Assembly: GCA_965227405.1 (NCBI GenBank) | Contig: OZ245758.1 | Span: 2,996,338 to 3,060,337, forward strand | Source of the DNA: Polyangiales bacterium | Lineage (GTDB): Bacteria > Myxococcota_A > Polyangia > Polyangiales > Houyiibacteriaceae | Direction of reading: 5' to 3' | Length of the DNA stretch: 64,000 bases | Shown here: positions 1 to 64,000 of the stretch, piece by piece | Layout: each line of letters begins with the position of its first letter | How positions within the stretch are numbered: position 1 is the first letter of the stretch | Made by a program: the position numbers and the translations under genes | Notes under the pieces: model-generated | Databases searched by the model: none | The model's input: the letters and a program-made list of their open reading frames with translations, nothing else | Told to the model about the DNA's origin: nothing

Positions 1-333
1 CTCGAAAGCGATCTCAAGAAGATGCACAAGCTCATGCGTAAGTGGTCCACGGACAAGGATATGTGGAAGCGGCGTACGAGCATCTTGTGTCAGCTGAAGC
101 TCAAGGACCGCTTGGATACGAAGCTACTTGTCGACTGCATGAAGCCGTCGATGGAGAGCAAAGAGTTCTTTTTGCGCAAAGCGATCGGGTGGGCGTTGCG
201 AAGCCACTCCTACGTCGACCCCGATTGGGTCATCGCGTACGTGAACAAACACGCGAACGTTCTGAGCGGTCTGAGCAAGCGAGAGGGGTTCAAGGCGTTG
301 ATGCGCAACGGAGTGGTCAAAGCGATCCCTTGA
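1..333 (+). CDS. DNA alkylation repair enzyme (AlkD/AlkC-like HEAT-repeat DNA glycosylase), C-terminal fragment; 5' end lies upstream of the window
   Basis: Frame 1 is open from position 1. The C-terminal sequence ...EFFLRKAIGWALRSHSYVDPDWV...LSGLSKREGFKAL matches the conserved end of the DNA alkylation repair enzyme family (B. cereus AlkD type). Stop TGA at 331-333. Confidence 0.6.
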   Translation, partial: LESDLKKMHKLMRKWSTDKDMWKRRTSILCQLKLKDRLDTKLLVDCMKPSMESKEFFLRKAIGWALRSHSYVDPDWVIAYVNKHANVLSGLSKREGFKALMRNGVVKAIP

Positions 334-353
334 TGGACCCAGATCCTCGCGCA

Positions 354-1994
354 ATGCTGTGCCGCGTGAAGGGGACGCTCGCACTGTGTGTGCTGGTGTG
401 GGGGTGCACGGATGCGCGCTCAAACGCAGGGGCGGAGTGCGCGCGCAACAGTCAGTGCGCGGCACCTCTCGTCTGCGCGCTTGAACGCTGTCGCAACGAA
501 TGCAACCAGTCGCGCGATTGCCCGGTCGGCTCAAGTTGTGTTCGCAGCGAGTTGGGATTCGGTGTGTGCCTCCTGCAAGACGAAACCAGCTGCGGCAGCG
601 ACAACGATTGTGCCGGTGCACTTGTGTGTGCATTGAGCCGCTGCACATCGCGATGCGGTGATGGGTGCGCGCCAGGGACAGAGTGTCGAGACGACGCGTG
701 TTTCGATCCCGCCATGGATACGTCGTGTTCCCGCGATGGCGAGTGTACGGAGGGGGTGTGCGTCGCTGGCCGCTGTCGTGCGGAGTGTCGGTCGAATCGT
801 GACTGTCGCTTTGGCGGAAGCTGCATCGATGGGCGTTGTGGTGGTTCGGCCCCCGCGGACGCGATGGTCCCCCTGGACGTGCCGCGTTCCGACAGCGGCG
901 TCGTCGATCCTTTTTGTCCCGCACGGACTGCCGACGTTGTGGACATCTGTACATCCAAGGAGTTCAGCCAGCACACGTGTGCAGCTCTTTCCGATGGACG
1001 GGTCGCCTGTTGGGGAAACAACAGCGCACTCAAACTTGGTTCCGCCGGTCTTCCGCGCGGTGCGATCTTCAGCCCCGCACTTGTCGACGGAATCGACAAC
1101 GCGGTGGGTGTGGCATGTGCACCGTGGGGATCGTGTGCGGTTCTCGCGGACGGCCGACTGACGTGTTGGGGTGTCAACACGTTAGGCCAGACAGGAACCG
1201 GATCACCCTCCAACCAAGTCGTCACACCCTTGGATGTGCCCACGTTGACGAACGTGGTCGATGTCTCGCTGCATGCTGAAGGCGGCTGTGCACTCGATGG
1301 CACCCAAGTGTACTGCTGGGGCACCAACGACGTGGGCCAGTTGGGTACCGCCGGCGGAAGCACCCGCAGTCCCGTCCTCGCGACAGACCTTCCGCCAGCG
1401 ACGGCGGTGTCCATCTCGGAAGGCCGGTTTCTGGGACAGACGCACGGGTATGTGGTCACCACGGACGGCGACCTTGTTGCATTTGGTGGAAACCCATTTC
1501 CCGAGGCTGTCGATCTCTCGATTTCGGGGAGTGATCTCATCGATGTCGCGGCGGGTGAGCAGCACGTGTGCGTGTTGCGTAGTGGCGGAGAGGTGCTTTG
1601 CGCAGGAGACAACTTCTACGGCCAGATCGGTGTCTCGGATGCGACAGGGTCCGAGTTCACGAGCGTGGTTGGACTTGAGGGGGTGACCGCGATCCGAGCT
1701 CGCTCCAGTGCGAACTGCGTCATCACTCCGACAGAGGGGCTCTGCTGGGGCGACAACACTTTCGGCGCGCTTGGCGTTGGCGAAATGACTGGCAACCAAC
1801 GCACGCCTGCGCCTGTGACACTGCCGGGTTCAGGGCCGCCGACCGTGCTCGAGTCTGGCCATCAATACGGCTGCGCGATCTACGCTGGTGTGCCCTATTG
1901 CTTCGGTCACAACGATGCATTCGCGGCGCTCGGCCTTGGGCCTGATCCGAGGGACACCTTCGAACCCACGACACCGGTGATCTGCTTGCCATGA
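354..1994 (+). CDS. Lipoprotein with N-terminal cysteine-rich module and RCC1 beta-propeller repeats (paralogue 1 of 5)
   Basis: Signal peptide MLCRVKGTLALCVLVWGC (lipobox-like). Cys-rich module C-x5-C-x3-PLVC-x4-C-x3-C-x4-DCPxGxxC repeated. Several RCC1-type blades (...CWGxNxxGQLG...). An alternative in-frame ATG at 333 overlaps the stop of the upstream gene. Confidence 0.75.
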   Translation: MLCRVKGTLALCVLVWGCTDARSNAGAECARNSQCAAPLVCALERCRNECNQSRDCPVGSSCVRSELGFGVCLLQDETSCGSDNDCAGALVCALSRCTSRCGDGCAPGTECRDDACFDPAMDTSCSRDGECTEGVCVAGRCRAECRSNRDCRFGGSCIDGRCGGSAPADAMVPLDVPRSDSGVVDPFCPARTADVVDICTSKEFSQHTCAALSDGRVACWGNNSALKLGSAGLPRGAIFSPALVDGIDNAVGVACAPWGSCAVLADGRLTCWGVNTLGQTGTGSPSNQVVTPLDVPTLTNVVDVSLHAEGGCALDGTQVYCWGTNDVGQLGTAGGSTRSPVLATDLPPATAVSISEGRFLGQTHGYVVTTDGDLVAFGGNPFPEAVDLSISGSDLIDVAAGEQHVCVLRSGGEVLCAGDNFYGQIGVSDATGSEFTSVVGLEGVTAIRARSSANCVITPTEGLCWGDNTFGALGVGEMTGNQRTPAPVTLPGSGPPTVLESGHQYGCAIYAGVPYCFGHNDAFAALGLGPDPRDTFEPTTPVICLP

Positions 1995-3577
1995 TGCGCG
2001 TGATTCCAGTGTTGGTCTTGTTGCTGGGATGCGCCGACGAGCCACTCGGTCTTGCATCCGAGTGTTCACGCACAAGTCAGTGCGACCAGCCCTTGGTGTG
2101 TCGTCTCGAGGCGTGTCGGAATGATTGCGCATCAGCACGCGACTGCCCGGTGGGCTCGGTGTGTCTACTCGACGAAAGCGGATTCGGTGCGTGTCGACTA
2201 CGCGAAGAATCCAGCTGTGATGATTGTCCGGCGACGCTTTCGTGTATCGATGGCCAATGCACCAACGCATGTACAACGGATACGGACTGCGCGCCGGGTA
2301 ACGCGTGTGAGGCCGGCGGGTGCGCGGCCGCCGACTTGCCCTGTTTGACCGACGTTGACTGTCCCGGTGGGGTATGCACGGAAGGAACGTGTACGTTGGA
2401 GTGCATCTCCGATCGCGATTGTCGGTTCGGCGGGCGTTGTCTCGATGGAACATGCACCGAAACCGATGCGTCCGTTCCGACAGACACGCCTACACCGATC
2501 GACTCGATGACGCCTGACTCCGGCGGTCGTGAATTCATACCGGTCACAGGTGCCTCCGCCGTTGCCGCAGGTTTCGGATTTACCTGCGCCGTTATCGAAG
2601 GTGACGTTCATTGCTGGGGGGGTCTGCCGCCGTTTGGAATGGCCCCTTTCACGCGAAACGAGCGCGGCGTATGCCCGCCATTCGAAGGTGCAACGGCTCA
2701 AGACGTGGTCACCTCATCACATCATTTCTGCGCGCTCGTCGATGACTCGCTTCGGTGCGGCGGCGACAACCGCTTCGGTGAATGTGGAGACGGTACAACC
2801 GACGAACCCGCGGGCTTGGTCGACGCCATGCTCACCCCGGTCACCGCTGTATCCACAGGTGGAGACATGTCGGGTGCTGGCCACACCTGTGGGATTTCGG
2901 GGGGCGAGGTCTATTGTTGGGGTTTCAACTTAACCGGTTTGCTGGGCGACGGAACGATGACGGCGTCGTTGACACCTGTCGCGACCGGATTCACCAACGC
3001 GGTTGCCGTTGCGGCCGGGACCGATGCGACGTGCGCCACCAACGCCGCGGGCGAACTTTGGTGTTGGGGAGGGAGTGCTCCTGCGCCAGCGGCGGGGGCG
3101 TTGGTGCCAACTCAGGTTCCCACGCTCGGACCGGTGGTTAGCGTTTCCTTGTCCAATGGGACGCTGGGTCCAGGCACGGTTGGCTGCATCGTAACGATGG
3201 ACGGCCGGCCATTCTGTTGGACACCCACCGGCTCACTTACTCCGGTGGTGACAGCGGACTCATTCATCGACGTGAGCGCTGGCTCGGGCCACTACTGCTT
3301 CGTTCGAACGGATCGCACAGTGACGTGTTTTGGCTTCAACCGTGCGGGGCAATTGGGCATTGGCATGGGTCTCGACAGCGCGCCGCTCGGAACGAGTGTT
3401 GTCACGGATGTCGGCGTTCTCACAGGTGTTGTCGATATCAGTGCGGGTTGGGAACACACCTGCGCCGTGACCGATGTGGGTGACGTCTACTGCTGGGGCA
3501 GTAACGAGTACGGTCAGCTTGGACACAGCGGTCGAGCTTCATCGACTTTTGCGAGGAGAGTGACGTGCGCGCGTTGA
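1991..3577 (+). CDS. Cys-rich module + RCC1-repeat lipoprotein (paralogue 2)
   Basis: Start ATG overlaps the previous stop (ATGA). Signal peptide MMRVIPVLVLLLGC. Same Cys-rich module (CSRTSQCDQPLVCRLEACRNDCASARDCPVGSVC) followed by RCC1 repeats (HCWGG, YCWGFNLTGLLG, WCWGG, YCWGSNEYGQLG). Confidence 0.75.
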   Translation: MMRVIPVLVLLLGCADEPLGLASECSRTSQCDQPLVCRLEACRNDCASARDCPVGSVCLLDESGFGACRLREESSCDDCPATLSCIDGQCTNACTTDTDCAPGNACEAGGCAAADLPCLTDVDCPGGVCTEGTCTLECISDRDCRFGGRCLDGTCTETDASVPTDTPTPIDSMTPDSGGREFIPVTGASAVAAGFGFTCAVIEGDVHCWGGLPPFGMAPFTRNERGVCPPFEGATAQDVVTSSHHFCALVDDSLRCGGDNRFGECGDGTTDEPAGLVDAMLTPVTAVSTGGDMSGAGHTCGISGGEVYCWGFNLTGLLGDGTMTASLTPVATGFTNAVAVAAGTDATCATNAAGELWCWGGSAPAPAAGALVPTQVPTLGPVVSVSLSNGTLGPGTVGCIVTMDGRPFCWTPTGSLTPVVTADSFIDVSAGSGHYCFVRTDRTVTCFGFNRAGQLGIGMGLDSAPLGTSVVTDVGVLTGVVDISAGWEHTCAVTDVGDVYCWGSNEYGQLGHSGRASSTFARRVTCAR

Positions 3578-4110
3578 TAGTTCTTCTACTCGTGGTTTCC
3601 GCGGGATGCCTCGAAACGAAAACCGCCCGCGGTGGACAGTGCTCACTCACGAGTGATTGCGATGCGCCGTTGATCTGTCGGTTCGAAGCGTGTCGCGTGG
3701 AATGCACGACCAACCGCGACTGCGCACTTGGACTCGATTGTCTGTACGACGAAAACCAACTCGGTGCGTGTCAGCTTCCCGAAGAAGCGTCCTGTATGGA
3801 CAACAACAACTGCGGGGAAGGTCAGATCTGCGCAGTGCGTGATGATGGTCGCGCGCAAACGTGCACCACCGAGTGTGGACCGGACCGCGCGTGTCCTCCT
3901 GGTGCTACGTGTACCGACGGTGCGTGTCTGGACCCCGACGACCAGCCATGTCTCTACAACACCGACTGTGACGACGCGAAGGCGTGTGCGTTTGACTTGA
4001 GGTGTCGCGACGAGTGCCTGACCGATGAAGACTGCCGCGCGCCGCTGACCTGCCGTGAGTTCGATACGTCGGCTGGTCTGCAGCGCTTGTGTGATGTGCT
4101 TCTGAACTGA
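3565..4110 (+). CDS. Short cysteine-rich lipoprotein (paralogue 3; Cys-rich modules only, no RCC1 domain)
   Basis: GTG start at 3565 overlapping the end of the previous gene. Signal peptide RALIVLLLVVSAGC. Two to three copies of the same Cys-rich module. Ends TGA at 4110, overlapping the next start. Confidence 0.6.
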   Translation: MRALIVLLLVVSAGCLETKTARGGQCSLTSDCDAPLICRFEACRVECTTNRDCALGLDCLYDENQLGACQLPEEASCMDNNNCGEGQICAVRDDGRAQTCTTECGPDRACPPGATCTDGACLDPDDQPCLYNTDCDDAKACAFDLRCRDECLTDEDCRAPLTCREFDTSAGLQRLCDVLLN

Positions 4111-5732
4111 TGCGCGTCCTCGTCCTCGTCCTCCTGGTCGGTTGCGTGGAAGCGCGCTCCGGTGCCGGCGCAGAATGCTCACGCAACAGTGAGTGCGCTG
4201 CACCTTTGGTCTGCGCCCTGGAGCGGTGTCGGAACGAGTGCAACAGCAGTCGAGACTGTCCGATCGGAGCATCCTGCATCCGAAGTGAATTGGACTTCGG
4301 GGTTTGCCAGCTCGATGACGAGTTGAGCTGCAGTGGCGAGTGTGCGGGTGATCTGGTGTGTGCCGAAGGTCAGTGCGTCAACTCGTGTGATGAGGGCTGC
4401 CTTCCCGGCAGCGAGTGTCGGGACGGAGGTTGTATCGAGTCGGCTGTATCGTGCGACGTCGACGCGGAGTGCTCCGAAGGTCAGGTCTGCCTCTCCGGGC
4501 GTTGCCAGCGTGAGTGTATTTCGATGCGTGATTGTCGGTTTGGCCGCTCGTGCGTGGATGGCCGCTGCGTGGTGGCGTCCATCGATGCGGGTCGAGATGT
4601 GGAGGTGCCGTTCGATGCGTCGCTGGACGCACCAGCTACAGACACAACGCCCGAGATGTTCTGCGATGCATCCGCGGTTCCAGCCATCGATGTTGCCGTG
4701 GGACGCGATCACGCGTGTGTCGTGTTAAGCACAGGCTCGGTCTACTGCTGGGGTGACAACGCACTCGGTCAGATTGGGAGCGCCGCTTTGGTGGTGGGGG
4801 TCACGGACGTTTGGTCAGCCTTTCCTGCCGACGTGAGCGATGCGCAGGAGGTGTCCGCGGGTGTTGCGCACACCTGCGTTCGTCGTGCCGATGACACCGT
4901 CGAGTGCTGGGGCGACAACACCGACGGCGGGTGTGGTGTTGGGCGAACCGACCGGATTGTGCGTGTCCCCGAGTCGATTGGGTTGCCCGGCGTGGCTCAG
5001 CTGGCGCTTGGCAGCCGCGCTTCGTGTGCTCGCGTCGGAACCACGGTCTCGTGTTGGGGGCGTCAGGTGAACAACGGTTTGGCCAACGGGGTGACGAGCG
5101 GAAATGCCTTCGCTCCGGTTGTGGCCACCGAACTGATGAATGTGCGCACCCTTGCATACGCGTATGCCGGCGGTGCTGCCTTGGACGTGAGCGGAGCACT
5201 TCGAGTCTGGGGCGACCATCATCCGGTTGCGGACACACCGGCGTACGTCTCTCCCAGCTTTACCGATGCCACGATGCTCGCGGTCGGCGCCGAGCACATC
5301 TGTTTGCTGCGATCGGACGGAAGTGTGTGGTGTGCGGGTGATAACGAGTTTGGTCAGCTGGGCGATCCATCGCGTGACACGAGTTCGGGACCCGACCTGT
5401 CTTGGACTCGGCTTCCGAGCCTGAGCGACGTGGTGCAGGTGGATGCAAGTGACAACAACACCTGTGCGCGAACGAGCACCGGGGACTTGTGGTGTTGGGG
5501 AATCAATACCAACGGTTCACTTGGTGTTGGGATGTCGGGAGTCGTCACGGAGCCGACCCAGGTCGAACTCCCAAGTGCGGCGGACGACGTGAGTGTCGGG
5601 AACGACGCCAGTTGTGCCATTGCGACAGGCTCGGTGTACTGCTGGGGCGCAAACTTGGCTGGACGGCTAGGGTTCCCGCAGACGTTCGGCTCGACAAACG
5701 AGCCAACGATCCCCGTGGAGTGCTTGCCGTGA
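4110..5732 (+). CDS. Cys-rich module + RCC1-repeat lipoprotein (paralogue 4)
   Basis: ATG at 4110 shares its A with the preceding TGA. Signal peptide MRVLVLVLLVGC. The N-terminal module is about 80% identical at protein level to paralogue 1. RCC1 blades present (YCWGDNALGQIG, ECWGDN, WCAGDNEFGQLG, YCWGANLAGRLG). Confidence 0.75.
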   Translation: MRVLVLVLLVGCVEARSGAGAECSRNSECAAPLVCALERCRNECNSSRDCPIGASCIRSELDFGVCQLDDELSCSGECAGDLVCAEGQCVNSCDEGCLPGSECRDGGCIESAVSCDVDAECSEGQVCLSGRCQRECISMRDCRFGRSCVDGRCVVASIDAGRDVEVPFDASLDAPATDTTPEMFCDASAVPAIDVAVGRDHACVVLSTGSVYCWGDNALGQIGSAALVVGVTDVWSAFPADVSDAQEVSAGVAHTCVRRADDTVECWGDNTDGGCGVGRTDRIVRVPESIGLPGVAQLALGSRASCARVGTTVSCWGRQVNNGLANGVTSGNAFAPVVATELMNVRTLAYAYAGGAALDVSGALRVWGDHHPVADTPAYVSPSFTDATMLAVGAEHICLLRSDGSVWCAGDNEFGQLGDPSRDTSSGPDLSWTRLPSLSDVVQVDASDNNTCARTSTGDLWCWGINTNGSLGVGMSGVVTEPTQVELPSAADDVSVGNDASCAIATGSVYCWGANLAGRLGFPQTFGSTNEPTIPVECLP

Positions 5733-7336
5733 CGCGGACGCAGATCGTGGTCGCATGCATTGTGCTCGGTGGATGTGCCGAGTCACCGAAGGGGCTTTCC
5801 GCGTCGTGCGATCGATCAAGTCAGTGCGACACGCCACTGGTGTGTCGGTTGGAGGTTTGTCGCAACGAATGCCGACGCTCGCGCGACTGCTCCGTTGGAT
5901 CCATCTGCTTGGTTGACGACAGTGGGTTCGGCGCGTGTCGGCTTTCCACGGAATCGGAGTGTGAACCTGGAGGCTGTCCTGCGCCGACGGTCTGTTTCGG
6001 CGGTCAGTGCCGCAACGCGTGTGTTGACGAATGTGCCGAAGGTCAATGCTTGGACGCGGATGGGAGCCCTTGTTTGGGTGGGGAGTGTGCATGTGTAGTC
6101 GAGCGACCGACGGGTTGTGTGCTTGATACTGATTGCGCATCCGGGCTCGTTTGTCGTGCTGGAACCTGTCTCGAGGAGTGCATCTCCGATCGCGATTGTG
6201 CGTTTGGAGCACGTTGTGTTGCAGGGCGCTGCGCTTCGGACGACGCGAGCACCGACGCGCCCGTCTTGGATGCATCCCTGGATGCGCGCGATGCCGGAGT
6301 TGCTGTGCTGCCGGACGTCGAAAGCGTCAGCGCAGGACAACACCACACCTGCGCCATCAGTTCAGGGATGGTGTGGTGTTGGGGGAATTTCGAGTGGGAA
6401 GTCCCTCCGTCGGTGATTCGACACTACCCCCCGCGTCCGATGGGGCTCGCAGCGACTCGTGTCGTGACCAGTCCGACCGCGCGCCACGTTTGTGCGATCG
6501 ACACGTCGGGCGGATTGCATTGTTTAGGCGTCAACACCAACGGTGTCGTCGGCGATGGATCCATGGTCACGCGGGAAACGTTCGTCGCTGTGACCGGGCT
6601 TGCATCAGACGTGCGTGATGTCGCCGTTGGGGTGAAACATACGTGTGCGATTCTCGGTGACGAGGTCTGGTGTTGGGGCAATGCGTTGGATGGCGCGTTG
6701 GGCGACGGTCGAATGAACGGGGTCGCCAATGAACCGGTCAATATCGGTTTGAACAATGCCGTCGACATCGCCGCGGGTCAGGACACAACATGCGCGGTTC
6801 GCGGAGATGGAAGCTTGTGGTGTTGGGGTTCCAACAACCGCGGCCGAAGTGGGCTCGGTGTATTGGATCGCGCACTCGTTCCGACGGAGGTTCCGCTCTC
6901 TTTTGCGGTTCGCTCAGTCGCGATGAGCCCGTTCCGGGGATGCGTCGTGGCCGAGGACGACACAGTTCACTGTTGGGGTCTCGACTTTGGCCCGCTCTTC
7001 GACCTGCGCGTGCCTACGGAAATGGTCGGTGTCCGCGCGCTCTCGGTTGCGGTTGGCTTCGCCCACATCTGCGGGGTGACTCCCGACAATCAAGCTCGTT
7101 GCTGGGGTGAAGGCTCAAGCGGGCAACTCGGACACGAGGACGCTCCTTCGTACCTCGACGTGCCCGGTGCTCTCGTGGTTGGGCTTGATGGGGTCGACGC
7201 GGTGGTTGCCGGGCATGGTCACAGTTGCGCGCGAACCTCGGGTCAACTCTGGTGCTGGGGATTCAACGATCGGGGTCAGTTGGGCGCGGGTCATCGTGCG
7301 TCCACACATGTGCCCGTTCCTGTGCTTGCCCCGTAG
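5729..7336 (+). CDS. Cys-rich module + RCC1-repeat lipoprotein (paralogue 5)
   Basis: GTG at 5729 overlaps the stop of paralogue 4 (GTGA). N-terminus VTRTQIVVACIVLGGC is a lipoprotein signal. Cys-rich module SCDRSSQCDTPLVCRLEVCRNECRRSRDCSVGSIC. RCC1 blades present (WCWGN, HCLGVNTNGVVGDG, WCWGSNNRGRSG, LWCWGFNDRGQLG). The track's 5489 start would overlap paralogue 4 in another frame and is rejected. Confidence 0.7.
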   Translation: MTRTQIVVACIVLGGCAESPKGLSASCDRSSQCDTPLVCRLEVCRNECRRSRDCSVGSICLVDDSGFGACRLSTESECEPGGCPAPTVCFGGQCRNACVDECAEGQCLDADGSPCLGGECACVVERPTGCVLDTDCASGLVCRAGTCLEECISDRDCAFGARCVAGRCASDDASTDAPVLDASLDARDAGVAVLPDVESVSAGQHHTCAISSGMVWCWGNFEWEVPPSVIRHYPPRPMGLAATRVVTSPTARHVCAIDTSGGLHCLGVNTNGVVGDGSMVTRETFVAVTGLASDVRDVAVGVKHTCAILGDEVWCWGNALDGALGDGRMNGVANEPVNIGLNNAVDIAAGQDTTCAVRGDGSLWCWGSNNRGRSGLGVLDRALVPTEVPLSFAVRSVAMSPFRGCVVAEDDTVHCWGLDFGPLFDLRVPTEMVGVRALSVAVGFAHICGVTPDNQARCWGEGSSGQLGHEDAPSYLDVPGALVVGLDGVDAVVAGHGHSCARTSGQLWCWGFNDRGQLGAGHRASTHVPVPVLAP

Positions 7337-7338
7337 GC

Positions 7339-8793
7339 TCAAAACACGAGGCGTACCGAAGCGCGCGTGGGTCCGACGTGGAGGCTCACTTCGTTGGCTG
7401 CGTCTTCGATCTCGTCGTCGCTTGCCGCGAGCAAGACCAGCGTCAGTCCTGTGGCCGAGAGCGCGAGCCCCGCGCCAAGTCCGATGTACCCCAACGCCTT
7501 CTGTAAGTTCGTTCGCTCGACAAGGTTGTTGTAGCGCTCTTGCTCCAAATCAAAGTCGAACATGTTGGGGCCATCTGGTGAGCACTCCAACGTTCCTCGG
7601 TTCTCTGGAAGCTCACAAAAGTCGAGCATGTCTTTGCGCGCTTCGTTGGCGTCCGAGTTCAAGTCGCCTCGCGCCACGAGGATCGGAACCAAGCCCGCGA
7701 TCACCAGTACACCACCGGCTCCAACAAACGCCCAACCGAGTTGTCGCCGTGATGCCGCACTTTCGCGACGCGTGGCCAACGCGGCATCGGTCCACGAGAA
7801 CTGAGGCGCAAGCTCCAACTCTTCGCCAGCTTCGATGTCCACACGTCCACGACTGGGCCGGCGTTCGGGGAGGAAGATGCGCACATCATGCGGACCGATC
7901 GGAAGTTCGACTTGTTCGCTCACATCCACCGAGCTGCCGTCGATCTCCAGTCGTTCCGGCGTGACCGGAGTGCGCAGCCGCAGTGAACCCATCACAGAAG
8001 GGTCGGCGTTTGGATCGATCTGCATGCGCAGCGTCACCTCACTGTCGACCGCGTCCTGAACCTCGACAGTCTCGCGTGTCGTTTGATAGCCCGCGCGCTG
8101 TCCTTCTACGAGATGCGCACCCGGCGAGGTTAGGTGTGTCGGAGTCATCGGTGTCGTACCAACGAACTCGCCATCCACGCGCACTTCGACGCCAGAGAGA
8201 TTGCTGCGCACGCGAATCGAACCGCGTCGCTCCAACAAAGGTCGCAAGGTCAGACGAACGAGTACCTCTTCGCCTCCCGCGACCGACACCACTTGGCGAG
8301 CAACGTCATGCCCCGTCGCGCGCGCTGACACCTCTACCGAACCGGCTTCAACGCGTAGAGGATCGACCAGTGGGGTTGTCGCGCGGTCGACGCCTCCAAT
8401 CATGATCACCGCACCTTGGACGTTGACTTCGACTCGCACCGAACCGATCTGATCGCGCAGTCGACTCAACGAACGATCGATCTCGCGCCGTTCCCGACGA
8501 GAAATTCGTCCTGCATCGTTGAGGTAGTGCTCGTAAAAACTGACAGCCTCGACAGGGTGGTCGAGACGTTCGTGCACACGTGCGAGGTTGTAGAGAACGG
8601 CTGGATCCGGTGCGAGGTCATATGCCGCGCGAAACTCAGCAAGCGCTTGTTCGTAGTCGCCCGCGTCGTAACGCGTCATGCCGCGTTCGATGTGTGCCGC
8701 TGCCGTTTCGGTGTTCGGTTGCGCCGCCACGATGCTCGGCTGTGCCGCGACGGTGATCGTGATCAGCAAGGCGGTGATCGCCACTCGCATCAT
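7339..8793 (-). CDS. Secreted/membrane TPR-repeat + PEGA-domain protein
   Basis: Signal peptide MMRVAITALLITITVAAQPSIVAAQ. TPR-like helices (YDAGDYEQALAEFRAAYDL...YNLARVHERL). PEGA-type beta domains (VRVDGEFVGTTP, EVSARATGHDVARQVVSV). C-terminal hydrophobic segments. Confidence 0.6.
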   Translation of the reverse strand: MMRVAITALLITITVAAQPSIVAAQPNTETAAAHIERGMTRYDAGDYEQALAEFRAAYDLAPDPAVLYNLARVHERLDHPVEAVSFYEHYLNDAGRISRRERREIDRSLSRLRDQIGSVRVEVNVQGAVIMIGGVDRATTPLVDPLRVEAGSVEVSARATGHDVARQVVSVAGGEEVLVRLTLRPLLERRGSIRVRSNLSGVEVRVDGEFVGTTPMTPTHLTSPGAHLVEGQRAGYQTTRETVEVQDAVDSEVTLRMQIDPNADPSVMGSLRLRTPVTPERLEIDGSSVDVSEQVELPIGPHDVRIFLPERRPSRGRVDIEAGEELELAPQFSWTDAALATRRESAASRRQLGWAFVGAGGVLVIAGLVPILVARGDLNSDANEARKDMLDFCELPENRGTLECSPDGPNMFDFDLEQERYNNLVERTNLQKALGYIGLGAGLALSATGLTLVLLAASDDEIEDAANEVSLHVGPTRASVRLVF

Positions 8794-10052
8794 TGGCTGT
8801 ACCCAGGCCGCATGAGTCCATCACGCTCCGAGGGACGAAGCTTAGTCATCTGCGTGGTCATCTCGGTGGTCGGCGCAACTCGCATCTCCGTGACGGTCAT
8901 CTCCGCACTGCTGGTCATCTCCGTGATGCTCGTCATTTCGGTGCGTTCGGGTGTCGCTGCTCCGTTGGGGATGTCCGGTTCTTGCGGCTGTTCGGGTGTC
9001 GTCGGTGCAGGCGCTTCAGTTCGGGTCAGCACCCACGTGAGACCGGCACCAAGAGCCAGCGCCAAAAGTAAGGCAGGCCACCAGACACGCCGAGGGGGTG
9101 GAGCGTGCCGACTCTCCATGGTTTTGGGAATCGACGCCTCACTCGCCATCGTCGCCATGAACGCCATGGGATCGGTTCGCGCACCCACAGGCGTCAGCAC
9201 AAGTTCGGTTGCGAACTCGTCCATTGCGGCTTCGAGTTCTTCGGTGGTCTGAAAACGTGCGCCGCGGTCCAGCTGCATTGCGCGCTCGATCACGCTGGCA
9301 AGTTGGGTGTCGAGCTCGGGGTACTCGCCCGCTGCAACACACTCGCCGGTGAAGATCTTCACCAGCAGTTCGGGAAGTGACTCGGCTTCAAACGGGCGGC
9401 GACCCGTCACCATTTCGTAAAGCACCACACCCAACGCATAGATGTCGGTTCGCAGGTCAACGTTCTTGCTGTTGCGGAGCTGCTCCGGCGACATGTACAG
9501 CGGCGTTCCGAGGATCGCGCCCGTCTCGGTTGCACCCGTGAGCTCTTCGGCGTTTTCAAACTTGCTGATCCCGAAGTCGATCAGCTTGACCTTGAGATCA
9601 CCCCCCGTGTTGACCAGAAAGATGTTCTCAGGCTTGAGGTCGCGGTGGATGACACCGGCCTCGTGCGCGATGCGCAAACCACGACACGCCTCACGCACAA
9701 CCGCACACGCCAAACCCGCCGGTAGCTTTCCGCGTGCGTCGAGGACCTCGCGTAGCGAGTCGCCCTCAAGCATCTCCATCAACACGTAAAACGAACCGTC
9801 TTCGAGCTGTCCTGCGTCAAAGATCTGAGTGATGTAGTCGGTGTCCAGAGTGCCGGCGACAGACGCCTCTTGAAGGAAACGCTTGATGATCGTCGCGTTT
9901 GCTTCACGCGGGGTCATCACCTTCAGTGCGCGCCGATGTTTCGTGAGCGTATGGCGCACCTCGTACACAACACCCATGCCGCCTGCGCCGAGCACGCGAA
10001 TAATCTCGAGTTTGCCGTCGAGAAAAGTGTCCCCGGCCTTCTTAGGCAGCAT
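8790..10052 (-). CDS. Serine/threonine protein kinase (Hanks-type)
   Basis: Kinase subdomains: G-loop LGAGGMGVVYEV, VAIK-like ALKVM, HRDLKPENIFL, DFG, SPEQ. C-terminal TM segment and Pro/Thr-rich tail. Start chosen at MLPKKAGD (ATG 10052). The longer upstream ORF extension would overlap the divergent EamA gene. Confidence 0.7.
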   Translation of the reverse strand: MLPKKAGDTFLDGKLEIIRVLGAGGMGVVYEVRHTLTKHRRALKVMTPREANATIIKRFLQEASVAGTLDTDYITQIFDAGQLEDGSFYVLMEMLEGDSLREVLDARGKLPAGLACAVVREACRGLRIAHEAGVIHRDLKPENIFLVNTGGDLKVKLIDFGISKFENAEELTGATETGAILGTPLYMSPEQLRNSKNVDLRTDIYALGVVLYEMVTGRRPFEAESLPELLVKIFTGECVAAGEYPELDTQLASVIERAMQLDRGARFQTTEELEAAMDEFATELVLTPVGARTDPMAFMATMASEASIPKTMESRHAPPPRRVWWPALLLALALGAGLTWVLTRTEAPAPTTPEQPQEPDIPNGAATPERTEMTSITEMTSSAEMTVTEMRVAPTTEMTTQMTKLRPSERDGLMRPGYSQ

Positions 10053-10944
10053 GCGCAGGGAGTATATCCTCCGCGTCGTGAAGCGCCGCGATTCCGACTC
10101 CGATTCCAAAAGGAACCGTGCGCGAATCGCAGTTGTCGTGGGCGTTGCCGCGATCAGCTTCGCAGCGATCTTCTTTCGCAAGACCGCACCCATGCATCCG
10201 CTTGTTGCCGCGGGTCTGCGTTTGTCGATCGCGGCAGTGTGCTTGTCGCCTTTCATCGTTCGTGCGTGGAAGGGCATGTCCCGCTCGGTGCGCATCGGCG
10301 CATGTGTGGGCGGGTTGTTCTACGCCGCGCACTTCGGAACGTGGGTGACCTCGCTGACGCTGACGAGTGTCGCCGCGTCGGTCACGTTGGTCACGGCGAC
10401 ACCCATTTTGTTGGCGACGTGGGCGTTCATCACCGGAACGGACAAACCGAGCAAGCTCCAACTTGGCGCGATCGCGATTGCCGTAGTGGGAGTCACCGTG
10501 ATCGGGTCACAGGACTCCGGTGGAGCGATCGTGGGCGATGCGTTGGCGTTTGCGGGTGCAGCAGCGATGGCGGGCTACTTAGTGATCGCGCGTCGACAAG
10601 GTGATCACTTGAACCCGATGGCGTTTACAGGTCTCGCATGCGCGGTGGGCGGTGCACTGCTCTTGTTAAGCACCGTTGTCTTTGAGGTGCCGCTCGAGAT
10701 CCCATCGATGGAGAGCTTCGGGTTTGTGCTTTTGGCGGTCGCCGTTCCGCAGTTGATTGGTCACACCGCGATGACCTACGCGCTTCGGGTGCTTTCACCG
10801 ACGCGGGTGGGCATGGCCACGGTTGCAGAGCCGGTCGGAGCGACGTTGCTCGCGTGGCTGTGGCTCACGGAAACACCTCCGTTGCTTACGCTGGTGGGTT
10901 GCGGGATTACGTTGAGCGCGGTGCTGCTCTCACTGCGCGAGTAG
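10051..10944 (+). CDS. EamA/DMT-family transporter (10 TM)
   Basis: Hydrophobic profile of two EamA repeats (IAVVVGVAAISFAAIFF..., ...LSAVLLSLRE). The start is uncertain: ATG 10051 overlaps the kinase start codon on the other strand; an in-frame GTG at 10078 is an alternative. Confidence 0.6.
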   Translation: MRREYILRVVKRRDSDSDSKRNRARIAVVVGVAAISFAAIFFRKTAPMHPLVAAGLRLSIAAVCLSPFIVRAWKGMSRSVRIGACVGGLFYAAHFGTWVTSLTLTSVAASVTLVTATPILLATWAFITGTDKPSKLQLGAIAIAVVGVTVIGSQDSGGAIVGDALAFAGAAAMAGYLVIARRQGDHLNPMAFTGLACAVGGALLLLSTVVFEVPLEIPSMESFGFVLLAVAVPQLIGHTAMTYALRVLSPTRVGMATVAEPVGATLLAWLWLTETPPLLTLVGCGITLSAVLLSLRE

Positions 10945-10951
10945 CTGTGCC

Positions 10952-12082
10952 CTAAATCGGAGCTTCGCAGATGTTCCGCGCGATCAGCTCGGCGATGCTC
11001 TGCAGCACAGGTCGTAGATCGGGCTGACAGATGCTCGCCAAAAAGCCATTCCCGGTTCGGCCGAAGTCTTGAACGACCTCGACAATGCGTCGTGCAGGCG
11101 GAGCAGAACCCACGCCGCCAAACTCGCACGCGGGAACAAGCTGCGTGTCGTCGTCAGGATCCAACGTGAACTGCATGCGCTCGTCGGCCAGCACTTCCGC
11201 GAAATCGACGTCGGTGGGATCCGGCGTCAGGTTGCGCGGAACACCGGTGATCGCAGCGACGATGACAGGTGCGTTTCGATCCAACTCCAGCGCGTGGAAC
11301 GCGTTCAGGTAGCGCGAGATCGGATGCAGGAACGAATCGTTGAACGCACATCGCGTTCGGAAGTGCCCCAACTCTGTGCGCGCGTCCGCCGAAGGATCAA
11401 AAATCGCGTCGTCGGCTGCGGAGCAATCGTCCTCATCAGTGACATAGACGATGGCGACAAGTGAATCGCCGCGAAGAAAACCTTCGTTGGGCGCGCCGGG
11501 TTCGGCTTGGGTTGTGATCGCGGACAACGAGGCTTCGAGTTGCTGTTCGAGTCCACAACCGTTGGTACCCAGTTCCGACAAACACGCGAAGTCATCGTTG
11601 AACTGAGTCGCGTTGTCGCCGTCGAACTGTAACCAGGGCGGGTCACCGAGCGATGTCCCGCAGCCTGAACGCGCATCGCTGACAAACACGCCATCATCGC
11701 CGTTACCCGGTGGGCACCCGATGACTCCGGGGTTGTCGCCCACGCCCATGTCCGTCGTCACGATTCCGATGCGCAAGTCTGTGATCGGTTCGAAATCGGG
11801 GAACCCGTCACCATCCGCGTCGGGCGGCGTGGTGAGTGTCTCGATCAACACCGGAAAGTTCTCGGCCAGTGAAGCCTGTTCCTCCGCCATCGAGTTCGAG
11901 TTGTCGATGACCCAAATCATGTCGACCGGAAGTGCAGCGCGGCACATGCGATCGCCAACGTCGAACCCTGGGACATCGCGTTGCGCGTCGATGCCCGTGT
12001 CGCCGGTGGCGGCGTCCATCGGGTCGTCGTCTCCACAATCGCAGGCCGTCAACGCGAGCACGAGCAAAGCGAAGTAGCGCAT
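10952..12082 (-). CDS. von Willebrand factor A (VWA)-domain lipoprotein
   Basis: Start at MRYFALLVLALTAC (lipobox LTAC). MIDAS motif DxSxS in IWVIDNSNSMAEEQ. Asp/Gly-rich acidic segments. Confidence 0.5.
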   Translation of the reverse strand: MRYFALLVLALTACDCGDDDPMDAATGDTGIDAQRDVPGFDVGDRMCRAALPVDMIWVIDNSNSMAEEQASLAENFPVLIETLTTPPDADGDGFPDFEPITDLRIGIVTTDMGVGDNPGVIGCPPGNGDDGVFVSDARSGCGTSLGDPPWLQFDGDNATQFNDDFACLSELGTNGCGLEQQLEASLSAITTQAEPGAPNEGFLRGDSLVAIVYVTDEDDCSAADDAIFDPSADARTELGHFRTRCAFNDSFLHPISRYLNAFHALELDRNAPVIVAAITGVPRNLTPDPTDVDFAEVLADERMQFTLDPDDDTQLVPACEFGGVGSAPPARRIVEVVQDFGRTGNGFLASICQPDLRPVLQSIAELIARNICEAPI

Positions 12083-12086
12083 ACGC

Positions 12087-12632
12087 TTAGGGTACTCGAT
12101 CAGCCGGGGAGTCCCAGTCACGGAGACGCGTCGCATCGATTTCAAACGCCGCGACCTCGCAGCGATCCAAGAGCCCGCGCAACGATCGGCGACCTGTTTG
12201 CAGATATGCTTCGAACTTGGGTTGAACGCTCGGCGCGTAGCGCGCGAACAAAGGCTCCCAATCGTTCGCATCAAGCGCACGAGGCGCGACCACGTCAACG
12301 TTGCGCGGGTCGGCACCCAAACGTCGAAGGTCTTCCGCTTCGATGTAGGGCATGTCGCACCCCACCACGATGACGGGCTCGGGCCCCAAGAGTGCGGCGA
12401 GACCCCCGATCGGTCCGGCATCGGCCATGCCATCGTCGATGCGCGCCACGTCGGGTAACAACGAGGCGTACTCGTGAGCTTTGCCGACCAGAACCGGGTC
12501 GAGACCAGCTTCTCGCGCCACTCGAACCGTTCGCTCGAGCAAGCGCTCTGCGCCTACGTTCAGCAGTCCTTTCGGCGTTCCCATCCGAGAAGAGGCGCCA
12601 CCGACCAAGATTCCGAGTCTCACGAGAAACAA
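12087..12632 (-). CDS. mobA: Molybdenum cofactor guanylyltransferase
   Basis: N-terminal signature LVGGASSRMGTPKGLL and the VVGCDMP motif typical of MobA. 181 aa. Confidence 0.7.
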   Translation of the reverse strand: MFLVRLGILVGGASSRMGTPKGLLNVGAERLLERTVRVAREAGLDPVLVGKAHEYASLLPDVARIDDGMADAGPIGGLAALLGPEPVIVVGCDMPYIEAEDLRRLGADPRNVDVVAPRALDANDWEPLFARYAPSVQPKFEAYLQTGRRSLRGLLDRCEVAAFEIDATRLRDWDSPADRVP

Positions 12633-12680
12633 ACGCTACGACGGGAGCGTATGCATGGGTAGGCGAAGGATGGCATCCTA

Positions 12681-13244
12681 GTGGCAGTGAGGGGTTGGAT
12701 TGGCTTGATGATGCTGGCGCTGGCGTTGGCCTGTGGGTCTGATGACGCACAGTCCAATGAACGGGTCGAGCAGCGCGCTAGCGTGATTCCTGATCTCGAG
12801 CCTGCACCCGAAAGTCCCGACCCGGTGTACAGCCCGTTCGTGGTGCAGATGAGCACCGACGAAACTCCGTTCAGCGTGATCTCGTTCAAAGACGTCGGCA
12901 TGTCTTTGTCGTCTGACGAACAGCAACACGTGTACGAGACGATTGCCGAAGGTCTCGCGCTCGAGTTCGGTTCGCGCATGCAACACGATCCGCACTCGGC
13001 CGACCCCTCGAACCATCTCGCGTGTGAAGGTGAGCACGTGTACGTCGACATGTGGCAGTCCGGTTCCGGCTGGGGGTACTCGTTGTGGTCCGGGTGTGGC
13101 GAAGATGATCAGTTCGCGCATCGTGAAGTCGAAGTCGCGATCGAACCCGACAACCGCGTCGCATCGATCCAGTCGCTGACTGACGACATCGCTCAAGAGT
13201 TGCGCCGCGCAGTGCGCGAAAACTGTTTCACCCGCCACTGCTAA
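12681..13244 (+). CDS. Hypothetical lipoprotein
   Basis: Signal peptide MAVRGWIGLMMLALALAC (lipobox). No recognisable domain. Acidic. Confidence 0.45.
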   Translation: MAVRGWIGLMMLALALACGSDDAQSNERVEQRASVIPDLEPAPESPDPVYSPFVVQMSTDETPFSVISFKDVGMSLSSDEQQHVYETIAEGLALEFGSRMQHDPHSADPSNHLACEGEHVYVDMWQSGSGWGYSLWSGCGEDDQFAHREVEVAIEPDNRVASIQSLTDDIAQELRRAVRENCFTRHC

Positions 13245-13322
13245 ATCGCGTAGCCAGCTTCGCGGTTGAGCGGATTTCCGTAGCGATTACGCGTTGGCAC
13301 AAAACTGGCCACTTGACCGGGT

Positions 13323-14468
13323 ATGTACCCGTTGCTCTTGGTTCTCGCCTCGCTCTGGACGCTGCTTGGTGTCGTCGCGATCGCGCGCGTTCGTCAACGC
13401 AAGCTCGACGACGATGCCCCCGCGATCGCGGTGTCCGTGCTCAAGCCCTTGTGTGGATTGGACGCGTCGCTCGAAGCCAATCTCGTCAGTTTCTTTGAGC
13501 AGGATCACCCCCGCTTTGAGTTGGTGTTCGGCGTGGAGGGTGATGACCCCGCGATCGAACTCGTGCGTAAGCTACAAGCGCGCTACCCCGAGGTTCGTAC
13601 TCGCTTGGTGATTCACGAGGGCGGTCGCGCGCTCAACCCCAAGGTGCGCAACCTCTTGGCGATGTTGCCTGAGGCATCGCACGACCTCGTGCTGATCAGC
13701 GACTCCAACGTGGTGGTTCCGCAGCACTACCTGCGCGAGATGTCCGTGGCGATGCACGATCCGACCGTCGGTATTGCGACGAACTTGATCACGGCTGTGT
13801 CGAACGATGATTCCCTCGGCGCTACGCTCGAAGAGATGCACCTGGGCGGCATGGTTGCTGGGAGCATTGCACTGTCGAACGAGGCGGGGCACGCCGCGGT
13901 GATCGGCAAGTCGATGATGTTTCGTCGGTCGGTGATCGACGCGTTGGGCGGGCTCGAGAGCGTCGCGTACGTGTTGGCCGAGGACTACGTGCTTGGTCGT
14001 ATGGTTCAGGCGGCGGGGCTTCGCGTGCATGTTTGCGCCACGCCGATTCATAACGTGATCGGAACTCAATCCGTTCGCCGCTTTGTGGATCGCCACGTGC
14101 GCTGGAGCATGATGCGCTTGCGACTCGCACCCTGGGCATACTTGCTTGAGCCGTTCGCGACGCCGTTGTGTGTGGCGCTACTCGCACCCGTGTTCGGGTT
14201 TCCGCTTCGTGTCGCGTTGATGTGGGCTCTGGGTCTGACCCTTGTGCGCGATGCTGCTCATGAGTGGCTCCTGCGTGGTCCGGGTCGACTTGTGCGCATG
14301 TTGCCTCTCGCACCCCTGCGCGATCTGATTGTGCTCTGGGTGTGGTTGATCGCGCCTTTTCGACGTCACGTGACCTGGCGGCAGACCCGAGTTCGCGTCT
14401 CGGCTGGAACTCGCCTTTACGCCCAGGACGCGAGCGAACCGAACACGAGCCTGTTGATGGAAGGCTAA
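13323..14468 (+). CDS. Membrane glycosyltransferase, GT2/GT21 (ceramide glucosyltransferase / HpnI-like)
   Basis: N-terminal TM. VLKPLCGLD motif. Aspartate motifs. (Q/R)xxRW motif in VDRHVRWSMMRL. C-terminal TM helices. Confidence 0.5.
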   Translation: MYPLLLVLASLWTLLGVVAIARVRQRKLDDDAPAIAVSVLKPLCGLDASLEANLVSFFEQDHPRFELVFGVEGDDPAIELVRKLQARYPEVRTRLVIHEGGRALNPKVRNLLAMLPEASHDLVLISDSNVVVPQHYLREMSVAMHDPTVGIATNLITAVSNDDSLGATLEEMHLGGMVAGSIALSNEAGHAAVIGKSMMFRRSVIDALGGLESVAYVLAEDYVLGRMVQAAGLRVHVCATPIHNVIGTQSVRRFVDRHVRWSMMRLRLAPWAYLLEPFATPLCVALLAPVFGFPLRVALMWALGLTLVRDAAHEWLLRGPGRLVRMLPLAPLRDLIVLWVWLIAPFRRHVTWRQTRVRVSAGTRLYAQDASEPNTSLLMEG

Positions 14469-14486
14469 CGCGCATACCATCCGGCT

Positions 14487-15482
14487 ATGGCCGACGACGA
14501 AGAGACGTCCTCCGAGGAAGAGTCATCCGACGAAGAGACCTCATCGGAGGAAACGTCATCCGAAGACACGTCCACCGAGCAAGAGTCATCCAACGCGGAT
14601 GATGCGGCCGACGACGCGGATGATGATGCGGCCGACGCGGATGATGACGACGACGTTCTCGACGGCGACGACGATGAAAGTGTTCTTGAAGGCGACGATG
14701 AGCTCGACGCCAACGAGAAGGCAATGCTCGACGACCTGGACGACGACCTCGATGACGGGGACGACGACGACGAGGACGACGAGGTCAGCGAAGACGAGAT
14801 CGCAGAGCCGATCAAACCGATCAGCGAGAAGGAGCAACGCCGTGCGGGCTGGGGCTGCTTGATTCTGTTGATCGCGATTCCACTCGGCGTTTGGTACGGA
14901 GCTCAGAGTTGGCTGGCGAGTGCACTCGAACTGGACCAAAGCGGCGTGCCCGATTGGTACCTCGAAGCTTCGCAGGACGACGCCGGACCTCGAACCGCAA
15001 CCGGCAGCTTTGTGCCACCGGCTGACGAGGTGGAGTGGCTCACCGATCCCGAAGCGGCGGTGAACCAAGCACAAGAGAGCGAAGATCCCCTCATCGTAAT
15101 GTTCTCGTCGGACAACGAAGAGAGCCAACGAATGAACAGCGGCACGTGGCTCAACCGCAACGTCGTGCGGATGCTGCAAGACACGGTGCCCTTGCGTTTG
15201 GAGCTCGGCGACGAGTCGCATGACTGGGCCGAGCGCTTCGAGGTGACGCGCGCGCCGACCATTCTCTTTCTCTCGCCCGACTTGGAGCGACTGAGGCCCG
15301 ATACAGCTCGCTTGGTCGACGCGAACGACATGGAGATCTACCTCTACGAAACCCAGGAAAATCTGGAGGAAGAGCGCGTGTACCAGCCTGCCGATGGCGA
15401 GGCGGAGGGGCTGCTGCCGGATGAAACCGAGGATGCCGAAGACGAGCCTGAGCCTGAACAGACGCCCTCCGAAGGCGAATGA
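14487..15482 (+). CDS. Highly acidic single-pass membrane protein with thioredoxin-fold-like domain lacking CxxC
   Basis: N-terminal D/E/S low-complexity region (about 110 aa). TM GWGCLILLIAIPLGVWYGAQSWL. A domain resembling the thioredoxin-like fold (LIVMFSSDNEES...APTILFL) without redox cysteines. Acidic C-terminus. Confidence 0.5.
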   Translation: MADDEETSSEEESSDEETSSEETSSEDTSTEQESSNADDAADDADDDAADADDDDDVLDGDDDESVLEGDDELDANEKAMLDDLDDDLDDGDDDDEDDEVSEDEIAEPIKPISEKEQRRAGWGCLILLIAIPLGVWYGAQSWLASALELDQSGVPDWYLEASQDDAGPRTATGSFVPPADEVEWLTDPEAAVNQAQESEDPLIVMFSSDNEESQRMNSGTWLNRNVVRMLQDTVPLRLELGDESHDWAERFEVTRAPTILFLSPDLERLRPDTARLVDANDMEIYLYETQENLEEERVYQPADGEAEGLLPDETEDAEDEPEPEQTPSEGE

Positions 15483-15632
15483 AGTTCTGGCGGGGCTGAG
15501 CGTAGAGAGAAGAAGCCAACCTTTTCTGGTCTCGCCCGTCTAAACCCCACAGCTCCGCACCGCGCTGGTATGTAGCCGGTCACGGATCGCCGCGTCGTTG
15601 TCACGTGTACGCGGGGAACCTTCGGAAACAGC

Positions 15633-18600
15633 ATGACATCACGCCTTGTTCTCGCGTTCGCCGTCGTCTTTTCGTCGATGGCGCAGGCCCAAACCACTGG
15701 GCTCGAAGTATCACTCTACGGAACCACGCAAGCTGCCTACGGCGGTGCGCTTCGCATGAGCGGTGTGGCGTTCCAAACGCAAGGGTACGCCGAGCTTCGA
15801 ACACTTGGTGGTGCACAGATCGAAGCGCGACTGCGCGACTACGACTCGTCGGAGCGGCAGTGGCAAACGATCGAAACGGTCACGGTGCGGTCCAACGCGT
15901 CGGGTGCGTTCGATTTTGTGCTCGAGGTTCCTGAACGTCGCTTCCGCCAAGTGCAGCTGCAGATCGAAGTGCGTGGTGCGGGCAAAGAGCGCACGTTTGA
16001 GTACCCGGTGCAGCTGCGTTCGCCTTTGGCGTTTGACCTGCTCTTGGATCGCAACCGGTACGAGCCGGGCGAGACCGTGCACATGTGGAGTCGTCTCTTT
16101 CGCAGCGAAGACGGCGCGCCGGTAAGCGGTCGTACCGTGGCGGTGCGTGTTCACGATCCGAGTGGCCGGCCCATGGTCGAGCGTTCGGTGCAGGTGGCGC
16201 AAAGCGGGGCGGCGACACTCGATATCGAGCTACCGGATTCTGCAGCCGACGGTGTGTACGCGGTCGACCTGCGCTTGGACGACAGCATTGCCGGTGCCAC
16301 AGCGCGCCGAACGTTCCAAGTGGCACGGCGCACCGTGGAGCGTGTCTTGGTGGAAACCACGATCGACCAACGCGTGGTGCCTCCTTCAGGACAAATCACC
16401 GGCAACGTCACAGTGACCACGCCCAGTGGTGCACCTGTTGTAGGTGCCGAGGTGCAGTTGCAAATTGGTTCGGATCGTCGTCAGCGCCAGGTTGTTCAGA
16501 CCGATAGCGAAGGCGTAGCCGCGATCCGCATGCAAGCACCCGCGTACTTGGTGGGTGATGTGCAGGCGCAATCGCTGCAGGTTCGTGTGCAGCACTCGGC
16601 GCACGGCACGTTGCACTCCAGTGCCTCGTTCTTGCTTTCGCGAGTCGAGTGGCAAGTCACCGCGACTGCGGCCAACGGCGCGATCGTTCCCGAGGTCGAC
16701 ACCGAAGTCGTGATCAGCGTCAACGATCCACGCGGTGAACCAGCACCCGCAGGCACGAAGGTGACCGTGACGGGTGATGCGATTCGTGGAGGGTCGCGCG
16801 AAGTGGAAATCGATGCGCATGGACTCGCCGTCGTTCCGGTGCGTGTCGCCGATGGTGATGCGGGTCCACTTCGCGGATCCACGCCGGGCTGCAGCGGAAT
16901 TTCGGGCGTGCGTGTGGAGGTCGACGTGCAGACCGAGCGCCCCGCGTTCGCGCGTGTGTGTCTGGCCGTCAACCCTAAGGCTCAAGTGCGTCCCCGCGTG
17001 GTGCGAAGCGTGGTTGCGCCCGGGTCGATCGTGGAAGTCGATCTTGCTCGTCATCCCGACGTGCGCGGCCGCCCTGTGTTGGTGGAAGCGTTGATGAACA
17101 ACATCGCGATCAGCGCGGCCTTTGCGAGTGGAGCACGTGCACGAGTTCAGCTTCCGGCCGACGTCGGCGGCATCGTGCAGATTCGAGCTCGACCGCTATT
17201 GCCGCATGATGCGCGACATCCCTTGGATCAACCCGGCGGTTCTTCGCTTGGCACCGGTTCGTACGACGCGGTTCTAGTCCGTCCGGCCGACGCGTTCGGG
17301 TTTGAGATTGGTCGCGAACAAGAGACGTACCGCGTTCGCGAAACCGCGCAGTTGGGCTTGCGCACCACACAATCCTCGCCTCAAGCATGGGCAACGTTGG
17401 TCGCGCGCGATTTGGCTGCGCATGGCGGCGAGACGCCGTACTCGGTCGCATGGATGCGCGGTGCGTTGGATGCAGCAGTGACCGCGCCCGATGCGCAGGG
17501 CAACGACCTGCTTCTTCGCGCCGCGTTGTTGCGAAGCCTGCCGCAAGACAACCAACCGCGTCGTGAGCCGCCCTTGGTGCAGCCGTACTGGCGCAGCTCG
17601 TACCCACGGGGTGGCCAGGGCGGGACGTTGCGCGATCCCGTGGCGGATCGTGACCGGATGCGACGTCGACAAATCGGCCAGCTGATGATGCAGCTCGAAC
17701 GTTTTGTGTCGTCGTGGGATCTCGAGCGCGCCGTTCGAGACGGACTTCTGGTGCGTCGTGGCAACGGATACGACTTTCATCCGGATGCGATTGCGAACTT
17801 GGTGCGCGCCCGCCAGCTCGGAGAAGCGATCAGCGACACCTTGGGTGGCGATACCGCCAGCATCGCAATGATCCGCGCGGTGGATGCATCGTTCACGTTC
17901 GACGCTGTGGCTCGTCGCATCGCCCGTGGTCGTTTGGTGATGTTGATGATGGCGATTTCGCGTTTCTCCAACCCGGATGACGCAAACGCAGCACGCGCGA
18001 GTCAGGGCCAACCTCCCGAACGCTGGCTTTCACGCATGGTGCAGTTGGGAGTGTTGCGTCCGAACCAGCTTCTCGATCCCTGGGGACGCGCGTTTGAGTT
18101 TCGTCGTGCAGGTACACCGCAGCTGGTCATCACCGATCGTGCACCTGCGTGGGAGCTGGTCAGTGCAGGACCCGACGGACGCTTTGGTTCGCGCGACGAC
18201 GTTCGCAATCCCTTCCAGCGATTGGTTGCCGAAGGTTCGCCCTATGCGGTGGTGTCGGGTGAAGACCGGTTGATGAAAGCATTGAGCACGCTCGCTCCCG
18301 GACCTCGCGTGTTGCAGGCGATGGCGACCGCGTATGCGAGCGTGAGTCTTCAGGCTCTCGAAGAGCAGCGACAGCGCGCTGTGAGCGCCAACGCGTCGGA
18401 AGGCGCGGAGGTCATGGACGACATGCTTGGCGGCCTAGCTACGCGAGGTGCTGGTGGCATGGCAGCACAGTCGGCGCCCCGACGGTCGGCCCGTGCGCGT
18501 CCCGCACCTTCACCGGCGATGGACGCGGCCGGCGAGGTCATGGCGGAAGCCGACTTCGAAGACGAAGATGGCGAGCCAGAGCCCGAGGAAGAATCCGAAC

Positions 18601-20759
18601 GACGTGAGCGCAACGCGCAGACTCAGGGAGTGTTCGACCCTATTGCGAACCTCAACGCGATTGTCCGCGAGCGTTTTCCCGCCACACTTCATTTCATCGG
18701 CGAGGTCGCCTTGGATGGCACGCTGACCACGGTTCCGCTCGAGCTCGCCGACGCGTTGACGACGTATCGCGTGGAAGCGATCGCGTGGACTTCGAGTGGT
18801 TGGCTGACAACGGCCACCGTCGATGTGAAGGTTGATCAAGAAGCGACTGTCGACGCTCCCACACCACCATTTGGCACTGTGGGCGACACGTTGCGCTTGC
18901 CGGTTCGGGTGGGCAACCGCACACGCCAGCCGCTCGAAGTACGCGTTGTGGTCGAGCACGAAGGCGAAGGTGGCGTGACGATTCCGCAACCGTTGACGCT
19001 CACCGTTCCGCCGCGTGACGCGATCGAGAGCACGGTCGAAGTGAACCTGACGGCACAAGGCGCCGGTTCGTTGCTGATTCGGGCCATGCGCGCGTCGGAT
19101 GAACGACCACTGGATGCCGTGCGACGTCCCCTGACCGTGTGGAGCGATGCACGCTTGGTACGCGTGCGACGTGAGCTGCTCTTGGTCGACTCAAGTGGTG
19201 CTGAGCTGACCATCGATATTCCGGAAGATGCGAGTGAGCGCGGTGCGGGCGAACTTCGCGTGTTGCCGGCTACGGCGATCTTTGGCGACGTGACGCAGCT
19301 GACGCATCCCAGCGTGGGCTGGGCGCTAGCGTTGGTCGGCGAAACTCCGCCGGAGTCGTTGTTGGTCAACGCACGTCGCACGCTCCGCGCAGGCGACCCT
19401 GTGGAGGATCATCAGATTCACGGACCACCGGGTGTGCTGGCGATGGCTGCTGCGACGGTGTGGAAAGACGCGACCGTTCAGGATCCTGTTCTGAGACGTG
19501 CACTGCGATCGATCAGTCGCATTCTCGGCGACCCCACCAATACGCCCTCGCCGGGTCAAACCTTGGCCATGGCTGAAGTGCTCGCGGCGCTGGCTCCGTG
19601 TGTGCAAGAGGGTCGTCCTGCAGTTCGTGGTGTGCTGATCGAACTGACCGATGAACTGCGTCGTCGCGTTGGAAGTGGTGCGGTCGCACAGTCCGAGGCG
19701 CCGATTCTTTGGGCGCGCAGTGCAGCCGCGTTGGCTTTGGTGGGCGGGGATACGCGTGCACGCGAACTGCTGCGCCGAGCGGAGCGACACGTGGTGCGTT
19801 TGGATCGCGAAGCATTCTTGGAAGAGCCCTCACAAGCGGGCATTCCCGTCGCGCGCATCACGCCTACGGCGATCATGGCGATCGCGTGGGCGGCGTTGGA
19901 AGAGCGGGGACGTGCGATGGCGTACTTGCGTCACTTGGTGTCGCTCCATCGTGGTGCAGAGCACTGGCAGGCCGATGCACGCGTGATGGCTGCAGCCGCG
20001 GCGGGCACTGTCGCAGGCCGAGGTGCAGGAAGCACGCTGAGCGGAACCTACGGCGGCCAGTCTCTCTCGTTCAGTGCGCTTGATGACGCACCCGACTCAC
20101 GCATTCGTGTGGCTGAACTGCCGAGTGCAGTTGCGGGTTCCCATCGCGTTCGCGTGAACGGACCACGTCTCGCGTTGGTGTACCTCGATGTGCGTTATGG
20201 GCGGCCTTGGTCAGCGGCTCCTGACCGTGCGGCGCGAATGGACTTGGAGATCGAAGGGGATCTCGGGCCGCGTGATGCGCGTGCAGGCATTGCGCTGACC
20301 TTGCGCAACCGCGCACCACGTCTTGCGACCTCACCGGTGGTCGAGATCGATCTGCCGGCAGGGACCGAGCTCGACGAACCCACGCGCGCGGTGTTGCGCG
20401 GTCTCACCGTCGTGGAACCCACGGTGGAAGGACGTACGCTGCAATTGCATCTGCGGCCCTTGGCACCCGGTGGTCGTGCACGTGTACCGCTGCCCCTTCG
20501 TTGGAGTGTGGGTGGAACGCTCCGTGGGTTGGGCGTAACCGCGTACGACGATGCCACAGCACCTTCGACCGAGGTGCGACCGCTCAGCATTCTTCCTTCG
20601 CGCGAACTGACGATTGCCGATGAAGGACAAGAGCCCGAGCAAGCAGAAGCCGAGCGAACACCAACGCCTCAACCGCCTCCACCACCGCCACCCTTACCAC
20701 GTCCGGTCGATGCGTTTGGCCCTGTCGCGATGCTTCTTGAAGGAGGTGCGCGATGCTGA
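15633..20759 (+). CDS. Giant secreted protein (1708 aa), alpha-2-macroglobulin-like MG-domain signature + GspG-like pseudopilin motif; paralogue 1
   Basis: Sec signal MTSRLVLAFAVVFSSMAQAQ. MG2-like motif LLLDRNRYEPGETVHMW. Multiple Ig-like beta regions. GspG C-terminal-like segment ...LLDPWGRAFEFRR...ELVSAGPDGRFGSRDDVRNPF. Helical alpha/alpha-like region. Pro-rich tail. No CGEQ thioester motif seen. Confidence 0.45.
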   Translation: MTSRLVLAFAVVFSSMAQAQTTGLEVSLYGTTQAAYGGALRMSGVAFQTQGYAELRTLGGAQIEARLRDYDSSERQWQTIETVTVRSNASGAFDFVLEVPERRFRQVQLQIEVRGAGKERTFEYPVQLRSPLAFDLLLDRNRYEPGETVHMWSRLFRSEDGAPVSGRTVAVRVHDPSGRPMVERSVQVAQSGAATLDIELPDSAADGVYAVDLRLDDSIAGATARRTFQVARRTVERVLVETTIDQRVVPPSGQITGNVTVTTPSGAPVVGAEVQLQIGSDRRQRQVVQTDSEGVAAIRMQAPAYLVGDVQAQSLQVRVQHSAHGTLHSSASFLLSRVEWQVTATAANGAIVPEVDTEVVISVNDPRGEPAPAGTKVTVTGDAIRGGSREVEIDAHGLAVVPVRVADGDAGPLRGSTPGCSGISGVRVEVDVQTERPAFARVCLAVNPKAQVRPRVVRSVVAPGSIVEVDLARHPDVRGRPVLVEALMNNIAISAAFASGARARVQLPADVGGIVQIRARPLLPHDARHPLDQPGGSSLGTGSYDAVLVRPADAFGFEIGREQETYRVRETAQLGLRTTQSSPQAWATLVARDLAAHGGETPYSVAWMRGALDAAVTAPDAQGNDLLLRAALLRSLPQDNQPRREPPLVQPYWRSSYPRGGQGGTLRDPVADRDRMRRRQIGQLMMQLERFVSSWDLERAVRDGLLVRRGNGYDFHPDAIANLVRARQLGEAISDTLGGDTASIAMIRAVDASFTFDAVARRIARGRLVMLMMAISRFSNPDDANAARASQGQPPERWLSRMVQLGVLRPNQLLDPWGRAFEFRRAGTPQLVITDRAPAWELVSAGPDGRFGSRDDVRNPFQRLVAEGSPYAVVSGEDRLMKALSTLAPGPRVLQAMATAYASVSLQALEEQRQRAVSANASEGAEVMDDMLGGLATRGAGGMAAQSAPRRSARARPAPSPAMDAAGEVMAEADFEDEDGEPEPEEESERRERNAQTQGVFDPIANLNAIVRERFPATLHFIGEVALDGTLTTVPLELADALTTYRVEAIAWTSSGWLTTATVDVKVDQEATVDAPTPPFGTVGDTLRLPVRVGNRTRQPLEVRVVVEHEGEGGVTIPQPLTLTVPPRDAIESTVEVNLTAQGAGSLLIRAMRASDERPLDAVRRPLTVWSDARLVRVRRELLLVDSSGAELTIDIPEDASERGAGELRVLPATAIFGDVTQLTHPSVGWALALVGETPPESLLVNARRTLRAGDPVEDHQIHGPPGVLAMAAATVWKDATVQDPVLRRALRSISRILGDPTNTPSPGQTLAMAEVLAALAPCVQEGRPAVRGVLIELTDELRRRVGSGAVAQSEAPILWARSAAALALVGGDTRARELLRRAERHVVRLDREAFLEEPSQAGIPVARITPTAIMAIAWAALEERGRAMAYLRHLVSLHRGAEHWQADARVMAAAAAGTVAGRGAGSTLSGTYGGQSLSFSALDDAPDSRIRVAELPSAVAGSHRVRVNGPRLALVYLDVRYGRPWSAAPDRAARMDLEIEGDLGPRDARAGIALTLRNRAPRLATSPVVEIDLPAGTELDEPTRAVLRGLTVVEPTVEGRTLQLHLRPLAPGGRARVPLPLRWSVGGTLRGLGVTAYDDATAPSTEVRPLSILPSRELTIADEGQEPEQAEAERTPTPQPPPPPPPLPRPVDAFGPVAMLLEGGARC

Positions 20760-23700
20760 GGCTTTCGTTGGCTCTGGTCCTGCTCGCGAATGTGGCGAGC
20801 GCGCAAACCTCGACTGCACGACGCGTGAACCGCGGCGAAGTGACGGGCGTCGAACTCCAGATCGAAGGTGCGCTGACTGCGCGACGCGGCGAAACACTTC
20901 GCTGGAGTCTGGTTGCGTACGAAGTCGTTGGGCTTGATCAGCTGCGTCCGGCTGCCGGTGCAGAGATCACGATCGCCACGTCGCTCAAGCCAGGCGAGTT
21001 CGCCGCTGAAGCCACCGCGGATGCGCGCGGGCGAGCGTTGGTGGAAATCGAAGTCCCCGAGGATGCGGGAGCGAACTTTGGCGCCAACGTGCGCGTGCAT
21101 GCGCGTCGTGGTGTGTCGCGACGTTTTGACCTGCAGGTTCAACTGCAGGAGCCGCGTGTGTTGGAACTTCGCGCAGCACCCGCGGCGCGTGCGGGCGGAA
21201 CCCTTCCGGTGTTTGGGCGCTACCAGCGCTTTGACGGCCAAGCGATTCCCGAAGCGGCGATCGAACTCCAAGCCTACGACAGCCGGGGACCACTCGGTCG
21301 TCCGGTACGCGTCGAGTCGGATCTCGCTGGTGTGTTCACCGCGGACCTGCGCATTCCTCGCGATGCCGTCGCGCCTTTGCGCGTGACTGCGAAAGGTCCC
21401 GAGGACGAAGAGGAACGGCGCATTGAAGCCGCTGCGGCTGCAGTGTTGCTGGAACCGGCGGCTCCCCCGCTGGTGGTCGCCGTGTCGACCGACGGTGTGG
21501 TGCATGGCTCGCGTGCACGCGTTCCGGTTCAGGTGGTGATCCGACGTGCCGATGGGCGTCCCGTGGAGGGCGCGCTCGTGCGAGTGGGCAACCAACCCGT
21601 ACCGCTTACGCGCGAAGAAGAGGAAGCACAGCGACGTCTTCCGCTGACCCGAACGGACGCGCGCGGACGTGCCACGCTTGAATACGAGGCGCCGCGCGTC
21701 ACATCGGGATACCGCGACGTGAACGTGCAAGTCCAAGTAGGGCGCGCAGGCATTGGGCGTGCAACTGGCTCCGCGCGCTTGCGCATCACCAACCAGTCGC
21801 ACTTTGCGCAGCTAAGCGTGGAGGGTGGCGCATTGGTTCCGACGTTGGGTGCGCGCCTCTTTGCCGAAGTCGTTCGTGCAGATGGTCATCGCGCTCCGGC
21901 AGGTGTGCCGGTGGTCTTTACAGGCCCGCGCATTGGTCGACACGAGGCGACCACCGACGCGTCCGGTATTGCTGTGGCGTCGATGCAGGTGGGCCCCAAA
22001 GCCGACGAGGATCGTTGTGGCGGCGATGCGGTCACGGCAGTGGACATGAAGGTGGCCAACAACGACCTGATTCGTCTCTGTGTTCCGGTCGATCCCGACG
22101 CGGCGACGCGTGTGACGGTGGGCGAAGCTCTGGTCGGTCCCGGCGACACGGTGTCGGTGGAGATCGAACGCACGGCTGCAGCCGCGCGACTTCCTGTCGC
22201 GGTGACCGTCTTCAACGCTCAGAACCATCCGGTGCACACGACGGTTCTTGCACCGCGCACCAACACGCTGGAGATCGAAGCGTCAGGTCGAGGCGCCATG
22301 CGCGTTCGAGCGCGACCCTTGGTGGGTACGCGTCAGGAAGAAGCGCGAGGAAGCTTTGCTGCGTTCTGGGTCGCGCCGGATCGAAACCTCAACGCAGCCG
22401 GTGCAGCCGAGGGATCAACCAACACAGTCAACGTGCGCAGCACGGTTCAAGGTGCCGAACACGCGACCACTCTGGCGGTGTTGTGGCCGTTGGGGCAGCC
22501 GTTCGACGTCGGTCCTGCAACGCTTTCCGATCCGCGTGGGGAGTGGTCCGCCAACGTCGTGGCTGCCCACCTTGCGCGCACCACGCCGCTGGACATCGCG
22601 GCGCCGATTCGTTTGCGTGGACGCACGACGAGTCCCGCACCCGAACCCGCGTCGCCTGAGCAGTACGGACTTCTTCGCGATCCCTGGCGCGCCAGTGCGC
22701 GTTTTGTCGAAGGTCGATTGGCGTTGGTCTTCCGCGCAATTGAACAGCGCATCGAATCGGCGGTTCCTGAACAGATCGACGAAGTTGCCTCGGTCGAGCG
22801 AGGTCGCTTTCGCTTCAACCGCCAGCTCCTGGCGTCGTTGCAAAGCGGACAACTGGGTTCCGAAGGTGCAACCGGTCTTGGCGGCGAGCCACTGACGATC
22901 GAACGTCTCGAAGCACTGGATCGCGCGTTCACGTACGACAACGTCGCGCGTCGGATTACGCGACGACGTCTGTTCAAGATCCTGTTGGCGTTGCGCGCGT
23001 TCGTGCAGCAGCAAGCGCTGGATCTGGCGTGGACGCGTCCCGGGGATCCCACGTTGTGGATCGAGCGCCTGCGCAACCAGTACGTGCCGCAGGTCGGGCA
23101 GTTGCGTCCCGCGGAGCTCGTGGATGGTTGGGGGCGTCCGTTCCGTCTTCGCGCGACCGGCCGTGCGCGCTTCACCCGCGTGCAGCCCGTTGACGGTTAT
23201 GAGCTGGTGAGTGCCGGTCCCGACGGACGTTTTGGAAACGGCGACGACGTGGCCAACCCGATCGCGCGTGTGCTTCCCAACGGTTCGCTCTACGGGCGTG
23301 CGGTGGGTGAGGATGCTCTGGTGGCGCGTCTCCAAGGCGTTGAGTTGGGTCGCGCGACGCTCGACATGGCAGCGCGCGTGTTTGGTGTGGGTGCTGTCGG
23401 TATTCCCGCACCGAGTTCCACACCGCGTGGTGTGTCGCTGGGTTCGTTGCCCGCTCCGATCGAACCGGATCGTTGGGCACTTGCCCTTCGGCGTCCGACA
23501 CAGCCCGCGGACAGTCGAGTGCAGCGCATCGAAGGCAACGCGTCGGTCGAGGTGGGTGATGAACCGCGTACGTGGCGCGCTGCCCTTCTCACGATCACGC
23601 CCGATGGCTCGCGCCACATTCACGAGGATGGTGTGCGTGCTGGCTCGAGTGTGTTGCGCGACTTGATCCTGCCTTCGCGCTTGCGCGTAGGTGAGCCGCT

Positions 23701-25390
23701 CAACTTCCAGCTTCATCTCACCGACGTGAGCAACAACGGGACCCAGCTCAACATTCAGGCGAGCGCCGAGGGCATCGACGTCAACGTCGACTCGAGCCTG
23801 CAGTTGCCGGCCGGTGAAACGCGTACCTTGCCAGTTCGTCTCGAAGGTCGAGCGCCGGGCCGAAGCGAAGTTGTCGTGCAGGTGACAACCAGTGAAGGCA
23901 CGCAGTCGGTGCGCGGTCGGGTTGATGTGGACCGTGGACTTCATCCGGTGCGTCGACGCACCAGTGCACTTCTCGGCGAAGGCAGTTTGCGCATGCCCTT
24001 TGATGCCCCGAGTGGTTCGCAAGCGCGGTTGGTCCTGGTGGCGCCGCGCGCACTCGCTGCCGATCCGGACTTTGCCGATATGTGGCGAGACGACCCGGCG
24101 TTGATCGCGTGGAGCGAGACGCTGGCAGGTCGCACGCTAAGCGATGAGCTGCGCAGTCGCCTCTTGCGTGCACAGCGCGGTGGAGTGTTTGAAGGCCGCG
24201 AGCGCGCGATTTCGACAGCTGCTGCGATTTCGGCGCTGAGTGCCGTGTTCGATGAGCGCGGTCGGCCTGATCCTGAAGCGCAGGCCGCACGTCAGCGCGC
24301 GGTAGGCACGCTCAACGGGTTGGGTCAGATGCAAGATCCGACGGGGCACGGTGCGCTGCGTGCCCAAGCAGCGATCGTGACCGCACTCGCGACTTCGGGG
24401 GTGAGCGACCTGGACTCGCGTGAAGCCTACGATCCGGTCGGGCGCATCTTGCGCACCTGGTTGCCGCCGTTGCGACGCGCGCTGCGTGATGTTCCGGGTG
24501 AGCCCACGCTCTTGGCACGAGCATCTGCAGCATTGCTTCTCGCGGACCCGCGGGACGGGCATGCGCGAGCCATGTTCAACCGACTCGTTGAATCGCTTGA
24601 GAGTGCTCCCGGTGGTCAACGCGTGGTTCCAAGTACGGAACGGGCAAGCGTGGAAGAGAGCGTGCAAGCTTCGATCGCGGCAGCCCTCGCAGCGCACCAG
24701 TTGGGACGAAGCGAACTCGCGCGCGACCTGTTGGGGTACGCCGGTCGTCACACGGCAGACATCGCACGCAACGGCGGCGAGAGCGCGTTTTGGTGGTTCG
24801 CGGCCAACGCGTACGGTGCGTTTGGCGATTCGCCGGACAAGGTGGTGGTTCGCATCGACGGAACGCGCCACGAAGTCGACCTGAGCAACGGAAGCGCGAC
24901 GTTGCCGCTTTCGGGCAACAGCACGATTCGATTCGAGGGGGGCCAAGGTCCGGTGCTTGCGCGTGCGGAAGCCGTGTTTGGTCGCGAGCTGACGGCGCGC
25001 CGCGATGCGCCGCTGCGCTTGGAGCTTCGAGGAGAGTCGGGTGGCGTGGGCGAGCTCGCAGCATACGAGTTGGAGATCACCGCAACCCGCGCCGTGAACT
25101 CGGGTGTGCTGGATGTTCAGTTGCCGGCTGCTGTCGATGCGGACGAACGCTTCTTGGCGGTGCTGCAGGGCAATGCGCACGTGCGGCAGGCTGAAGCGCG
25201 CAATCCGGGATTCGTGCGGATCTGGTTGGCGCCGATCGCCGATGAGGCGCGCGCGACCATTCCGATTCCGCTGCGTTGGCAGGCCGTCGGGCAGGTTCGT
25301 GGACTTGCGATGATCGCGTACGAGGCGGATCAACCGGGCGAGATGACGATCTTGCCGCCACGTACACTCACCATTGCGGACGCCGACTGA
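20753..25390 (+). CDS. Giant secreted protein (1545 aa), paralogue 2 of the preceding gene
   Basis: ATG at 20753 overlaps the upstream stop by 7 nt. Signal MLRLSLALVLLANVASAQT. Same architecture, including the GspG-like segment LVDGWGRPFRLR...YELVSAGPDGRFGNGDDVANPI and a similar C-terminal end. Confidence 0.45.
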   Translation: MLRLSLALVLLANVASAQTSTARRVNRGEVTGVELQIEGALTARRGETLRWSLVAYEVVGLDQLRPAAGAEITIATSLKPGEFAAEATADARGRALVEIEVPEDAGANFGANVRVHARRGVSRRFDLQVQLQEPRVLELRAAPAARAGGTLPVFGRYQRFDGQAIPEAAIELQAYDSRGPLGRPVRVESDLAGVFTADLRIPRDAVAPLRVTAKGPEDEEERRIEAAAAAVLLEPAAPPLVVAVSTDGVVHGSRARVPVQVVIRRADGRPVEGALVRVGNQPVPLTREEEEAQRRLPLTRTDARGRATLEYEAPRVTSGYRDVNVQVQVGRAGIGRATGSARLRITNQSHFAQLSVEGGALVPTLGARLFAEVVRADGHRAPAGVPVVFTGPRIGRHEATTDASGIAVASMQVGPKADEDRCGGDAVTAVDMKVANNDLIRLCVPVDPDAATRVTVGEALVGPGDTVSVEIERTAAAARLPVAVTVFNAQNHPVHTTVLAPRTNTLEIEASGRGAMRVRARPLVGTRQEEARGSFAAFWVAPDRNLNAAGAAEGSTNTVNVRSTVQGAEHATTLAVLWPLGQPFDVGPATLSDPRGEWSANVVAAHLARTTPLDIAAPIRLRGRTTSPAPEPASPEQYGLLRDPWRASARFVEGRLALVFRAIEQRIESAVPEQIDEVASVERGRFRFNRQLLASLQSGQLGSEGATGLGGEPLTIERLEALDRAFTYDNVARRITRRRLFKILLALRAFVQQQALDLAWTRPGDPTLWIERLRNQYVPQVGQLRPAELVDGWGRPFRLRATGRARFTRVQPVDGYELVSAGPDGRFGNGDDVANPIARVLPNGSLYGRAVGEDALVARLQGVELGRATLDMAARVFGVGAVGIPAPSSTPRGVSLGSLPAPIEPDRWALALRRPTQPADSRVQRIEGNASVEVGDEPRTWRAALLTITPDGSRHIHEDGVRAGSSVLRDLILPSRLRVGEPLNFQLHLTDVSNNGTQLNIQASAEGIDVNVDSSLQLPAGETRTLPVRLEGRAPGRSEVVVQVTTSEGTQSVRGRVDVDRGLHPVRRRTSALLGEGSLRMPFDAPSGSQARLVLVAPRALAADPDFADMWRDDPALIAWSETLAGRTLSDELRSRLLRAQRGGVFEGRERAISTAAAISALSAVFDERGRPDPEAQAARQRAVGTLNGLGQMQDPTGHGALRAQAAIVTALATSGVSDLDSREAYDPVGRILRTWLPPLRRALRDVPGEPTLLARASAALLLADPRDGHARAMFNRLVESLESAPGGQRVVPSTERASVEESVQASIAAALAAHQLGRSELARDLLGYAGRHTADIARNGGESAFWWFAANAYGAFGDSPDKVVVRIDGTRHEVDLSNGSATLPLSGNSTIRFEGGQGPVLARAEAVFGRELTARRDAPLRLELRGESGGVGELAAYELEITATRAVNSGVLDVQLPAAVDADERFLAVLQGNAHVRQAEARNPGFVRIWLAPIADEARATIPIPLRWQAVGQVRGLAMIAYEADQPGEMTILPPRTLTIADAD

Positions 25391-25411
25391 GCGGCGCTAC
25401 TCTCCGCCGCC

Positions 25412-26053
25412 ATGAGCGACCCCATTGCCTTCCTCAAAGACACCTTTCCTGCCCTCTTCAACAAAGGCGTAGCTGGGCTCGAAGCCAAAGCTGCGGGAGG
25501 TCACGAGAAAGCCGGCAAGATCCTCGCGGACGTGAAAGGCGCGTCCGGAAACGTTGTGCTCGTCGTCGAAGGCGAGGGCGAGGTCTACATGAGTTTTGGC
25601 GACGGCAAGATGGAAGCCGTCGATGCGAAGCCGACCGACAACGTGAAGCTGGCCGTTGCTGCTCCGGCGGCTGCGGTGAAGATGCTGTTGGGCGAAGCCG
25701 AAAAAGAAGGCGAGCTCGAAGAGGACAAAGCGGCGAAGCGCGCAGCACGAACGGTGTCGAAGCGCATGCAAGACGCGTTGGGCGACCAGTCGTTGCTCTT
25801 TCACATCGTGATCGAGAACGTGCCCGAGCAGGGAACCGTTGCCGTGAAGATCGGACTCAACGCGCCTGAGCCTCCTGAAGAGCCGAAGTTTAAAGCGACG
25901 ATTGCGTTCGAAGACTTGGAAGCCGCGCGCAACGGCGAAGTGAACCCGCAGATGTTGTTCATGGGCGGGAAGCTGCGTATGGAAGGCGACTATTCAGCGG
26001 CGCTGCAACTCGGTATGCAGCTGATGACGCAAGCGCAGCAAGACGGCTTCTAG
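25412..26053 (+). CDS. SCP2 sterol-carrier/lipid-binding domain protein
   Basis: C-terminal signature MLFMGGKLRMEGDYSAALQLGMQL typical of the SCP-2 family. Confidence 0.6.
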   Translation: MSDPIAFLKDTFPALFNKGVAGLEAKAAGGHEKAGKILADVKGASGNVVLVVEGEGEVYMSFGDGKMEAVDAKPTDNVKLAVAAPAAAVKMLLGEAEKEGELEEDKAAKRAARTVSKRMQDALGDQSLLFHIVIENVPEQGTVAVKIGLNAPEPPEEPKFKATIAFEDLEAARNGEVNPQMLFMGGKLRMEGDYSAALQLGMQLMTQAQQDGF

Positions 26054-27495
26054 CCAGTCAGAAACGCCACGATCTTTTTCGCATCGGCTTCGGGTAAATA
26101 CCCAATCCGCAGCTGCCCACCCCCCGTCACGACGGTCCGCAGGTGAACGATGCCCGACCAACGATCGAGCGGGTTCGCGTTCCACTCCACGGCTTGAATG
26201 CGATCCTTGGGCATCCAGGCACGGTGAAGTCGAAAGATGCCCCAGCGTACCGCGAGCACGTCGCCTTCGATCGCCCACCCCAGCTGTCGATGCGCCGCAA
26301 ACCCCAATGCGATCGTCACGATCGGCAACGCGGCAAACAACGCCCACCACACCGAATGCGAACCCAACCATCCGCCTGCACCGATCGCGACGCCGAGCAT
26401 CGCACCCCGGATTCCCCAGCGTTGCCAAAGCACCGACGATGTTTTGGTCAGCGCAGGCTGAGCACTGACGCCCGGCAACACGCGCGGCACCAACGCATCG
26501 GCAACATGCGAACGCGCAGCGGGAACAAACACATCGACACCAGTCTTTTGGGCACCTTTGGGATCGAGCGCTGAGCCCGCGTTTTCAGCGCGCACCACGA
26601 CTAATCCCAAGAGGCGTCGAATCCAGGTTTGTTCGAGACGCAAGATCTGCAAGTAGCGACGCGGCATCGCTTGCTCGCGCGTGGTCAGCAATCCGTAGCG
26701 GCGGATGAAGACACCTTCGCGTTCTTGAAGCGTGAACCCGCCGAACTTCAGCCAGGTCACGGCGACCGAGACGATCCAACCCGCAACGATGAAGACCACG
26801 ATCACAAGGACGATCGTCAGCAAGACGCTCGACCCACGTTGCGCAAGGTAGTGACCCAGGAGTGTCGCTGCGCGAGCCATGCGTTCCTCCACGACTTCGG
26901 ACAGCTCTTGAAGAACCAGAAGCGCGCCCAGCACGAGAAGTCCCGCTCGGTTGTCGGTCAATCCCAGCAAGGTGAGCTCACGCGTGGAACAACGATGAAG
27001 CAACGCTTCTTCGGGTGGACTCTCGATGTCGGTCTTGCCCGCCTGGTGACGCGTGACACGTTGGAGCTCGCGACGAAGCGCATCGGCTTCGTCTTGCGTG
27101 AGTGCGTCCAACGTGGCTTCGGCCCCCGCGCTCGAAGCGGTTTCCACGGTAATCGTGACGATCTTGAGCATGCGTCGCAGCGGCGTTTGCGAGTGACTTA
27201 CGTCCTGAATGCGGTCGATCGGGATTCGTCGTTCACGACGCGAGAAGATCCCGTCGGTGATCTCCAACGCTTCGGTGGTCAGGCGATACCGGAAACGCGC
27301 AAAGCGCAGCATCGGCCCGATCAGCGTGAAGATGATCAACGCGGGGTACATCCAAATGAGGTCGCCGGCGTTGAAGAGTGCCACCAGAAACGCGAGCCAA
27401 AGTCGGCCCACGTTGTCGATGATCCCCACGGCAACCCAACGTGGATGCAGTCGTCCTTCGGCGAGGACGGTCTCACTTGAAGCGCTTGCGCTCAC
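26050..27495 (-). CDS. Membrane protein with three bacterial PH (bPH_2) domains, YdbT-like
   Basis: Alternating TM hairpins and bPH_2-type domains (...ITDGIFSRRERRIPIDRIQDV...). 481 aa. Confidence 0.55.
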   Translation of the reverse strand: MSASASSETVLAEGRLHPRWVAVGIIDNVGRLWLAFLVALFNAGDLIWMYPALIIFTLIGPMLRFARFRYRLTTEALEITDGIFSRRERRIPIDRIQDVSHSQTPLRRMLKIVTITVETASSAGAEATLDALTQDEADALRRELQRVTRHQAGKTDIESPPEEALLHRCSTRELTLLGLTDNRAGLLVLGALLVLQELSEVVEERMARAATLLGHYLAQRGSSVLLTIVLVIVVFIVAGWIVSVAVTWLKFGGFTLQEREGVFIRRYGLLTTREQAMPRRYLQILRLEQTWIRRLLGLVVVRAENAGSALDPKGAQKTGVDVFVPAARSHVADALVPRVLPGVSAQPALTKTSSVLWQRWGIRGAMLGVAIGAGGWLGSHSVWWALFAALPIVTIALGFAAHRQLGWAIEGDVLAVRWGIFRLHRAWMPKDRIQAVEWNANPLDRWSGIVHLRTVVTGGGQLRIGYLPEADAKKIVAFLTG

Positions 27496-28043
27496 TCGGA
27501 CTCGCTTGCTGTCGGGACCAACTCGCTTGGGATGAACGAGGGAGCATCTTGCGGCACTGCGGTTCCGGACGGCATGACGAGTTCGTCGCGTCTCTGCACG
27601 ATGTGAGCACGCAACGAATCGGCGCGCTCACGACTCAAGCCAGGAAGTTGAAAGGTCGCGGTTCGACCACCGGCCGTGAACACGGAAAGACGCGCGAGTC
27701 CGAAGAGCCGCTCAATCGGTCCGTGGTCGACATCGAGGTGCTGCATGCGATCGATCGGGATGATCTTTTCTTTGCGCAGAATGATGCCGTGCTGGACGTG
27801 CAGAAGGTTGCCGGTGAGCTGGAACTGAAAGCGGCGGAAACGAAGCCCTGCACTGACGATGTTCCACAGGGCGATCGCGGCGATGCCTCCAACCACGACC
27901 AAGGTGAGCGTGACTTGGGGTGACATGCGACCGGTGCGCGGCAGAACGCTCGCGACCAGCACACCCATGATCAACCCCGGCAGCATCCGAGGGATCGCTG
28001 CGAGCCGCCAGTACCAGACCACTTTGGGATCGAGGGACTCCAC
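27492..28043 (-). CDS. Membrane bPH_2-domain protein, YdbS-like
   Basis: Two TM helices followed by a bPH_2 domain (LLHVQHGIILRKEKIIPIDRMQHLDV). Overlaps the downstream YdbT-like gene by 4 nt, the usual ydbS-ydbT pairing. Confidence 0.55.
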   Translation of the reverse strand: MESLDPKVVWYWRLAAIPRMLPGLIMGVLVASVLPRTGRMSPQVTLTLVVVGGIAAIALWNIVSAGLRFRRFQFQLTGNLLHVQHGIILRKEKIIPIDRMQHLDVDHGPIERLFGLARLSVFTAGGRTATFQLPGLSRERADSLRAHIVQRRDELVMPSGTAVPQDAPSFIPSELVPTASESE

Positions 28044-28112
28044 GCGCGGATCATGCCTTGAACGTGCTCGTCTCGCGACGGTTCGATACTCTTAGGGAGG
28101 GAGAGGCTTGGT

Positions 28113-37328: not shown

Positions 37329-37418
37329 TGATCGGTATCCCTGCCTAAGCTTCCGTACTCCCGAGCTTCTATGCTTCCGGATCCGCGAAGCGGAATGCTG
37401 CCCACCCGGAACACAGCT

Positions 37419-38669
37419 TTAGCGACGTGAAGGTTTCGGACGACGTCGTTGGCGACGCGGCTTTCGACGCTTGGTCGGGCTCTTCGTCTTCTTGCGGCGT
37501 CCTGGCTTTGCGTCGAGATCGACAACCGGGGGCAAAGGCTCGCTGGGCGGATAGGGATGGTCCTCCACACGATCCAGGTGTTGGCCGATCAGTCGGGTGA
37601 TGTCCTCGAGATAAGGACGCTCGTCGCTCTGGCAAAACGAAAGCGCCATGCCCGAGGCGCCTGCACGTGCGGTACGGCCGATTCGATGAACGTAGGTCTC
37701 TGCGATGTTCGGGAGGTCGTAGTTGATCACGTGCGTGATGCCCTCAACGTCGATCCCGCGTGCTGCGATGTCGGTTGCAACCAGCACGTTCAGATCCCCC
37801 GAGCGAAATCCATCTAACGCCCGCGTCCGCGCGCCCTGAGACTTGTTGCCGTGGATGGCGGCCGAGTCAATGCCGGCCTTAGTGAGATGCTTGACGACCT
37901 GATTTGCACCGCGCTTGGTCCGCGTGAACACGAGCGTGTGCTCGAGCGCATCCTGCCGCAACAGCGAGACAAGTAGCTTCTTCTTATTTCCCTTGTCGAC
38001 GAAGTACACACGCTGCGTGATGTGTTCAGCGGTCGAAGAGATCGGGGCGACGGCGACCGAGACCGGATCGTCCAACAAGTCGTTGGCGAGTTCTCGGATG
38101 GGGGTCGGCATCGTTGCCGAGAAGAAGAGCGTCTGGCGCTTCGTCGGCAGCTTGGCGATCACGCGTCGAACGTCCGGCAGGAAACCCATGTCCAGCATGC
38201 GGTCCGCTTCGTCGAGCACGAACACGCTCACCTCGCTGAGATCGACGAAGCCGCGCCCCATCAAATCGAGCAAGCGACCCGGCGTCGCGACCAGAATGTC
38301 GATGCCACGTTTCAGCTCTCGAATCTGCGGCTTCTCGTTGACGCCGCCAAAGATCGTCATGTGCCAGAGCTCAAGATGTTTGCCATACGTGCGCAGACTC
38401 GCGTCGATCTGCGCCGCGAGTTCCCGAGTCGGAGTCAAGACGAGCGCGCGAATGGTCGTCTCCTCACCTGCGACCGCGTCAACGCGTTGCAGCAAGGGCA
38501 GGCCAAACGCGGCGGTCTTACCCGTGCCGGTTTGAGCACAACCAAGGACGTCTCGCCCCTTCAACGCCGGAGGGATCGCCTCGGCTTGAATCGGTGTCGG
38601 CGTGGTGTAGCCCGCGGCTTTCACGGCTTTCAACAACAGTGGGTCGAGCCCGAGATCCGCAAACGTCAC
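37419..38669 (-). CDS. rhlE: DEAD-box ATP-dependent RNA helicase (RhlE-like)
   Basis: Q-motif/GYTTPTPIQ, motif I AQTGTGKT, Ia PTRELA, DEAD, SAT, motif VI HRIGRTARAG. Basic R/K-rich C-terminal tail. Start placed at GTG 38669 (VTFADLGLDPLL, canonical DEAD-box N-terminus). The track's TTG 38717 is an alternative. Confidence 0.8.
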   Translation of the reverse strand: MTFADLGLDPLLLKAVKAAGYTTPTPIQAEAIPPALKGRDVLGCAQTGTGKTAAFGLPLLQRVDAVAGEETTIRALVLTPTRELAAQIDASLRTYGKHLELWHMTIFGGVNEKPQIRELKRGIDILVATPGRLLDLMGRGFVDLSEVSVFVLDEADRMLDMGFLPDVRRVIAKLPTKRQTLFFSATMPTPIRELANDLLDDPVSVAVAPISSTAEHITQRVYFVDKGNKKKLLVSLLRQDALEHTLVFTRTKRGANQVVKHLTKAGIDSAAIHGNKSQGARTRALDGFRSGDLNVLVATDIAARGIDVEGITHVINYDLPNIAETYVHRIGRTARAGASGMALSFCQSDERPYLEDITRLIGQHLDRVEDHPYPPSEPLPPVVDLDAKPGRRKKTKSPTKRRKPRRQRRRPKPSRR

Positions 38670-38748
38670 GCACCTACGTCGCACACTTGGCCCAAGCCGC
38701 AAGGTCGATCTAGCCAATCGGCGTCGGAATCACTCACTTAGGAACCTG

Positions 38749-39390
38749 CTAGCCGCAGCTCGCGCCACCGTTGGTGCAGTCGACACCCTGGTTCGGCATC
38801 GGCAGGTCGACGTGAATCACGACCGGGATCTCGACCGCGCGGTGTTCGAAACACGCAGCCGGCATCGGCGCGTCTGCCGGGACTTGGCAACTGGTGTCGA
38901 CCGCTGAGAGCTCACTGGCCGTGGTGCGTAGCGTGAGTTGGATGCGACCATTGTCGTATCCGTCGATGGTGACTTCGTTGGCTTCGCGTCGGCTCAGTCC
39001 ACTGGGTTGCAGCACGACTTTCCAACTGCCGTCTTCAAACGCAGGCACCGAGAAGTTCATGTAGCGAAAGTTCCCGCGCAGCGATTCCAAGGTCACGTTG
39101 TCGAGAACGGCCGGATCGAAACTGAGATAGACGCGCGGGGAACCACCTTTCACCGCGAAGTAGTCGAACGAGCGATCGCAGAGCACGCCGATGGGGCAGT
39201 GCACGTGGAGCGAGCCTTCGTCGATTGTGAGTTCGACCCCCGAAGCGTTCGTGGTCGCCCAGGTGTCGACGCGTTCGGCCATGCTGGCGGGCTCGGTCGT
39301 TTCGGTGGGTTGAGTGGGGTTTGGAGTTTCAGTCGCGTTGGTGGTGGATCCGCACGCGAGCATCAGAGCGATCAAAGCTGTTCGAACCAT
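38749..39390 (-). CDS. Hypothetical lipoprotein
   Basis: Signal MVRTALIALMLAC (lipobox). Thr/Pro linker. No known domain. Confidence 0.45.
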   Translation of the reverse strand: MVRTALIALMLACGSTTNATETPNPTQPTETTEPASMAERVDTWATTNASGVELTIDEGSLHVHCPIGVLCDRSFDYFAVKGGSPRVYLSFDPAVLDNVTLESLRGNFRYMNFSVPAFEDGSWKVVLQPSGLSRREANEVTIDGYDNGRIQLTLRTTASELSAVDTSCQVPADAPMPAACFEHRAVEIPVVIHVDLPMPNQGVDCTNGGASCG

Positions 39391-39450
39391 TGGGTACCTC
39401 CCGCATCCAAACGCTCGACTCGGCGGGTGGAGCGCGTCTTGGGCACGAGA

Positions 39451-39473
39451 GCAAAATCAGGGGGTTCCCCCTG
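39451..39473 (-). terminator. Candidate rho-independent terminator for the NMT1-like gene
   Basis: On the minus strand: GGGGG-AA-CCCCC hairpin (plus-strand cagggggttccccctg at 39458-39473) followed by a U-rich tract (plus-strand AAAAT at 39453-39457). Confidence 0.3.
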
Positions 39474-39489
39474 TGGCCTTCGACGAGGT

Positions 39490-40392
39490 TCAAGCGAAGG
39501 CGAAGTCGTTCGTCCAGAGCTCTTCGGGCGCCGGAATGCTCTGCGTCAGTCGTTTCGAGTGCAGCCACGTCGCTAGCTCCACGTAGAACGACGGGCTCAT
39601 CGAGAGGTCGAACGAAAAGCAGGGACGCGTGGCGTCGTACACCTTTCGCTCAAACGCATCATCTGAGCTTAGCTGGGCTGCTTTGCAGAACTCGGTCCAG
39701 CAGGCATCTGCGTTTGTGTAGATCTCGTCGAGACCTCGCCGGAGCAGCGCGATTGCATTGCGCACTTTGTCCGGGTCGCGCTTCAGCACCTCGGGCGTTG
39801 TCACGACGATCAACTGGCAGAAGTCTGGAATCTTCCAGTGCTTGAGCGAGAAGAGATTGACGTCATGGCCACGATGACGCGCTTCGAAGGGCTCGTAGTT
39901 GCCAAACACCAGGGTCGCGACGTCAGCATCTCCGTCGATCAAAGCATCGGTGTGTTGGAACCCTCGGTTGATGCGTTGGAAGTCGTCATCGTTCGCCGTT
40001 CCACCGTCGGCTTCGATCATGGCGCGAACAATGCCCGGACCGTTGGGGCCTGGAGCACCGGGATACTGAATGCGTGCGCCCACCATGTCGCGCGGTCGGT
40101 CGATGCCGCTCGACTTGAGGCACATCACGCCACCGTTGGTGTGGAAGAAGCGGGCGACGCCGACAAAGGGGCGCCCCGCAGCGCGCTCTTGCACCAAGTG
40201 AAGCGGTTCGGTGATCGCCAGGTCGAGCTCACCGCGTTCCAACATCGCGAGTCCGTCGAAGTGGCCTGGTGGTTGAACGATCTCGAGCTCCTCGCCGAGT
40301 TCGCGGTCCCATTGACGGAACTGCGGCACGAGGAAGGGGAGATGGTCCACATTGAGGAACCACTCCAAGCCGATCCGAATCGCCACGCCCAA
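39490..40392 (-). CDS. NMT1/THI5-like (SsuA/ThiY-type) substrate-binding domain protein
   Basis: NMT1/THI5-like signature (VAIRIGLEWFLNVDHLPFLVP...). 300-aa class. Start set at TTG 40392 or GTG 40386 so that the gene does not run through the palindromic element upstream; the track's start at 40476 is rejected. Confidence 0.5.
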   Translation of the reverse strand: MGVAIRIGLEWFLNVDHLPFLVPQFRQWDRELGEELEIVQPPGHFDGLAMLERGELDLAITEPLHLVQERAAGRPFVGVARFFHTNGGVMCLKSSGIDRPRDMVGARIQYPGAPGPNGPGIVRAMIEADGGTANDDDFQRINRGFQHTDALIDGDADVATLVFGNYEPFEARHRGHDVNLFSLKHWKIPDFCQLIVVTTPEVLKRDPDKVRNAIALLRRGLDEIYTNADACWTEFCKAAQLSSDDAFERKVYDATRPCFSFDLSMSPSFYVELATWLHSKRLTQSIPAPEELWTNDFAFA

Positions 40393-40402
40393 GCTTAGCT
40401 CA

Positions 40403-40519
40403 GTAAACCCTGGGGACAGGTAAACCTGTTTACCCAGCCTCGGCGCGGATCGGTCGCAAGTAACCACGTTTTGCAAAACGAAGGTCCGGTAAACCAGTTT
40501 ACCTGTCCCCAGGGTTTAC
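40403..40519. promoter_or_regulatory. Nested palindromic element in divergent intergenic region: 23-bp perfect inverted repeat arms, each containing GGTAAAC-N2-GTTTACC, plus central CGTTTTGCAAAACG palindrome
   Basis: Left arm 40403-40425 gtaaaccctggggacaggtaaac equals the reverse complement of 40497-40519. Perfect 14-bp palindrome cgttttgcaaaacg at 40467-40480. Located between divergent NMT1-like and PP2C genes. Confidence 0.6.
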
Positions 40520-40528
40520 TCTGCGAGG

Positions 40529-41113
40529 GTGTTGGTTTGGGCGGCGAGCGAGGTCGGCTTACGCGACGAACAACAAGATGCGTATGCCGTGCATCCTTGG
40601 TGCCTCATGGTTGCAGACGGGATGGGCGGTCACGAAGGTGGTGCGACCGCGGCACGCGTTGCAGTCGAAGCCGTTGTTGGCGAACTCGAAGAGAGTGACG
40701 ACGTCGAAAGTGCGATCGGTTGGGCGTCGCGCTGTGTTCAAGACGAAGGCGGTGGAGGCACCACGTTGGTGGTTGCACTCGTCCGCGATGGTGGAGTCAC
40801 GATCGGTTGGGTCGGCGACTCACGCGCATACCGCGTTCGCGACGGTGAAGTGGAATGCCTCACCGACGACCACGTGGGATCCGATGGCGGTCTTGCGCGT
40901 TGGCTTCCCGACGAACCTGCGCCCGATGTTGTCGAGGTCGAGTTGCGTGCTGGCGACTGCCTTGTGTTGTGCACCGATGGTGTATCGAGCGTGGCCGAAG
41001 ACGCGCTGAACCAACTTGCAGAACACGACGAACCGGCGGAGTGGCTGGTTGAACAAGCACTCGACGCAGGGTCCGACGACAACTGCACAGCGATCGTTTT
41101 TCGCGTCGCTTAG
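40529..41113 (+). CDS. PP2C-family Ser/Thr protein phosphatase (small, PrpC/Stp-like)
   Basis: Motifs DAYAV, VADGMGGHEGG, GDSRAY, DGV, DDNCTAIV. GTG start immediately after the palindromic element. Confidence 0.65.
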   Translation: MLVWAASEVGLRDEQQDAYAVHPWCLMVADGMGGHEGGATAARVAVEAVVGELEESDDVESAIGWASRCVQDEGGGGTTLVVALVRDGGVTIGWVGDSRAYRVRDGEVECLTDDHVGSDGGLARWLPDEPAPDVVEVELRAGDCLVLCTDGVSSVAEDALNQLAEHDEPAEWLVEQALDAGSDDNCTAIVFRVA

Positions 41114-41607
41114 TCCTTTGCGGGGTCGGCGCCGGCTTTCGTTCGCGACAGATGCAGCACCATCTCTTTGTGGTTCACGCGCACAGCCTTGCGAAAGAAA
41201 CGTCCGATGATCAGTCCCACCGGCTTCAACACAGCCGACTTGAGCGTGAACGTGAAACACCGCTCCACACGCGTCGACGATCCCGCTGCACTCAACGTCC
41301 ATTCCTCGGTGGCGAAGTTGACGAGCTTGTTGAACACCGACGAAAACTGGTCGATCCGGATCGCGTAGCGAGTGGGAGCATCCGCCACAGTCACGGTCTC
41401 GCGATGCGTGGAACCGTCAGTGTTGTTGACCGTCGCAGTCGAACCCACGATCGACGAGTTGCCTTCGTGCCAGTCCAGGCGAAGGATCCCGGGAATCGGT
41501 CCCCACCCAATAAAGGTCTGGTAGGCAGGAGGACTGATCAAAAACGCGTACGCGTCGTCCAACTCAAGCGGCAGTTCAAACGTCTCTTGGATTTTGACTT
41601 CGCTCAT
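41110..41607 (-). CDS. SRPBCC (START/Bet v1/polyketide-cyclase-like) lipid-binding domain protein
   Basis: About 165 aa. Start at MSEVKIQETFELP (ATG 41607). Typical SRPBCC length and beta-grip pattern. 4-nt overlap with the upstream hydroxylase gene. Confidence 0.45.
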   Translation of the reverse strand: MSEVKIQETFELPLELDDAYAFLISPPAYQTFIGWGPIPGILRLDWHEGNSSIVGSTATVNNTDGSTHRETVTVADAPTRYAIRIDQFSSVFNKLVNFATEEWTLSAAGSSTRVERCFTFTLKSAVLKPVGLIIGRFFRKAVRVNHKEMVLHLSRTKAGADPAKD

Positions 41608-42272
41608 CCTGCGGTTCCAAACAAGAGATCGGGTAGAGGTGTCAGCGACGAGTAGTTCTTCGCAAAGTCGTCCTGGTGATGCACGTGATGCTTGCGCGTC
41701 AGAAAGTTCGTCGGGCCCATCCCAGGAAGCACGAGTCCCGAGTGCACGATGATGTTCAGCATCGAGTACACGAAGAACACGATCAGAAATGCCACCCAGT
41801 GGATCGGTCCGACCACAAGCGTGGACGCGACCAAGAGTCCCAGCCCCGCCAAGAGTTCGATGGGATGCAGGTAGAAGCTCTCCAGCGCCGTCGGGTTCCG
41901 CGCCCGATGATGCACGCCGTGCACGAAACGCATGAGCTTCTTGTGGTGCATGCTTCGGTGCAACACGTAGTACGCAAAGTCGTACACGAGCAGGACCGCG
42001 AGGGTTTGCCACGTGATGGTCAGCCACGTCGCAGCCTCTAGTGTGACGATCTGCTCAAAGAGAAAGTACGTCGCGCCGATCACCGCGCTGAATGAAAGCG
42101 TGCCGATAAAGAGCATCGTCCGCGCCCGTTGTGCCCAAGGAACCTTCATCCCGGGCTTGTCGCTAATGCGGCGATGCGCAAAACGCGGCGAGCCGTGTGC
42201 CCACGTCAGGAACACCAAAAGCGCGGCGCTGATCCCCATCACCACACCGATGCCGACGAAGAACATCAACAC
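41604..42272 (-). CDS. Fatty acid hydroxylase / sterol desaturase-superfamily membrane enzyme
   Basis: Four TM helices and three histidine boxes (HRSMHH, HGVHH, HHVHH) diagnostic of the di-iron FA_hydroxylase superfamily. Confidence 0.65.
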   Translation of the reverse strand: MLMFFVGIGVVMGISAALLVFLTWAHGSPRFAHRRISDKPGMKVPWAQRARTMLFIGTLSFSAVIGATYFLFEQIVTLEAATWLTITWQTLAVLLVYDFAYYVLHRSMHHKKLMRFVHGVHHRARNPTALESFYLHPIELLAGLGLLVASTLVVGPIHWVAFLIVFFVYSMLNIIVHSGLVLPGMGPTNFLTRKHHVHHQDDFAKNYSSLTPLPDLLFGTAG

Positions 42273-42330
42273 GCGCCTACCCTAGCGCTCTGGGCGAAAT
42301 CCGCGCATTGCCGGTGTGCGCAAGCTCAGC

Positions 42331-43833
42331 TCAGCGACGTCCCGTGATCGCAATCGAAAGCGCATCAAAGCGCATCGTGTAGCGCCCACCGTTGACGATT
42401 CGCCCGCTTCCGATGGTGACTTCCTGAACGAGCTCTCCGGGAGCGGCAGTCACGCTTTCTTGAAACACGTGCATGTACGCCATGCTGATGTCGATCGGAC
42501 CAAGCCGTAGCGTCAAACCTGCGTGCAGGCCCAAACGCCGCGTGGGCTGAAAGTCGGTTTGCGCCAAGTTGGGATCAAGTCCTTTGGTTTCGAAACTCAA
42601 CCCAGCGCGTAGCGCAAAGCGATCCGGCACCACAGCGACATCACCACCCAAGCCCAAGGTGAGCTGGTCGCGAAAACCTTTCGGCACGACGGTCTCTGTA
42701 CGCACCGTCTGATCTTCGATTCGTCGGATCACACCATCGGCATCACGCGAAACAATGTCGATGGTGTTGCCATCGGGAACGCGCGCAACAAATGCGTCGA
42801 TGTGTCCCGTGCGTTCGTAGCCCATCATGAACTCGACATCCCAACGCTCGTCGTGCAGCGGGTCGCGTCGATCGGTTCGCGCGTTGGCGCGTCGATCCGC
42901 ATAGCGAATCGCCATTCGGATCTCGCGTGGTTGGGGCGTGTTTACGGTGACACCTTGCGCTCGAATGGTTTCGGGGACCCCACTACTGGGCTCGCTCGTG
43001 CCGTAAATCCCCGAGGTCAGCCGCAGACGACCATTCGCGCGCGACTTGTCCAACCAGTGGAAAAACAGGGTCACATCCAGGTTGGGATGCGGATTGAGGT
43101 GAATCGAGCCCAACACGCCGGGGATAAAGCGATCACTCGCGCGGATGTTGCTCTCCAGATCCTGCGAGGGTTCTTCGCCACCAAAGAACACCTGGTGGAT
43201 TGTCGTCTCGATGAGCGTGGCGCCCCACACAAAGCCCGCCCCGATGGATACGAAGCGTGAGGGTCGATACCCCAGCGACACCACACCACGAATCAAGCGA
43301 CCCTGTTGATCGACGAAGTTGTAACGCACGGGTTGCGGCCGAAGGTCACCCGACGCGTTGCGCACCGAGTCACCCCAGTTGAGTCGCGCGGTTCCCAGTG
43401 GTGGAAAGATGCCGAAACCCAAACCCACTTTGTCGTGAAGCCGCAGGCTGGTCATCAGGTACGGAATCACCCCGGGGGAACCATCCGCGCAGCTGCGTGG
43501 GAAGGGTTCATCGCGGTAGTCACCAAAACGACCAAACACCGTGAGTCGATCGTTGTTCGTGTCGGTGTTGGGAACGTTGTCCCCGTACACCCCACTTCGC
43601 TGCACGCAGGGTTTGAAGATCGCGATGTTAGTTCCGACTTCGATCTCGGGAAGACCGACGTCGGCCAAGAGCGCCGGGTTCATCCAACCCGCGAGTGCAG
43701 GTTCGACGCGTGCGATCGCTGCACCGCCCCGTCCCATGGGCACCGCACCGGGTGCAGCAAACGTGTACCCGCCCGCGCTCGCGCTCGACGCGAACATCAA
43801 CAATGCGCCTGTGATCGCCGCTCCCCGCCCCAT
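42331..43833 (-). CDS. Outer-membrane beta-barrel protein, FadL/TodX-like (hydrophobic compound transport)
   Basis: Signal peptide MGRGAAITGALLMFASSASAGG. Alternating amphipathic beta strands. Gly/aromatic-rich. Roughly 500 aa, as for FadL-family proteins. An upstream ATG at 43881 is an alternative. Confidence 0.45.
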   Translation of the reverse strand: MGRGAAITGALLMFASSASAGGYTFAAPGAVPMGRGGAAIARVEPALAGWMNPALLADVGLPEIEVGTNIAIFKPCVQRSGVYGDNVPNTDTNNDRLTVFGRFGDYRDEPFPRSCADGSPGVIPYLMTSLRLHDKVGLGFGIFPPLGTARLNWGDSVRNASGDLRPQPVRYNFVDQQGRLIRGVVSLGYRPSRFVSIGAGFVWGATLIETTIHQVFFGGEEPSQDLESNIRASDRFIPGVLGSIHLNPHPNLDVTLFFHWLDKSRANGRLRLTSGIYGTSEPSSGVPETIRAQGVTVNTPQPREIRMAIRYADRRANARTDRRDPLHDERWDVEFMMGYERTGHIDAFVARVPDGNTIDIVSRDADGVIRRIEDQTVRTETVVPKGFRDQLTLGLGGDVAVVPDRFALRAGLSFETKGLDPNLAQTDFQPTRRLGLHAGLTLRLGPIDISMAYMHVFQESVTAAPGELVQEVTIGSGRIVNGGRYTMRFDALSIAITGRR

Positions 43834-44040
43834 TTCGCTGACAACTCTATCACCGAGTTTGCCATTGACACGCCGCGTCAATATCGCTAAAGATTAGGAA
43901 CAAGCGGTCTTAGGCCTAATTAATTTAGGTGCAGTTCGGTGTTTGCGGAGAATCGCAGCATTTCCGTACGTGGGTCTTCGTTGAATTGCCCCGTTAGGCC
44001 GGGCCGCTGACTTGAGTTTGGCCTTCATGGCCGTGTTGGA

Positions 44041-47000
44041 GTGTCTGTGGATCCTTTCGGTCTCTACCACCCCGACTACGAGCACGACGCGTGTGGGGTT
44101 GGGTTCGTAGCCGACATTCGTGGACGCGCGTCGCACCAGATCGTGCTCGACGCCGACCAAGTGCTTTTGAACATGGAGCACCGCGGTGCATCCGGTGCCG
44201 AGGTCAACAGCGGCGACGGTGCTGGAATGCTCACCGGTTTGCCGTACCGGTTTCTCGCCAAGGTTGCGCGCAAGTCGTTTGGTGTCGACCTGCCTGAGCT
44301 TGGCGCAGTCGCAGCCGGCAACGTGTTTCTCCCGCGTGATCCCGACGAGCGCGCGCACTGCAAACGAATCTTTGAACGCATCATTCGCGAACAAGGTCAG
44401 CACTGCATGGGCTGGCGCGAAGTTCCAGTCGACCCTGATGGCGCAGATTTGGGAACGCGGGCACGTGACTCGATGCCTGCGATTGAGCAGCTCTTCGTGG
44501 CGCGCGGAGAAGGCTTCGACGAGCATCAGTTCGAACGACAGCTCTACGTGATCCGTAAACACGCAGGGACATCGCTGCGGCGCGATGCGCGACTTCGTGA
44601 AGGCCACATGGTCTACGTGTGCACGCTTTCGACGCGCGTGATCGTCTACAAGGGCATGCTGACGCCCAAGCAGTTGCTTCGCTTCTTTCCCGACCTTCGC
44701 GACTGGGACTACACGACGCACATCGCGATGGTTCACTCGCGTTTTTCGACGAATACCTTTCCCACCTGGGATCGCGCGCAGCCGCTGCGTTGCATGGCGC
44801 ACAACGGCGAAATCAACACGCTGCGCGGCAACGTGGGGTCGATGCACGACCGTGAAGGTGTGGTTCGAAGTCCGCTTTTTGGCGACGACATCGAGAAGTG
44901 TTTTCCGGTCGCCGAACCCTTCACCAGCGACTCAGGCAACTTCGACAACGTACTTGAGTTCTTGTTGATGGGCGGCCGCTCTCTTCCTTCGTCGATCATG
45001 ATGATGATCCCGGAGGCATGGCAGAAGCACGCGGAGATGAGCGCACAGAAGCGAGCGTTCTACGAGTTTCATAGCTGCGTGATGGAACCTTGGGACGGGC
45101 CGGCGTCGATGGCGTTTACCGACGGTCGGTACGCAGGTGCGGTGCTCGACCGCAATGGGTTGCGTCCAAGTCGTTACGTGCTCACGGACGACGACAAAGT
45201 TGTGATGGCCAGCGAGGTGGGCGTGCTGCCGATCCCGCAAGAGCACGTGGTGCGCAAAGGTCGGCTTCAGCCTGGCAAGATGTTCCTGATCGACTTCGAA
45301 GCGGGCCGCTTGATTCCCGATGCGGAAGTGAAGTCGATCATCACGGCGAAGAACCCGTATGCCGAGTGGTTGGAAAGTGAGCGGGTCACGCTCGATGAAC
45401 TTCCTGCCGCAAGTGCACCCGAACCGGACGCGCAAACACTCGTGCACCGGCTTCAAGCGTTTGGGTACACCACCGAGACGTTTCAGTTCTTCCTGTATCC
45501 GATGATCGCGCAGAAGCGGGATCCCTTGCTTTCGATGGGCAACGACGCCGCGCTTGCGGCTCTGAGCGACGAACCGCGGTTGCTTTACGACTACTTCAAG
45601 CAGCTCTTTGCCCAGGTCACCAACCCGCCGATCGATTCGATTCGCGAAGAGGTGGTGATGAGCCTCGGCGCGTACTGCGGTCCTGAAGGCAACGTGTTGG
45701 AACTGACGGGCAAGAACTGCCATCGGCTGCATCTTCCGCATCCGATTCTGACCAACGCAGAGATGGCTGCCGTCAAGGGCATCGATCATCGTGGATGGCG
45801 TAGTCAAACCATCGACATCACGTGGCCGCGTTCGCGCGGTGCATCGGGTCTGGATGACTCGCTGAGGCGTATTGCACTCGAAGCCGAAGCTGCAGTCGAC
45901 GCGGGGGTGCAACTGATCGTGTTGAGCGATCGTGCAACCAGCGCAGAACGTGTCCCCATTAGCTCGCTGCTGGCTGTGGGTGCGGTGCATCAACATCTCA
46001 ACCGCGTTGCAAAGCGAACGCGCGTGGGCTTGCTGGTCGAGAGCGGTGAAGCCCGCGAAGTGCATCACCATTGTTGTTTGATTGGCTTTGGTGCGGACGC
46101 GATCAATCCCTACCTCGCGTTCGAAGCGCTTGCCGATGCTCGTGAACGCGGCGTGATTGAACTCGAATCCGACGAAGCGATCGTCGCGGCGTACCGCAAG
46201 GCTGTGGGCAAAGGGATGCTCAAGGTCATGGCCAAGATGGGGATCTCGACGCTGCAGTCCTACAAGGGCGCGTGCATCTTCGAGATCTTGGGGTTGGCAC
46301 GTCCGGTCGTAGAACGCTGTTTCACCGGTGCACCCAGCCGAATCGAAGGCGTCGGCTTTGACGTATTGGCCGAAGAAGCGGTGCGGCGACACGAGCTCGG
46401 ATTTCCTTCGAGTCGAGCCCGCGCAGCCAAAACGCTTCCGAATCGGGGAACTGTGCATTGGCGGAGCAAGGGTGAGAAACACGCTTGGGATCCGACCGCG
46501 ATTCAACACCTGCAGCGTGCTGCACGCGAGAACAGCGACGAGCAGTACTGGGCGTTTGCCAACCACCTGGATGCGCAAGAACGCACGCGTTGTTCGCTTC
46601 GTGGGTTGATGCGCTTTCGTCCCACGACACCGGTGCCGCTCGATGAAGTTGAACCCGCTGCAGCGATCGTGAAGCGCTTTGTCACGGGTGCGATGAGCTT
46701 CGGTTCGATCTCGGCCGAAGCGCACGAGACGTTGGCGCGCGCGATGAACTCGCTGGGCGGCAAGAGCAACTCGGGTGAGGGGGGCGAGGATCCCAAGCGC
46801 TACCTGCCGCTGAGTGATGGTCGTCCCAACCCGCGGCGCAGTCGCATCAAGCAGATTGCGTCGGGTCGCTTTGGCGTGACCATCGAATACTTGGCCAGTG
46901 CGGACGAGCTACAGATCAAGATGGCGCAGGGTGCGAAGCCCGGCGAAGGCGGCGAGCTTCCGGGTCGCAAAGTCGACGCGCGCATCGCCAAGATTCGTCA

Positions 47001-48558
47001 TGCGACCGAGGGCGTGGGTCTGATCTCACCGCCACCGCATCACGACATCTACTCGATCGAAGACTTGGCGCAGTTGATCTTCGACCTGAAGAACGCCAAT
47101 CCGCGCGCACGAATTTCCGTGAAGCTGGTGAGCGAAGTGGGTGTGGGCACCGTCGCGGCAGGTGTCGCCAAAGCGCATGCAGAACACATCCTGATCAGTG
47201 GTCACGACGGCGGAACGGGTGCGTCACCGCTGACCAGCGTCAAACATGCGGGCCTTCCCTGGGAACTCGGGTTGGCCGAAGCGCATCAGACTTTGGTCGC
47301 CAACGATCTGCGAAGCCGGGTGGTGCTGCAGACCGACGGTGGTCTCAAAACGGGTCGCGACGTGGTGATCGCGGCGTTGCTGGGTGCCGAAGAGTTTGGG
47401 TTCGCGACGGCTCCGTTGATCACCATGGGCTGCGTGATGATGCGCAAGTGCCATCTCAATACGTGTCCCGTGGGTATCGCGACGCAGGACCCGGTGTTGC
47501 GCGAGAAGTTCCAAGGCGAACCCGAACACGTGATCAACTACTTGTTCATGGTGGCGGAACACGCACGTCGTCTGATGGCGCAGCTGGGGTTCACCACGAT
47601 GGACTCGATGATCGGGCGCGTCGAAGTGTTGGAGATGAACGACGCGATCGATCATTTCAAGATTCGAGGGTTGGATCTGAGTGCGGTGCTTACGCCGGCG
47701 CCGCGTCGCCCGAACGTGCAGGTTCGTTGCACCGAAACCCAGGACCATGGGCTTGACGATGCGCTCGACAACCGCTTGATCGAGTTGGCGCGCCCAGCAA
47801 CCGAAGCAGGCGAGCAAGTTGTCGCGGAGATGCCCATTCGGAACACGAACCGAGCCGTGGGTACGTTGCTCTCGCACTCGATCGCCGTGTCGGGAGTGAG
47901 CCTGGCGTCCGATGCAGTTCGCTTTCGATTCCGAGGCACGGCAGGTCAGAGCTTTGGTGCGTGGCTCGCCCAAGGTGTCACGCTCGAACTCGAAGGCGAT
48001 GCGAACGACGCGGTTGGAAAAGGGCTAAGCGGTGGTCGCATCGCGGTCTATCCGGACCGAAAGGCGACGTTTGCGCCCTCGGAAAGCGTGATCGTGGGCA
48101 ACGTTGCGCTCTACGGCGCCACCAGCGGCGAAGCGTACTTCTCGGGACGTGCGGCCGAACGTTTTGCGGTTCGCAACGGGGGCGCCAATGCAGTGGTCGA
48201 AGGCGTCGGTGATCATGGTTGCGAATACATGACCGGCGGACGCGTTGTGGTGCTTGGTCCTACTGGTCGCAACTTCGCTGCGGGTATGAGCGGTGGGTTG
48301 GCGTACGTGTTCGACCCACAAGGCGAGTTCCCGCAACGGTGCAACCAAGCGATGGTGTCGCTGCATCCCGTCGACGGAGAGTGGGCGACTGAACTGCAGG
48401 AACTGGTGCAGGCGCACTACGCACGCACCAACTCACCGCTGGCCGCGCGTTTGCTCGATACGTGGACCTTCTCGGTGCAACGTTTCGTGTGCGTGTTGCC
48501 GCATGAGTACGCGCGCGCGTTGGAACGTCAGAAGACCGAACAGCGAGGAGTCGCCTGA
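44041..48558 (+). CDS. gltB: Glutamate synthase (NADPH) large subunit
   Basis: N-terminal amidotransferase with catalytic Cys after propeptide ([13 protein letters not shown]). FMN/Fe-S central domain. GXGXG C-terminal domain. 1505 aa. Confidence 0.9.
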
Positions 48559-49958
48559 TGGGAAAGCCGACAGGATTCCTGGAGCTGCAGCGTGCGACGA
48601 TCGGCACCGAAGATCCACGTGTTCGCCTGCGCACGTTCGATGAGTTTTCGCTTCACGCACCGGCGGAGCACTTTGTGACGCAAGCTGCGCGCTGCATGGA
48701 TTGTGGCGTGCCCTTTTGCCAATCGGATACGGGCTGTCCGGTCGATAACCTGATCCCGGAGTGGAATGACCTGGTCTATCGCGGTCATTGGCAAGAGGCG
48801 CTGGAGCGCTTGCACGCCACGAACAACTTCCCCGAGATGACCGGACGCGTGTGCCCTGCCCCCTGCGAAGGCGCTTGTGTGCTCGGCATGAACGACGATC
48901 CGGTGACCATCAAAGACCTGGAAAAGGCCATCGTGGATTACGGCTTTGAGCAGGGTTGGGTGCGTCCCTTGCCACCGACGCGTGAAACCGGAAAGCGCGT
49001 GGCGATCGTGGGCAGCGGCCCGGCAGGTTTGGCGGCGGCGCAACAGCTTCGTCGTATGGGCCATCGGGTAACCGTGTTTGAACGCGAAGATCGTGTTGGC
49101 GGATTGCTGATGTACGGCATTCCCAACATGAAGCTCGACAAGCGCTACGTGCGTCGTCGCTTGGATCAACTTCAACGCGAAGGTGTCCGCTTCACAACTG
49201 GCGTGGAGATCGGGCGTGATGTTTCGCTCGACCGATTACGCGAAGATCACGACGCAGTGCTCCTGTGCGTGGGCGCGACGAAGCCGCGGGATCTGATGAT
49301 CGAAGGTCGTGACCTGGGCGGCGTCCACTTTGCGATGGAGTATCTGACGCAAAGCACCAAAGCGTTGTTCGAGGACGAGCACTACTTGAGCGCCCGTGAC
49401 CGCAAGGTCGTGGTCATCGGCGGCGGTGACACCGGAACCGATTGTGTAGGTACAGCGCTGAGGCAGGGCTGCGCGTCGATGGTGAACCTGGAGTTGCTGG
49501 AGGCACCGCCGGATGTGCGTGGTGCCAACAATCCGTGGCCGCAGTGGCCGCGCGTGTTCCGAACGGACTACGGACATGCCGAAGCGGCGGCTCGCTTCGG
49601 AGTCGATCCGCGACGCTTTGGAACGCTCACGAAACGCTTTGTCGGCAAGACGCGCGTGCGTGGCGTCGAGATCGTTCGCGTGCGTTGGGACAGCGGTCAG
49701 ATGCAAGAGATCCCGGAGTCGAGCGAGATCATCGAAGCCGACCAAGTGTTCTTGGCGATGGGGTTCACCGGTCCTGAAGAGCGGTTGGCCTCGTCCATGG
49801 ACCGCGATGCGCGAACCAACATCGCGGCACCCAGCTACGCCACGTCGTTGGACGGAGTGTTCGCGGCCGGTGATTGTCGGCGCGGTCAGTCGTTGGTGGT
49901 CTGGGCAATTGCCGAAGGACGCGAAGCAGCAGCGATCGTCGACACCTACTTGAGGTAG
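48558..49958 (+). CDS. gltD: Glutamate synthase small subunit (NADPH-dependent, FAD/Fe-S)
   Basis: Cys clusters ([18 protein letters not shown]). FAD/NAD Rossmann motifs [14 protein letters not shown] and [13 protein letters not shown]. Start ATG shares A with the gltB stop. Confidence 0.9.
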
Positions 49959-49967
49959 AATCACGGG

Positions 49968-51122
49968 GTGGGCCGCCTGCGCGAGCTTCCATCCATCGGC
50001 CAAATCGGTCGGTACCAGGTGCTCGGTAAGATCGCGAAAGGCGGAATGGCCGAGATCTTTCTCGCTCGGCAAGAAGGACCGCGAAACGCTTGGCGACCCT
50101 TGGTGGTCAAGCGTGTGCTCTCGCACCTGACCGACGACGCGGATTACGTGGAGAGTTTCGTGCACGAGGCTGAGCTGTGCATGCGGCTCGACCATCCGAA
50201 CATCTGCGCGGTGTACGACTTCGGCCAACACGGCTCCGACTACTTCATCGCGATGGAGTACGTCGACGGTGTGAGCCTGCGCCAGTTGGTTGATCGGGTG
50301 GGGCCCTTGCCGGTCGAAATCGCAGCACGCGTGATCGCCGATGTGGCATCAGCCCTGCACCACGCGCACACCGCAACCGACGACAACGGCAAACCGCTGG
50401 GGCTCGTGCATCGCGACGTCACGCCTGAGAACATCATGATCGGGTACGACGGTCGTGTGCGGCTCTTGGACTTTGGTATCGCCAAGGCTGAAACGCAGAC
50501 CACCAAGACTCAGGCGGGCGTGTTGAAAGGCAAGATCGCGCACATGAGCCCTGAGCAATACAAGGGCGAGAAGCTCGATGGGCGCGCCGACCTGTTCTCG
50601 TTAGGGGCCACGTTTTACGAAGCCTTGGTCGGAAAGAATCCATTCGAACGCGTCGCGGAGGCCCACATCGTCGCAGCGATTCTGTTCGAGGAGAACGTTC
50701 CGGATCCCAAAGAGGAACGCGAGGAAGTTCCGGCCGGCTTGAGCATCGTAGTGCGTTCGATGCTTGCCAAGGATCCCGAAGAGCGCACCGAAAGTGGCGA
50801 AGCCGTTGCCGAGCAGATCGAGACGTGGCTTCGTGGTTCTGGGCATCGCGTTCGTTCCGCGGATCTCGCGGCGGTGTTGGAGACGCACTTCGCCAAGGAA
50901 AAGAGCGCAGGTCCGAAGTTGGACCGGACGCCTTTGGAGCACGTGGTTCTCGATCCGCTTTCATCGGCCGTTCAAAGTGCGGAGCTCGATGAGTTCGTGG
51001 GCGCGACGATGCGCGCGCAAAAGCGCAAGACTCGGATGCTGATCGTGCTGACGGCTGTGGTGGTGCTGAGCGCGCTGGGCTACCTGATGTTCCGCCTGGC
51101 GACTTCGCCTGCACCGACCTGA
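49968..51122 (+). CDS. Serine/threonine protein kinase with C-terminal TM anchor
   Basis: G-loop GKIAKGGMAEIF, VVKRV, HRDVTPENIMI, DFGIAKA, SPEQ. C-terminal hydrophobic helix MLIVLTAVVVLSALGYLMF. Starts 10 nt after gltD. Confidence 0.75.
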   Translation: MGRLRELPSIGQIGRYQVLGKIAKGGMAEIFLARQEGPRNAWRPLVVKRVLSHLTDDADYVESFVHEAELCMRLDHPNICAVYDFGQHGSDYFIAMEYVDGVSLRQLVDRVGPLPVEIAARVIADVASALHHAHTATDDNGKPLGLVHRDVTPENIMIGYDGRVRLLDFGIAKAETQTTKTQAGVLKGKIAHMSPEQYKGEKLDGRADLFSLGATFYEALVGKNPFERVAEAHIVAAILFEENVPDPKEEREEVPAGLSIVVRSMLAKDPEERTESGEAVAEQIETWLRGSGHRVRSADLAAVLETHFAKEKSAGPKLDRTPLEHVVLDPLSSAVQSAELDEFVGATMRAQKRKTRMLIVLTAVVVLSALGYLMFRLATSPAPT

Positions 51123-51130
51123 CGCGTTGC

Positions 51131-51580
51131 CTACCGGACGCGTTCGTACAAGAACGGCCAGCCTTGCGCGCCCACGAGTGGAAGCTCGAGAATCGCCATC
51201 ACCAATGCGCGCTGCTCATCGAGCTTTCGCGGTTCTTCGATCACGCGTCGCCACAAGGGGCCTGCAGTAATCGGGAGCTCGATCATGATCGAACTGCGCC
51301 CATCGAGATCGGAGTTGTGTTCACGCACGCGTAGCGGGTGGGTTTCGTCCGGTTGGCTTCGTGAACCGTGCAGCGTGGAACCCAAACCCTCTCCATCGAA
51401 GCGACAACCCCACCAACCATCGACTCCGGTGAGTTTCATGGCCATCGGCGTGACATCGCGCGCAAGCAAAGGACCGACGTAGCGACGCTCCCAAGTGCCT
51501 TGGAGCGCGTCGACCGAAAGCGGCTCGAGTGTTCCGAAGAGTCGGCGCAACCCGCGCAGGTCGTGAGGTAACATCGCCAT
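51131..51580 (-). CDS. Hypothetical protein, possibly GXWXG/DUF4334-like
   Basis: 149-aa ORF with Trp/Gly motifs (LQGTWERRYVG, DGWWGCRFDG). Weak family assignment. Confidence 0.35.
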   Translation of the reverse strand: MAMLPHDLRGLRRLFGTLEPLSVDALQGTWERRYVGPLLARDVTPMAMKLTGVDGWWGCRFDGEGLGSTLHGSRSQPDETHPLRVREHNSDLDGRSSIMIELPITAGPLWRRVIEEPRKLDEQRALVMAILELPLVGAQGWPFLYERVR

Positions 51581-51617
51581 CGGCCGCTAGCCTGACCTGA
51601 ACGGCGCGCCACCGCGA

Positions 51618-53114
51618 GTGAATTTGGAGCCGACTCAATTCCGCCATGCGAGCTCGAGTGTGGCGACGGCGCCCGAGGGGCTGGTCCGCGATTCGCAACG
51701 TCGTGTGCTCTTCATGATGCGGATCGTCGCGGTGGTCTTCGCGTTCTACCACCTGCTCTACCGCACGGTATGGAGCGAGTTCCGCACCGACTTTGGTCAG
51801 TGGCACGCGATCATCGCTTTCGTACTGAGCGTCCTTCCGGCGATCTACTTGCGCAAGCCGCGTTCGCGTCAGGCGGTCAGCGTGGTGGGCGGATCGTGGA
51901 TCGTAGTGCAGTCGATCGGGCTTTCGCTTTCGCAGTACGTGAACATGCCGCAGCCGGATATTCCCACGGCTCAGATCTCGTGGATCTGCGTGATGATCTT
52001 GCTGCTGCCCTTTCTCGTTCCGGCGGCGCCGCGGCAGATCGCCATCATCGGATTGTTCACCGCGATCAGCGATCCCTTGTCGTGGGGCATCCTTCGCGCG
52101 CTTGGCCACCTTGACGGACTCTCGTTGGACGTAACCGGCTCGTACGTGTTGCCACCCTTTGTGTGTTGGCTGATGTCGTGGGGACTTGCTGGCGTCGTGT
52201 TCGCAATGGGTCGGGAAGTCGCGCGGGCCAAACAGTTGGGTGCGTACGTACTCAAAGAGAAGCTTGGTGCAGGCGGCATGGGTGAAGTGTGGCGTGCGGA
52301 TCACCGACTTCTCGCGCGACCTGCGGCGGTGAAGCTCATCCAAGCCAGTCTCGAGTCGTCGATCACGGCAGCTCGCTTTGAACGAGAAGCACAGGCCACA
52401 GCGCGATTGGAGTCGCCGCACACCGTGCAGCTCTACGACTTTGGGGTGTCGGAAGATGGGACGCTCTTCTACGTGATGGAGCTTCTGCGCGGCGTGGATC
52501 TCGAAACGCTGGTGACCGAGCACGGCCCACTTCCACCCGCGCGTGTCGCGCACCTAATGATTCAAGCGTGCGAGTCGCTGGGCGAAGCGCATCGCGCGGG
52601 GCTCGTTCATCGCGATGTCAAACCCGCGAATCTCTTTGTGTGTCGCAAAGGCTCGCGCGTGGACTTTTTGAAGGTGTTGGATTTCGGGCTCGTGAAGAGT
52701 TCATCGAGTTCCGAAGATGTGGTGAAGTCCCAAGACAACACGATCACGGGAACACCTGCGTACTTGGCACCGGAAGCGATTCGCGGTGAGCCCCCAGTCG
52801 GCCCACATTCGGATCTCTACGCGTTGGGGTGTGTGGCGTACTTCCTACTAGTTGGGAAGCCGATCTTCGGTGCCAAGAATCTTCTCGAAACAGCAGCCGC
52901 GCACTTGCACGAAACACCGCCGCGACCCTCGGCGTCGGTGGCGTGTCCCGATGCGCTCGAAGCGCTGATCCTCGAGTTGTTAGAAAAGGAGATCGACGCG
53001 CGACCCGAGAGCGCGGAGGTGGTCGCGGCTCGACTCGAGGACATGGAGCTGCACTGGTCTCGCGATGACGCGCAGTCTTGGTGGCGTGAATACCTGCCCG
53101 ACTTGGCGGGCTAG
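51618..53114 (+). CDS. Membrane-anchored Ser/Thr protein kinase (N-terminal polytopic domain, C-terminal kinase)
   Basis: About 200-aa N-terminal multi-TM region, then kinase motifs LGAGGMGEVWRA, AVKLI, HRDVKPANLFV, DFGLVKS, APE. GTG start; the ATG at about 51714 (MMRIVAV) is an alternative. Confidence 0.7.
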   Translation: MNLEPTQFRHASSSVATAPEGLVRDSQRRVLFMMRIVAVVFAFYHLLYRTVWSEFRTDFGQWHAIIAFVLSVLPAIYLRKPRSRQAVSVVGGSWIVVQSIGLSLSQYVNMPQPDIPTAQISWICVMILLLPFLVPAAPRQIAIIGLFTAISDPLSWGILRALGHLDGLSLDVTGSYVLPPFVCWLMSWGLAGVVFAMGREVARAKQLGAYVLKEKLGAGGMGEVWRADHRLLARPAAVKLIQASLESSITAARFEREAQATARLESPHTVQLYDFGVSEDGTLFYVMELLRGVDLETLVTEHGPLPPARVAHLMIQACESLGEAHRAGLVHRDVKPANLFVCRKGSRVDFLKVLDFGLVKSSSSSEDVVKSQDNTITGTPAYLAPEAIRGEPPVGPHSDLYALGCVAYFLLVGKPIFGAKNLLETAAAHLHETPPRPSASVACPDALEALILELLEKEIDARPESAEVVAARLEDMELHWSRDDAQSWWREYLPDLAG

Positions 53115-54250
53115 ATCAGACTCACGCGCACCATCATGGCGCGATGGACGTGACGTGGTTCGGGATCGAACTGCAGCGGTGCAAGTTCGTCGATCACTTC
53201 CTTCGGAAGCCAGTAGATCAACACATCGGCGGAGCGCGGGTCGTAGCCAGCTCCGGGAATCCCGAGACGTCCCAGTGTGCCCAAGCCGATCGGCATGCCA
53301 CCGACTCCACCGCCACCACGACCCGTGCCGCGGAGTCCTAAGCTTGCAGAGGCACCACCGGTTTCACCGCCCGCGGCTTCTTCAGTGCCCCACAGCTCTT
53401 GTTCCCACGCCCGGAAAAACGCGTCGACCTCGGTGTCGGTTAGACCTTGAGCCGACAACGCTTCGCGTGTTGCTTCACGCGACCCCTCATCGCTCGGTGC
53501 CTCGTCTTGTGCGCGCGCGATCGTGACGGCCTCACCTGGAGTCGGCCAGTCGAGGCGCGTGATCTGCGAACCGGTCGGTCGACGCGTCAGACGAAACATC
53601 GGAAAGCGGGACGTGTGGTTGCTCCGGTTGCGGATTCGCACGGTGCCGTTGGGTTCGGTATCCACATCGAGCGGTAACTCGACTCGCTCTTCGGGACGCT
53701 CGGACTCTTCCACCGGTGCAGCTCGGTACAGGAGTAGTGGCCACTGCGTTCCGTCCACGAGCAAGCACGATGCGTCGTCGGTTTCGTACTCGGGAAGTTC
53801 CGACGTCTCGCAAATCCCATCGGGCATTCGTGTACAGAAAGGCTGAAGCGACGTCGGATAGCTGCGCGGCTCGGTACAGGGTTCACCCAGGAGCTCCGCG
53901 TCCCAACGAACCTCGGTATCGCTTGCGAACGTGCGTGGCCAGTGTTCAACCATTCGCATCTCGCCGTTGACTGCTGCGCTTGCCTGCACGGGAATGCGCT
54001 TACCGCTTTCGACGTGAAAGTAGAGAACGGGTTTTCCGTAACCGACGACGCCCAACTCCAAACCGATCGTCCCGCTCCGGAACACGCGTTGCGCGGGTGC
54101 GGAAAGTCGAAGCGACGAATCGCTCAAACTCTGGTCGATCAATCCCCACTCGTGCACGTCGTACACGTCGGGAGCAACGTTCTTGTCGGTTGGCGTGACC
54201 TCCGTGGGAGCGCACGCCAGGGCGAGAATCAAAAAGGTAGTTCGGGTCAT
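53111..54250 (-). CDS. Hypothetical lipoprotein
   Basis: Signal MTRTTFLILALAC. Gly-rich segment near the C-terminus. No known domain. 4-nt overlap with the upstream HtrA gene. Confidence 0.4.
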   Translation of the reverse strand: MTRTTFLILALACAPTEVTPTDKNVAPDVYDVHEWGLIDQSLSDSSLRLSAPAQRVFRSGTIGLELGVVGYGKPVLYFHVESGKRIPVQASAAVNGEMRMVEHWPRTFASDTEVRWDAELLGEPCTEPRSYPTSLQPFCTRMPDGICETSELPEYETDDASCLLVDGTQWPLLLYRAAPVEESERPEERVELPLDVDTEPNGTVRIRNRSNHTSRFPMFRLTRRPTGSQITRLDWPTPGEAVTIARAQDEAPSDEGSREATREALSAQGLTDTEVDAFFRAWEQELWGTEEAAGGETGGASASLGLRGTGRGGGGVGGMPIGLGTLGRLGIPGAGYDPRSADVLIYWLPKEVIDELAPLQFDPEPRHVHRAMMVRVSLI

Positions 54251-55413
54251 TCGAGAATCGGGCTCAGCGGAACCGACACGTTGATTCGCTGATTGTTCCG
54301 AATGATGGTCACCTGAACGGTGTCGTCGACCTCGTGGCGGTCCAAAACCCGATAGAGATCGAGGTTATCGCCCACGTTTTCACCATCGATCGCCACGATC
54401 ACGTCACCCAAGAGAATGCGGCCAGTACGCGCATCACGTCGGGTGGGAATCAGCCCGGCTTGGGCCGCGCCAGTTCCAGGCACGACCCCGAGAATCAGCG
54501 CGCCGCGAACGCCCAGACGTTGTCCGAGCTGACCTTCGTCGATCTGCACGCCCAACGCAGCGCGCTGCACGCGTCCCTTGCTGATCAACTGCGGCACGAT
54601 CGAGTTCACGGTGTCCACTGGAACCGCAAATCCGATGCCTGCGTTCGTTCCCGAGGGTGAGTAGATCGCCGTGTTGACTCCGATCAGTCGGCCTGCGCTG
54701 TCGAGCAAAGGCCCACCCGAGTTGCCGGGGTTAATCGCCGCATCGGTTTGGATCACACCTTGGATCGGACGTCGCCCGATCGACATGATCTCGCGACCCA
54801 GTCCACTGATTACACCGGCGCTCAGCGTGTGGTCCAAACCAAAGGGGTTGCCGATCGCGAATGCGCGCTGACCCACGCGTAAGTCTTGGGAGGTGCCCAC
54901 AGGAAGCGGCGTGAGCGATTCGGGCGGAGCGTTGATGCGCAACACCGCGATGTCCTTCGGCGGATGCACGCCGACAAGCTCAGCGGGATACACGGTTTGA
55001 TCCGCCATCGTGACGCGCGCAGCATCCGCACCGGCGATGACGTGGAAGTTGGTGACGACGTGGCCGCGGTTGTCCCAGACAAAACCCGAGCCGGTACCTT
55101 CGGGCATCGCCATGGCGTTTCGGCGAAACGGATCCATGCGCACCGAGAGCTTCGTGATGAAGACCACCGAAGGACTCGCGTTGGAGAAGAGCTGGATCGT
55201 GGCGTCTTCGGCTTCGGTGAGATCTTCGCGCGGAGTGACCGTGGCGGGTTCCGCAGGAGGCGCGGGGGGCGGTTCGATCACAGGCGGTGGCGGCTCGGTT
55301 GCTGTCGACTGGTGAATCGCCAAGACGAGTGCACCGCCAAGCGCCATCGAAAGCGGAATCGCCAGCAAGAGGATCCAGGTCGACTTATTCATCCAACCCT
55401 TCCAACGCCTCAT
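54247..55413 (-). CDS. HtrA/DegP-family trypsin-like serine protease with one PDZ domain
   Basis: Catalytic triad context (TNFHVI, D, GNSGGPL). PDZ domain at the C-terminus. N-terminal TM/signal MNKSTWILLLAIPLSMALG (alternative start ATG 55392). Confidence 0.75.
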   Translation of the reverse strand: MRRWKGWMNKSTWILLLAIPLSMALGGALVLAIHQSTATEPPPPVIEPPPAPPAEPATVTPREDLTEAEDATIQLFSNASPSVVFITKLSVRMDPFRRNAMAMPEGTGSGFVWDNRGHVVTNFHVIAGADAARVTMADQTVYPAELVGVHPPKDIAVLRINAPPESLTPLPVGTSQDLRVGQRAFAIGNPFGLDHTLSAGVISGLGREIMSIGRRPIQGVIQTDAAINPGNSGGPLLDSAGRLIGVNTAIYSPSGTNAGIGFAVPVDTVNSIVPQLISKGRVQRAALGVQIDEGQLGQRLGVRGALILGVVPGTGAAQAGLIPTRRDARTGRILLGDVIVAIDGENVGDNLDLYRVLDRHEVDDTVQVTIIRNNQRINVSVPLSPILE

Positions 55414-55951
55414 CGAGTGCGTTCATGTCCTCGTCGGTCATTTCCGGGATTTCTTCTGGAACTTCCTCCGGTAATTCCTCGGCCGGTGCTTCGACGCGAG
55501 GCTTGGCCTTTCCTTCGTCGATCTCACCCGAGGCCTTGGCGTACGCCTTGGCTTCCGCTTTGGCAGCACGACCGCGGCGCCACGTGATCAACCCGCCGAT
55601 GAACATCAGCGCGGCAGCGGCGACGCTCAACCAAAGTCCGGCGAACGTCCGGGTGTAGAGAAAGCGCACCACTTCGAACACACCCCAACCGAGCGCCAGT
55701 GCTCCGGTCACGGTGCCGAGGACCCCCGACCATCGCGGCTTCTTCACTGAGAGCACAGCGAGCAGTGCACCCAGCACCGGCACGATGTACGCGGCGTAAT
55801 ACCCGGCGCCGAGCTTTGGGGCGTAAAGGCCGAGCTGCCAGCCGGCGACGGCATCGGGAATCGACTCGACGCGAATCCACGGCAGGAAGAAACCCACCAG
55901 GAGCATCAGCCCGGCTGCCATCGCTACCCAGTTGATTTCCTTGAGTTTCAC
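55385..55951 (-). CDS. Hypothetical 4-TM membrane protein with acidic C-terminal tail
   Basis: Hydrophobic helices. C-terminal EEVPEEIPEMTDEDMN. Confidence 0.35.
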   Translation of the reverse strand: MKLKEINWVAMAAGLMLLVGFFLPWIRVESIPDAVAGWQLGLYAPKLGAGYYAAYIVPVLGALLAVLSVKKPRWSGVLGTVTGALALGWGVFEVVRFLYTRTFAGLWLSVAAAALMFIGGLITWRRGRAAKAEAKAYAKASGEIDEGKAKPRVEAPAEELPEEVPEEIPEMTDEDMNALDEALEGLDE

Positions 55952-56016
55952 GACGTTGACGTAACGTGTTCGGCGTTGGCGAGCAACTCAGGGCCGCTCG
56001 AGCCGATAAGCGGCCG

Positions 56017-56835
56017 ATGTCTCGCCTCGCCCTTTTCGTTGCTCTCGCCGGTTGTGCCAGCGCCGGTGGACTTCCCACTGCTGCCATCGATCACAATCGC
56101 CAAGGCGCCCAAGCGTTTGCCGAAGGTGAACTGGATACCGCGGAAGCACGCTTTCGTCTGGCTCTCGAGTACCACCCTCGTTTTGCCGAGCCACACGCCA
56201 ACCTCGGTCTGGTGATGCTCCGTCGCGGACAGATCCGCGCTGCGGAGGATCATCTCCGAACAGCGATCGAGCTCAACGCCGACTTCGACGAAGCGTGGGC
56301 AAACCTCGGCGTCGTACTCCTACGCCTGGGGGAGCGTGACGAGGCCATTGAAGCGTTTGAATCGGCCTTGGCGATCGACCCCGGTCTTGACGACGCACGC
56401 ACCAACCTGGCGACGACGTGGATGAAGGCGGAGCGTTTTGCAGAAGCTCGCGCTCAATGGCTTCGATTGCTGCAACAAGCGCCCAGTGCCCGTACACGCG
56501 CGATGTTGGCCTACTGTGAGTTGCGACTGGAGCGGCCGAGCGCCGCACGCGACCAAGCGGAGTCGGCGCTCCGCGAGGATGCGAATGAACCGGTCGCACG
56601 CGTGGTGCGCGGTATCCTCCACGCGAACGCTGGCCGCTTTCACTCTGCTGTCGAGGATCTCATCCATGCGCAGGACGACCCGGTGGTGGGCTTTGATGCA
56701 CGGCTCCGACTTGCGGCCGTGGAACTGGCTCGCGGAGAGCGAGATCGCGCCAGTCAGCAGATTGCCGACCTGAGGCGCGAGGCTCCAGAGCACCCGGCAG
56801 TGCTTTTCCTGGTGTCGTCTCTGTCGGAACCTTGA
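56017..56835 (+). CDS. TPR-repeat lipoprotein
   Basis: Start at MSRLALFVALAGC (lipobox). Several TPR units (AEARFRLALEYHPRFAEPHANLGLV..., AWANLGVVLLRLGERDEAIEAFESALAIDP). Confidence 0.55.
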   Translation: MSRLALFVALAGCASAGGLPTAAIDHNRQGAQAFAEGELDTAEARFRLALEYHPRFAEPHANLGLVMLRRGQIRAAEDHLRTAIELNADFDEAWANLGVVLLRLGERDEAIEAFESALAIDPGLDDARTNLATTWMKAERFAEARAQWLRLLQQAPSARTRAMLAYCELRLERPSAARDQAESALREDANEPVARVVRGILHANAGRFHSAVEDLIHAQDDPVVGFDARLRLAAVELARGERDRASQQIADLRREAPEHPAVLFLVSSLSEP

Positions 56836-56892
56836 TCGGGAAGTCCGCGCCAACGTACTCTCAGTCGCGCCGCCCGTGCGGCTGGAAGCCCC

Positions 56893-58596
56893 ATGAATTC
56901 GAGCAAGTACTTCGCTCCTGGCTTGTTCGTCGCCATCGGTTGCATCGTGGTTGGCGCGTACGTGGCCCAAACCGCAGGTGTTGTTGGCGCGTTGATCGCC
57001 GGTCTCGGCGCTCTGTTCAGCTGCTTCGCGATCGGCGCCGGCATCACCCCTCCAAGCCTGACGCCTTTTGCACGCGCAGCTCGTGACGCCTCGCGCGGTC
57101 GCACACCCAACCGGCCCAGCGACTTGCCCGAAGGTGGCGACGCACTCTTCGATGCACTCGATGCTGCAGCGGACTCCATCCAAGCCCTGGGCACCGACGC
57201 CGAGGCGCAGATTCACGATCTTCAGACAGCGCTCAAGACCGCCGAGGACGCGCGCGATGCAGCGCTTCAAGCTCGCAAGGACGTCGATGCTCGCTTCGCC
57301 GAAGCTGCGCGTCAGGTCCGCGAAGCCGAGGCGTCGATCGCGGGGTTGGTCGACTCGCTGAACTCGGGTCTTGGCGAGCAGATGGCCGCAGTGGAACAGA
57401 CCACCAGTTCGATGCGCAGTATGGACGGCGCGCTCCAAGGTATCGGTCAGCACGTCGAAGCGTTGGCCAGCAGTGCCGAGGAGAGTTCGAGCAGCATCTT
57501 GGAGATGACCGCCACCAACGACGAGGTCGCCGAGAACATGGCGAACCTTGCTGCGTCCGTGCGCGAGACGGTCAGTTCGATCGAAGAGATGGCCTACTCG
57601 ATCAAAGAGGTCGCCCGAAACGTCGATGCGCTTTCACTGACCGCGGAAGAAACGTCGTCGTCGATGAACCAGATGGACGTGTCCATCGACCAGGTGCAGT
57701 CCAACGCCAACGAAACGGCGCGATTGTCGGCCGAGGTTGCCAGCGACGCCGAAAAGGGCGCCGAGGCGATTCTGAAGATCATCAACGAGATCAATCGCAT
57801 CAAGTCGACTTCGAGCGAGGCCGTCGCGGTCATCTCGAATCTCGGAAGCCGCATCGAAGCGATTGGCGACATCCTTAACGTGATCGACGACGTGGCCGAG
57901 CAGACCAACCTGCTGGCGCTCAACGCCGCCATCATTGCGGCGCAAGCCGGTGAGCACGGCAAGGGCTTCGCGGTTGTGGCAGACGAGATCAAGGATCTCG
58001 CTGAGCGCGCCGGTGCGAGCACCAAGGAAATCGCAGAACTGATCAAGACGATTCAGGCCGAGTCGAAGAACGCGATCGTGGCTGTGGAGCGTGGGGCGAG
58101 CACGGTCGACAGTGGTGTGACGGTGAGTGCTGAAGCCGAGAGTGCACTCAAGAAGATCTTGTCGTCGTCGCAGAAGAGCACGGCGATGGTGCGCGCGATT
58201 GCACGTGCGACCGTGGAGCAGGCCAAGGGATCGAAGCAGGTGACCGATGCTATTGGTCGCATCGCCGAAACGGTTCAACAGATCGCAGCCGCGACTGCGG
58301 AACAGGCGCGTGGTTCGGAGCTGATCATGAAGAGCGCAGAGAAGATGCGCTTGATCACCCAGCACGTGGAGCGATCGAGTCAGGAGCAGGCGCGCGGCGG
58401 TCGTCAGATCAGCCAGGCGATCGAGAACATCTCCAACATGGTCAACCACCTGCACCAGTCGCATCGCGCACAGGCACGCGGTTCGGAAGAAACGCTCGAA
58501 GCTGCGTCACGCATCGCCAAGCTTGCAAAAGACTCCGAAAAGGCCGTTGCGTCGATCGAAGGTCTGACCAAAAAGCTCCGCGAAATCAGCGAGTAA
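56893..58596 (+). CDS. Methyl-accepting chemotaxis protein (membrane-anchored, no periplasmic sensor domain)
   Basis: N-terminal TM hairpin. Coiled-coil methylation helices. Highly conserved MCP signalling hairpin [37 protein letters not shown]. Confidence 0.75.
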
Positions 58597-58652
58597 CCCG
58601 TATTTCACGCGGTTGCGCTTCGTGCACGCAAACCGCATGATCCCCTCGAGCG

Positions 58653-59105
58653 ATGTTCGGCATTGGCGCCGGTGAGATGGTCATCGTGGCGATCGTGCTT
58701 TTGATCGCCGTCGGCCCTGGGAAGATGCCCGGTTTTATGAAAGCCGTCGGCAAGGGCATGCGCGAGTTTCGTCGAGCCAGCCGCGAGCTTCGCAAGCAGT
58801 CCGGTATCGACGACCTGATGCGCGAAGACGCGCTGGGTGTGCGCGAATTGCAGCGCGAGATTCAGCGTGCAGGCAAGGAAGCTCCCGCACCGCGTCGCGA
58901 ACAGAAGATGACCAGCGAGGACATCCGGCGCGAACAGCCGCCCGAAGGTGTCGACATCGTGCACGCGCGCGCTCTTGCAGTTCAAAAGCGCACGGCCAAG
59001 ATGGTGGCCGAACGAGAAGCGAACGTCGATCCCTTGGATACGCCGGAGCTGACAGAGCCGGCCGATGCGGTGGCGATTCCGCGTGAGCGAATGGACGAAG
59101 AATGA
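58653..59105 (+). CDS. tatB: Twin-arginine translocase TatA/TatB-family protein (TatB-like, 150 aa)
   Basis: MFGIGAGEMVIVAIVLLIAVGPGKMPG N-terminal TM + hinge typical of TatA/B. Amphipathic helix and charged tail. Directly upstream of tatC. Confidence 0.6.
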   Translation: MFGIGAGEMVIVAIVLLIAVGPGKMPGFMKAVGKGMREFRRASRELRKQSGIDDLMREDALGVRELQREIQRAGKEAPAPRREQKMTSEDIRREQPPEGVDIVHARALAVQKRTAKMVAEREANVDPLDTPELTEPADAVAIPRERMDEE

Positions 59106-59941
59106 GCGCCGCGAAGAGCGACGCAGCGACGCCTGAAGACGACGTCGAGATGGGCTTCTTCGAGCATCTCGCCGAACTGCGCACGCGTCTGATTCGCTCG
59201 ATCTACGGAATCGTTCCGTGCGTCGCAGTGGCGTGGCTCTTCAAAGAGCATCTGCTGGGTGCGCTGCTCGCGCCCTTGCTCGAGGCGTACAACTCGCTGG
59301 GGATCGACCCTGAGATCCACTTCAAGAACTTGGTCGATCCCTTCATGGCGTACCTGAAGATTTCGATCATCGCGGGACTCTTCGCCGCAGCGCCGTGGGT
59401 GTTTTGGCAGGTGTGGGGCTTCATCGCGCCGGGCCTCTACAAGAAAGAAAAGCTCCTCGCGATTCCGTTCGTGCTGACGTCCACGCTGTGTTTCGTCGGT
59501 GGATCGCTCTTCGGCTACTTCATCGTCTTCCCGATGGGTTTCGAGACCTTTCTCTCGTATGCGGGCGAGGTTCCGAACATCGGTGGTTCGGGTACTGGCA
59601 TCGAGCTGCAGCCGACCATCATGATCAACGAGTACCTGACCTTCTCCACGCGTCTGTTGTTGGCGTTTGGCGTGGTGTTCGAGGTGCCGGTGGTGGTCAC
59701 GTTCATCAGCGCGATTGGCCTCGTGACGTGGAAGGGCCTGCTGAAGTTCGCGCGCTGGTGGATCTTGTGCGCGACTTTGTTGGCTGCGTTTCTGACGCCT
59801 CCGGATGTGGCGTCGCAGATGATCATGCTCATTCCGCTGATCGGTCTGTACTTCTTCTCGATCGGTATCGCGTTCTTGATCGACAAGCGTCGCGATGCGA
59901 AGCGGAAGAAAGATCCGGACGATGATCTCTACGAGCGCTAA
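59102..59941 (+). CDS. tatC: Twin-arginine translocase subunit TatC
   Basis: Six-TM profile and conserved TatC N-terminus FFEHLAELRTRLIRS. 4-nt overlap with the tatB-like gene. Confidence 0.8.
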   Translation: MSAAKSDAATPEDDVEMGFFEHLAELRTRLIRSIYGIVPCVAVAWLFKEHLLGALLAPLLEAYNSLGIDPEIHFKNLVDPFMAYLKISIIAGLFAAAPWVFWQVWGFIAPGLYKKEKLLAIPFVLTSTLCFVGGSLFGYFIVFPMGFETFLSYAGEVPNIGGSGTGIELQPTIMINEYLTFSTRLLLAFGVVFEVPVVVTFISAIGLVTWKGLLKFARWWILCATLLAAFLTPPDVASQMIMLIPLIGLYFFSIGIAFLIDKRRDAKRKKDPDDDLYER

Positions 59942-59945
59942 CCGC

Positions 59946-61022
59946 TCACCAGTTCGTGTTTGTTCGCAGGTGCTCTAAGGCTTCGCGCCACTCTTCACGC
60001 ACTTGCGGGTGCAGCGTGGTTGAGTTGGTGATGATCCGCATGTGCTCTTCGGTGGTGAACCCGTTGCTCTCCAAATCGAGGTCGTTCACTTGCGCAAGGT
60101 GCGGTGACTGCGCGATTGCTTTGAGCCCCTCTAGTCCGAGGTCGATGTTTCGAGACAAGTCGAGTCGACGCAGTTGCGGGAACTCCACGCTTACCAAGGC
60201 CTTCGCGCCCTGAGCCGTGAGTTTCGTATTCGCGAGCGAGAGCCACTGAAGGGTTTCGAGAAAACGCGCATTGGTAAGCGCTTGCACACCCTGATCGCCG
60301 CAGAGGGTGTCGCTGACGTCGAGTTGTTCCAAGGGATGTGCAGAGCGCGCAATCCGTTCCACAGCACGTCCGTCAATGCCCGTTCCGTTGAGTTCCAAGC
60401 GCCGTAGACGACACGTGCTTTCGCAGAGCGCTTCGATGCTCGGCAACCCCAACGCGCAGTTGTAGATATCGAGGTGATGCACGTGTGGGATCCGGTTTGC
60501 CACCATGGTCCAGGTAGGCTCGTCGATGGCGCCACTTCGCAGATAGAGTTCGCGCACTCGGTAAAACGCGCTGACCAACTCCACGGCCGCGTGTCGGTTC
60601 GCGGGCGCACCATCGATATGCAGCAGCTCCAGACTTGGACAGGGCTCCGGTGTAACGCTTGCTTGTCGACCCTCGATGTAGAGGTAGTTCACGCGGTGCA
60701 GCTCACCGCTTGCGACCAGTCGTTCAAACGCGTCGTCCGGTGCTTCTTCCAGGTCGAATGTAAATCGCGCACTCGGAATCAACGCGCAGCATGCCTCGAA
60801 TCCCGAAAGTGGATTGGGGCCGTAGAACCAGAACGGCTCATGCGGATGGGCTTGCAGACGAGGTAGCCATGGACCGGTCGGTGCAGCTGCGAGTTGGAGC
60901 AGCAACTCCGTCCGACGTTTCTCGAACGCAGCGTCGAGTTCGTTGATTGCACACAGCTCGTCTGTGATCGCTTCCGGATCCACACGCTCAGTTTGCGCCC
61001 GATCGAGTACTCGAAAGCTCAC
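59946..61022 (-). CDS. Leucine-rich repeat protein (ribonuclease-inhibitor-like LRRs)
   Basis: Repeated LxxLxLxxNxIgxxGaxaL units (LRRLELNGTGIDGRAVERIA, LQWLSLANTKLTAQGAKAL, LRRLDLSRNIDLGLEGLKAIA, LDLESNGFT). Confidence 0.55.
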   Translation of the reverse strand: MSFRVLDRAQTERVDPEAITDELCAINELDAAFEKRRTELLLQLAAAPTGPWLPRLQAHPHEPFWFYGPNPLSGFEACCALIPSARFTFDLEEAPDDAFERLVASGELHRVNYLYIEGRQASVTPEPCPSLELLHIDGAPANRHAAVELVSAFYRVRELYLRSGAIDEPTWTMVANRIPHVHHLDIYNCALGLPSIEALCESTCRLRRLELNGTGIDGRAVERIARSAHPLEQLDVSDTLCGDQGVQALTNARFLETLQWLSLANTKLTAQGAKALVSVEFPQLRRLDLSRNIDLGLEGLKAIAQSPHLAQVNDLDLESNGFTTEEHMRIITNSTTLHPQVREEWREALEHLRTNTNW

Positions 61023-61119
61023 TGATTTCGCGACGCATGCATGCTGTGAATGAACGCGGATTCACTGAACAGAAAACGGGTTGCGCGTGTGACAGCCCAG
61101 TGACAGACCGGTCCGCTTC

Positions 61120-61353
61120 ATGGGTTGGAATAGCAGCAAGAAACGCAACGATAGTTCTGTGATGTCGCGACCTTCAGCGCGTCAGAACACCGAGCGGCTG
61201 ACTGCGTTGGATGCGAGTGGTTCGCCGATTGGAGAATCAGCGCACATCTGGGAAGGCGCGTGCACGATCTCCGAGGTCGACCGCCTTCTGAGCGAGATCA
61301 TCTCGCTGGATGATTCCGATCTCGATTCGGACACGAACCGTCTCGCCGGCTGA
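61120..61353 (+). CDS. Small hypothetical ORF (77 aa) in a 330-bp intergenic region
   Basis: ORF only. Acidic C-terminus. No RBS analysis possible. Weak. Confidence 0.2.
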   Translation: MGWNSSKKRNDSSVMSRPSARQNTERLTALDASGSPIGESAHIWEGACTISEVDRLLSEIISLDDSDLDSDTNRLAG

Positions 61354-61354
61354 G

Positions 61355-62278
61355 TTACTCAACGGCTTCAAGAGCGCGCAGCAAACCCGCGCCGCTTGAG
61401 GGAACCAAGGTGACCCAGCCGTTCGTCTCTTCGCTTCGCGCATACCAGGTCAGTGCGTCCGGACCACGATGAACTTCGACCCAACCGAGTTCTTCGCGGT
61501 CCGACAGCTCGACGCGAACAATGCGCTCACCAAGCTCCGGGTCTTGTTCCAAGTACTCGCGCACAGACAGTTGCGAGAGCGCGCGCATGAATCGGTCGAG
61601 GTCTCGCCGTCGTGTCTCCGGATCCGAAGCATCGATCCACGCAGCATCGTGTGAACGTCGGTTGCGGTGCTCCAACGCCCACGTGCGCGTACCTGTATCG
61701 ATCTGAGCACGACTCGCCTCGCGATAGTCGAAACGGTGCAAGCGCTGTTGCATGAGCCGCACCTCCGCCGTAGCAAGCGCACGAACCAAGGTCGAAGGCA
61801 CAAGCAGGACTTCGTCGTCACCATCGCGGCGGATGTAGCGGTCACCGGTTCCGTACGCGCGTCCACCGACATCAAACGCATGCTCGTCCTCGCCGCACTT
61901 GAGCGTGAGTAGACCTTCTGGCTCGTTCAGTCCCACGTCGACGAGCGCATCTCCCTCCAATACGCCGAGCGAGCGCCGAGCGACCAAGGGGGTAAGCGCA
62001 TCGATGTAGGTTTCGGCATCTTCGCCACCGACGAAACGCCTCTCGACGGGCGTTTCCCCCTCAGGTCGTCGCGCGACCCGAATCCAAACGCGGTCCCCTT
62101 CGCGTCCCAGATCGACGTCACGACGTTCGCTTCGGTATTCGACCGCGTCGACGCGGCAGTCCAAAACCTCCACGGTTCCGATCGTCTCGCTCCGAGCATC
62201 GCTGCTGGCGTGGATCGCGAGAGCAATCGCCAACACCGCGAGGGCGCCGTGCAATGCGGCATCTGCGCGCGGACTCAT
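61355..62278 (-). CDS. DUF4340-like protein (partner of GldG-like ABC auxiliary proteins)
   Basis: N-terminal signal/TM MSPRADAALHGALAVLAIALAIHA. Position immediately downstream of a GldG-like gene (4-nt overlap) as in GldG/DUF4340 pairs. Domain call by context. Confidence 0.35.
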   Translation of the reverse strand: MSPRADAALHGALAVLAIALAIHASSDARSETIGTVEVLDCRVDAVEYRSERRDVDLGREGDRVWIRVARRPEGETPVERRFVGGEDAETYIDALTPLVARRSLGVLEGDALVDVGLNEPEGLLTLKCGEDEHAFDVGGRAYGTGDRYIRRDGDDEVLLVPSTLVRALATAEVRLMQQRLHRFDYREASRAQIDTGTRTWALEHRNRRSHDAAWIDASDPETRRRDLDRFMRALSQLSVREYLEQDPELGERIVRVELSDREELGWVEVHRGPDALTWYARSEETNGWVTLVPSSGAGLLRALEAVE

Positions 62279-64000
62279 TCCTCTTCTCCCTTGGCTTTTG
62301 TGGGCAAAGAGTTCGGTGGTTCGTTGCGACCGCGCCGCCTTCGGCGTCGTGCCACCCCAACCCCAGCGAGGAGGAACAGAACCGGTGGACCAAAACTGGT
62401 GGCGTGAAAGATCAGTGCGTCATCTTCGTGCTTGTGTTCGATGGGCTCGTCTTCGCGGGTCGTCGTCACACCAACCACGATCGGCTCCGCCTCGGCGCGA
62501 AGGTCCCCGATCAACCACTGCAGCGAATCGCCCAGAAGCGCGTTGTTGCCTCGATAGCCAAACGAGTCGTCACCACCAAACGACCCGTCGCCGATGAACA
62601 CGGCACGACCGCGGTTCATCGTCACCGCCGCTACCGCACGCTCGGGTTGCGCGCGCTCGTCGTCGTCCAGCACCCGGTCGTCGTCGAGGTCCCGCCATGA
62701 GTCCTCTTCGGTGCGAACGGGAAACACTGCTCGAACACCTTCGGGAAGGGGCTGAAGCGGTGCGAACGCAGCACCACGGTGGAACACAGTGGCGTACTGC
62801 CGTCGAGCTCGTGCCGTTCGCACGATCGGATGTTGGCCGTAGCGCTCCGTGTAGACGCGTTGTTTGTCCGCGTCGGTCCGGGTGCGGGGCACAAAGCTTG
62901 TGCTCGCGGTGAGCACACCCTCCAGCATTTCGATGCCAAAGGGCGCGAGCAACGACTCTGCGTTCGCTTCGTGATCCACAAACGCCAAGATGCGCCCACC
63001 GCCTCGGACATACTCGGCAAGGCTGGTGATCTCTGCCGGTGAAAACGGCTCGCGTGGTCCGGCGATCACGACAAGAGGAACATTGTCACCAATCCCTTGC
63101 GCCAAGCCTTGCGCCAAACCGAGTTGGCGTGGCGCAAAGTTGAATCGACGAAGAGCACGCGTGAAGCGCTCCAAGCGTTCGTCCACGTTCGACTCGTCGC
63201 CGCGTAGTCCACGCTCTTCGTGCCCGACCGTGAAGAACACTTCGCGGCGAGGTTGCGTGAGTTTGGAGAACGCTTCTTGGAAGCGTCCATCAAGCGTGCG
63301 CAGGGCGGGTCGCGCGGTCGCCAAATCCAAGCCGACCTCGACGACTTCGGCTTGAGCTTGTTCGCCTTCGCCGCGAATCAGCGCCACGATGCCGTTGCCT
63401 TCCAACCGCAGTTGCGTCGCCAGCCCTGGAATCAACGCGTGGTCGACGCGCTCGGTGACAAAGAGTTCGGATTCGTCGTCCAGTGCGTCGAAGAAGTTCT
63501 CGAGGCGAGCATGAACTTCGTCGCCTTCGGGGAAGAGCCGTAGCGCACGAACTTCCTCGCCGAGACCACGCACCATACGAAGCGTGGTGTCGCTGGGTTC
63601 CGTGACTCCGAGGTACGAGAGGTCGACCGAAGCGTCTCGTTTGTGCGCGGCCACGTTGATCGCCGCGACGAAGATGGTCGCAAACGCGACCGCAGCCCCT
63701 CTCCAGCCGGCTCGTCGCGCAATACGGAGTGTGCTTTCGCCCCACTGTTCACGAGGCACCTCGCGCAGTCGTAGCTCGATGCTCAGCGACACGACCAAGG
63801 CGCACAGGCCCACGCTCGGCCAAGCAAAACGCAGCACATGTTCGAGCGCATGTCCGACGGGCACACCAAGGCGGTCCAACCCTTCGCCCGTGCTGGCTCC
63901 GTACAGCGCCATCGACAGCACGAGCCCTGCGTGCGCCAGCTGGCGCAGTCGATCGATGGCTTGTCGGTGTTGCCACGCGTGCAGTGCCAAGCATGCCACC
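62275..64000 (-). CDS. GldG-like ABC-type transport auxiliary protein (ABC_transp_aux), 5' end probably beyond window
   Basis: Large periplasmic domain with ...IAGPREPFSPAEITSLAEYVRGGGRILAFVD... typical of the GldG/ABC_transp_aux family. C-terminal TM + RRRRRGR anchor. ORF is open to the window edge. Confidence 0.5.
   Translation of the reverse strand, partial: VACLALHAWQHRQAIDRLRQLAHAGLVLSMALYGASTGEGLDRLGVPVGHALEHVLRFAWPSVGLCALVVSLSIELRLREVPREQWGESTLRIARRAGWRGAAVAFATIFVAAINVAAHKRDASVDLSYLGVTEPSDTTLRMVRGLGEEVRALRLFPEGDEVHARLENFFDALDDESELFVTERVDHALIPGLATQLRLEGNGIVALIRGEGEQAQAEVVEVGLDLATARPALRTLDGRFQEAFSKLTQPRREVFFTVGHEERGLRGDESNVDERLERFTRALRRFNFAPRQLGLAQGLAQGIGDNVPLVVIAGPREPFSPAEITSLAEYVRGGGRILAFVDHEANAESLLAPFGIEMLEGVLTASTSFVPRTRTDADKQRVYTERYGQHPIVRTARARRQYATVFHRGAAFAPLQPLPEGVRAVFPVRTEEDSWRDLDDDRVLDDDERAQPERAVAAVTMNRGRAVFIGDGSFGGDDSFGYRGNNALLGDSLQWLIGDLRAEAEPIVVGVTTTREDEPIEHKHEDDALIFHATSFGPPVLFLLAGVGVARRRRRRGRNEPPNSLPTKAKGEEE

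Follow-up and report, generated by a model that had tools for sequence, protein, structure and literature searches.

The propeller proteins closest to those analyzed here are RCC1, UVR8, the RLDs of HERC1/2, and RPGR, all of them, like those of this locus, seven-bladed RCC1-repeat propellers with a ...CWGxNxxGQLG blade motif; they reside in the eukaryotic cytoplasm or nucleus (as Ran GEF, UV-B receptor, and ubiquitin-ligase modules). A bacterial example is BLIP-II, a beta-lactamase inhibitor that acts purely as a tight protein binder. This protein of Streptomyces exfoliatus (PDB 1jtd and 3qi0) is also a secreted RCC1-like seven-bladed propeller, but it is a soluble single domain of ~270 aa, has neither a lipid anchor nor a Cys-rich stalk, and is known neither from paralogous arrays nor from beside a kinase. 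A precedent for an exported myxobacterial RCC1 propeller with an extracellular location is MXAN_0889 of Myxococcus xanthus, which was detected only in outer membrane vesicles (PMC4158809); it is likened to the proteins of this locus by description and not by sequence, and a stalk, an array, or a kinase link has not been reported for it.

Small Cys-rich modules comparable to the stalk described below are DUF7107, Dickkopf_N, and TIGR04201, which like the stalk modules measure ~48 aa and carry 8 Cys. Dickkopf is a metazoan Wnt antagonist, and to our knowledge no function has been assigned to DUF7107. Bacterial receptor Ser/Thr kinases of the PknB/PASTA type are membrane Hanks-type kinases with a single TM helix and built-in extracellular sensors. 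Myxobacteria carry hundreds of Hanks-type Ser/Thr kinases, many without a recognisable sensor domain, and the signal input of these enzymes is largely obscure.

Here, we analyzed a 64,000-nucleotide stretch of DNA (the window) from a Polyangiales bacterium. Our tentative explanation, held with somewhat less than even confidence, is that it contains a five-gene operon of exported disulfide-rich lipoproteins whose propellers bind ligands and work together with an adjacent kinase pair. In other genomes, related gene sets repeatedly lie beside one membrane kinase, which suggests a so far undescribed module for sensing or recognition at the cell envelope. Relative to an earlier, sequence-only reading of the same DNA, what is new is the stalk as the conserved element, the A-B pairs with a slowly evolving stalk-only protein, and the kinase/PEGA neighbourhood.

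Layout of the array and its A-B pairs

Five paralogous ORFs lie back to back on the + strand at 354-7336 and overlap at every junction (Table 1).

Table 1. Coordinates of the array genes and their neighbours in the window.
Feature	Position	Strand	Description
alkD-like upstream neighbour	22..333	+	C-terminal part of AlkD-type DNA alkylation repair gene, clipped by window edge; Pfam DNA_alkylation 5.7e-28
g1	354..1994	+	A-type stalk-propeller lipoprotein (predicted), 546 aa; signal MLCRVKGTLALCVLVWGC; stalk aa 29-162 (nt 438-839); RCC1-like propeller from ~aa 190 (nt 921-1991); C-terminus ...PVICLP
g2	1991..3577	+	B-type stalk-propeller lipoprotein (predicted), 527-528 aa; start ATG 1991 or 1994; stalk nt 2063-2455; propeller ~nt 2546-3574
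g3	3565..4110	+	Stalk-only lipoprotein (predicted), 181 aa; start GTG 3565; signal, lipobox Cys15, three 8-Cys modules (nt 3640-4092); propeller absent
g4	4110..5732	+	A-type stalk-propeller lipoprotein (predicted), 540 aa; signal MRVLVLVLLVGC; stalk nt 4176-4568; disordered linker aa 157-183; seven-bladed propeller aa ~190-540 (nt 4677-5729); C-terminus ...PVECLP
g5	5729..7336	+	B-type stalk-propeller lipoprotein (predicted), 535 aa; start GTG 5729; stalk nt 5807-6232 (26 Cys); propeller ~nt 6311-7333
TPR + PEGA protein	7339..8793	-	484 aa; Pfam PEGA 6.7e-17, TPR_2 1.7e-9
Hanks-type Ser/Thr kinase	8790..10295	-	up to 501 aa; Pfam Pkinase 2.2e-46

The g2 start lies over the g1 stop (ATGA at 1991-1994), the g3 start GTG is placed 13 nt before the g2 stop (TGA 3575-3577) with a GAGGAG 6 nt on its 5' side, g3 and g4 meet in TGATG at 4108-4112, and the g5 GTG lies over the g4 stop (GTGA at 5729-5732). 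The overlaps at 1991, 3565-3577, 4110, and 5729 had all been listed in the sequence-only reading and are borne out from the sequence; together with the ORFs, they support its description of a single, tightly coupled, same-strand array of paralogous lipoproteins. An alternative g1 start overlapping the stop of the alkD-like gene had also been pointed out. This start exists (ATG 333), but ATG 354 is the likelier one, because the g1 orthologues of loci L004 and L008 begin ~24 nt after the alkD stop. Adjacency to alkD is retained only in these two closest relatives and is absent in L001 and L007, and the alkD-like gene is probably outside the system and of interest only as context.

Four of the genes form two A-B pairs (g1-g2 and g4-g5), the fifth, g3, being stalk-only. 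The closest paralogue of g1 is g4 (63% identity in the stalk and 34% in the propeller), and that of g2 is g5 (52 and 38%, respectively). The A-to-B junction, in which ...C-L-P-stop overlaps the ATG or GTG of the following gene, is kept in the window, L001, L004, L007, and L008, and in one MAG, g1-g2 and g3-g4-g5 occupy separate loci as two units. Because the 4-nt stop/start overlap is conserved within each pair, synthesis of the A and B proteins would be expected to be coupled and roughly equimolar, and the two proteins may themselves act as a pair.

An assembly artefact, a concern raised in the sequence-only reading, was rejected: there are no long DNA repeats among the paralogues (the longest measures 57 nt and is 79% identical), and the independent assemblies L004 and L008 contain the five genes in the same order. 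Whether as artefact or as decaying duplicates, a spurious array is extremely improbable, given that the paralogues are only 29-63% identical, that none of the five ORFs is broken and each retains the invariant Cys and the lipobox, and that dN is low for g3.

Anchoring signals, Cys-rich stalk and propeller head

The N-termini of g1-g5 consist of a basic and hydrophobic stretch closing in a lipobox-type x-x-G-C (LVWGC, LLLGC, VSAGC, LLVGC, and VLGGC). The Cys of this motif is invariant across 21 family members, in agreement with the lipoprotein signal previously read at the start of each gene, and a lipobox is present in 131 of the 150 best cluster representatives of the stalk family. A strict PROSITE-type lipobox rule matched g2, g3, and g5; g1 and g4 fail on h-region length. 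Lipidation of all five products is predicted. Only 11-17 residues precede the Cys, which is unusually short for a signal peptide. As for sorting, Lys at +2, an inner-membrane signal in M. xanthus (PMC3222651), is absent in all five proteins, and at +7 g3 carries Ala, which in M. xanthus is the residue for sorting to the matrix, these rules coming from another class of Myxococcota. The lipoproteins would be anchored in the envelope at the outer membrane or surface rather than at the inner membrane.

Each stalk, including that of g3, carries 24 Cys (26 in g5), arranged as three 8-Cys modules that are mutually homologous (HHalign probability 97-99%, E 1e-11 to 1e-16) and presumably held by 12 disulfides. 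Across 21 family members, these 24 Cys and the lipobox Cys show little or no variation, and the AF2 model of g3 has a pLDDT of 84.7. The Cys-rich module was rightly recognized in all five proteins by the sequence-only reading, but its copy number is three in each and not one to three, and the spacing given as C-x3-PLVC was off by one: the strict motif, C-x5-C-x2-PL[VI]C-x4-C-x3-C-x4-DC-x2-G-x2-C, occurs once per protein. A suggested relationship to the Myxococcus cysteine-rich repeat TIGR02232 did not hold up, none of g1-g5 matching it at E <= 0.01.

Other curated models come closer, although the window proteins stay under every cut-off. TIGR04201 (Myxo_Cys_RPT) was matched by g5 only, over one 22-aa stretch (19.2 bits vs. 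a cut-off of 25, E 9.4e-4). Pfam DUF7107 (PF23416, cut-off 24.6 bits) gave 23.3 bits with g3 and 18.7 bits with g2, and it is passed by relatives retrieved with the stalk profile, such as P0138 (8 copies, 277 bits, 3.5e-84) and one L023 protein (26.3 bits). Pfam Dickkopf_N (PF04706) has no match in g1-g5; its cut-off of 25 bits is passed by the relatives P0175 (30.7 bits) and a 527-aa protein of L003 (28 bits), and one NCBI record labels a relative as [quoted passage not shown] The stalk module is likely a divergent relative of DUF7107/Dickkopf_N at the superfamily level, and any functional parallel with Dickkopf would be hypothetical.

The remaining part of g1, g2, g4, and g5 matches Pfam RCC1_2 (PF13540; 84-132 bits, cut-off 22) and RCC1 (PF00415; 62-101 bits, cut-off 21.7), and g4 and g5 alone exceed the 150-bit cut-off of WD40_RLD (PF25390; 172.7 bits in g4). 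In PDB sequence searches, g4 matched UVR8/HERC/RPGR/RCC1 at 1e-16 to 1e-21. Its AF2 model (pLDDT 83.3 overall, >90 over most of aa 190-520) has 7 blades of ~4 strands each, separated from the stalk by a linker with a pLDDT of ~40, and in Foldseek it is closest to UVR8 (TM 0.82 over ~374 columns), followed by HERC2 (0.76) and RCC1 (0.71), with BLIP-II at 0.74-0.78. Only the g4 propeller was modelled; for g1, g2, and g5 the blades were counted from their seven motifs, which are C-x8/9-C or degenerate, g5 having seven C-x8/9-C pairs. Across 38 sequences, six of the seven blades keep their Cys pair without exception, and each propeller protein contains at least 40 Cys. These results uphold the earlier assignment of RCC1-type seven-blade propellers to four of the five genes. 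Each lipoprotein would consist of a short signal leading to the lipobox Cys, a rigid three-module stalk, and a ~25-residue flexible linker, with a propeller at the end in four of the five.

Compared with RCC1, UVR8, HERC, and RPGR, the window proteins add export/lipidation signals, blade Cys pairs, and a fused, probably disulfide-bonded stalk. Since the products of g1-g5 are predicted to be exported and are Cys-rich, Ran-GEF activity is unlikely, and we know of no Ran-type partner in bacteria. An extracytoplasmic binding role, as the sequence-only reading had proposed in its place, appears more plausible, and it agrees with the blade Cys pairs, with the structural likeness to the secreted binder BLIP-II, and with the vesicle-borne MXAN_0889.

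The Foldseek match to BLIP-II raises the idea of envelope-anchored inhibitors that shield the cell from its own or foreign hydrolases, with BLIP-II-like propellers and WAP or Dickkopf/colipase-like Cys modules. Weak WAP and Dickkopf_N Pfam matches in relatives and an alpha-2-macroglobulin-like gene 8 kb away fit this idea as well. We nevertheless regard it as improbable: BLIP-II resembles all RCC1-like propellers equally and other RLDs (UVR8, HERC2, RCC1) match the window proteins better; the adjacent-CC signature of the WAP four-disulfide core is absent, no window protein reaching the WAP or Dickkopf_N threshold; and the neighbourhoods examined share no conserved protease or beta-lactamase gene.

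Family distribution and divergence of heads

The stalk profile retrieved 3475 cluster representatives at E <= 1e-3, most of them labelled hypothetical. Among the best 150 of these, 74 combine the stalk with RCC1, 28 consist of the stalk alone, and the other 48 continue into different C-terminal regions; the alternative heads found on the stalk in relatives include Kelch, FG-GAP, PD40, SBBP, and beta-helix. Judged from these sequences, the constant part of the family is the stalk and not the RCC1 head. All identified members belong to Polyangia-type Myxococcota, and we found no paper describing this sizeable, so far unannotated stalk-propeller family.

Some relatives are 800-2900 aa long and contain 5-15 stalk units in tandem, which could indicate structural components of the envelope or extracellular matrix, their disulfide-stapled stalks forming rods or fibres like the EGF-DPY repeats of Dumpy. 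Dumpy_DPY Pfam matches in relatives, a PDB profile search (Dumpy, E 0.05), and the matrix-sorting residue of g3 point in the same direction. However, the DPY similarity is marginal, the window proteins have only three modules plus a globular head, and neither propeller diversity nor the kinase neighbourhood would be accounted for, so that we consider a structural role very unlikely.

Between the window and L004, g3 has the lowest dN in the cluster (0.16); the PEGA gene and the g1 stalk each reach 0.18, and the propellers of g1 and g4 stand at 0.35 and 0.56, respectively. Propeller heads diverge two to three times faster than stalks and neighbouring genes, and g3 orthologues share 73-91% identity and do not differ in length. 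Among the five paralogues themselves, synonymous sites are saturated (pS 0.66-0.78), which makes dN/dS between them unusable.

The adjacent kinase and TPR/PEGA genes

Convergent with g5 across a 2-nt gap lies the TPR/PEGA gene, whose start overlaps the kinase stop by 4 nt. Its product has a signal peptide, TPR and PEGA domains predicted to be periplasmic, and two C-terminal hydrophobic helices (Pfam, hydropathy). The kinase comprises a cytoplasmic kinase domain, one TM helix (aa 404-424, by hydropathy), and a 77-aa T/E/M-rich tail in which no sensor domain was recognisable. Like PknB/PASTA kinases, it would be a single-TM membrane Hanks-type enzyme linked to extracytoplasmic ligand-binding domains; unlike them, it has only the low-complexity tail, and the candidate sensors are separate lipoproteins and the TPR/PEGA protein.

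Stalk genes have the kinase and TPR/PEGA genes as direct neighbours in the window, L004, L003, L009, L012, L013, L021, L023, L030, and L036, and L026 has the PEGA gene only, giving ~11 distinct loci (9-10 besides the window), counted over single loci and not whole genomes. The search that turned up L030 and L036 used the PEGA protein as its query and not the stalk. The stalk-adjacent kinases are 41-57% identical to the window kinase, vs. 25-36% for other kinases in the same loci, and the stalk-adjacent TPR/PEGA orthologues are 30-77% identical. The pair occurs in four arrangements relative to the stalk genes (convergent, kinase-upstream, kinase-downstream, and divergent), and in L036 an unbroken series of 4-nt overlaps runs through the stalk-RCC1 gene, the stalk-only gene, two kinase genes, and the PEGA gene. 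Co-transcription does not apply in the window, because the pair is on the strand opposite to g1-g5. Some adjacency is expected to arise by chance, because myxobacterial Ser/Thr kinases are so numerous. About nine clusters with adequate flanks have no PEGA pair (e.g., L014, L017, L020, L024, and L025), and Sandaracinus amylolyticus has the kinase and PEGA genes with no stalk genes within 10 kb.

That roughly half of the clusters have no adjacent pair agrees with a rival view in line with the surface binding or recognition function proposed in the sequence-only reading. In this view, the lipoproteins would act alone as a binding repertoire on the surface or on vesicles (adhesins, or proteins for prey, polymer, or kin recognition), and the kinase pair would be a bystander or a co-regulated neighbour. 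The combination of lipoprotein signal, Cys-rich stalk, and propeller head, the faster divergence of the heads, their exchange among relatives, and the M. xanthus RCC1 protein specific to outer membrane vesicles (PMC4158809) are all consistent with it, and adhesion, prey recognition, or kin recognition is a possible role of the array. As a full explanation we find it unlikely, though a serious competitor. The orthogroup recurs at the ~11 loci although its orientation varies and the proteins are only 30-45% identical, the overlaps of L036 run from lipoprotein into kinase genes, and a conserved stalk-only protein, usually encoded directly upstream of the kinase gene (L009, L013, L016, L030, and L036), is left unexplained.

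The explanation that we favour, a lipoprotein operon working with the kinase pair, builds on the observed gene structure, domain architecture, family distribution, and conserved neighbourhood. The fast-evolving heads would bind extracytoplasmic ligands, and the conserved stalks would couple these heads, by contact or in function, to the membrane Ser/Thr kinase and the TPR/PEGA protein that accompanies it, a coupling to which the gene neighbourhood points. A kinase/PEGA orthogroup accompanied by modular, fast-evolving propeller lipoproteins would provide a concrete and testable candidate input for sensor-less kinases. Should the kinase link fail, there would still be a clean description of a lineage-specific exported stalk-plus-propeller family, useful for annotation and biologically ordinary.

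A more specific and doubtful version would be a split receptor-kinase evolved within Polyangia, in which interchangeable lipoprotein ectodomains, together with a stalk-only adaptor or antagonist, would pass information on extracellular ligands through the TPR/PEGA protein to a sensor-less Hanks-type kinase. Each ectodomain would combine the conserved three-module stalk with an exchangeable propeller head of the RCC1, Kelch, or FG-GAP type. This would parallel the architecture of eukaryotic receptors that join a Cys-rich module to a propeller, with the difference that the parts would here be separate polypeptides.

An array of five coupled genes for predicted lipoproteins

Our analysis of window 1-7400 identified five consecutive long ORFs on the + strand (g1 to g5), preceded by an AlkD-type gene of which the window holds the C-terminal part. 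They encode paralogous proteins with the sequence features of exported lipoproteins, each with a conserved cysteine-rich stalk followed by a propeller head, except g3, which is stalk-only. The five genes form a tightly coupled array, and the overlap that the sequence-only reading had described at each junction was borne out when checked in the sequence. The g1/g2 junction is ATGA at 1991-1994, the g3/g4 junction TGATG at 4108-4112 and the g4/g5 junction GTGA at 5729-5732, while the GTG start of g3 at 3565, preceded by GAGGAG, lies 13 nt ahead of the g2 TGA at 3575-3577. An alternative g1 start overlapping the alkD stop had also been proposed; this ATG does exist at 333, but ATG 354 is the better start, since g1 orthologues in two related assemblies begin ~24 nt past the alkD stop. 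Promoter and terminator scans, both uninformative for this phylum, yielded no sigma-70-like promoter and terminator-like sites that were rarer than in shuffles.

Features of the window (nt coordinates)
Feature	Coordinates	Strand	Length	Properties
AlkD-type gene, C-terminal part	22-333	+		Pfam DNA_alkylation 5.7e-28
g1	354-1994	+	546 aa	A-type
g2	1991/1994-3577	+	527-528 aa	B-type
g3	3565-4110	+	181 aa	Stalk-only
g4	4110-5732	+	540 aa	A-type
g5	5729-7336	+	535 aa	B-type
TPR + PEGA protein	7339-8793	-		Signal peptide, large periplasmic part, two C-terminal hydrophobic helices
Hanks-type Ser/Thr kinase	8790-10295	-		One TM helix, 77-aa T/E/M-rich outside tail
Putative lipoprotein ORF	10952-12433	-		No Pfam match
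Thioredoxin_7 protein	14487-15482	+	331 aa	
Alpha-2-macroglobulin-like protein	15633-20759	+	1708 aa	MG2, A2M, MG4
ORF	20753-25390	+	1545 aa	Sole match weak CarboxypepD_reg
Bacterial PH-domain protein	26050-27495	-		Three bPH_2 domains, 5.6e-41
Major Vault Protein homologue	30998-34255	-	1085 aa	MVP_shoulder 2.8e-27, Vault_3 3.4e-10, Vault_4 4.1e-5

An assembly artefact was ruled out by the low identity among paralogues (34-63% in the stalk, 29-38% in the propeller), by the short repeats that they share (the longest inter-paralogue DNA repeat is 57 nt at 79% identity) and by the same gene order in the independent assemblies L004 and L008. No further family members were found elsewhere in the 64-kb window.

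The nearest paralogues are g1 with g4, both ending in C-L-P, and g2 with g5. The overlap of the C-L-P stop with the next ATG or GTG is conserved at g1/g2 and g4/g5 of the window and in four related loci (L001, L004, L007, and L008). In the MAG GCA_039186435.1, a g1-g2 unit and a g3-g4-g5 unit are on different contigs, which indicates that the window array is composed of a stalk-only gene and two A-B pairs. Synthesis of the A and B proteins would be equimolar, and the two may function as a pair.

Stalk modules and the RCC1-like propeller

At its N-terminus, each of the five proteins has a short stretch, basic and hydrophobic, that ends in x-x-G-C; the lipobox-type Cys of this motif is invariant in a 21-member alignment. 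Beyond this residue, the stalk contains 24 Cys in each protein (26 in g5), spaced as C-x5-C-x5-C-x4-C-x3-C-x5-C-x5-C-x4..9-C and repeated three times, and profile-profile comparison showed that the three 8-Cys modules are mutually homologous (probability 97-99%, E 1e-11 to 1e-16). Every protein thus harbors three modules, instead of the one to three copies first counted. The strict Cys motif reported earlier is present once per protein, in module 1, although its spacing is C-x5-C-x2-PL[VI]C and not x3. Taken as a whole, the observation made by the sequence-only reading was confirmed, with three corrections.

Outside the stalk, the mature protein has an odd number of Cys in g2 (17; 1994-3574) and g4 (15; 4110-5729), which may imply an unpaired thiol or a disulfide between molecules, and an even number in g1 (16) and g5 (14). 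The Thioredoxin_7 protein could be relevant to oxidative folding, but its gene is 7 kb away from the array.

The propeller is a genuine RCC1-like domain. The RCC1 repeats proposed for g1, g2, g4, and g5 score far beyond the Pfam cut-offs, and g4 matches solved RCC1-like domains in sequence at 1e-16 to 1e-21. The AF2 model of g4 (mean pLDDT 83.3) has seven blades, a stalk modeled at lower confidence and a disordered linker (aa 157-183); its propeller superposes on UVR8 at TM 0.82, on HERC2, RPGR, and RCC1, and also, at TM 0.74-0.78, on BLIP-II, a secreted binder. Across 38 aligned sequences, six of the seven blades have an invariant Cys pair.

The dN/dS check among paralogues and orthologues was run and proved unusable, with synonymous sites saturated in every comparison (pS 0.66-0.78, dS ~1.6 to infinity), so that only dN can be compared. 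For the single genome pair that provides all values, the window and L004, dN is 0.16 for g3, 0.18 for both the PEGA neighbour and the g1 stalk, 0.33 for the g4 stalk, 0.35 for the g1 propeller and 0.56 for the g4 propeller; by this measure, propeller heads diverge at two to three times the rate of stalk-only g3.

Distribution of the stalk family and its kinase/PEGA neighbours

A word-indexed search with g3 retrieved 17 proteins only, from Myxococcota and Sandaracinaceae MAGs. When the stalk alignment was used as a profile in an exhaustive search, 3475 cluster representatives were identified at E <= 1e-3, 1485 at E <= 1e-10 and 174 at E <= 1e-30. The best 150 of these 3475 comprise 74 proteins that combine stalk and RCC1, 28 that consist of the stalk only, 27 of medium size whose C-terminal domain is a different one, and 21 long proteins with multiple stalks; a lipobox is present in 131 of the 150. 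Instead of RCC1, relatives may carry a Kelch, FG-GAP, PD40, SBBP, or right-handed beta-helix head. The stalk is probably related, though divergently, to DUF7107/Dickkopf_N modules: some relatives are above threshold on one or other of these Pfam families (P0138 reaches 3.5e-84 on DUF7107, with 8 copies), and the window proteins are slightly under the DUF7107 cut-off (g3, 23.3 bits vs 24.6). Membership in TIGR02232, suggested from the sequence alone, was rejected, as the search gave no match; the match to TIGR04201 is sub-threshold. A pattern scan limited to a single genome for each species identified 19 loci, of which those with a taxon label are all from Myxococcota (Sandaracinaceae, Polyangiaceae, Polyangiales) and one record is labelled only "uncultured bacterium."

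Stalk-family genes repeatedly adjoin one kinase/PEGA orthogroup. In the window, the TPR/PEGA gene is located 2 nt beyond g5 on the opposite strand, and its start overlaps the stop of the kinase gene. The extracytoplasmic tail of the kinase (aa 425-501; 8790-9020, - strand) is low-complexity and T/E/M/P-rich with repeated TEMT units (TEMTSITEMTSSAEMTVTEMRVAPTTEMTTQMT), and has no recognisable domain. When the window kinase and PEGA proteins were compared by tblastn with all fetched loci, the kinases paired with PEGA beside stalk genes were 41-57% identical to the window kinase, vs 25-36% for other kinases of the same loci. The pair occurs in four arrangements relative to the stalk genes: convergent (window, L004); upstream on the same strand (L003, L012, L023); downstream on the same strand (L009, L013, L030, L036, and probably the truncated L016), with a stalk-only gene immediately ahead of the kinase gene; and divergent (L021, and L026 with PEGA only). 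A metagenome scan with a four-sequence PEGA alignment gave at least five loci. L030 and L036 provide a reciprocal test, as both came from a search that used the PEGA protein as query; in L036, 4-nt overlaps connect all of the genes for a stalk-RCC1 protein, a stalk-only protein, two kinases and the PEGA protein. PEGA homologues are confined to the clusters in all flanks examined.

The link is not universal: the pair is absent from about nine clusters with adequate flanks, and L007 carries a different kinase (1206 aa) plus an ECF sigma factor. Cultured Sandaracinus amylolyticus (L034; CP011125.1, 5529709-5551175) is the one genome in which the pair lacks adjacent stalk genes, with none inside 10 kb; 1.2 kb downstream of the pair lies an IS21-type element (rve + IstB; 12684-15079 of the locus), which may point to a rearrangement there. 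Kinase-downstream clusters (L009, 5488-7473; L036, 5864-7846 and 10842-12824) encode, along with the pair, a kinase of a second type that carries a PatA_N (PATAN) domain; the window has no such kinase.

In the collection covered, our literature search gave no paper on DUF7107, none on RCC1 in the context of Sandaracinus or on PEGA together with a kinase in Myxococcus, and none describing the stalk, its fusion to the propeller, the arrays or their kinase neighbours; sources label the proteins as hypothetical, "RCC1 family" or "Dickkopf N-terminal cysteine-rich." The family would represent a known kind, exported bacterial propeller lipoproteins, and the conserved candidate link to a kinase appears to be new.

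Possible role of the array and other genes of the window

The proteins are predicted to be lipidated and disulfide-bonded in the periplasm. In M. xanthus, which belongs to a different class of Myxococcota than the window, Lys at +2 marks inner-membrane lipoproteins and Ala at +7 goes with matrix export (PMC3222651). Lys at +2 is present in none of the five proteins, suggesting that they are sorted past the inner membrane; Ala at +7 is found in g3, and a rival explanation is that the proteins are structural matrix components. The fast-evolving propellers may bind ligands, and BLIP-II is a precedent for an exported RCC1-type propeller as a binder, cited here alongside MXAN_0889, a vesicle-specific RCC1-type protein of M. 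xanthus (PMC4158809); a further alternative is that the proteins are hydrolase inhibitors. The conserved stalks may contact each other or the TPR/PEGA-kinase complex, and the latter contact would provide an input for the sensor-less kinase. The competing proposal of a stand-alone adhesin or recognition repertoire has to be weighed against the recurrent kinase/PEGA neighbours; the interpretation of the sequence-only reading, a diversified surface binding or recognition function, is supported in part.

If translated from its likely true start, MRYFALLVLALTAC..., the ORF at 10952-12433 would encode another lipoprotein. A D-x-S-x-S motif (VIDNSNSM) was spotted in this ORF by eye, and a 36% identical homologue is encoded near the L009 stalk/kinase cluster, adjoining FecR and an ECF sigma factor. 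Further along the window, the alpha-2-macroglobulin-like gene overlaps the 1545-aa ORF, and a protein with bacterial PH domains is encoded on the - strand. Finally, the presence of a Major Vault Protein homologue in a bacterium is possibly worth separate study.

Follow-up and report, generated by a model that had tools for sequence, protein, structure and literature searches.

Thioester-less macroglobulin-like paralogues encoded as a coupled gene pair in myxobacteria carry a conserved insertion domain at the bait position

Results

A tandem gene pair encodes two large exported paralogues

Two adjacent genes of a Polyangiales bacterium, termed A and B here, encode large proteins that belong to the A2M/TEP/C3 superfamily. 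Both proteins consist of an N-terminal array of macroglobulin (MG) domains, an insert at the bait position, a further MG domain, a CUB-like region, a TED-like helical domain and MG8. As judged from sequence alignments, the thioester loop is deleted across the whole A/B family, and in both proteins a conserved insertion domain sits exactly at the bait/anaphylatoxin site. The conserved A/B pairing, the insertion at the bait position and the hypervariable linker that follows it appear to be undescribed so far. The genes lie on a stretch of 64,000 nucleotides (the window), and the positions of all features discussed below are collected in Table 1.

An earlier note on this DNA, made from the sequence alone, had described a tandem pair of secreted paralogues whose genes overlap by seven nucleotides, and this description proved accurate. 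The open reading frames are exactly as stated there, and their ends overlap: A stops with TGA at 20757-20759, whereas B starts with ATG at 20753-20755. A GGAGG sequence is located 7 nt upstream of this ATG. By inspection, the N-termini of A (MTSRLVLAFAVVFSSMAQA, followed by Q) and B (MLRLSLALVLLANVASA, aa 1-17, ending in ASA before Q) resemble Sec signals cleaved by signal peptidase I. Both proteins lack a lipobox, because the signal regions are devoid of cysteine: The first cysteine is residue 420 in A and residue 422 in B, and B contains only two, Cys422 and Cys443, both in its N-terminal part. The two proteins share 27% identity over 907 columns (BLASTP, E 2e-50) and 33% over the last 200 residues, and hhalign places the A-family profile colinearly on that of the B family over 1527 columns (probability 100, E 8e-152). 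We found 56 full-length homologues of A and 108 homologues of B, among the latter a protein from S. amylolyticus. In RefSeq, the Sandaracinus orthologue already bears the name "alpha-2-macroglobulin family protein".

Table 1 Features of the gene pair in the window. Positions count from the first nucleotide of the window; aa, residues of the respective protein.
Feature	Position	Strand	Basis
Gene A, secreted alpha-macroglobulin-like protein, A-type paralogue	15633..20759	+	ORF, ATG start, 1708 aa
Signal peptide of A, aa 1-19, AQA before Q	15633..15689	+	by inspection; no lipobox Cys
N-terminal MG-domain array of A, aa 20-600	15690..17432	+	Pfam MG2 and MG4; TEP1 profile match; hhalign
Conserved insertion domain of A, aa 664-890, compact alpha/beta	17622..18302	+	AF2 pLDDT 95-97 (aa 669-884); conservation
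GspG/pseudopilin-like subdomain in the insertion of A, aa ~756-870	17898..18242	+	motif LLDPWGRAFEF…ELVSAGPDGRFGSRDDVRNP
Hypervariable disordered linker of A, aa 915-1005, candidate bait	18375..18647	+	AF2 pLDDT, column conservation
RERFPATLHF motif and MG domain after the bait in A, aa 1011-1111	18663..18965	+	Pfam PF00207; alignment to LREYFPETLLW
TED-like all-helical domain of A, aa 1226-1461, without thioester loop	19308..20015	+	AF2 pLDDT about 90 or higher; Foldseek
C-terminal MG8/receptor-binding-like beta domain of A, aa 1568-1661	20334..20615	+	AF2 model, Foldseek; A/B 33% identity
Acidic and polyproline C-terminal tail, A-type only, aa 1662-1708	20616..20756	+	family alignment; AF2 pLDDT below 50
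Start/stop overlap ATGCTGA, 7 nt (translational coupling)	20753..20759	+	read from sequence
Gene B, secreted alpha-macroglobulin-like protein, B-type paralogue	20753..25390	+	ORF, ATG start, 1545 aa
Conserved insertion domain of B, aa 639-866	22667..23350	+	37% identity to A insertion; shared GspG-like motif
Variable Pro/Ala/Gly-rich linker of B, aa 867-935, candidate bait	23351..23557	+	length and conservation; ends at EPRTW

The pair is conserved as a unit in Polyangia-type myxobacteria

A search for the same arrangement elsewhere revealed A followed by B in 50 of 55 loci, a number that rises to 53 when broken A reading frames are counted. Among the 50 pairs, the genes overlap by ATGA in 32 cases and by a single nucleotide in seven (39/50 with a 4-nt or 1-nt overlap). 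The pair is present in Sandaracinus amylolyticus, at 9,447,360-9,457,225 of CP070225.1, and all occurrences observed fall within Polyangia-type myxobacteria (Sandaracinaceae, Polyangiales). No conserved neighbours accompany it: None of the genes flanking it in the window recurs in more than one of 79 related loci, and a larger operon that extends to the genes for the GT21 glycosyltransferase, the thioredoxin-like protein or SCP2 was rejected for this reason. In full agreement with the earlier note, according to which pbpC is not adjacent, neither a PbpC-like gene nor any other transglycosylase or transpeptidase gene was detected among the flanking ORFs and the other large ORFs that were scanned in the window. 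Genes for the mag/yfa partners (DUF2135, DUF2300, DUF1175, DUF2138) were not found near the pair in the window or in the related loci L001 and L002. No gene for a protease accompanies the pair, and genes for type II secretion (T2SS) or type IV pili (T4P) do not adjoin it in the window or in related loci. An Rfam scan of the whole window yielded no matches, and a scan for promoters and terminators returned nothing above shuffled expectation. A gene filter based on GC3 was uninformative at the G+C content of the window and favoured antisense ORFs.

Both proteins share the macroglobulin domain order

The MG2-type motif and the A2M-like identity proposed in the earlier note were borne out by domain searches, and the outcome named there as a refutation, a lack of any MG/A2M match, did not arise. 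The motif, LLLDRNRYEPGETVHMW (A 136-152), forms the start of a Pfam MG2 match in A (aa 138-230) that scores 49.9 bits against a gathering score of 32.8. Pfam MG4 likewise matches A above the gathering score, and A2M (PF00207) reaches 29.8 bits with a cutoff of 21. B by itself matches none of MG2, MG4 and PF00207; PF00207 matches the S. amylolyticus orthologue of B (P0102) with 28.2 bits, and a precomputed PF01835 match exists for some B orthologues. The Pfam families TED_complement and A2M_recep gave no match, and the TED and MG8 domains are visible only by profile-profile comparison and fold. An NCBIfam scan returned nothing usable for either protein.

Family profiles were needed for matches with solved structures, since searches of the PDB with the single sequences retrieved nothing significant. 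The A-family profile matches SaA2M (E 2e-14), YfhM (2e-13), TEP1 (7e-10, residues 96-369) and human A2M (7e-9 to 1e-8). The B-family profile matches TEP1 (E 1.7e-12, residues 103-371) and YfhM (E 1.2e-10), the latter in the PF00207 region (YfhM 937-1062). When aligned with thioester-bearing bacterial A2Ms by hhalign, A is colinear over 1201-1293 columns (E 1.6e-45 and 1.4e-72) and B over 1218 columns (E 2e-27).

The AlphaFold2 (AF2) model of A 1000-1708 (pLDDT 88.8, pTM 0.79) matches C5, C3, A2ML1, A2M and CD109 over about 770 columns (Foldseek, E 1.5e-26 to 1e-20), and model and Foldseek together assign an MG7-CUB-TED-MG8 fold to the C-terminal half of A. For B, colinearity in hhalign points to a C-terminal MG7-CUB-TED-CUB-MG8 order. 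An adhesin/invasin-type protein with Big domains was considered as well and discarded, given that Big_1 matches remain below the cutoff and the C-terminal half has the fold just described. The extended beta-rich N-terminal halves posited in the earlier note are probable in view of the profile matches to MG2-MG4 of TEP1, and the helical middle region is confirmed for A by the AF2 model of residues 540-1010. The suggestion of a new family of giant proteins holds only insofar as A and B form a new, clade-restricted branch within the A2M superfamily.

Several details complete this picture. The MG array of A harbours a cysteine pair conserved throughout the family (C420 invariant, C443 in at least 90%) and ends at LVARDLAAHGGE, which hhalign aligns to the VLDKAV motif of canonical A2Ms. 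With the A-family profile, the PF00207 region is also matched by the A2Ms of Salmonella and E. coli. The TED-like domain of A is shortened to about 236 residues and lies between two CUB-like beta halves (aa 1121-1212 and 1470-1559). The A-type tails beyond MG8 mostly comprise 35-60 residues (range 13-92) with the pattern E-P-E..E-A-E-S-S-P-x-P-P-P-P-P-P-L-P-R-P, while B-type proteins end 2-15 residues past MG8.

The thioester loop is missing family-wide

The CxEQ thioester is present in most members of the A2M superfamily, though it is not obligatory and is missing in C5. In line with the earlier note, which had searched A and B for the tetrapeptide in vain, C.EQ is absent from both proteins and from all 248 full-length family members inspected (92 A-type and 156 B-type proteins). 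All eight canonical A2M matches retain CxEQ. In the hhalign alignments with canonical A2Ms, the thioester loop (PYGCxEQ in the alignment with A) falls opposite a gap in A and B. C1323 of A, located in LAPCVQEG, was considered as a degenerate thioester and dismissed, because the consensus at this position is alanine and the residue lies about 100 positions past that of the thioester loop.

A conserved domain occupies the bait site and is followed by a variable linker

The region between the VDxxV and FPxTW motifs is the bait region in canonical A2M and accommodates the anaphylatoxin domain in C3, C4 and C5. In A and B, the motifs aligned to VILDKAV and LREYFPETLLW of canonical A2Ms flank an insertion of about 230 residues. 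In A, column conservation within the insertion amounts to 0.64-0.80 at aa 761-880, which is among the highest values in the protein and comparable to MG7; in B, the insertion is the most conserved block of the family (0.57-0.73). The insertions of A and B are 37% identical, compared with 27% for the whole proteins. A search of 1.84e9 proteins with the insertion profile yielded 354 matches. The best 150 of these 354 are all A/B-type proteins, mostly of 1400-1800 residues with shorter fragments making up the remainder, and carry the insertion at the same internal position.

The C-terminal part of the insertion resembles the globular head of GspG, the major pseudopilin of type II secretion, according to one structural method, with sequence scores below threshold. 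The motif DPWG…(S/G)xGPDG…DD is common to the insertion and the pseudopilins GspG/EpsG/PulG (PDB 4lw9, 5wda, 3g20). Its counterpart in B reads LVDGWGRPFRL…ELVSAGPDGRFGNGDDVANP, and neither family shows any variation in S-x-G-P-D-G…D-D; D848, D855 and D856 are among the invariant residues of the insertion. The corresponding loop of GspG/EpsG binds calcium. T2SSG (PF08334) was the only recurrent Pfam match of a 130-aa sub-alignment (12-18 bits for A with a cutoff of 21), GspG (3g20) matched the insertion weakly (E 0.19), and Foldseek found no match for the insertion model in the PDB (best E 2.3). For the N-terminal half of the domain, no match to a known fold was found. Unlike GspG, the subdomain is internal to proteins of 1500-1700 residues (1708 in A) and has neither a prepilin leader nor a hydrophobic alpha1-N or transmembrane helix; the helix preceding it in A (ARRIARGRLVMLMMAISRF) is charged, and the Sec signal resides at the N-terminus of the protein. 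The conserved insertion with its pseudopilin-like part is the most unusual feature of the pair and had escaped the earlier description.

GspG-like modules (DPWG…GPDG…DD) are found at the same site, between BRD and FPETLLW, in P0057, a canonical, CGEQ-bearing A2M of 1972 residues encoded in a metagenome-assembled genome of the Pyrinomonadaceae, with a T2SSG match above the cutoff (32 bits). P0057 differs from A and B in having three tandem modules, a CarboxypepD_reg domain, CGEQ and TED and receptor-binding domains recognisable by Pfam, and it stems from another phylum. A homologue search with its three modules retrieved five fragmentary matches only.

Immediately upstream of the FPxT motif, A contains a linker rich in Ala, Gly, Glu, Arg, Ser and Pro that is a candidate bait. 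Its pLDDT drops below 50 at aa 915-977 (AF2 model of A 540-1010), and no other part of the protein has a lower column conservation (0.36 and 0.13). Across the family, the stretch from one flanking motif to the other (A aa 886-1011) varies from 90 to 155 residues. The equivalent linker of B, placed by hhalign relative to the FPETW-equivalent motif, has a length of 68-94 residues across the family and a conservation of 0.43.

Discussion

How do A and B relate to characterized macroglobulins? Bacterial A2Ms of Type I are lipoproteins, contain a CxEQ thioester and have pbpC next to their genes. ECAM/YfhM and SaA2M (PDB 5a42, 4u48) are the best profile matches of the A family among solved structures, YfhM is second to TEP1 for the B family, and the overall order MG, bait, MG, CUB, TED, MG is the same. 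A and B are distinguished from Type I by the lack of a lipobox cysteine, of the thioester loop and of a pbpC neighbour. The C-terminal half of A finds its best fold matches in complement (C5, E 1.5e-26; C3, E 2.5e-23), albeit at an identity of 12-15%. Just like A and B, C3, C4 and C5 carry a folded domain between the VDxxV and FPExW motifs, and C5 likewise has no thioester; in C3, a protease-processing site lies beside the inserted domain. However, the A/B insertion comprises about 230 residues, is partly pseudopilin-like and has no relation to the anaphylatoxin domain, a helix bundle of 77 aa. A C345C domain is missing from both proteins.

A missing thioester alone is not new, because it already characterizes Type II, a recognized class of bacterial A2Ms represented by MagD/YfaS (PMC5764988). 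MagD traps proteases non-covalently after bait cleavage, and the way in which thioester-less bacterial A2Ms capture proteases is an open question (PMC5764988). A and B resemble the Type II proteins in being large, Sec-exported proteins of Gram-negative bacteria without CXEQ and with a bait region, which is putative in A and B (PMC5764988). [quoted passage not shown] No insertion of about 230 residues has been reported for MagD/YfaS. That A and B are duplicated orthologues of the Type II system is highly improbable. The missing CxEQ and a Sec signal without lipobox, as described for MagD (PMC5764988), would fit, and the A-family HMM matches E. coli YfaS with 56.6 bits, but this is no better than the scores for the Type I proteins SaA2M and YfhM (52-55 bits), and the B-family HMM does not match YfaS at all. 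A closer kinship of A and B to YfaS/MagD than to other A2Ms is therefore not borne out. In addition, the mag/yfa partners are missing near the pair in the window and in the two related loci, flanking genes vary between loci, and the insertion occurs only in the A/B family among the best 150 of 354 matches.

By analogy, A and B may trap or sense proteases. They are coupled, soluble, Sec-exported macroglobulin paralogues, and we regard it as an evenly balanced proposition that they capture a protease non-covalently, possibly through a heterodimer, for which gene linkage is the only argument. In this mechanism, the hypervariable linker would serve as bait and be cut by the attacking protease. The cut would separate the N-terminal from the C-terminal half of the molecule and set off a macroglobulin-type rearrangement, and the protease would be held non-covalently on the model of thioester-less MagD. 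A and B would be made in roughly equal amounts and act together, possibly as a heterodimer, and the insertion domains would provide an element for assembly, locking or partner binding.

Superfamily members that lack the thioester, C5 for instance, do not act as protease inhibitors, and the fold alone is thus no proof of trapping. A re-purposed A2M fold is a serious, if less probable, alternative: The proteins could be structural, binding or shielding components of the periplasm or cell surface that bind, for example, polysaccharide, prey material or an envelope partner via the insertion and the TED-like domain, with the linker as a mere tether. The family-wide loss of the thioester and the non-inhibitory roles of members such as C5 speak for it, as do a TED-like domain that has shrunk to about 236 residues and escapes recognition by Pfam, an insertion that is the best-conserved element outside MG7 in place of bait or TED, and the conserved acidic/polyproline tail of A-type proteins, which suggests anchoring or partner binding. 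Yet a simple scaffold hardly explains why the full macroglobulin domain order is kept over more than 1200 columns, nor why a hypervariable disordered segment is situated exactly at the bait site, and MagD traps without a thioester (PMC5764988).

The pseudopilin likeness allows further readings. It is rather unlikely, though conceivable, that A and B form an obligate, thioester-independent heterodimer with the insertions, probably calcium-binding and pseudopilin-like, as functional core in place of the TED, either locking the subunits until the bait is cut or docking onto a secretion or pilus apparatus. We give little credence to the idea that the insertion connects the pair with a type II secretion machine or one resembling the type IV pilus, be it as secretion signal, docking element or mimic of a pseudopilus tip, such that A and B would be exported to the cell surface or the medium and act outside the periplasm. 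The GspG-like fold and motif, the invariance of S-x-G-P-D-G…D-D in both families and the recurrence of the module, in three copies, in the unrelated canonical A2M P0057 are in its favour. On the other hand, the domain is internal and has neither the prepilin leader nor the alpha1-N helix needed for pilus assembly, T2SS and T4P genes are absent beside the pair in the window and in related loci, sequence similarity is weak and Foldseek was negative.

Studies of bacterial alpha-macroglobulins treat them as mimics of, and possibly ancestral to, the complement and A2M proteins of animal innate immunity. The A/B lineage represents a natural experiment that combines a deleted thioester loop and a shrunken TED with two paralogues inherited as a coupled pair, and it exhibits strong constraint on a folded domain at the very site where C3, C4 and C5 carry the anaphylatoxin domain. 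For annotation, the gain is immediate: B-type proteins, which are now without any Pfam domain, can be named as members of the alpha-macroglobulin family. If A and B do act as a heterodimeric non-covalent trap, the range of mechanisms in the superfamily would be wider, and the bait site would be a recurrent hot spot for domain insertion. Should they instead form an obligate heterodimer with the insertions as core, they would constitute a third mechanistic class of bacterial macroglobulins, and the A2M/C3 superfamily would have its first case of a pilin-fold domain taken up at the bait/anaphylatoxin site.

Two overlapping genes for large secreted paralogues

Genes A and B, whose products are referred to by the same letters, share the sequence ATGCTGA (20753-20759), in which the stop codon of A (TGA) overlaps the start codon of B (ATG); a GGAGG motif lies 7 nt 5' of the latter. 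As read from the sequence, both N-termini are Sec/SPase-I-like signals (MTSRLVLAFAVVFSSMAQA in A and MLRLSLALVLLANVASA in B, each followed by Q). A lipobox is absent from both, the first cysteine being residue 420 in A and 422 in B. BLASTP aligned the proteins with 27% identity over 907 columns (E 2e-50) and with 33% identity in the last ~200 residues, and the two family profiles proved colinear over 1527 columns (hhalign probability 100, E 8e-152), which identifies A and B as paralogues by sequence comparison. The 7-nt overlap, the Sec signals and the paralogy, all proposed in the earlier note, are thus confirmed. Both are real genes, since public data contain 56 full-length A-type and about 100 B-type homologues and AF2 models are of high confidence.

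Downstream of MG8, A carries an acidic stretch and then a run of prolines (aa 1662-1708, window 20616-20756; …EPEQAEAE..P.PPPPPPPLPRP…). This tail is conserved in A-type proteins; in B-type proteins only a few residues follow MG8. The G+C content across 16000-26000, which includes both genes, is slightly higher (0.64-0.65) than that of the flanks (0.60-0.62). Many long antisense ORFs in this region, e.g., 22415-24022 on the minus strand (535 aa), are likely artefacts of G+C content.

Features of the window and predicted domains of A
Feature	Position	Strand	Basis or remark
Gene A	15633-20759	+	ORF, 1708 aa
Gene B	20753-25390	+	ORF, 1545 aa
Beta domain of A	aa ~1044-1111	+	AF2
Beta domain of A	aa 1121-1212	+	AF2
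Helical domain of A, about twelve helices	aa 1226-1461	+	AF2
Beta domain of A	aa 1470-1559	+	AF2
Beta domain of A	aa 1568-1661	+	AF2
Four consecutive ORFs (650, 528, 540, 615 aa)	42-7336	+	RCC1-repeat/RCC1-like beta-propeller throughout
PEGA/TPR protein	7339-8793	-	adjoins kinase gene 8790-10295
Ser/Thr protein kinase, eukaryotic-type	8790-10295	-	ORF scan
MVP homologue, 1085-aa ORF	30998-34255	-	Pfam MVP_shoulder E 2.8e-27, Vault_3 E 3.4e-10
327-aa ORF	34968-35951	+	class-I Glu/Gln tRNA-synthetase catalytic domain only, E 3.9e-52
Ser/Thr protein kinase, eukaryotic-type	49968-51122	+	ORF scan
Ser/Thr protein kinase, eukaryotic-type	51618-53114	+	ORF scan

Elsewhere in the window, the RCC1-like ORFs form a tandem paralogue array, and the Pfam matches mark the 1085-aa ORF as a bacterial homologue of the major vault protein of eukaryotes. 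The tRNA synthetase-like ORF does not have the length of a full GluRS; it may encode a YadB-like glutamyl-queuosine tRNA(Asp) synthetase. The presence of three eukaryotic-type Ser/Thr kinase genes within 64 kb is typical of myxobacteria.

Superfamily assignment and absence of the thioester

In single-sequence scans, A gave Pfam matches above cutoff to MG2 (49.9 bits), MG4 (26.3) and A2M/PF00207 (29.8). B gave no Pfam match above cutoff, and neither protein yielded anything in the NCBIfam scan or a significant phmmer match in the PDB. While single-sequence searches were weak, family profiles settled the question. Among solved structures, the A-family profile matched Salmonella A2M (4u48, E 2.1e-14), E. 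coli YfhM/ECAM (1.8e-13), Anopheles TEP1 (6.9e-10), human A2M (7e-9 to 1e-8), A2ML1 and CD109, and the B-family profile TEP1 (1.7e-12), YfhM (1.2e-10), C3 and A2M. Comparison with a profile built from eight canonical, CxEQ-bearing A2Ms of bacteria from the same search (P0057-P0064) aligned 1201-1293 columns of the A family (E 1.6e-45 and 1.4e-72) and 1218 of the B family (E 2e-27). By fold and family, A and B almost certainly belong to the A2M/TEP/C3 superfamily.

The AF2 model of A 1000-1708 (window 18630-20756; pLDDT 88.8, pTM 0.79) corresponds to the MG7-CUB-TED-CUB-MG8 half of the superfamily; about 770 of its columns were aligned by Foldseek to C5, C3, A2ML1, A2M and CD109 (E 1.5e-26 to about 1e-20). 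TM-scores were 0.42-0.44 to native C3, C5, A2ML1 and CD109 versus about 0.25 to activated C3b. As modelled, MG7, CUB, TED and MG8 are thus arranged more like the native forms than like C3b.

The C.EQ motif is absent from A, from B and from all 248 full-length family members retrieved (0/92 A-type, 0/156 B-type), and present in 8/8 canonical matches, whose 'PYGCxEQTxSS' loop falls into a gap of both family alignments. C1323 of A (LAPCVQEG) is neither conserved nor at the thioester position. B has only two cysteines, C422 and C443, both in the N-terminal MG array and invariant across its family; in the equivalent A-family pair, C420 is invariant and C443 conserved in at least 90%. These cysteines may form a disulfide. 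The earlier note's description of A2M-like proteins lacking the thioester is therefore supported by family profiles, AF2 fold and C.EQ absence. Its MG2-type motif, LLLDRNRYEPGETVHMW, stands at the beginning of the MG2 match of A, which exceeds the gathering score, and the checks it proposed gave domain hits for A directly, for B only via the family profile, and the MG7-to-MG8 architecture for the C-terminal half of A.

A conserved domain at the bait site

The A motif ATLVARDLAAHGGE (aa ~587-600) aligns with 'VVILDKAV', located before the bait in canonical A2Ms, and RERFPATLHF (1011-1020) with 'LREYFPETLLW', located after it. The ~410 residues in between therefore occupy the site shared by the A2M bait region and the anaphylatoxin domain of C3/C4/C5. 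In the AF2 model of A 540-1010, a compact alpha/beta domain (aa 669-884, pLDDT 95-97), here termed the insertion domain, precedes a segment with pLDDT <50 (aa 915-977). Scored per 40-residue window, conservation of this domain is 0.64-0.80 in A, among the highest of the family (MG7 reaches 0.78), and 0.57-0.73 in B, where no block is better conserved; identity between A and B is 27% overall but 37% in this domain. Conservation in A is lowest in the linker that follows (0.36 and 0.13). Between its flanking motifs the linker segment measures 90-155 aa in A-type and 68-94 aa in B-type proteins, and its sequence is enriched in Ala, Gly, Glu, Arg, Ser and Pro. Such variability and composition are expected of a bait region.

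An insertion-domain profile retrieved 354 proteins (E ≤ 1e-3) among 1.84 billion representatives. The domain appears restricted to the A/B family, because all of the best 150 of the 354 matches carry it at the equivalent internal position, mostly in proteins of 1400-1800 aa, the rest being shorter fragments. A and B share the motif DPWGR.F…ELVSAGPDGRFG..DDV.NP, with W, G, S, G, D, D, D and P invariant in both families. T2SSG was the sole recurrent Pfam family among 37 insertion sub-sequences (27/37 at E ≤ 1, best E 1.6e-4); A itself scored 18 bits (cutoff 21), and the sub-profile matched EHEC GspG weakly (E 0.19). Foldseek found no match for the insertion model, and no known fold matched the N-terminal half of the domain. 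A GspG-like subdomain is rated as probable. Independent support comes from P0057, a 1972-aa Pyrinomonadaceae protein with CGEQ and Pfam-recognisable TED and RBD, in which three tandem GspG-like modules occupy the same site and T2SSG matches above cutoff. Pseudopilin-like bait-site inserts therefore also occur outside the myxobacterial family, in another phylum. In P0057 the modules, together with CarboxypepD_reg, lie at residues ~729-1276 between the bait-region domain and FPETLLW. None of the papers searched mentions a macroglobulin together with a pseudopilin.

Distribution of the gene pair

Among 185,579 species genomes scanned, 77 loci emerged, every one from a Myxococcota-type MAG; the labels are Sandaracinaceae, Sandaracinus, Polyangiales or Polyangiaceae, with one Haliangium and one Pseudomonadota. 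Where at least 3 kb of downstream DNA was available, a same-strand B-type ORF directly follows A in 50/55 cases and a broken A in three more, so that the pair sought by the earlier note in other Myxococcota does recur. Overlaps are ATGA in 32 pairs and one base in 7. The complete Sandaracinus amylolyticus genome (CP070225.1) also contains the pair, its B orthologue being named 'alpha-2-macroglobulin family protein' in RefSeq. Flanking genes differ from locus to locus, each neighbour in the window recurring at no more than one other related locus; conservation is therefore limited to the two genes themselves. Two pairs occur in several MAGs (loci L042/L049, L043/L075, L005/L059, L023/L057, L006/L064 and L012/L058) from two sub-lineages with A-profile scores of about 2000 and about 1100-1300, so the whole pair was duplicated at least once.

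Proposed function and relation to known classes

In principle, A and B could act as protease traps or serve a non-inhibitory structural or binding role. For the former we see an even chance; the latter is rather unlikely. As traps, both proteins would be exported by Sec to the periplasm and adopt the native macroglobulin fold, with the hypervariable linker as protease bait, whose cleavage would lead to a rearrangement and, as in MagD, to capture without a covalent bond. The insertion domains may serve as a lock, mediate assembly or bind a partner; that their pilin-like part ties A and B to secretion or pilus machinery is improbable. Coupled translation would yield both paralogues, acting together, and a heterodimer is tentatively suggested.

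Type I bacterial A2Ms (ECAM, SaA2M) are CxEQ-containing lipoproteins encoded next to pbpC; A and B share none of these features, and the missing pbpC neighbour had been correctly noted before. The closest functional analogy is Type II (MagD/YfaS), which lacks CxEQ and traps non-covalently (PMC5764988). However, the six-gene operon of MagD/YfaS is absent around A and B. With the A profile, YfaS reaches 56.6 bits, no advantage over the 52-55 bits of Type I proteins, and with the B profile it gives no match. Plain MagD/YfaS orthology is highly improbable. The pair thus constitutes a third, clade-restricted lineage of the superfamily. Lack of the thioester is already known, and automatic annotation already names relatives A2M or MG2 proteins. 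Apparently undescribed are the coupled, conserved paralogue pair, the shrunken TED-like domain without thioester loop and the family-restricted, strongly conserved bait-site domain with its pseudopilin-like part.

Follow-up and report, generated by a model that had tools for sequence, protein, structure and literature searches.

A GspG-type pseudopilin head domain within a tandem pair of thioester-less macroglobulin-superfamily proteins in Polyangia and Planctomycetota

The gene pair and its inserted modules

Two long open reading frames, here termed paralogues A and B, lie in tandem on the forward strand of the window, by which we mean the whole 64-kb stretch of Polyangiales DNA that was analysed. 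The features of the locus that are relevant to the following text are listed here in window coordinates.

15633..20759, + strand: gene of paralogue A (1708 aa), an open reading frame encoding a protein of the alpha-2-macroglobulin superfamily with a Sec signal peptide and without the thioester motif
15633..15692, + strand: Sec-type signal peptide of A, MTSRLVLAFAVVFSSMAQAQ, read from the translation and a motif scan, with neither a lipobox Cys nor a prepilin motif
17628..18380, + strand: inserted module of A (about 250 aa, aa 666-916), from profile search and AlphaFold2, consisting of an N-terminal helix and hairpin, a pilin-like head and C-terminal helices
17898..18239, + strand: GspG-type pseudopilin head core of A (aa ~756-869), with an alpha1-C-like helix, the alpha-beta loop, beta strands and the calcium loop
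18069..18095, + strand: LLDPWGRAF of A (aa 813-821), which aligns to the DPWG of GspG
18153..18215, + strand: ELVSAGPDGRFGSRDDVRNPF of A (aa 841-861), the equivalent of the calcium loop
18381..18662, + strand: predicted disordered low-complexity linker of A (aa 917-1010), a candidate bait, from AlphaFold2, family composition and alignment
18726..18950, + strand: Pfam A2M (PF00207) domain of A, representing the MG domains that come after the bait in A2M/C3
20753..25390, + strand: gene of paralogue B (1545 aa), an open reading frame whose start overlaps the stop of A
22673..23419, + strand: inserted module of B (aa 641-889), 33% identical to the module of A
23117..23263, + strand: LVDGWGRPF ... 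ELVSAGPDGRFGNGDDVANPI of B, beta strands and the calcium-loop equivalent

The two proteins are paralogues, with 27% identity over 907 aa (2e-50 by BLASTP). The stop codon of A and the start codon of B overlap in the sequence ATGCTGA and a Shine-Dalgarno-like site, GAAGGAGG, is found upstream; the overlap together with this site indicates a coupled two-gene operon. B begins with an ordinary Sec-type signal peptide, MLRLSLALVLLANVASAQ, and cysteine is absent from the signal peptides of both proteins. The minus-strand open reading frames that run across the region (for example 17274..18011) were taken as shadow frames of the high-GC sequence.

The first-pass annotation of this DNA had drawn attention to a motif resembling the C-terminal region of the type II secretion pseudopilin GspG, placed at 17790-18220 in the first paralogue and at about 22930-23270 in the second. 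Both assignments are correct. LLDPWGRAF and ELVSAGPDGRFGSRDDVRNPF fall inside the first of these intervals, while LVDGWGRPF (aa 789-797, nt 23117-23143) and ELVSAGPDGRFGNGDDVANPI (aa 817-837, nt 23201-23263) fall inside the second, and a motif of the type DPWG...ELVSAGPDG-x-G-x-x-DD-x-NP is present in both reading frames. The conserved module extends beyond the pilin-like head, which forms its core: it is about 250 aa long and adds approximately 90 residues on the N-terminal side of the head and approximately 45 on the C-terminal side.

Homology of the module core to the GspG head

The first-pass annotation had proposed that a pseudopilin head domain was grafted into a Sec-exported giant protein, and had suggested a scan with the T2SSG model and inspection of the predicted fold as ways to check this proposal. 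With single sequences, the Pfam T2SSG scores were 12 bits for the full protein and 16 bits for the module (best E 0.013), below the gathering score of 21. It was the sole Pfam family matched, likewise below threshold, by all four of the module sequences that were collected first. Searches of the PDB with single-sequence phmmer found no matches to either module, and an NCBIfam scan returned nothing relevant. Profile methods, in contrast, yielded significant matches, and these were to GspG only. A profile built from four module sequences matched two PDB sequences, both of them GspG, and a profile built from 39 sequences matched four of the 177,635 PDB sequences, all GspG or PulG. The top match of the latter profile was 3g20 (E 0.0029), a soluble construct that is aligned from residue 20; profile positions 99-193 correspond to residues 20-114 of the chain (95 residues), an alignment that spans nearly the whole soluble GspG head. 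The module HMM also matched a bona fide planctomycete GspG (L064/P0152), which carries ELISAGPDGQFESEDDLSN, at 5e-7.

A reference set of 93 relatives of this planctomycete GspG, all of them with T2SSG and most also with N_methyl, provided 46 sequences for alignment. Comparison of the 39-sequence module alignment with these 46 genuine GspGs (N_methyl and T2SSG) by hhalign gave a probability of 97.6% and an E-value of 4.3e-12, with 43% identity over 46 columns that comprise the DPWG turn, two strands and the GPDG...DD loop. The AlphaFold2 model of aa 666-916 of A, computed from the 39-row alignment without templates, had a pLDDT of 90.8 and a pTM of 0.84. The model is not incompatible with a pseudopilin head, and a Foldseek search of the PDB ranked GspG first, with an E-value of 1.3 that is not significant.

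We conclude that the module core is a true homologue of the GspG head, comprising the alpha1-C helix, the alpha-beta loop, the small beta sheet and the calcium loop, and that the module has the pseudopilin head fold. The T2SSG relationship, which the single-sequence scores did not establish, was recovered by the profile comparisons. Because an HMM signal is present and the fold is not incompatible with a pseudopilin head, the notion of a grafted head stands, and both the profile searches and hhalign point to GspG and to nothing else. The alternative that the GPDG...DD loop and the DPWG turn arose independently in an unrelated helical/beta domain could appeal to the sub-threshold Pfam match, to the mere 46 columns of the local hhalign alignment and to the non-significant Foldseek match, but it is already largely refuted and we find it hardly credible.

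Ligands of the ion in OutG and PulG are the side chains of D117, T/S122 and D125 (sometimes D124), together with the carbonyls of residues 114 and 119 (PMC13081927). In the alignment, residues D848, S853, D855 and D856 of A correspond, at equal spacing, to D117, S/T122, D124 and D125 of PulG/OutG. The putative site has the spacing pattern D-x4-(T/S/N)-x-D-D; counting from the Asp of GPDG, A has Ser at +5 and the two Asp residues at +7/+8, and B has Asn at +5. These positions are conserved among 144 relatives, with Asp at the position of D848 in 142, one of T, N, S or D at that of S853 in all 144 (Asn in 35 of them), D855 in 143 and D856 in all 144. The DPWG element is similarly conserved: D815 and W817 are invariant in the same 144 relatives and G818 is present in 142. 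The conservation of the ligand positions with the spacing of GspG suggests that the calcium site is very likely retained in the family, in agreement with the resemblance to a calcium-binding loop that was originally noted.

The comparison with GspG, PulG and EpsG (T2SSG PF08334, N_methyl PF07963) also reveals what the giant proteins lack. They share with GspG the fold of the head and, at the level of sequence, the ligand positions of the calcium loop, but they have no leader, no N-methylated Phe and no hydrophobic alpha1-N, and their head is located at aa ~756-869 inside a Sec-exported protein of 1500-1800 aa without a gsp operon. Neither A nor B has an N_methyl Pfam match, and a G-F-T-L-I-E-type motif was found within the first 80 residues in none of 121 full-length relatives, which extends to the family the earlier statement that neither protein has a prepilin leader. 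The helix equivalent to GspG alpha1 begins at its alpha1-C part, and the hydrophobic alpha1-N is absent; the AlphaFold2 model instead places polar helices and a hairpin upstream of the head core. No T2SS genes (gsp) and no pil genes were detected among the 32 open reading frames of the 64-kb window scanned with Pfam. The absence of the prepilin leader and of the hydrophobic helix implies that there is no prepilin-peptidase processing and no polymerisation into a pseudopilus. With the leader, the hydrophobic helix and the gsp genes all missing, the giants are not pseudopilins, and the domain is a soluble, exapted pilin head. The conserved segment DPSFTFD, which immediately precedes the alpha1-C-like helix, was considered as a possible relic of the prepilin G-FTLIE motif; such an origin would need the deletion of about 20 hydrophobic residues, and we treat it as speculation and do not claim it.

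The host proteins and the location of the module

The above-threshold Pfam matches in A are MG2 (4e-13), A2M (5e-7) and MG4 (9e-6), and matches to MG2, MG4, bMG3 and A2M are present in 21-25 of 29 relatives. A full-length profile of the family matched the PDB entries of SaA2M/ECAM (3e-23), mosquito TEP1 (1e-19), C3 (1e-15) and human A2M (3e-15), as well as CD109. The CxEQ thioester motif is absent from A, from B and from all 121 full-length relatives. There was no Pfam match to a TED or thiol-ester domain in A, B or the relatives scanned, and a TED-like domain is not recognisable by sequence in the C-terminal ~500 residues. By the MG-domain criteria, A and B are thioester-less members of the alpha-2-macroglobulin/C3 superfamily. 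Type II bacterial A2Ms that have no thioester, MagD among them, are already known (PMC5764988). A and B share this absence with them, unlike type I bacterial A2Ms, C3 and the TEPs. Matches to Big_1, CarboxypepD_reg and invasin-like Ig folds overlap the MG domains in relatives.

The pair differs in several respects from the bacterial macroglobulins described so far, that is, ECAM/YfhM of E. coli and SaA2M of Salmonella (both type I) and MagD of P. aeruginosa (type II). A and B have no lipobox and are therefore not inner-membrane lipoproteins, and their genes are located neither beside pbpC nor in a mag-type operon. Moreover, a pilin-like module of 250 aa replaces or augments the bait-region domain, and the genes form a conserved tandem pair of paralogues.

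The segment that follows the linker aligns, by profile, to residues 953-1076 of ECAM, 973-1113 of SaA2M, 729-876 of human A2M and 44-190 of the C3 alpha' chain, and the linker of A lies directly upstream of the segment corresponding to ECAM 953-1076. In the established architecture of C3, and likewise in C4 and C5, this position of the superfamily is occupied by the anaphylatoxin domain. The bait region of the superfamily is an exposed, flexible insertion in MG6, a domain numbered MG8 in the bacterial proteins. [quoted passage not shown] Because the post-linker segment aligns to the MG domains that come after the bait or the anaphylatoxin domain, the module and the linker appear to occupy the classic insertion point of the superfamily; the alignment places the module and the predicted disordered linker directly upstream of the post-bait MG domains, at the position of the bait region or the anaphylatoxin domain. 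The insert of C3, C4 and C5 is a disulfide-rich four-helix ANA bundle, whereas the insert described here has the fold of a pilin head, and the proteins that carry it lack the thioester and are found in bacterial hosts.

An AlphaFold2 model of 745 aa of A, based on an 18-row alignment and of moderate confidence (pLDDT 74.7), shows the module bracketed by low-confidence stretches at aa 643-673 and 900-982, with pLDDT below 50 at aa ~900-982. Across the family, between 67 and 516 residues separate the calcium loop from the FPxT motif. Past the C-terminal helices, the linker is composed of 23.5% Gly, 16% Ala, 9% Arg, 8% Ser and 6% Pro, a bait-like composition. The linker of B, of Pro/Gly/Ser type, is much shorter (~25 aa) and is a poorer fit to a bait.

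Distribution of the family and possible roles of the module

An exhaustive search of 1.84 billion cluster representatives with the module HMM produced 433 matches at E<=1e-3, of which 223 are at E<=1e-30 and about 170 are weaker, at E 1e-10 to 1e-3. Among the matches listed, nearly every one is a protein 1500-1800 aa long in which the module spans aa ~650-940. A candidate for an intermediate form, such as a Sec-exported head that stands alone, is L057 9593-10213. Members were seen in GTDB representative genomes of Myxococcota/Polyangia (Sandaracinaceae, Polyangiaceae, Haliangium, Kofleriaceae and others), with more distant versions in Gemmataceae and other Planctomycetota. A word-indexed homologue search was nearly blind to the family and gave just 2 and 6 hits. 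The architecture is not a one-off; the search for other proteins with an internal module, which the first-pass annotation had recommended, reveals a large family of hundreds of myxobacterial and planctomycete proteins. The same source was not aware of any description of such an architecture, and we likewise found none for a macroglobulin combined with a pseudopilin, GspG-like or T2SSG domain in the searchable literature, nor anything relevant there on bacterial A2M in myxobacteria. What is new is the conserved combination of a known superfamily and a known domain.

The same-strand tandem of two module-bearing giants is conserved across Polyangia; it is seen in nearly all related loci with enough flanking sequence, including one on a Gemmataceae chromosome (L060). 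In the window, the pair has among its neighbours a GT21 glycosyltransferase, a thioredoxin-like protein, SCP2 and bPH_2. Apart from the tandem partner, none of the 10 flanking window genes tested is a conserved neighbour in the related loci, and the thioredoxin-like upstream gene recurs only in the two closest ones. Since the neighbours are not conserved, the genomic context offers no functional clue.

These findings lead us to favour a reading, to which we assign a probability of about 0.6, in which the GspG-head module is situated at the bait of thioester-less macroglobulins that serve as protease traps or shields, with the linker as the bait and the module acting as plug or latch. Both proteins would be periplasmic or secreted traps or shields for proteases, in the manner of thioester-less MagD-type macroglobulins, and the flexible Gly-rich linker would present the bait. 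In place of the bait-region domain normally found there, the pilin-like module, stabilised by calcium, would form a rigid plug or latch and keep the protein in its native conformation for as long as the neighbouring linker is uncut. The module itself is probably a calcium-stabilised structural or latch element beside the bait. The two paralogues probably act together because the pair is conserved, and they could do so, for example, as a heterodimer. Points against this reading are that no TED-like domain is recognisable by sequence, that the linker of B is short, and that the way in which proteases are trapped when a thioester is missing is itself little understood.

It is also conceivable, if unlikely, that the giants are not protease traps but adhesin- or matrix-like MG/Ig proteins of the cell surface or the extracellular space, in which the module binds a ligand or partner, for example in contacts between cells or with prey. 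The family occurs in clades of social or predatory bacteria, the proteins have no thioester, no TED that is recognisable by sequence and no lipoprotein anchor, and the Ig-fold matches that overlap their MG domains would suit such a role. However, the order MG2/MG3/MG4 ... A2M and the best full-length matches are specifically those of the A2M/C3 superfamily, and a hypervariable disordered segment is located exactly where the bait is expected.

Another possible scenario is that the module retained a pilin-type interaction and is more than a passive structural part, so that the giants dock on the T2SS or type IV pilus machinery (the pseudopilus, the assembly platform or the secretin), for example for their own secretion, for surface display or for guarding the secretion channel. 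Type IV pilus and T2SS-like systems abound in Myxococcota and Planctomycetota, and the ELISAGPDG motif of the planctomycete GspG mentioned above is a close match. Conservation of the head extends to its details, among them the surface-exposed calcium loop, which in real pseudopili is required for the stability of the subunit and the filament (PMC13081927). We nevertheless regard docking, taken as a whole, as quite improbable: the proteins lack alpha1-N, the helix through which subunits enter the filament and make most of their contacts, gsp and pil genes are absent from the 64-kb window and none is among the conserved neighbours, and the placement of the domain in the middle of the protein, at the site of the bait and with a flexible linker on either side, speaks for a function within the macroglobulin itself.

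We offer one further, rather doubtful speculation. The pilin head might have been exapted as the trigger or latch in a hitherto overlooked class of macroglobulins of Polyangia and Gemmataceae, heterodimeric and devoid of a thioester. How stable the plug beside the bait is would then be governed by whether calcium occupies the GspG-type loop, and the trapping of proteases, or some other conformational switch, would be gated by calcium. Alternatively, the head might tether these proteins to the pseudopilus or type IV pilus machinery.

To our knowledge, nearly all pilin and pseudopilin heads form the tips of subunits that are anchored at their N terminus and polymerise. That a GspG head, stripped of its helix, has become part of another molecular machine shows that the head folds autonomously and can be transferred as a unit. 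At the A2M/C3 hot spot, it represents a third kind of insert, in addition to the bait-region and anaphylatoxin domains. The architecture is unexpected to specialists in pilins and type II secretion and to specialists in macroglobulins alike, and its function is something that we only infer; through this family, it may become testable what triggers bacterial macroglobulins that lack a thioester. The occurrence of the domain in these proteins is a reason for Pfam/InterPro to extend the T2SSG model. The family includes more than 220 clusters at 50% identity and conserved gene pairs in two phyla, and its members now carry the public names 'MG2 domain-containing protein' or 'hypothetical protein'.

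Coupling and surroundings of the giant pair

The stop codon of giant A overlaps the start codon of giant B in the window sequence (ATGCTGA, 20753..20759), and GAAGGAGG is located 8 nt upstream. Taken together, these two sequence features indicate that giants A and B are translationally coupled. Two further genes of the region are the following:

14487..15482, + strand: thioredoxin-like protein (Thioredoxin_7), directly upstream of giant A
54247..55413, - strand: HtrA/DegP-type serine protease (Trypsin_2 and PDZ), 29 kb downstream of the pair

In L001 and L002, which are the two closest loci, homologues of the thioredoxin-like protein likewise precede the pair, and none was found in this position in the other related loci. 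The HtrA/DegP-type periplasmic protease shares the region with the putative protease-trap genes, giants A and B.

Linker composition and distant relatives of the module

When the stretches that run from the module to the FPxT motif are compared, many relatives (for example, the proteins P0004, P0024, and P0139) have in common a semi-conserved, Gly-rich motif …EA.G.GGLGL.G.G.GGGG… in the bait-like linker. The linker of giant A is instead rich in Arg and Pro and then strongly acidic (…EADFEDEDGEPEPEEESERRER…). Distant versions of the module, with 25–30% identity, occur in A2M-like giants of planctomycetes (loci L053, L058, L059, L060, and L061), where the GPDG..T.DD loop is intact and the linker is poly-Gly. 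In the Gemmataceae chromosome (L060 1753..12889, + strand) the A2M-like giants again form a tandem pair.

A short ORF with a pilin-like part was detected in a deltaproteobacterial MAG:

L057 9593..10213, + strand: stop-to-stop ORF, 207 aa

After its N-terminal hydrophobic segment, it contains the C-terminal pilin-like part alone (…DLWGNLFTLRK…ELVSAGPDGRPGSKDD…). This ORF may encode a Sec-exported head that stands alone, or it may be a gene fragment, and it could represent an evolutionary intermediate.

Other genes in the window

42..7336, + strand: four consecutive RCC1-repeat (beta-propeller) proteins in tandem, 528–650 aa
30998..34255, - strand: 1085-aa ORF with Pfam matches to MVP_shoulder (2.8e-27), Vault_3, and Vault_4

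The four RCC1-repeat genes are a paralogue array, and the 1085-aa ORF encodes a bacterial protein homologous to the major vault protein of eukaryotes.

Follow-up and report, generated by a model that had tools for sequence, protein, structure and literature searches.

Paired palindromic operators are found in divergent promoter regions such as those of tetR/tetA, with its sites O1 and O2, and of smtA/smtB, with its 7-2-7 and 6-2-6 repeats. Among established operators of winged-helix regulators are dyads of the 7-2-7 type, such as the HypR box GTATCAAAATTGATAC (PMC3351151). The bioO operator of E. coli bioA/bioBFCD is likewise located between divergent genes and follows the consensus TTGTAAACC-[N14/15]-GGTTTACAA (PMC545781). 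REPINs, in turn, are defined by two imperfect-palindrome units (core about 20-60 bp) in inverted orientation that are joined by a spacer and form a hairpin in single-stranded DNA or RNA (PMC3116915).

The element compared here with these systems is a composite palindrome in a window of 64 kb, which is the whole stretch of DNA that was analysed (64,000 nucleotides). Most likely, it consists of two mirrored promoter/operator modules and is an ordinary kind of element. We estimate a probability of about 50% that it is a locus-specific mirrored promoter/operator region at which a candidate dimeric regulator binds. The features of the locus are as follows (positions in the window).

39458-39473, minus strand: terminator-like hairpin CAGGGGGAACCCCCTG followed by ATTTTG, directly past the stop codon of the NMT1-like gene
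39490-40386, minus strand: NMT1/THI5-like gene, 298 aa, no signal peptide (Pfam NMT1, 6e-42)
40392-40397, minus strand: putative -10-like hexamer TAAGCT of the TAnnnT type, found by eye, 5-6 nt before GTG 40386
40402-40520, no strand assigned: whole composite palindrome, 119 bp, from the inverted-repeat search
40402-40434, no strand assigned: left arm AGTAAACCCTGGGGACAGGTAAACCTGTTTACC with the hexamers GTAAAC (40403), GTAAAC (40420) and GTTTAC (40428), including the perfect 23-mer 40403-40425
40419-40434, no strand assigned: left 7-2-7 dyad GGTAAAC-CT-GTTTACC, candidate dimer-binding site
40467-40480, no strand assigned: perfect 14-bp palindrome CGTTTTGCAAAACG, one occurrence in the 64-kb window
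40488-40520, no strand assigned: right arm GGTAAACCAGTTTACCTGTCCCCAGGGTTTACT with the hexamers GTAAAC (40489), GTTTAC (40497) and GTTTAC (40514), including the perfect 23-mer 40497-40519
40488-40503, no strand assigned: right 7-2-7 dyad GGTAAAC-CA-GTTTACC, candidate dimer-binding site
40517-40522, plus strand: putative -10-like hexamer TACTCT of the TAnnnT type, found by eye, ending 6 nt before the PP2C GTG
40529-41113, plus strand: PP2C-type Ser/Thr phosphatase gene, 194 aa, GTG start (Pfam PP2C_2, 3.7e-16)

The initial annotation had placed the element between divergent NMT1/THI5-like and PP2C genes, in the space of their promoters, and both the Pfam assignments and the gene layout agree with this. 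The intergenic gap measures 142 bp (40387-40528), of which the element fills 119 bp; if it were removed, 23 bp would remain between the genes. The PP2C protein was also matched by the NCBIfam model Stp1/IreP (5.5e-29, under the family cut-off), and neither flanking protein carries a DNA-binding domain according to Pfam and NCBIfam. As had been described, GTG 40529 of the PP2C gene follows the right 23-mer, which ends at 40519, after 9 nt. From the end of the right arm the distance is 8 nt, and on the opposite side the arm end lies 15 nt from the GTG of the NMT1-like gene and 9 nt from an alternative TTG. The gene content of the window, with several Ser/Thr kinases, PEGA, TPR and LRR proteins and a FadL-like outer-membrane protein, fits Myxococcota, and the source genome has a size of 9.07 Mb.

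In the database, the NMT1-like protein is present as a single copy (P0001), with 328 aa and an annotated start at TTG 40476, from which the translation runs through the element. Its homologues comprise 297-300 aa, and their first residue is located 2-3 residues before a conserved RLGLEWF motif. Homologue length and motif position point to GTG 40386, or possibly TTG 40392, as the true start, and judged by these homologues the annotated start of P0001 appears to be 30 codons too early. The terminator-like hairpin past the stop codon, together with the Shine-Dalgarno sequence that the following lipoprotein gene has of its own, indicates that the NMT1-like gene is monocistronic. The same is indicated for the PP2C gene, since its 3' end overlaps a convergent SRPBCC gene. 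As both genes appear monocistronic and the gap between them is nearly filled, both promoters are expected inside the element or at its edges.

The arms of the palindrome had originally been reported as perfect 23-mers. The sequence GTAAACCCTGGGGACAGGTAAAC does occur exactly twice in 64 kb, at 40403-40425 (+) and 40497-40519 (-), but the inverted repeat is longer than this: the repeat search returned arms of 33 nt each, 31/33 (94%) complementary, with 53 nt between them. Two outer G-C pairs (GC 40398-99 with GC 40523-24) lengthen the fold to 127 bp (40398-40524). The hexamers of the left arm are arranged as GTAAAC-N11-GTAAAC-N2-GTTTAC and those of the right arm as the mirror image, and the 11-bp spacer has the same sequence in both arms. 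The two dyads, 69 bp apart from centre to centre, are present as claimed; they are not contained in the 23-mers, however, which hold the outer half alone, while the dyads extend inward. The arms differ at just two of 33 positions, and both are the central NN of the dyads, for which the chance is 1/528 with two random positions. As these central bases would not be read by a bound dimer, the 31 matching positions appear to be under constraint. The 14-bp palindrome is perfect and found at 40467-40480, as noted earlier, but does not lie midway; its centre is at 40473.5 and that of the element at 40461, which leaves 7 nt to the right arm and 32 nt to the left.

The palindrome is real, statistically robust and apparently single-copy in the sequence searched. 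It is by far the largest inverted repeat of the 64-kb window. In shuffles of the window, 0.00 occurrences of the 23-mer were expected. The dyad GGTAAACNNGTTTACC has two sites in 64 kb even when up to 2 mismatches are allowed (expected 0.04), and both dyads appear in the list of perfect 7-N2-7 palindromes of the window. Half of the GTAAAC/GTTTAC hexamers of the window (6/12) are located within the 119 bp; the window DNA has 61% GC, and this AT-rich hexamer is rare there. As a whole, the element is far beyond chance. Perfect 14-bp palindromes were observed 9 times in the window compared to 5.3 +/- 2.2 in shuffles, and the central one taken alone is weak evidence.

No canonical sigma-70 promoter was found at the element in a consensus scan, and no Shine-Dalgarno sequence at usable spacing could be read before GTG 40529 or the NMT1-like start. 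By eye, a GG-N11-GC motif around the central palindrome is one base too long for sigma-54, and GGTAAAC-N19-GTT resembles GGAAC-N16-18-GTT promoters of the ECF type loosely; neither was convincing. An NtcA/CRP-like class II arrangement, GTA-N8-TAC-N22-TAAGCT, fits the NMT1-like side alone and not the PP2C side, and was kept as a sub-option. An intrinsic terminator was rejected, as none was detected in 40250-40700, where a terminator-like T-run is lacking, and also because the element sits at the 5' ends of both genes. No Rfam family matched the window at gathering thresholds. A relaxed search gave a generic miRNA-hairpin model with 34 bits versus a threshold of 130 bits, which was considered spurious. 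The TPP riboswitch model (RF00059) had no match at E <= 10 in 40200-40750, and a TPP riboswitch upstream of the NMT1-like gene was rejected on the basis of this covariance-model search.

According to the initial annotation, dozens of copies of the element elsewhere in the genome would identify it as a mobile or REP-type repeat rather than a gene-specific operator. A repeat of this kind (a REPIN- or MITE-like, non-autonomous element of low or moderate copy number, with its RAYT or transposase encoded elsewhere, which may now supply both promoters) is a possible reading, but a considerably less probable one than the promoter/operator region. In anatomy the element matches a REPIN, with two inverted imperfect-palindrome units, a spacer, a long, very stable predicted hairpin (z ~ -8) and an extragenic position. 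From the start of one dyad to that of the next it measures 69 bp, compared to the 71 bp that are common for REP doublets in P. fluorescens SBW25 (PMC3116915). Arms that agree as closely as these, down to the 11-bp spacer, would be expected of a young repeat copy, and if each unit forms its own REP hairpin, the mismatches at the unit centres would be loop positions. With respect to the definitions of these repeats, the element has a palindromic-core unit in each arm (the 16-bp dyad) and inverted units with a spacer and a hairpin, as in REPINs, and terminal inverted repeats (the 33-nt arms), as in MITEs; it lacks a target-site duplication, the flanks being TTAGCTC and CTGCGAG, i.e. ...AAGCTTAGCTC and CTGCGAGGGTG... 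REPs and REPINs are present in tens to hundreds of copies per genome and are accompanied by a RAYT, a Y1 transposase whose gene is flanked by the repeat, and MITEs have multiple copies and a parent IS with matching ends, whereas one copy was detected here in the sequence searched, and no transposase or RAYT was found among the ORFs scanned in the window. A second copy or fragment was absent from the 64-kb window by pattern search and blastn, as was any other REP-like palindrome family by inverted-repeat search. The architecture GTAAAC-N11-GTAAAC-NN-GTTTAC was scanned as a pattern and gave 15 matches in 596 Gb of GTDB representative genomes and 25 in JGI metagenomes, which is chance level, and 0 in viral contigs; neither the spacer CCTGGGGACAG nor a mirrored partner arm was present in any of the representative-genome and metagenome matches. 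When stop-free six-frame translations of the element were compared with 5.8 billion proteins, including those of the source genome, P0001 alone was retrieved at E <= 10. This protein is the locus itself and served as built-in positive control, and no translated copy was found in other called ORFs. Thus, no dispersal was seen in the window, GTDB, JGI, viral contigs or proteins, although the test excludes a very high copy number alone. By our own calculation, N copies spread over 9.07 Mb would leave the 64-kb window without a second one with a probability of exp(-(N-1) x 0.007), which amounts to 0.71 at N=50 and falls to 0.05 only at N ~425, so that the window excludes nothing below ~400 copies. 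Within this limited power, the searches argue against a high-copy family. An insertion would, in addition, leave 23 bp for two divergent promoters, and a place between divergent start codons is atypical of REPINs and MITEs.

The strong similarity of the arms (31/33, even across a spacer that is dispensable in every binding model) could also go back to an inverted duplication that arose locally and recently and has hardly any sequence-specific function, if any; ordinary AT-rich sequence would then provide promoter activity, and no dedicated regulator would be involved. This would be in line with the lack of a cognate regulator nearby, of conservation support and of a canonical promoter, but it leaves the internal palindrome of each arm, a perfect 7-2-7 dyad, unexplained and does not account for the restriction of both differences to the dyad centres. 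Long perfect palindromes are, moreover, unstable in bacteria unless they are tolerated or selected, and we regard this duplication as unlikely. Still more doubtful is a structured transcript or DNA cruciform, i.e. a hairpin that serves in RNA processing or stability, a small RNA, or a cruciform with an effect on supercoiling-sensitive divergent promoters. The element as a whole, 119-127 nt, is indeed predicted to form the hairpin that had been proposed, and a very stable one (-71.4 and -73.9 kcal/mol as RNA, -38.7 kcal/mol as DNA; z-scores of -8.4, -8.1 and -8.2, with no shuffle equally stable), but such a fold is the automatic result of an inverted repeat. Since both genes are transcribed away from the element, an mRNA of either could hold both arms only if it started inside the opposite gene. 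Read as 5' leaders, the single arms gave fold z-scores of 0.03 and -0.33; the values for the central 53 nt were +0.75 and +0.84. As none of these parts exceeds its shuffles in stability, a role at the level of the transcript is unsupported, and neither an Rfam family nor a terminator-like T-run speaks for it. A BirA (biotin repressor) operator, finally, is suggested by the outer half-sites GTAAACC...GGTTTAC, whose core as well as the divergent setting are shared with bioO; the right arm reads GTAAACC-N17-GGTTTAC (40489-40519). However, the spacing is N17 instead of N14/15, the flanking TT and AA are missing, a third hexamer lies inside the would-be spacer, and the inner site of the left arm is CTGTTTAC and not GGTTTAC. 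No biotin genes are nearby, and the NMT1-like family is tied to thiamine. The BirA operator was therefore rejected on spacing, flanking bases and gene context and is very improbable. Integron attC, retron, dif site and IS66-type ends were dropped, as their defining core motifs or partner genes were lacking.

The reading as a mirrored promoter/operator region is supported because the same module is found at nearly equal distance from each start codon, because the mismatches are restricted to the dyad centres, because half of the hexamers of the window are local and the dyad has no further site in the window, and because the sequence searched gave no sign of dispersal. With two perfect 7-2-7 dyads, one facing each gene, the element has the kind of site expected for a dimeric regulator, which is a hyphenated perfect dyad of 14-16 bp that recurs at co-regulated promoters. 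Against this reading stand the lack of a canonical sigma-70 promoter, of an adjacent regulator gene and of a conserved neighbourhood, and the absence of the motif from orthologous upstream regions. For an operator, an identical 11-bp spacer would be superfluous, and it is more in keeping with a hairpin-forming repeat or with an inverted duplication of recent date. The earlier proposal of two operators flanking a third site is plausible, with the third site being off-centre and statistically weak on its own.

The promoter/operator region would consist of a 33-bp module in two copies that mirror each other, and each copy would face outward to one of the divergent genes. Outward from the start codon, each gene would have a GTTTACT end as the source of the -10-like hexamer, the 11-bp spacer and then the 7-2-7 dyad GGTAAAC-NN-GTTTACC. 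With the -10-like hexamers 5-6 nt before the start codons, the mRNAs would be leaderless, and for both transcripts a leader of a few nucleotides at most is probable. The two dyads, 69 bp apart, may be occupied by a dimeric regulator of the helix-turn-helix or winged-helix type whose gene lies elsewhere, possibly with help from the 14-bp palindrome nearby and from the outer hexamers, which resemble half-sites. The bound regulator would co-regulate the NMT1/THI5-like and PP2C genes. Depending on the true transcription starts, dyads over the -35 region (~-34) would lead to repression, or a dyad near -41 to class-II-type activation of the NMT1-like gene. From this arrangement we infer protein binding, promoter positions and the direction of regulation. 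The distance of 69 bp corresponds to ~6.6 helical turns, a spacing at which the dyads are not in phase for a simple loop, and this counts against the reading.

No regulator gene adjoins the element, and the sole transcription factor in 64 kb is the Lrp/AsnC protein at 35962, 4 kb away. Sites of the Lrp/AsnC family are usually AT-centred and 13-15 bp long, unlike the dyad, and this protein was rejected as the binder since nothing ties it to the element.

Compared to the tetR/tetA, smtA/smtB and HypR-type operators, the element is alike in having perfect 7-2-7 repeats, twice, in a short divergent region, and its arm variation is limited to the central 2 bp of the dyads, as in paired palindromic or 7-2-7 operators. 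It differs in that each dyad is part of a 33-bp mirrored arm, which also holds a further hexamer on the outside and an 11-bp spacer that is the same on both sides. In operators of the tet and smt type, the regulator is one of the divergent genes, whereas here neither the NMT1-like nor the PP2C gene encodes a DNA-binding protein, and an autoregulated operator of the tetR/tetA type was rejected on this ground.

The database scans also revealed tandem TGTAAAC-NN-GTTTACA dyads on the promoters of Chloroflexi operons for a membrane protein, an HTH_34 regulator and an ABC-ATPase. These share the half-site GTAAAC, the 7-2-7 geometry and a 17-bp period, equal to the spacing from outer to inner GTAAAC in each arm. 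The Chloroflexi dyads form tandem direct arrays over a clear TTGAC/TACAAT promoter beside the presumed regulator gene, whereas the element is mirrored; they are an analogue of the element and not a relative. The HTH_34 regulator was rejected as a local binder, as it has no homologue in the window. In Streptomyces (L011), a similar dyad pair adjoins a gene whose N-terminus looks, by eye, like an HTH of the Xis/AlpA type. Given these apparently different neighbours, HTH_34 and Xis/AlpA-type, the half-site may not point to a single family of regulators. Literature searches with the hexamers returned mostly primer sequences.

The closest homologues of the NMT1-like protein are 54-55% identical and come from Myxococcota assemblies. 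Across orthologous loci from four lineages, no conserved neighbourhood was found and PP2C never adjoined the NMT1-like gene; GTAAAC dyads were absent upstream of these orthologous genes, which are distant. In one Sandaracinaceae assembly, a TPP riboswitch (68.3 bits) precedes the orthologue, and thiM and thiE come after it, which ties the NMT1-like family to thiamine metabolism. The riboswitch in this orthologue further indicates that the gene family is regulated and that its regulation differs between lineages. It is conceivable, though unlikely, that a protein regulator has replaced the TPP riboswitch at the present locus and that mirrored cassettes with leaderless transcripts couple the thiamine-precursor gene to PP2C. 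Such a replacement would represent an uncharacterised bacterial transcription-factor route for vitamin-B1-related control.

Whether operator or repeat, the element calls for a correction of the annotation, in which the start of P0001 appears 30 codons too early and the element is translated. If it were a REPIN- or MITE-like repeat, it would mark a repeat family in this lineage, for which we know of none described so far. Palindromic control regions at single loci are widespread among bacteria, and the element, as a further example of this known type, challenges no current view. If the promoter/operator reading is true, the element would offer a clean, symmetric two-site target for finding the regulator in a poorly sampled myxobacterial lineage, and a thiamine-related gene would be linked to Ser/Thr phosphatase signalling without a riboswitch.

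In the database protein for the NMT1/THI5-like gene (P0001, 328 aa, NCBI/ENA), the annotated start is TTG 40476, and the 30 leading codons (window 40387-40476, minus strand) are translated palindromic element. According to the alignment of homologues, the true start is GTG 40386 or, alternatively, TTG 40392, and TTG 40476 is likely a start-codon mis-annotation. The 3' end of this gene and the remainder of the window contained the following features:

39458-39473, perfect 7-2-7 palindrome CAGGGGGTTCCCCCTG directly 3' of the NMT1-like stop codon, with a minus-strand T-run after it
36462-37226, plus strand, 254-aa ORF without a Pfam domain
30998-34255, minus strand, 1085-aa ORF with major-vault-protein (MVP) domains (Pfam MVP_shoulder, 2.8e-27, together with Vault_3 and Vault_4)
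25330-25427, minus strand, 98-nt 'tRNA-???' with a two-base anticodon (ARAGORN)
15633-25390, plus strand, alpha-2-macroglobulin-like protein (1708 aa), then a 1545-aa ORF
42-7336, plus strand, four RCC1-repeat proteins in a row

The palindrome CAGGGGGTTCCCCCTG with its T-run is likely an intrinsic terminator. The ARAGORN call is probably an artefact; an Rfam search found no tRNA at 25330-25427. An MVP homologue is unusual in a bacterium. The 1545-aa ORF gave no Pfam match.

Within the window, blastn aligned positions 35266-35285 (plus strand) with element positions 40478-40497 (ACGAAGGTCCGGT[G/A]AACCAG; 19/20 identical, E = 0.001). The matching stretch is part of the GluQRS-like gene and codes for the conserved WDEGPVNQ motif there; the resemblance is probably due to chance.

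Dyads sharing the GTAAAC half-site were found in contigs of other organisms in two arrangements:

Chloroflexi contigs, two tandem dyads (TGTAAACnnGTTTACAATACAAACnnGTTTACA): L012 ~5774-5810, L013 ~4144-4180, L028/L041 and L038/L042/L044
Clostridia MAG contig, approximately ten head-to-tail 17-bp units GGGTAAACGTGTTTATC: L009 ~5625-5790

The Chloroflexi tandem dyads overlap a TTGAC...TACAAT promoter, downstream of which lies a conserved operon comprising a membrane protein, an HTH_34 winged-helix regulator, and an ABC ATPase. They look like a conserved autoregulatory operator. The Clostridia array is iteron-like, repeats the same dyad and has no evident regulator gene adjoining it.

Among the loci carrying orthologues of the NMT1-like gene, the sole trace of neighbourhood conservation was a homologue of the 254-aa ORF (56% identical), which the Polyangiaceae LLY-WYZ-15 assemblies (L017-L019, 10655-11296) carry ~4 kb away from their NMT1-like gene. 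In Sandaracinaceae, a TPP riboswitch (68.3 bits; L021 5827-5919 and L022 3026-3118) was detected upstream of an operon consisting of the NMT1/THI5-like gene, thiM, and thiE. At L016, L017, L019, and L020, the remaining orthologous loci covered by the analysis, no riboswitch was present, which indicates that regulation of the NMT1/THI5-like family is non-uniform within Myxococcota.
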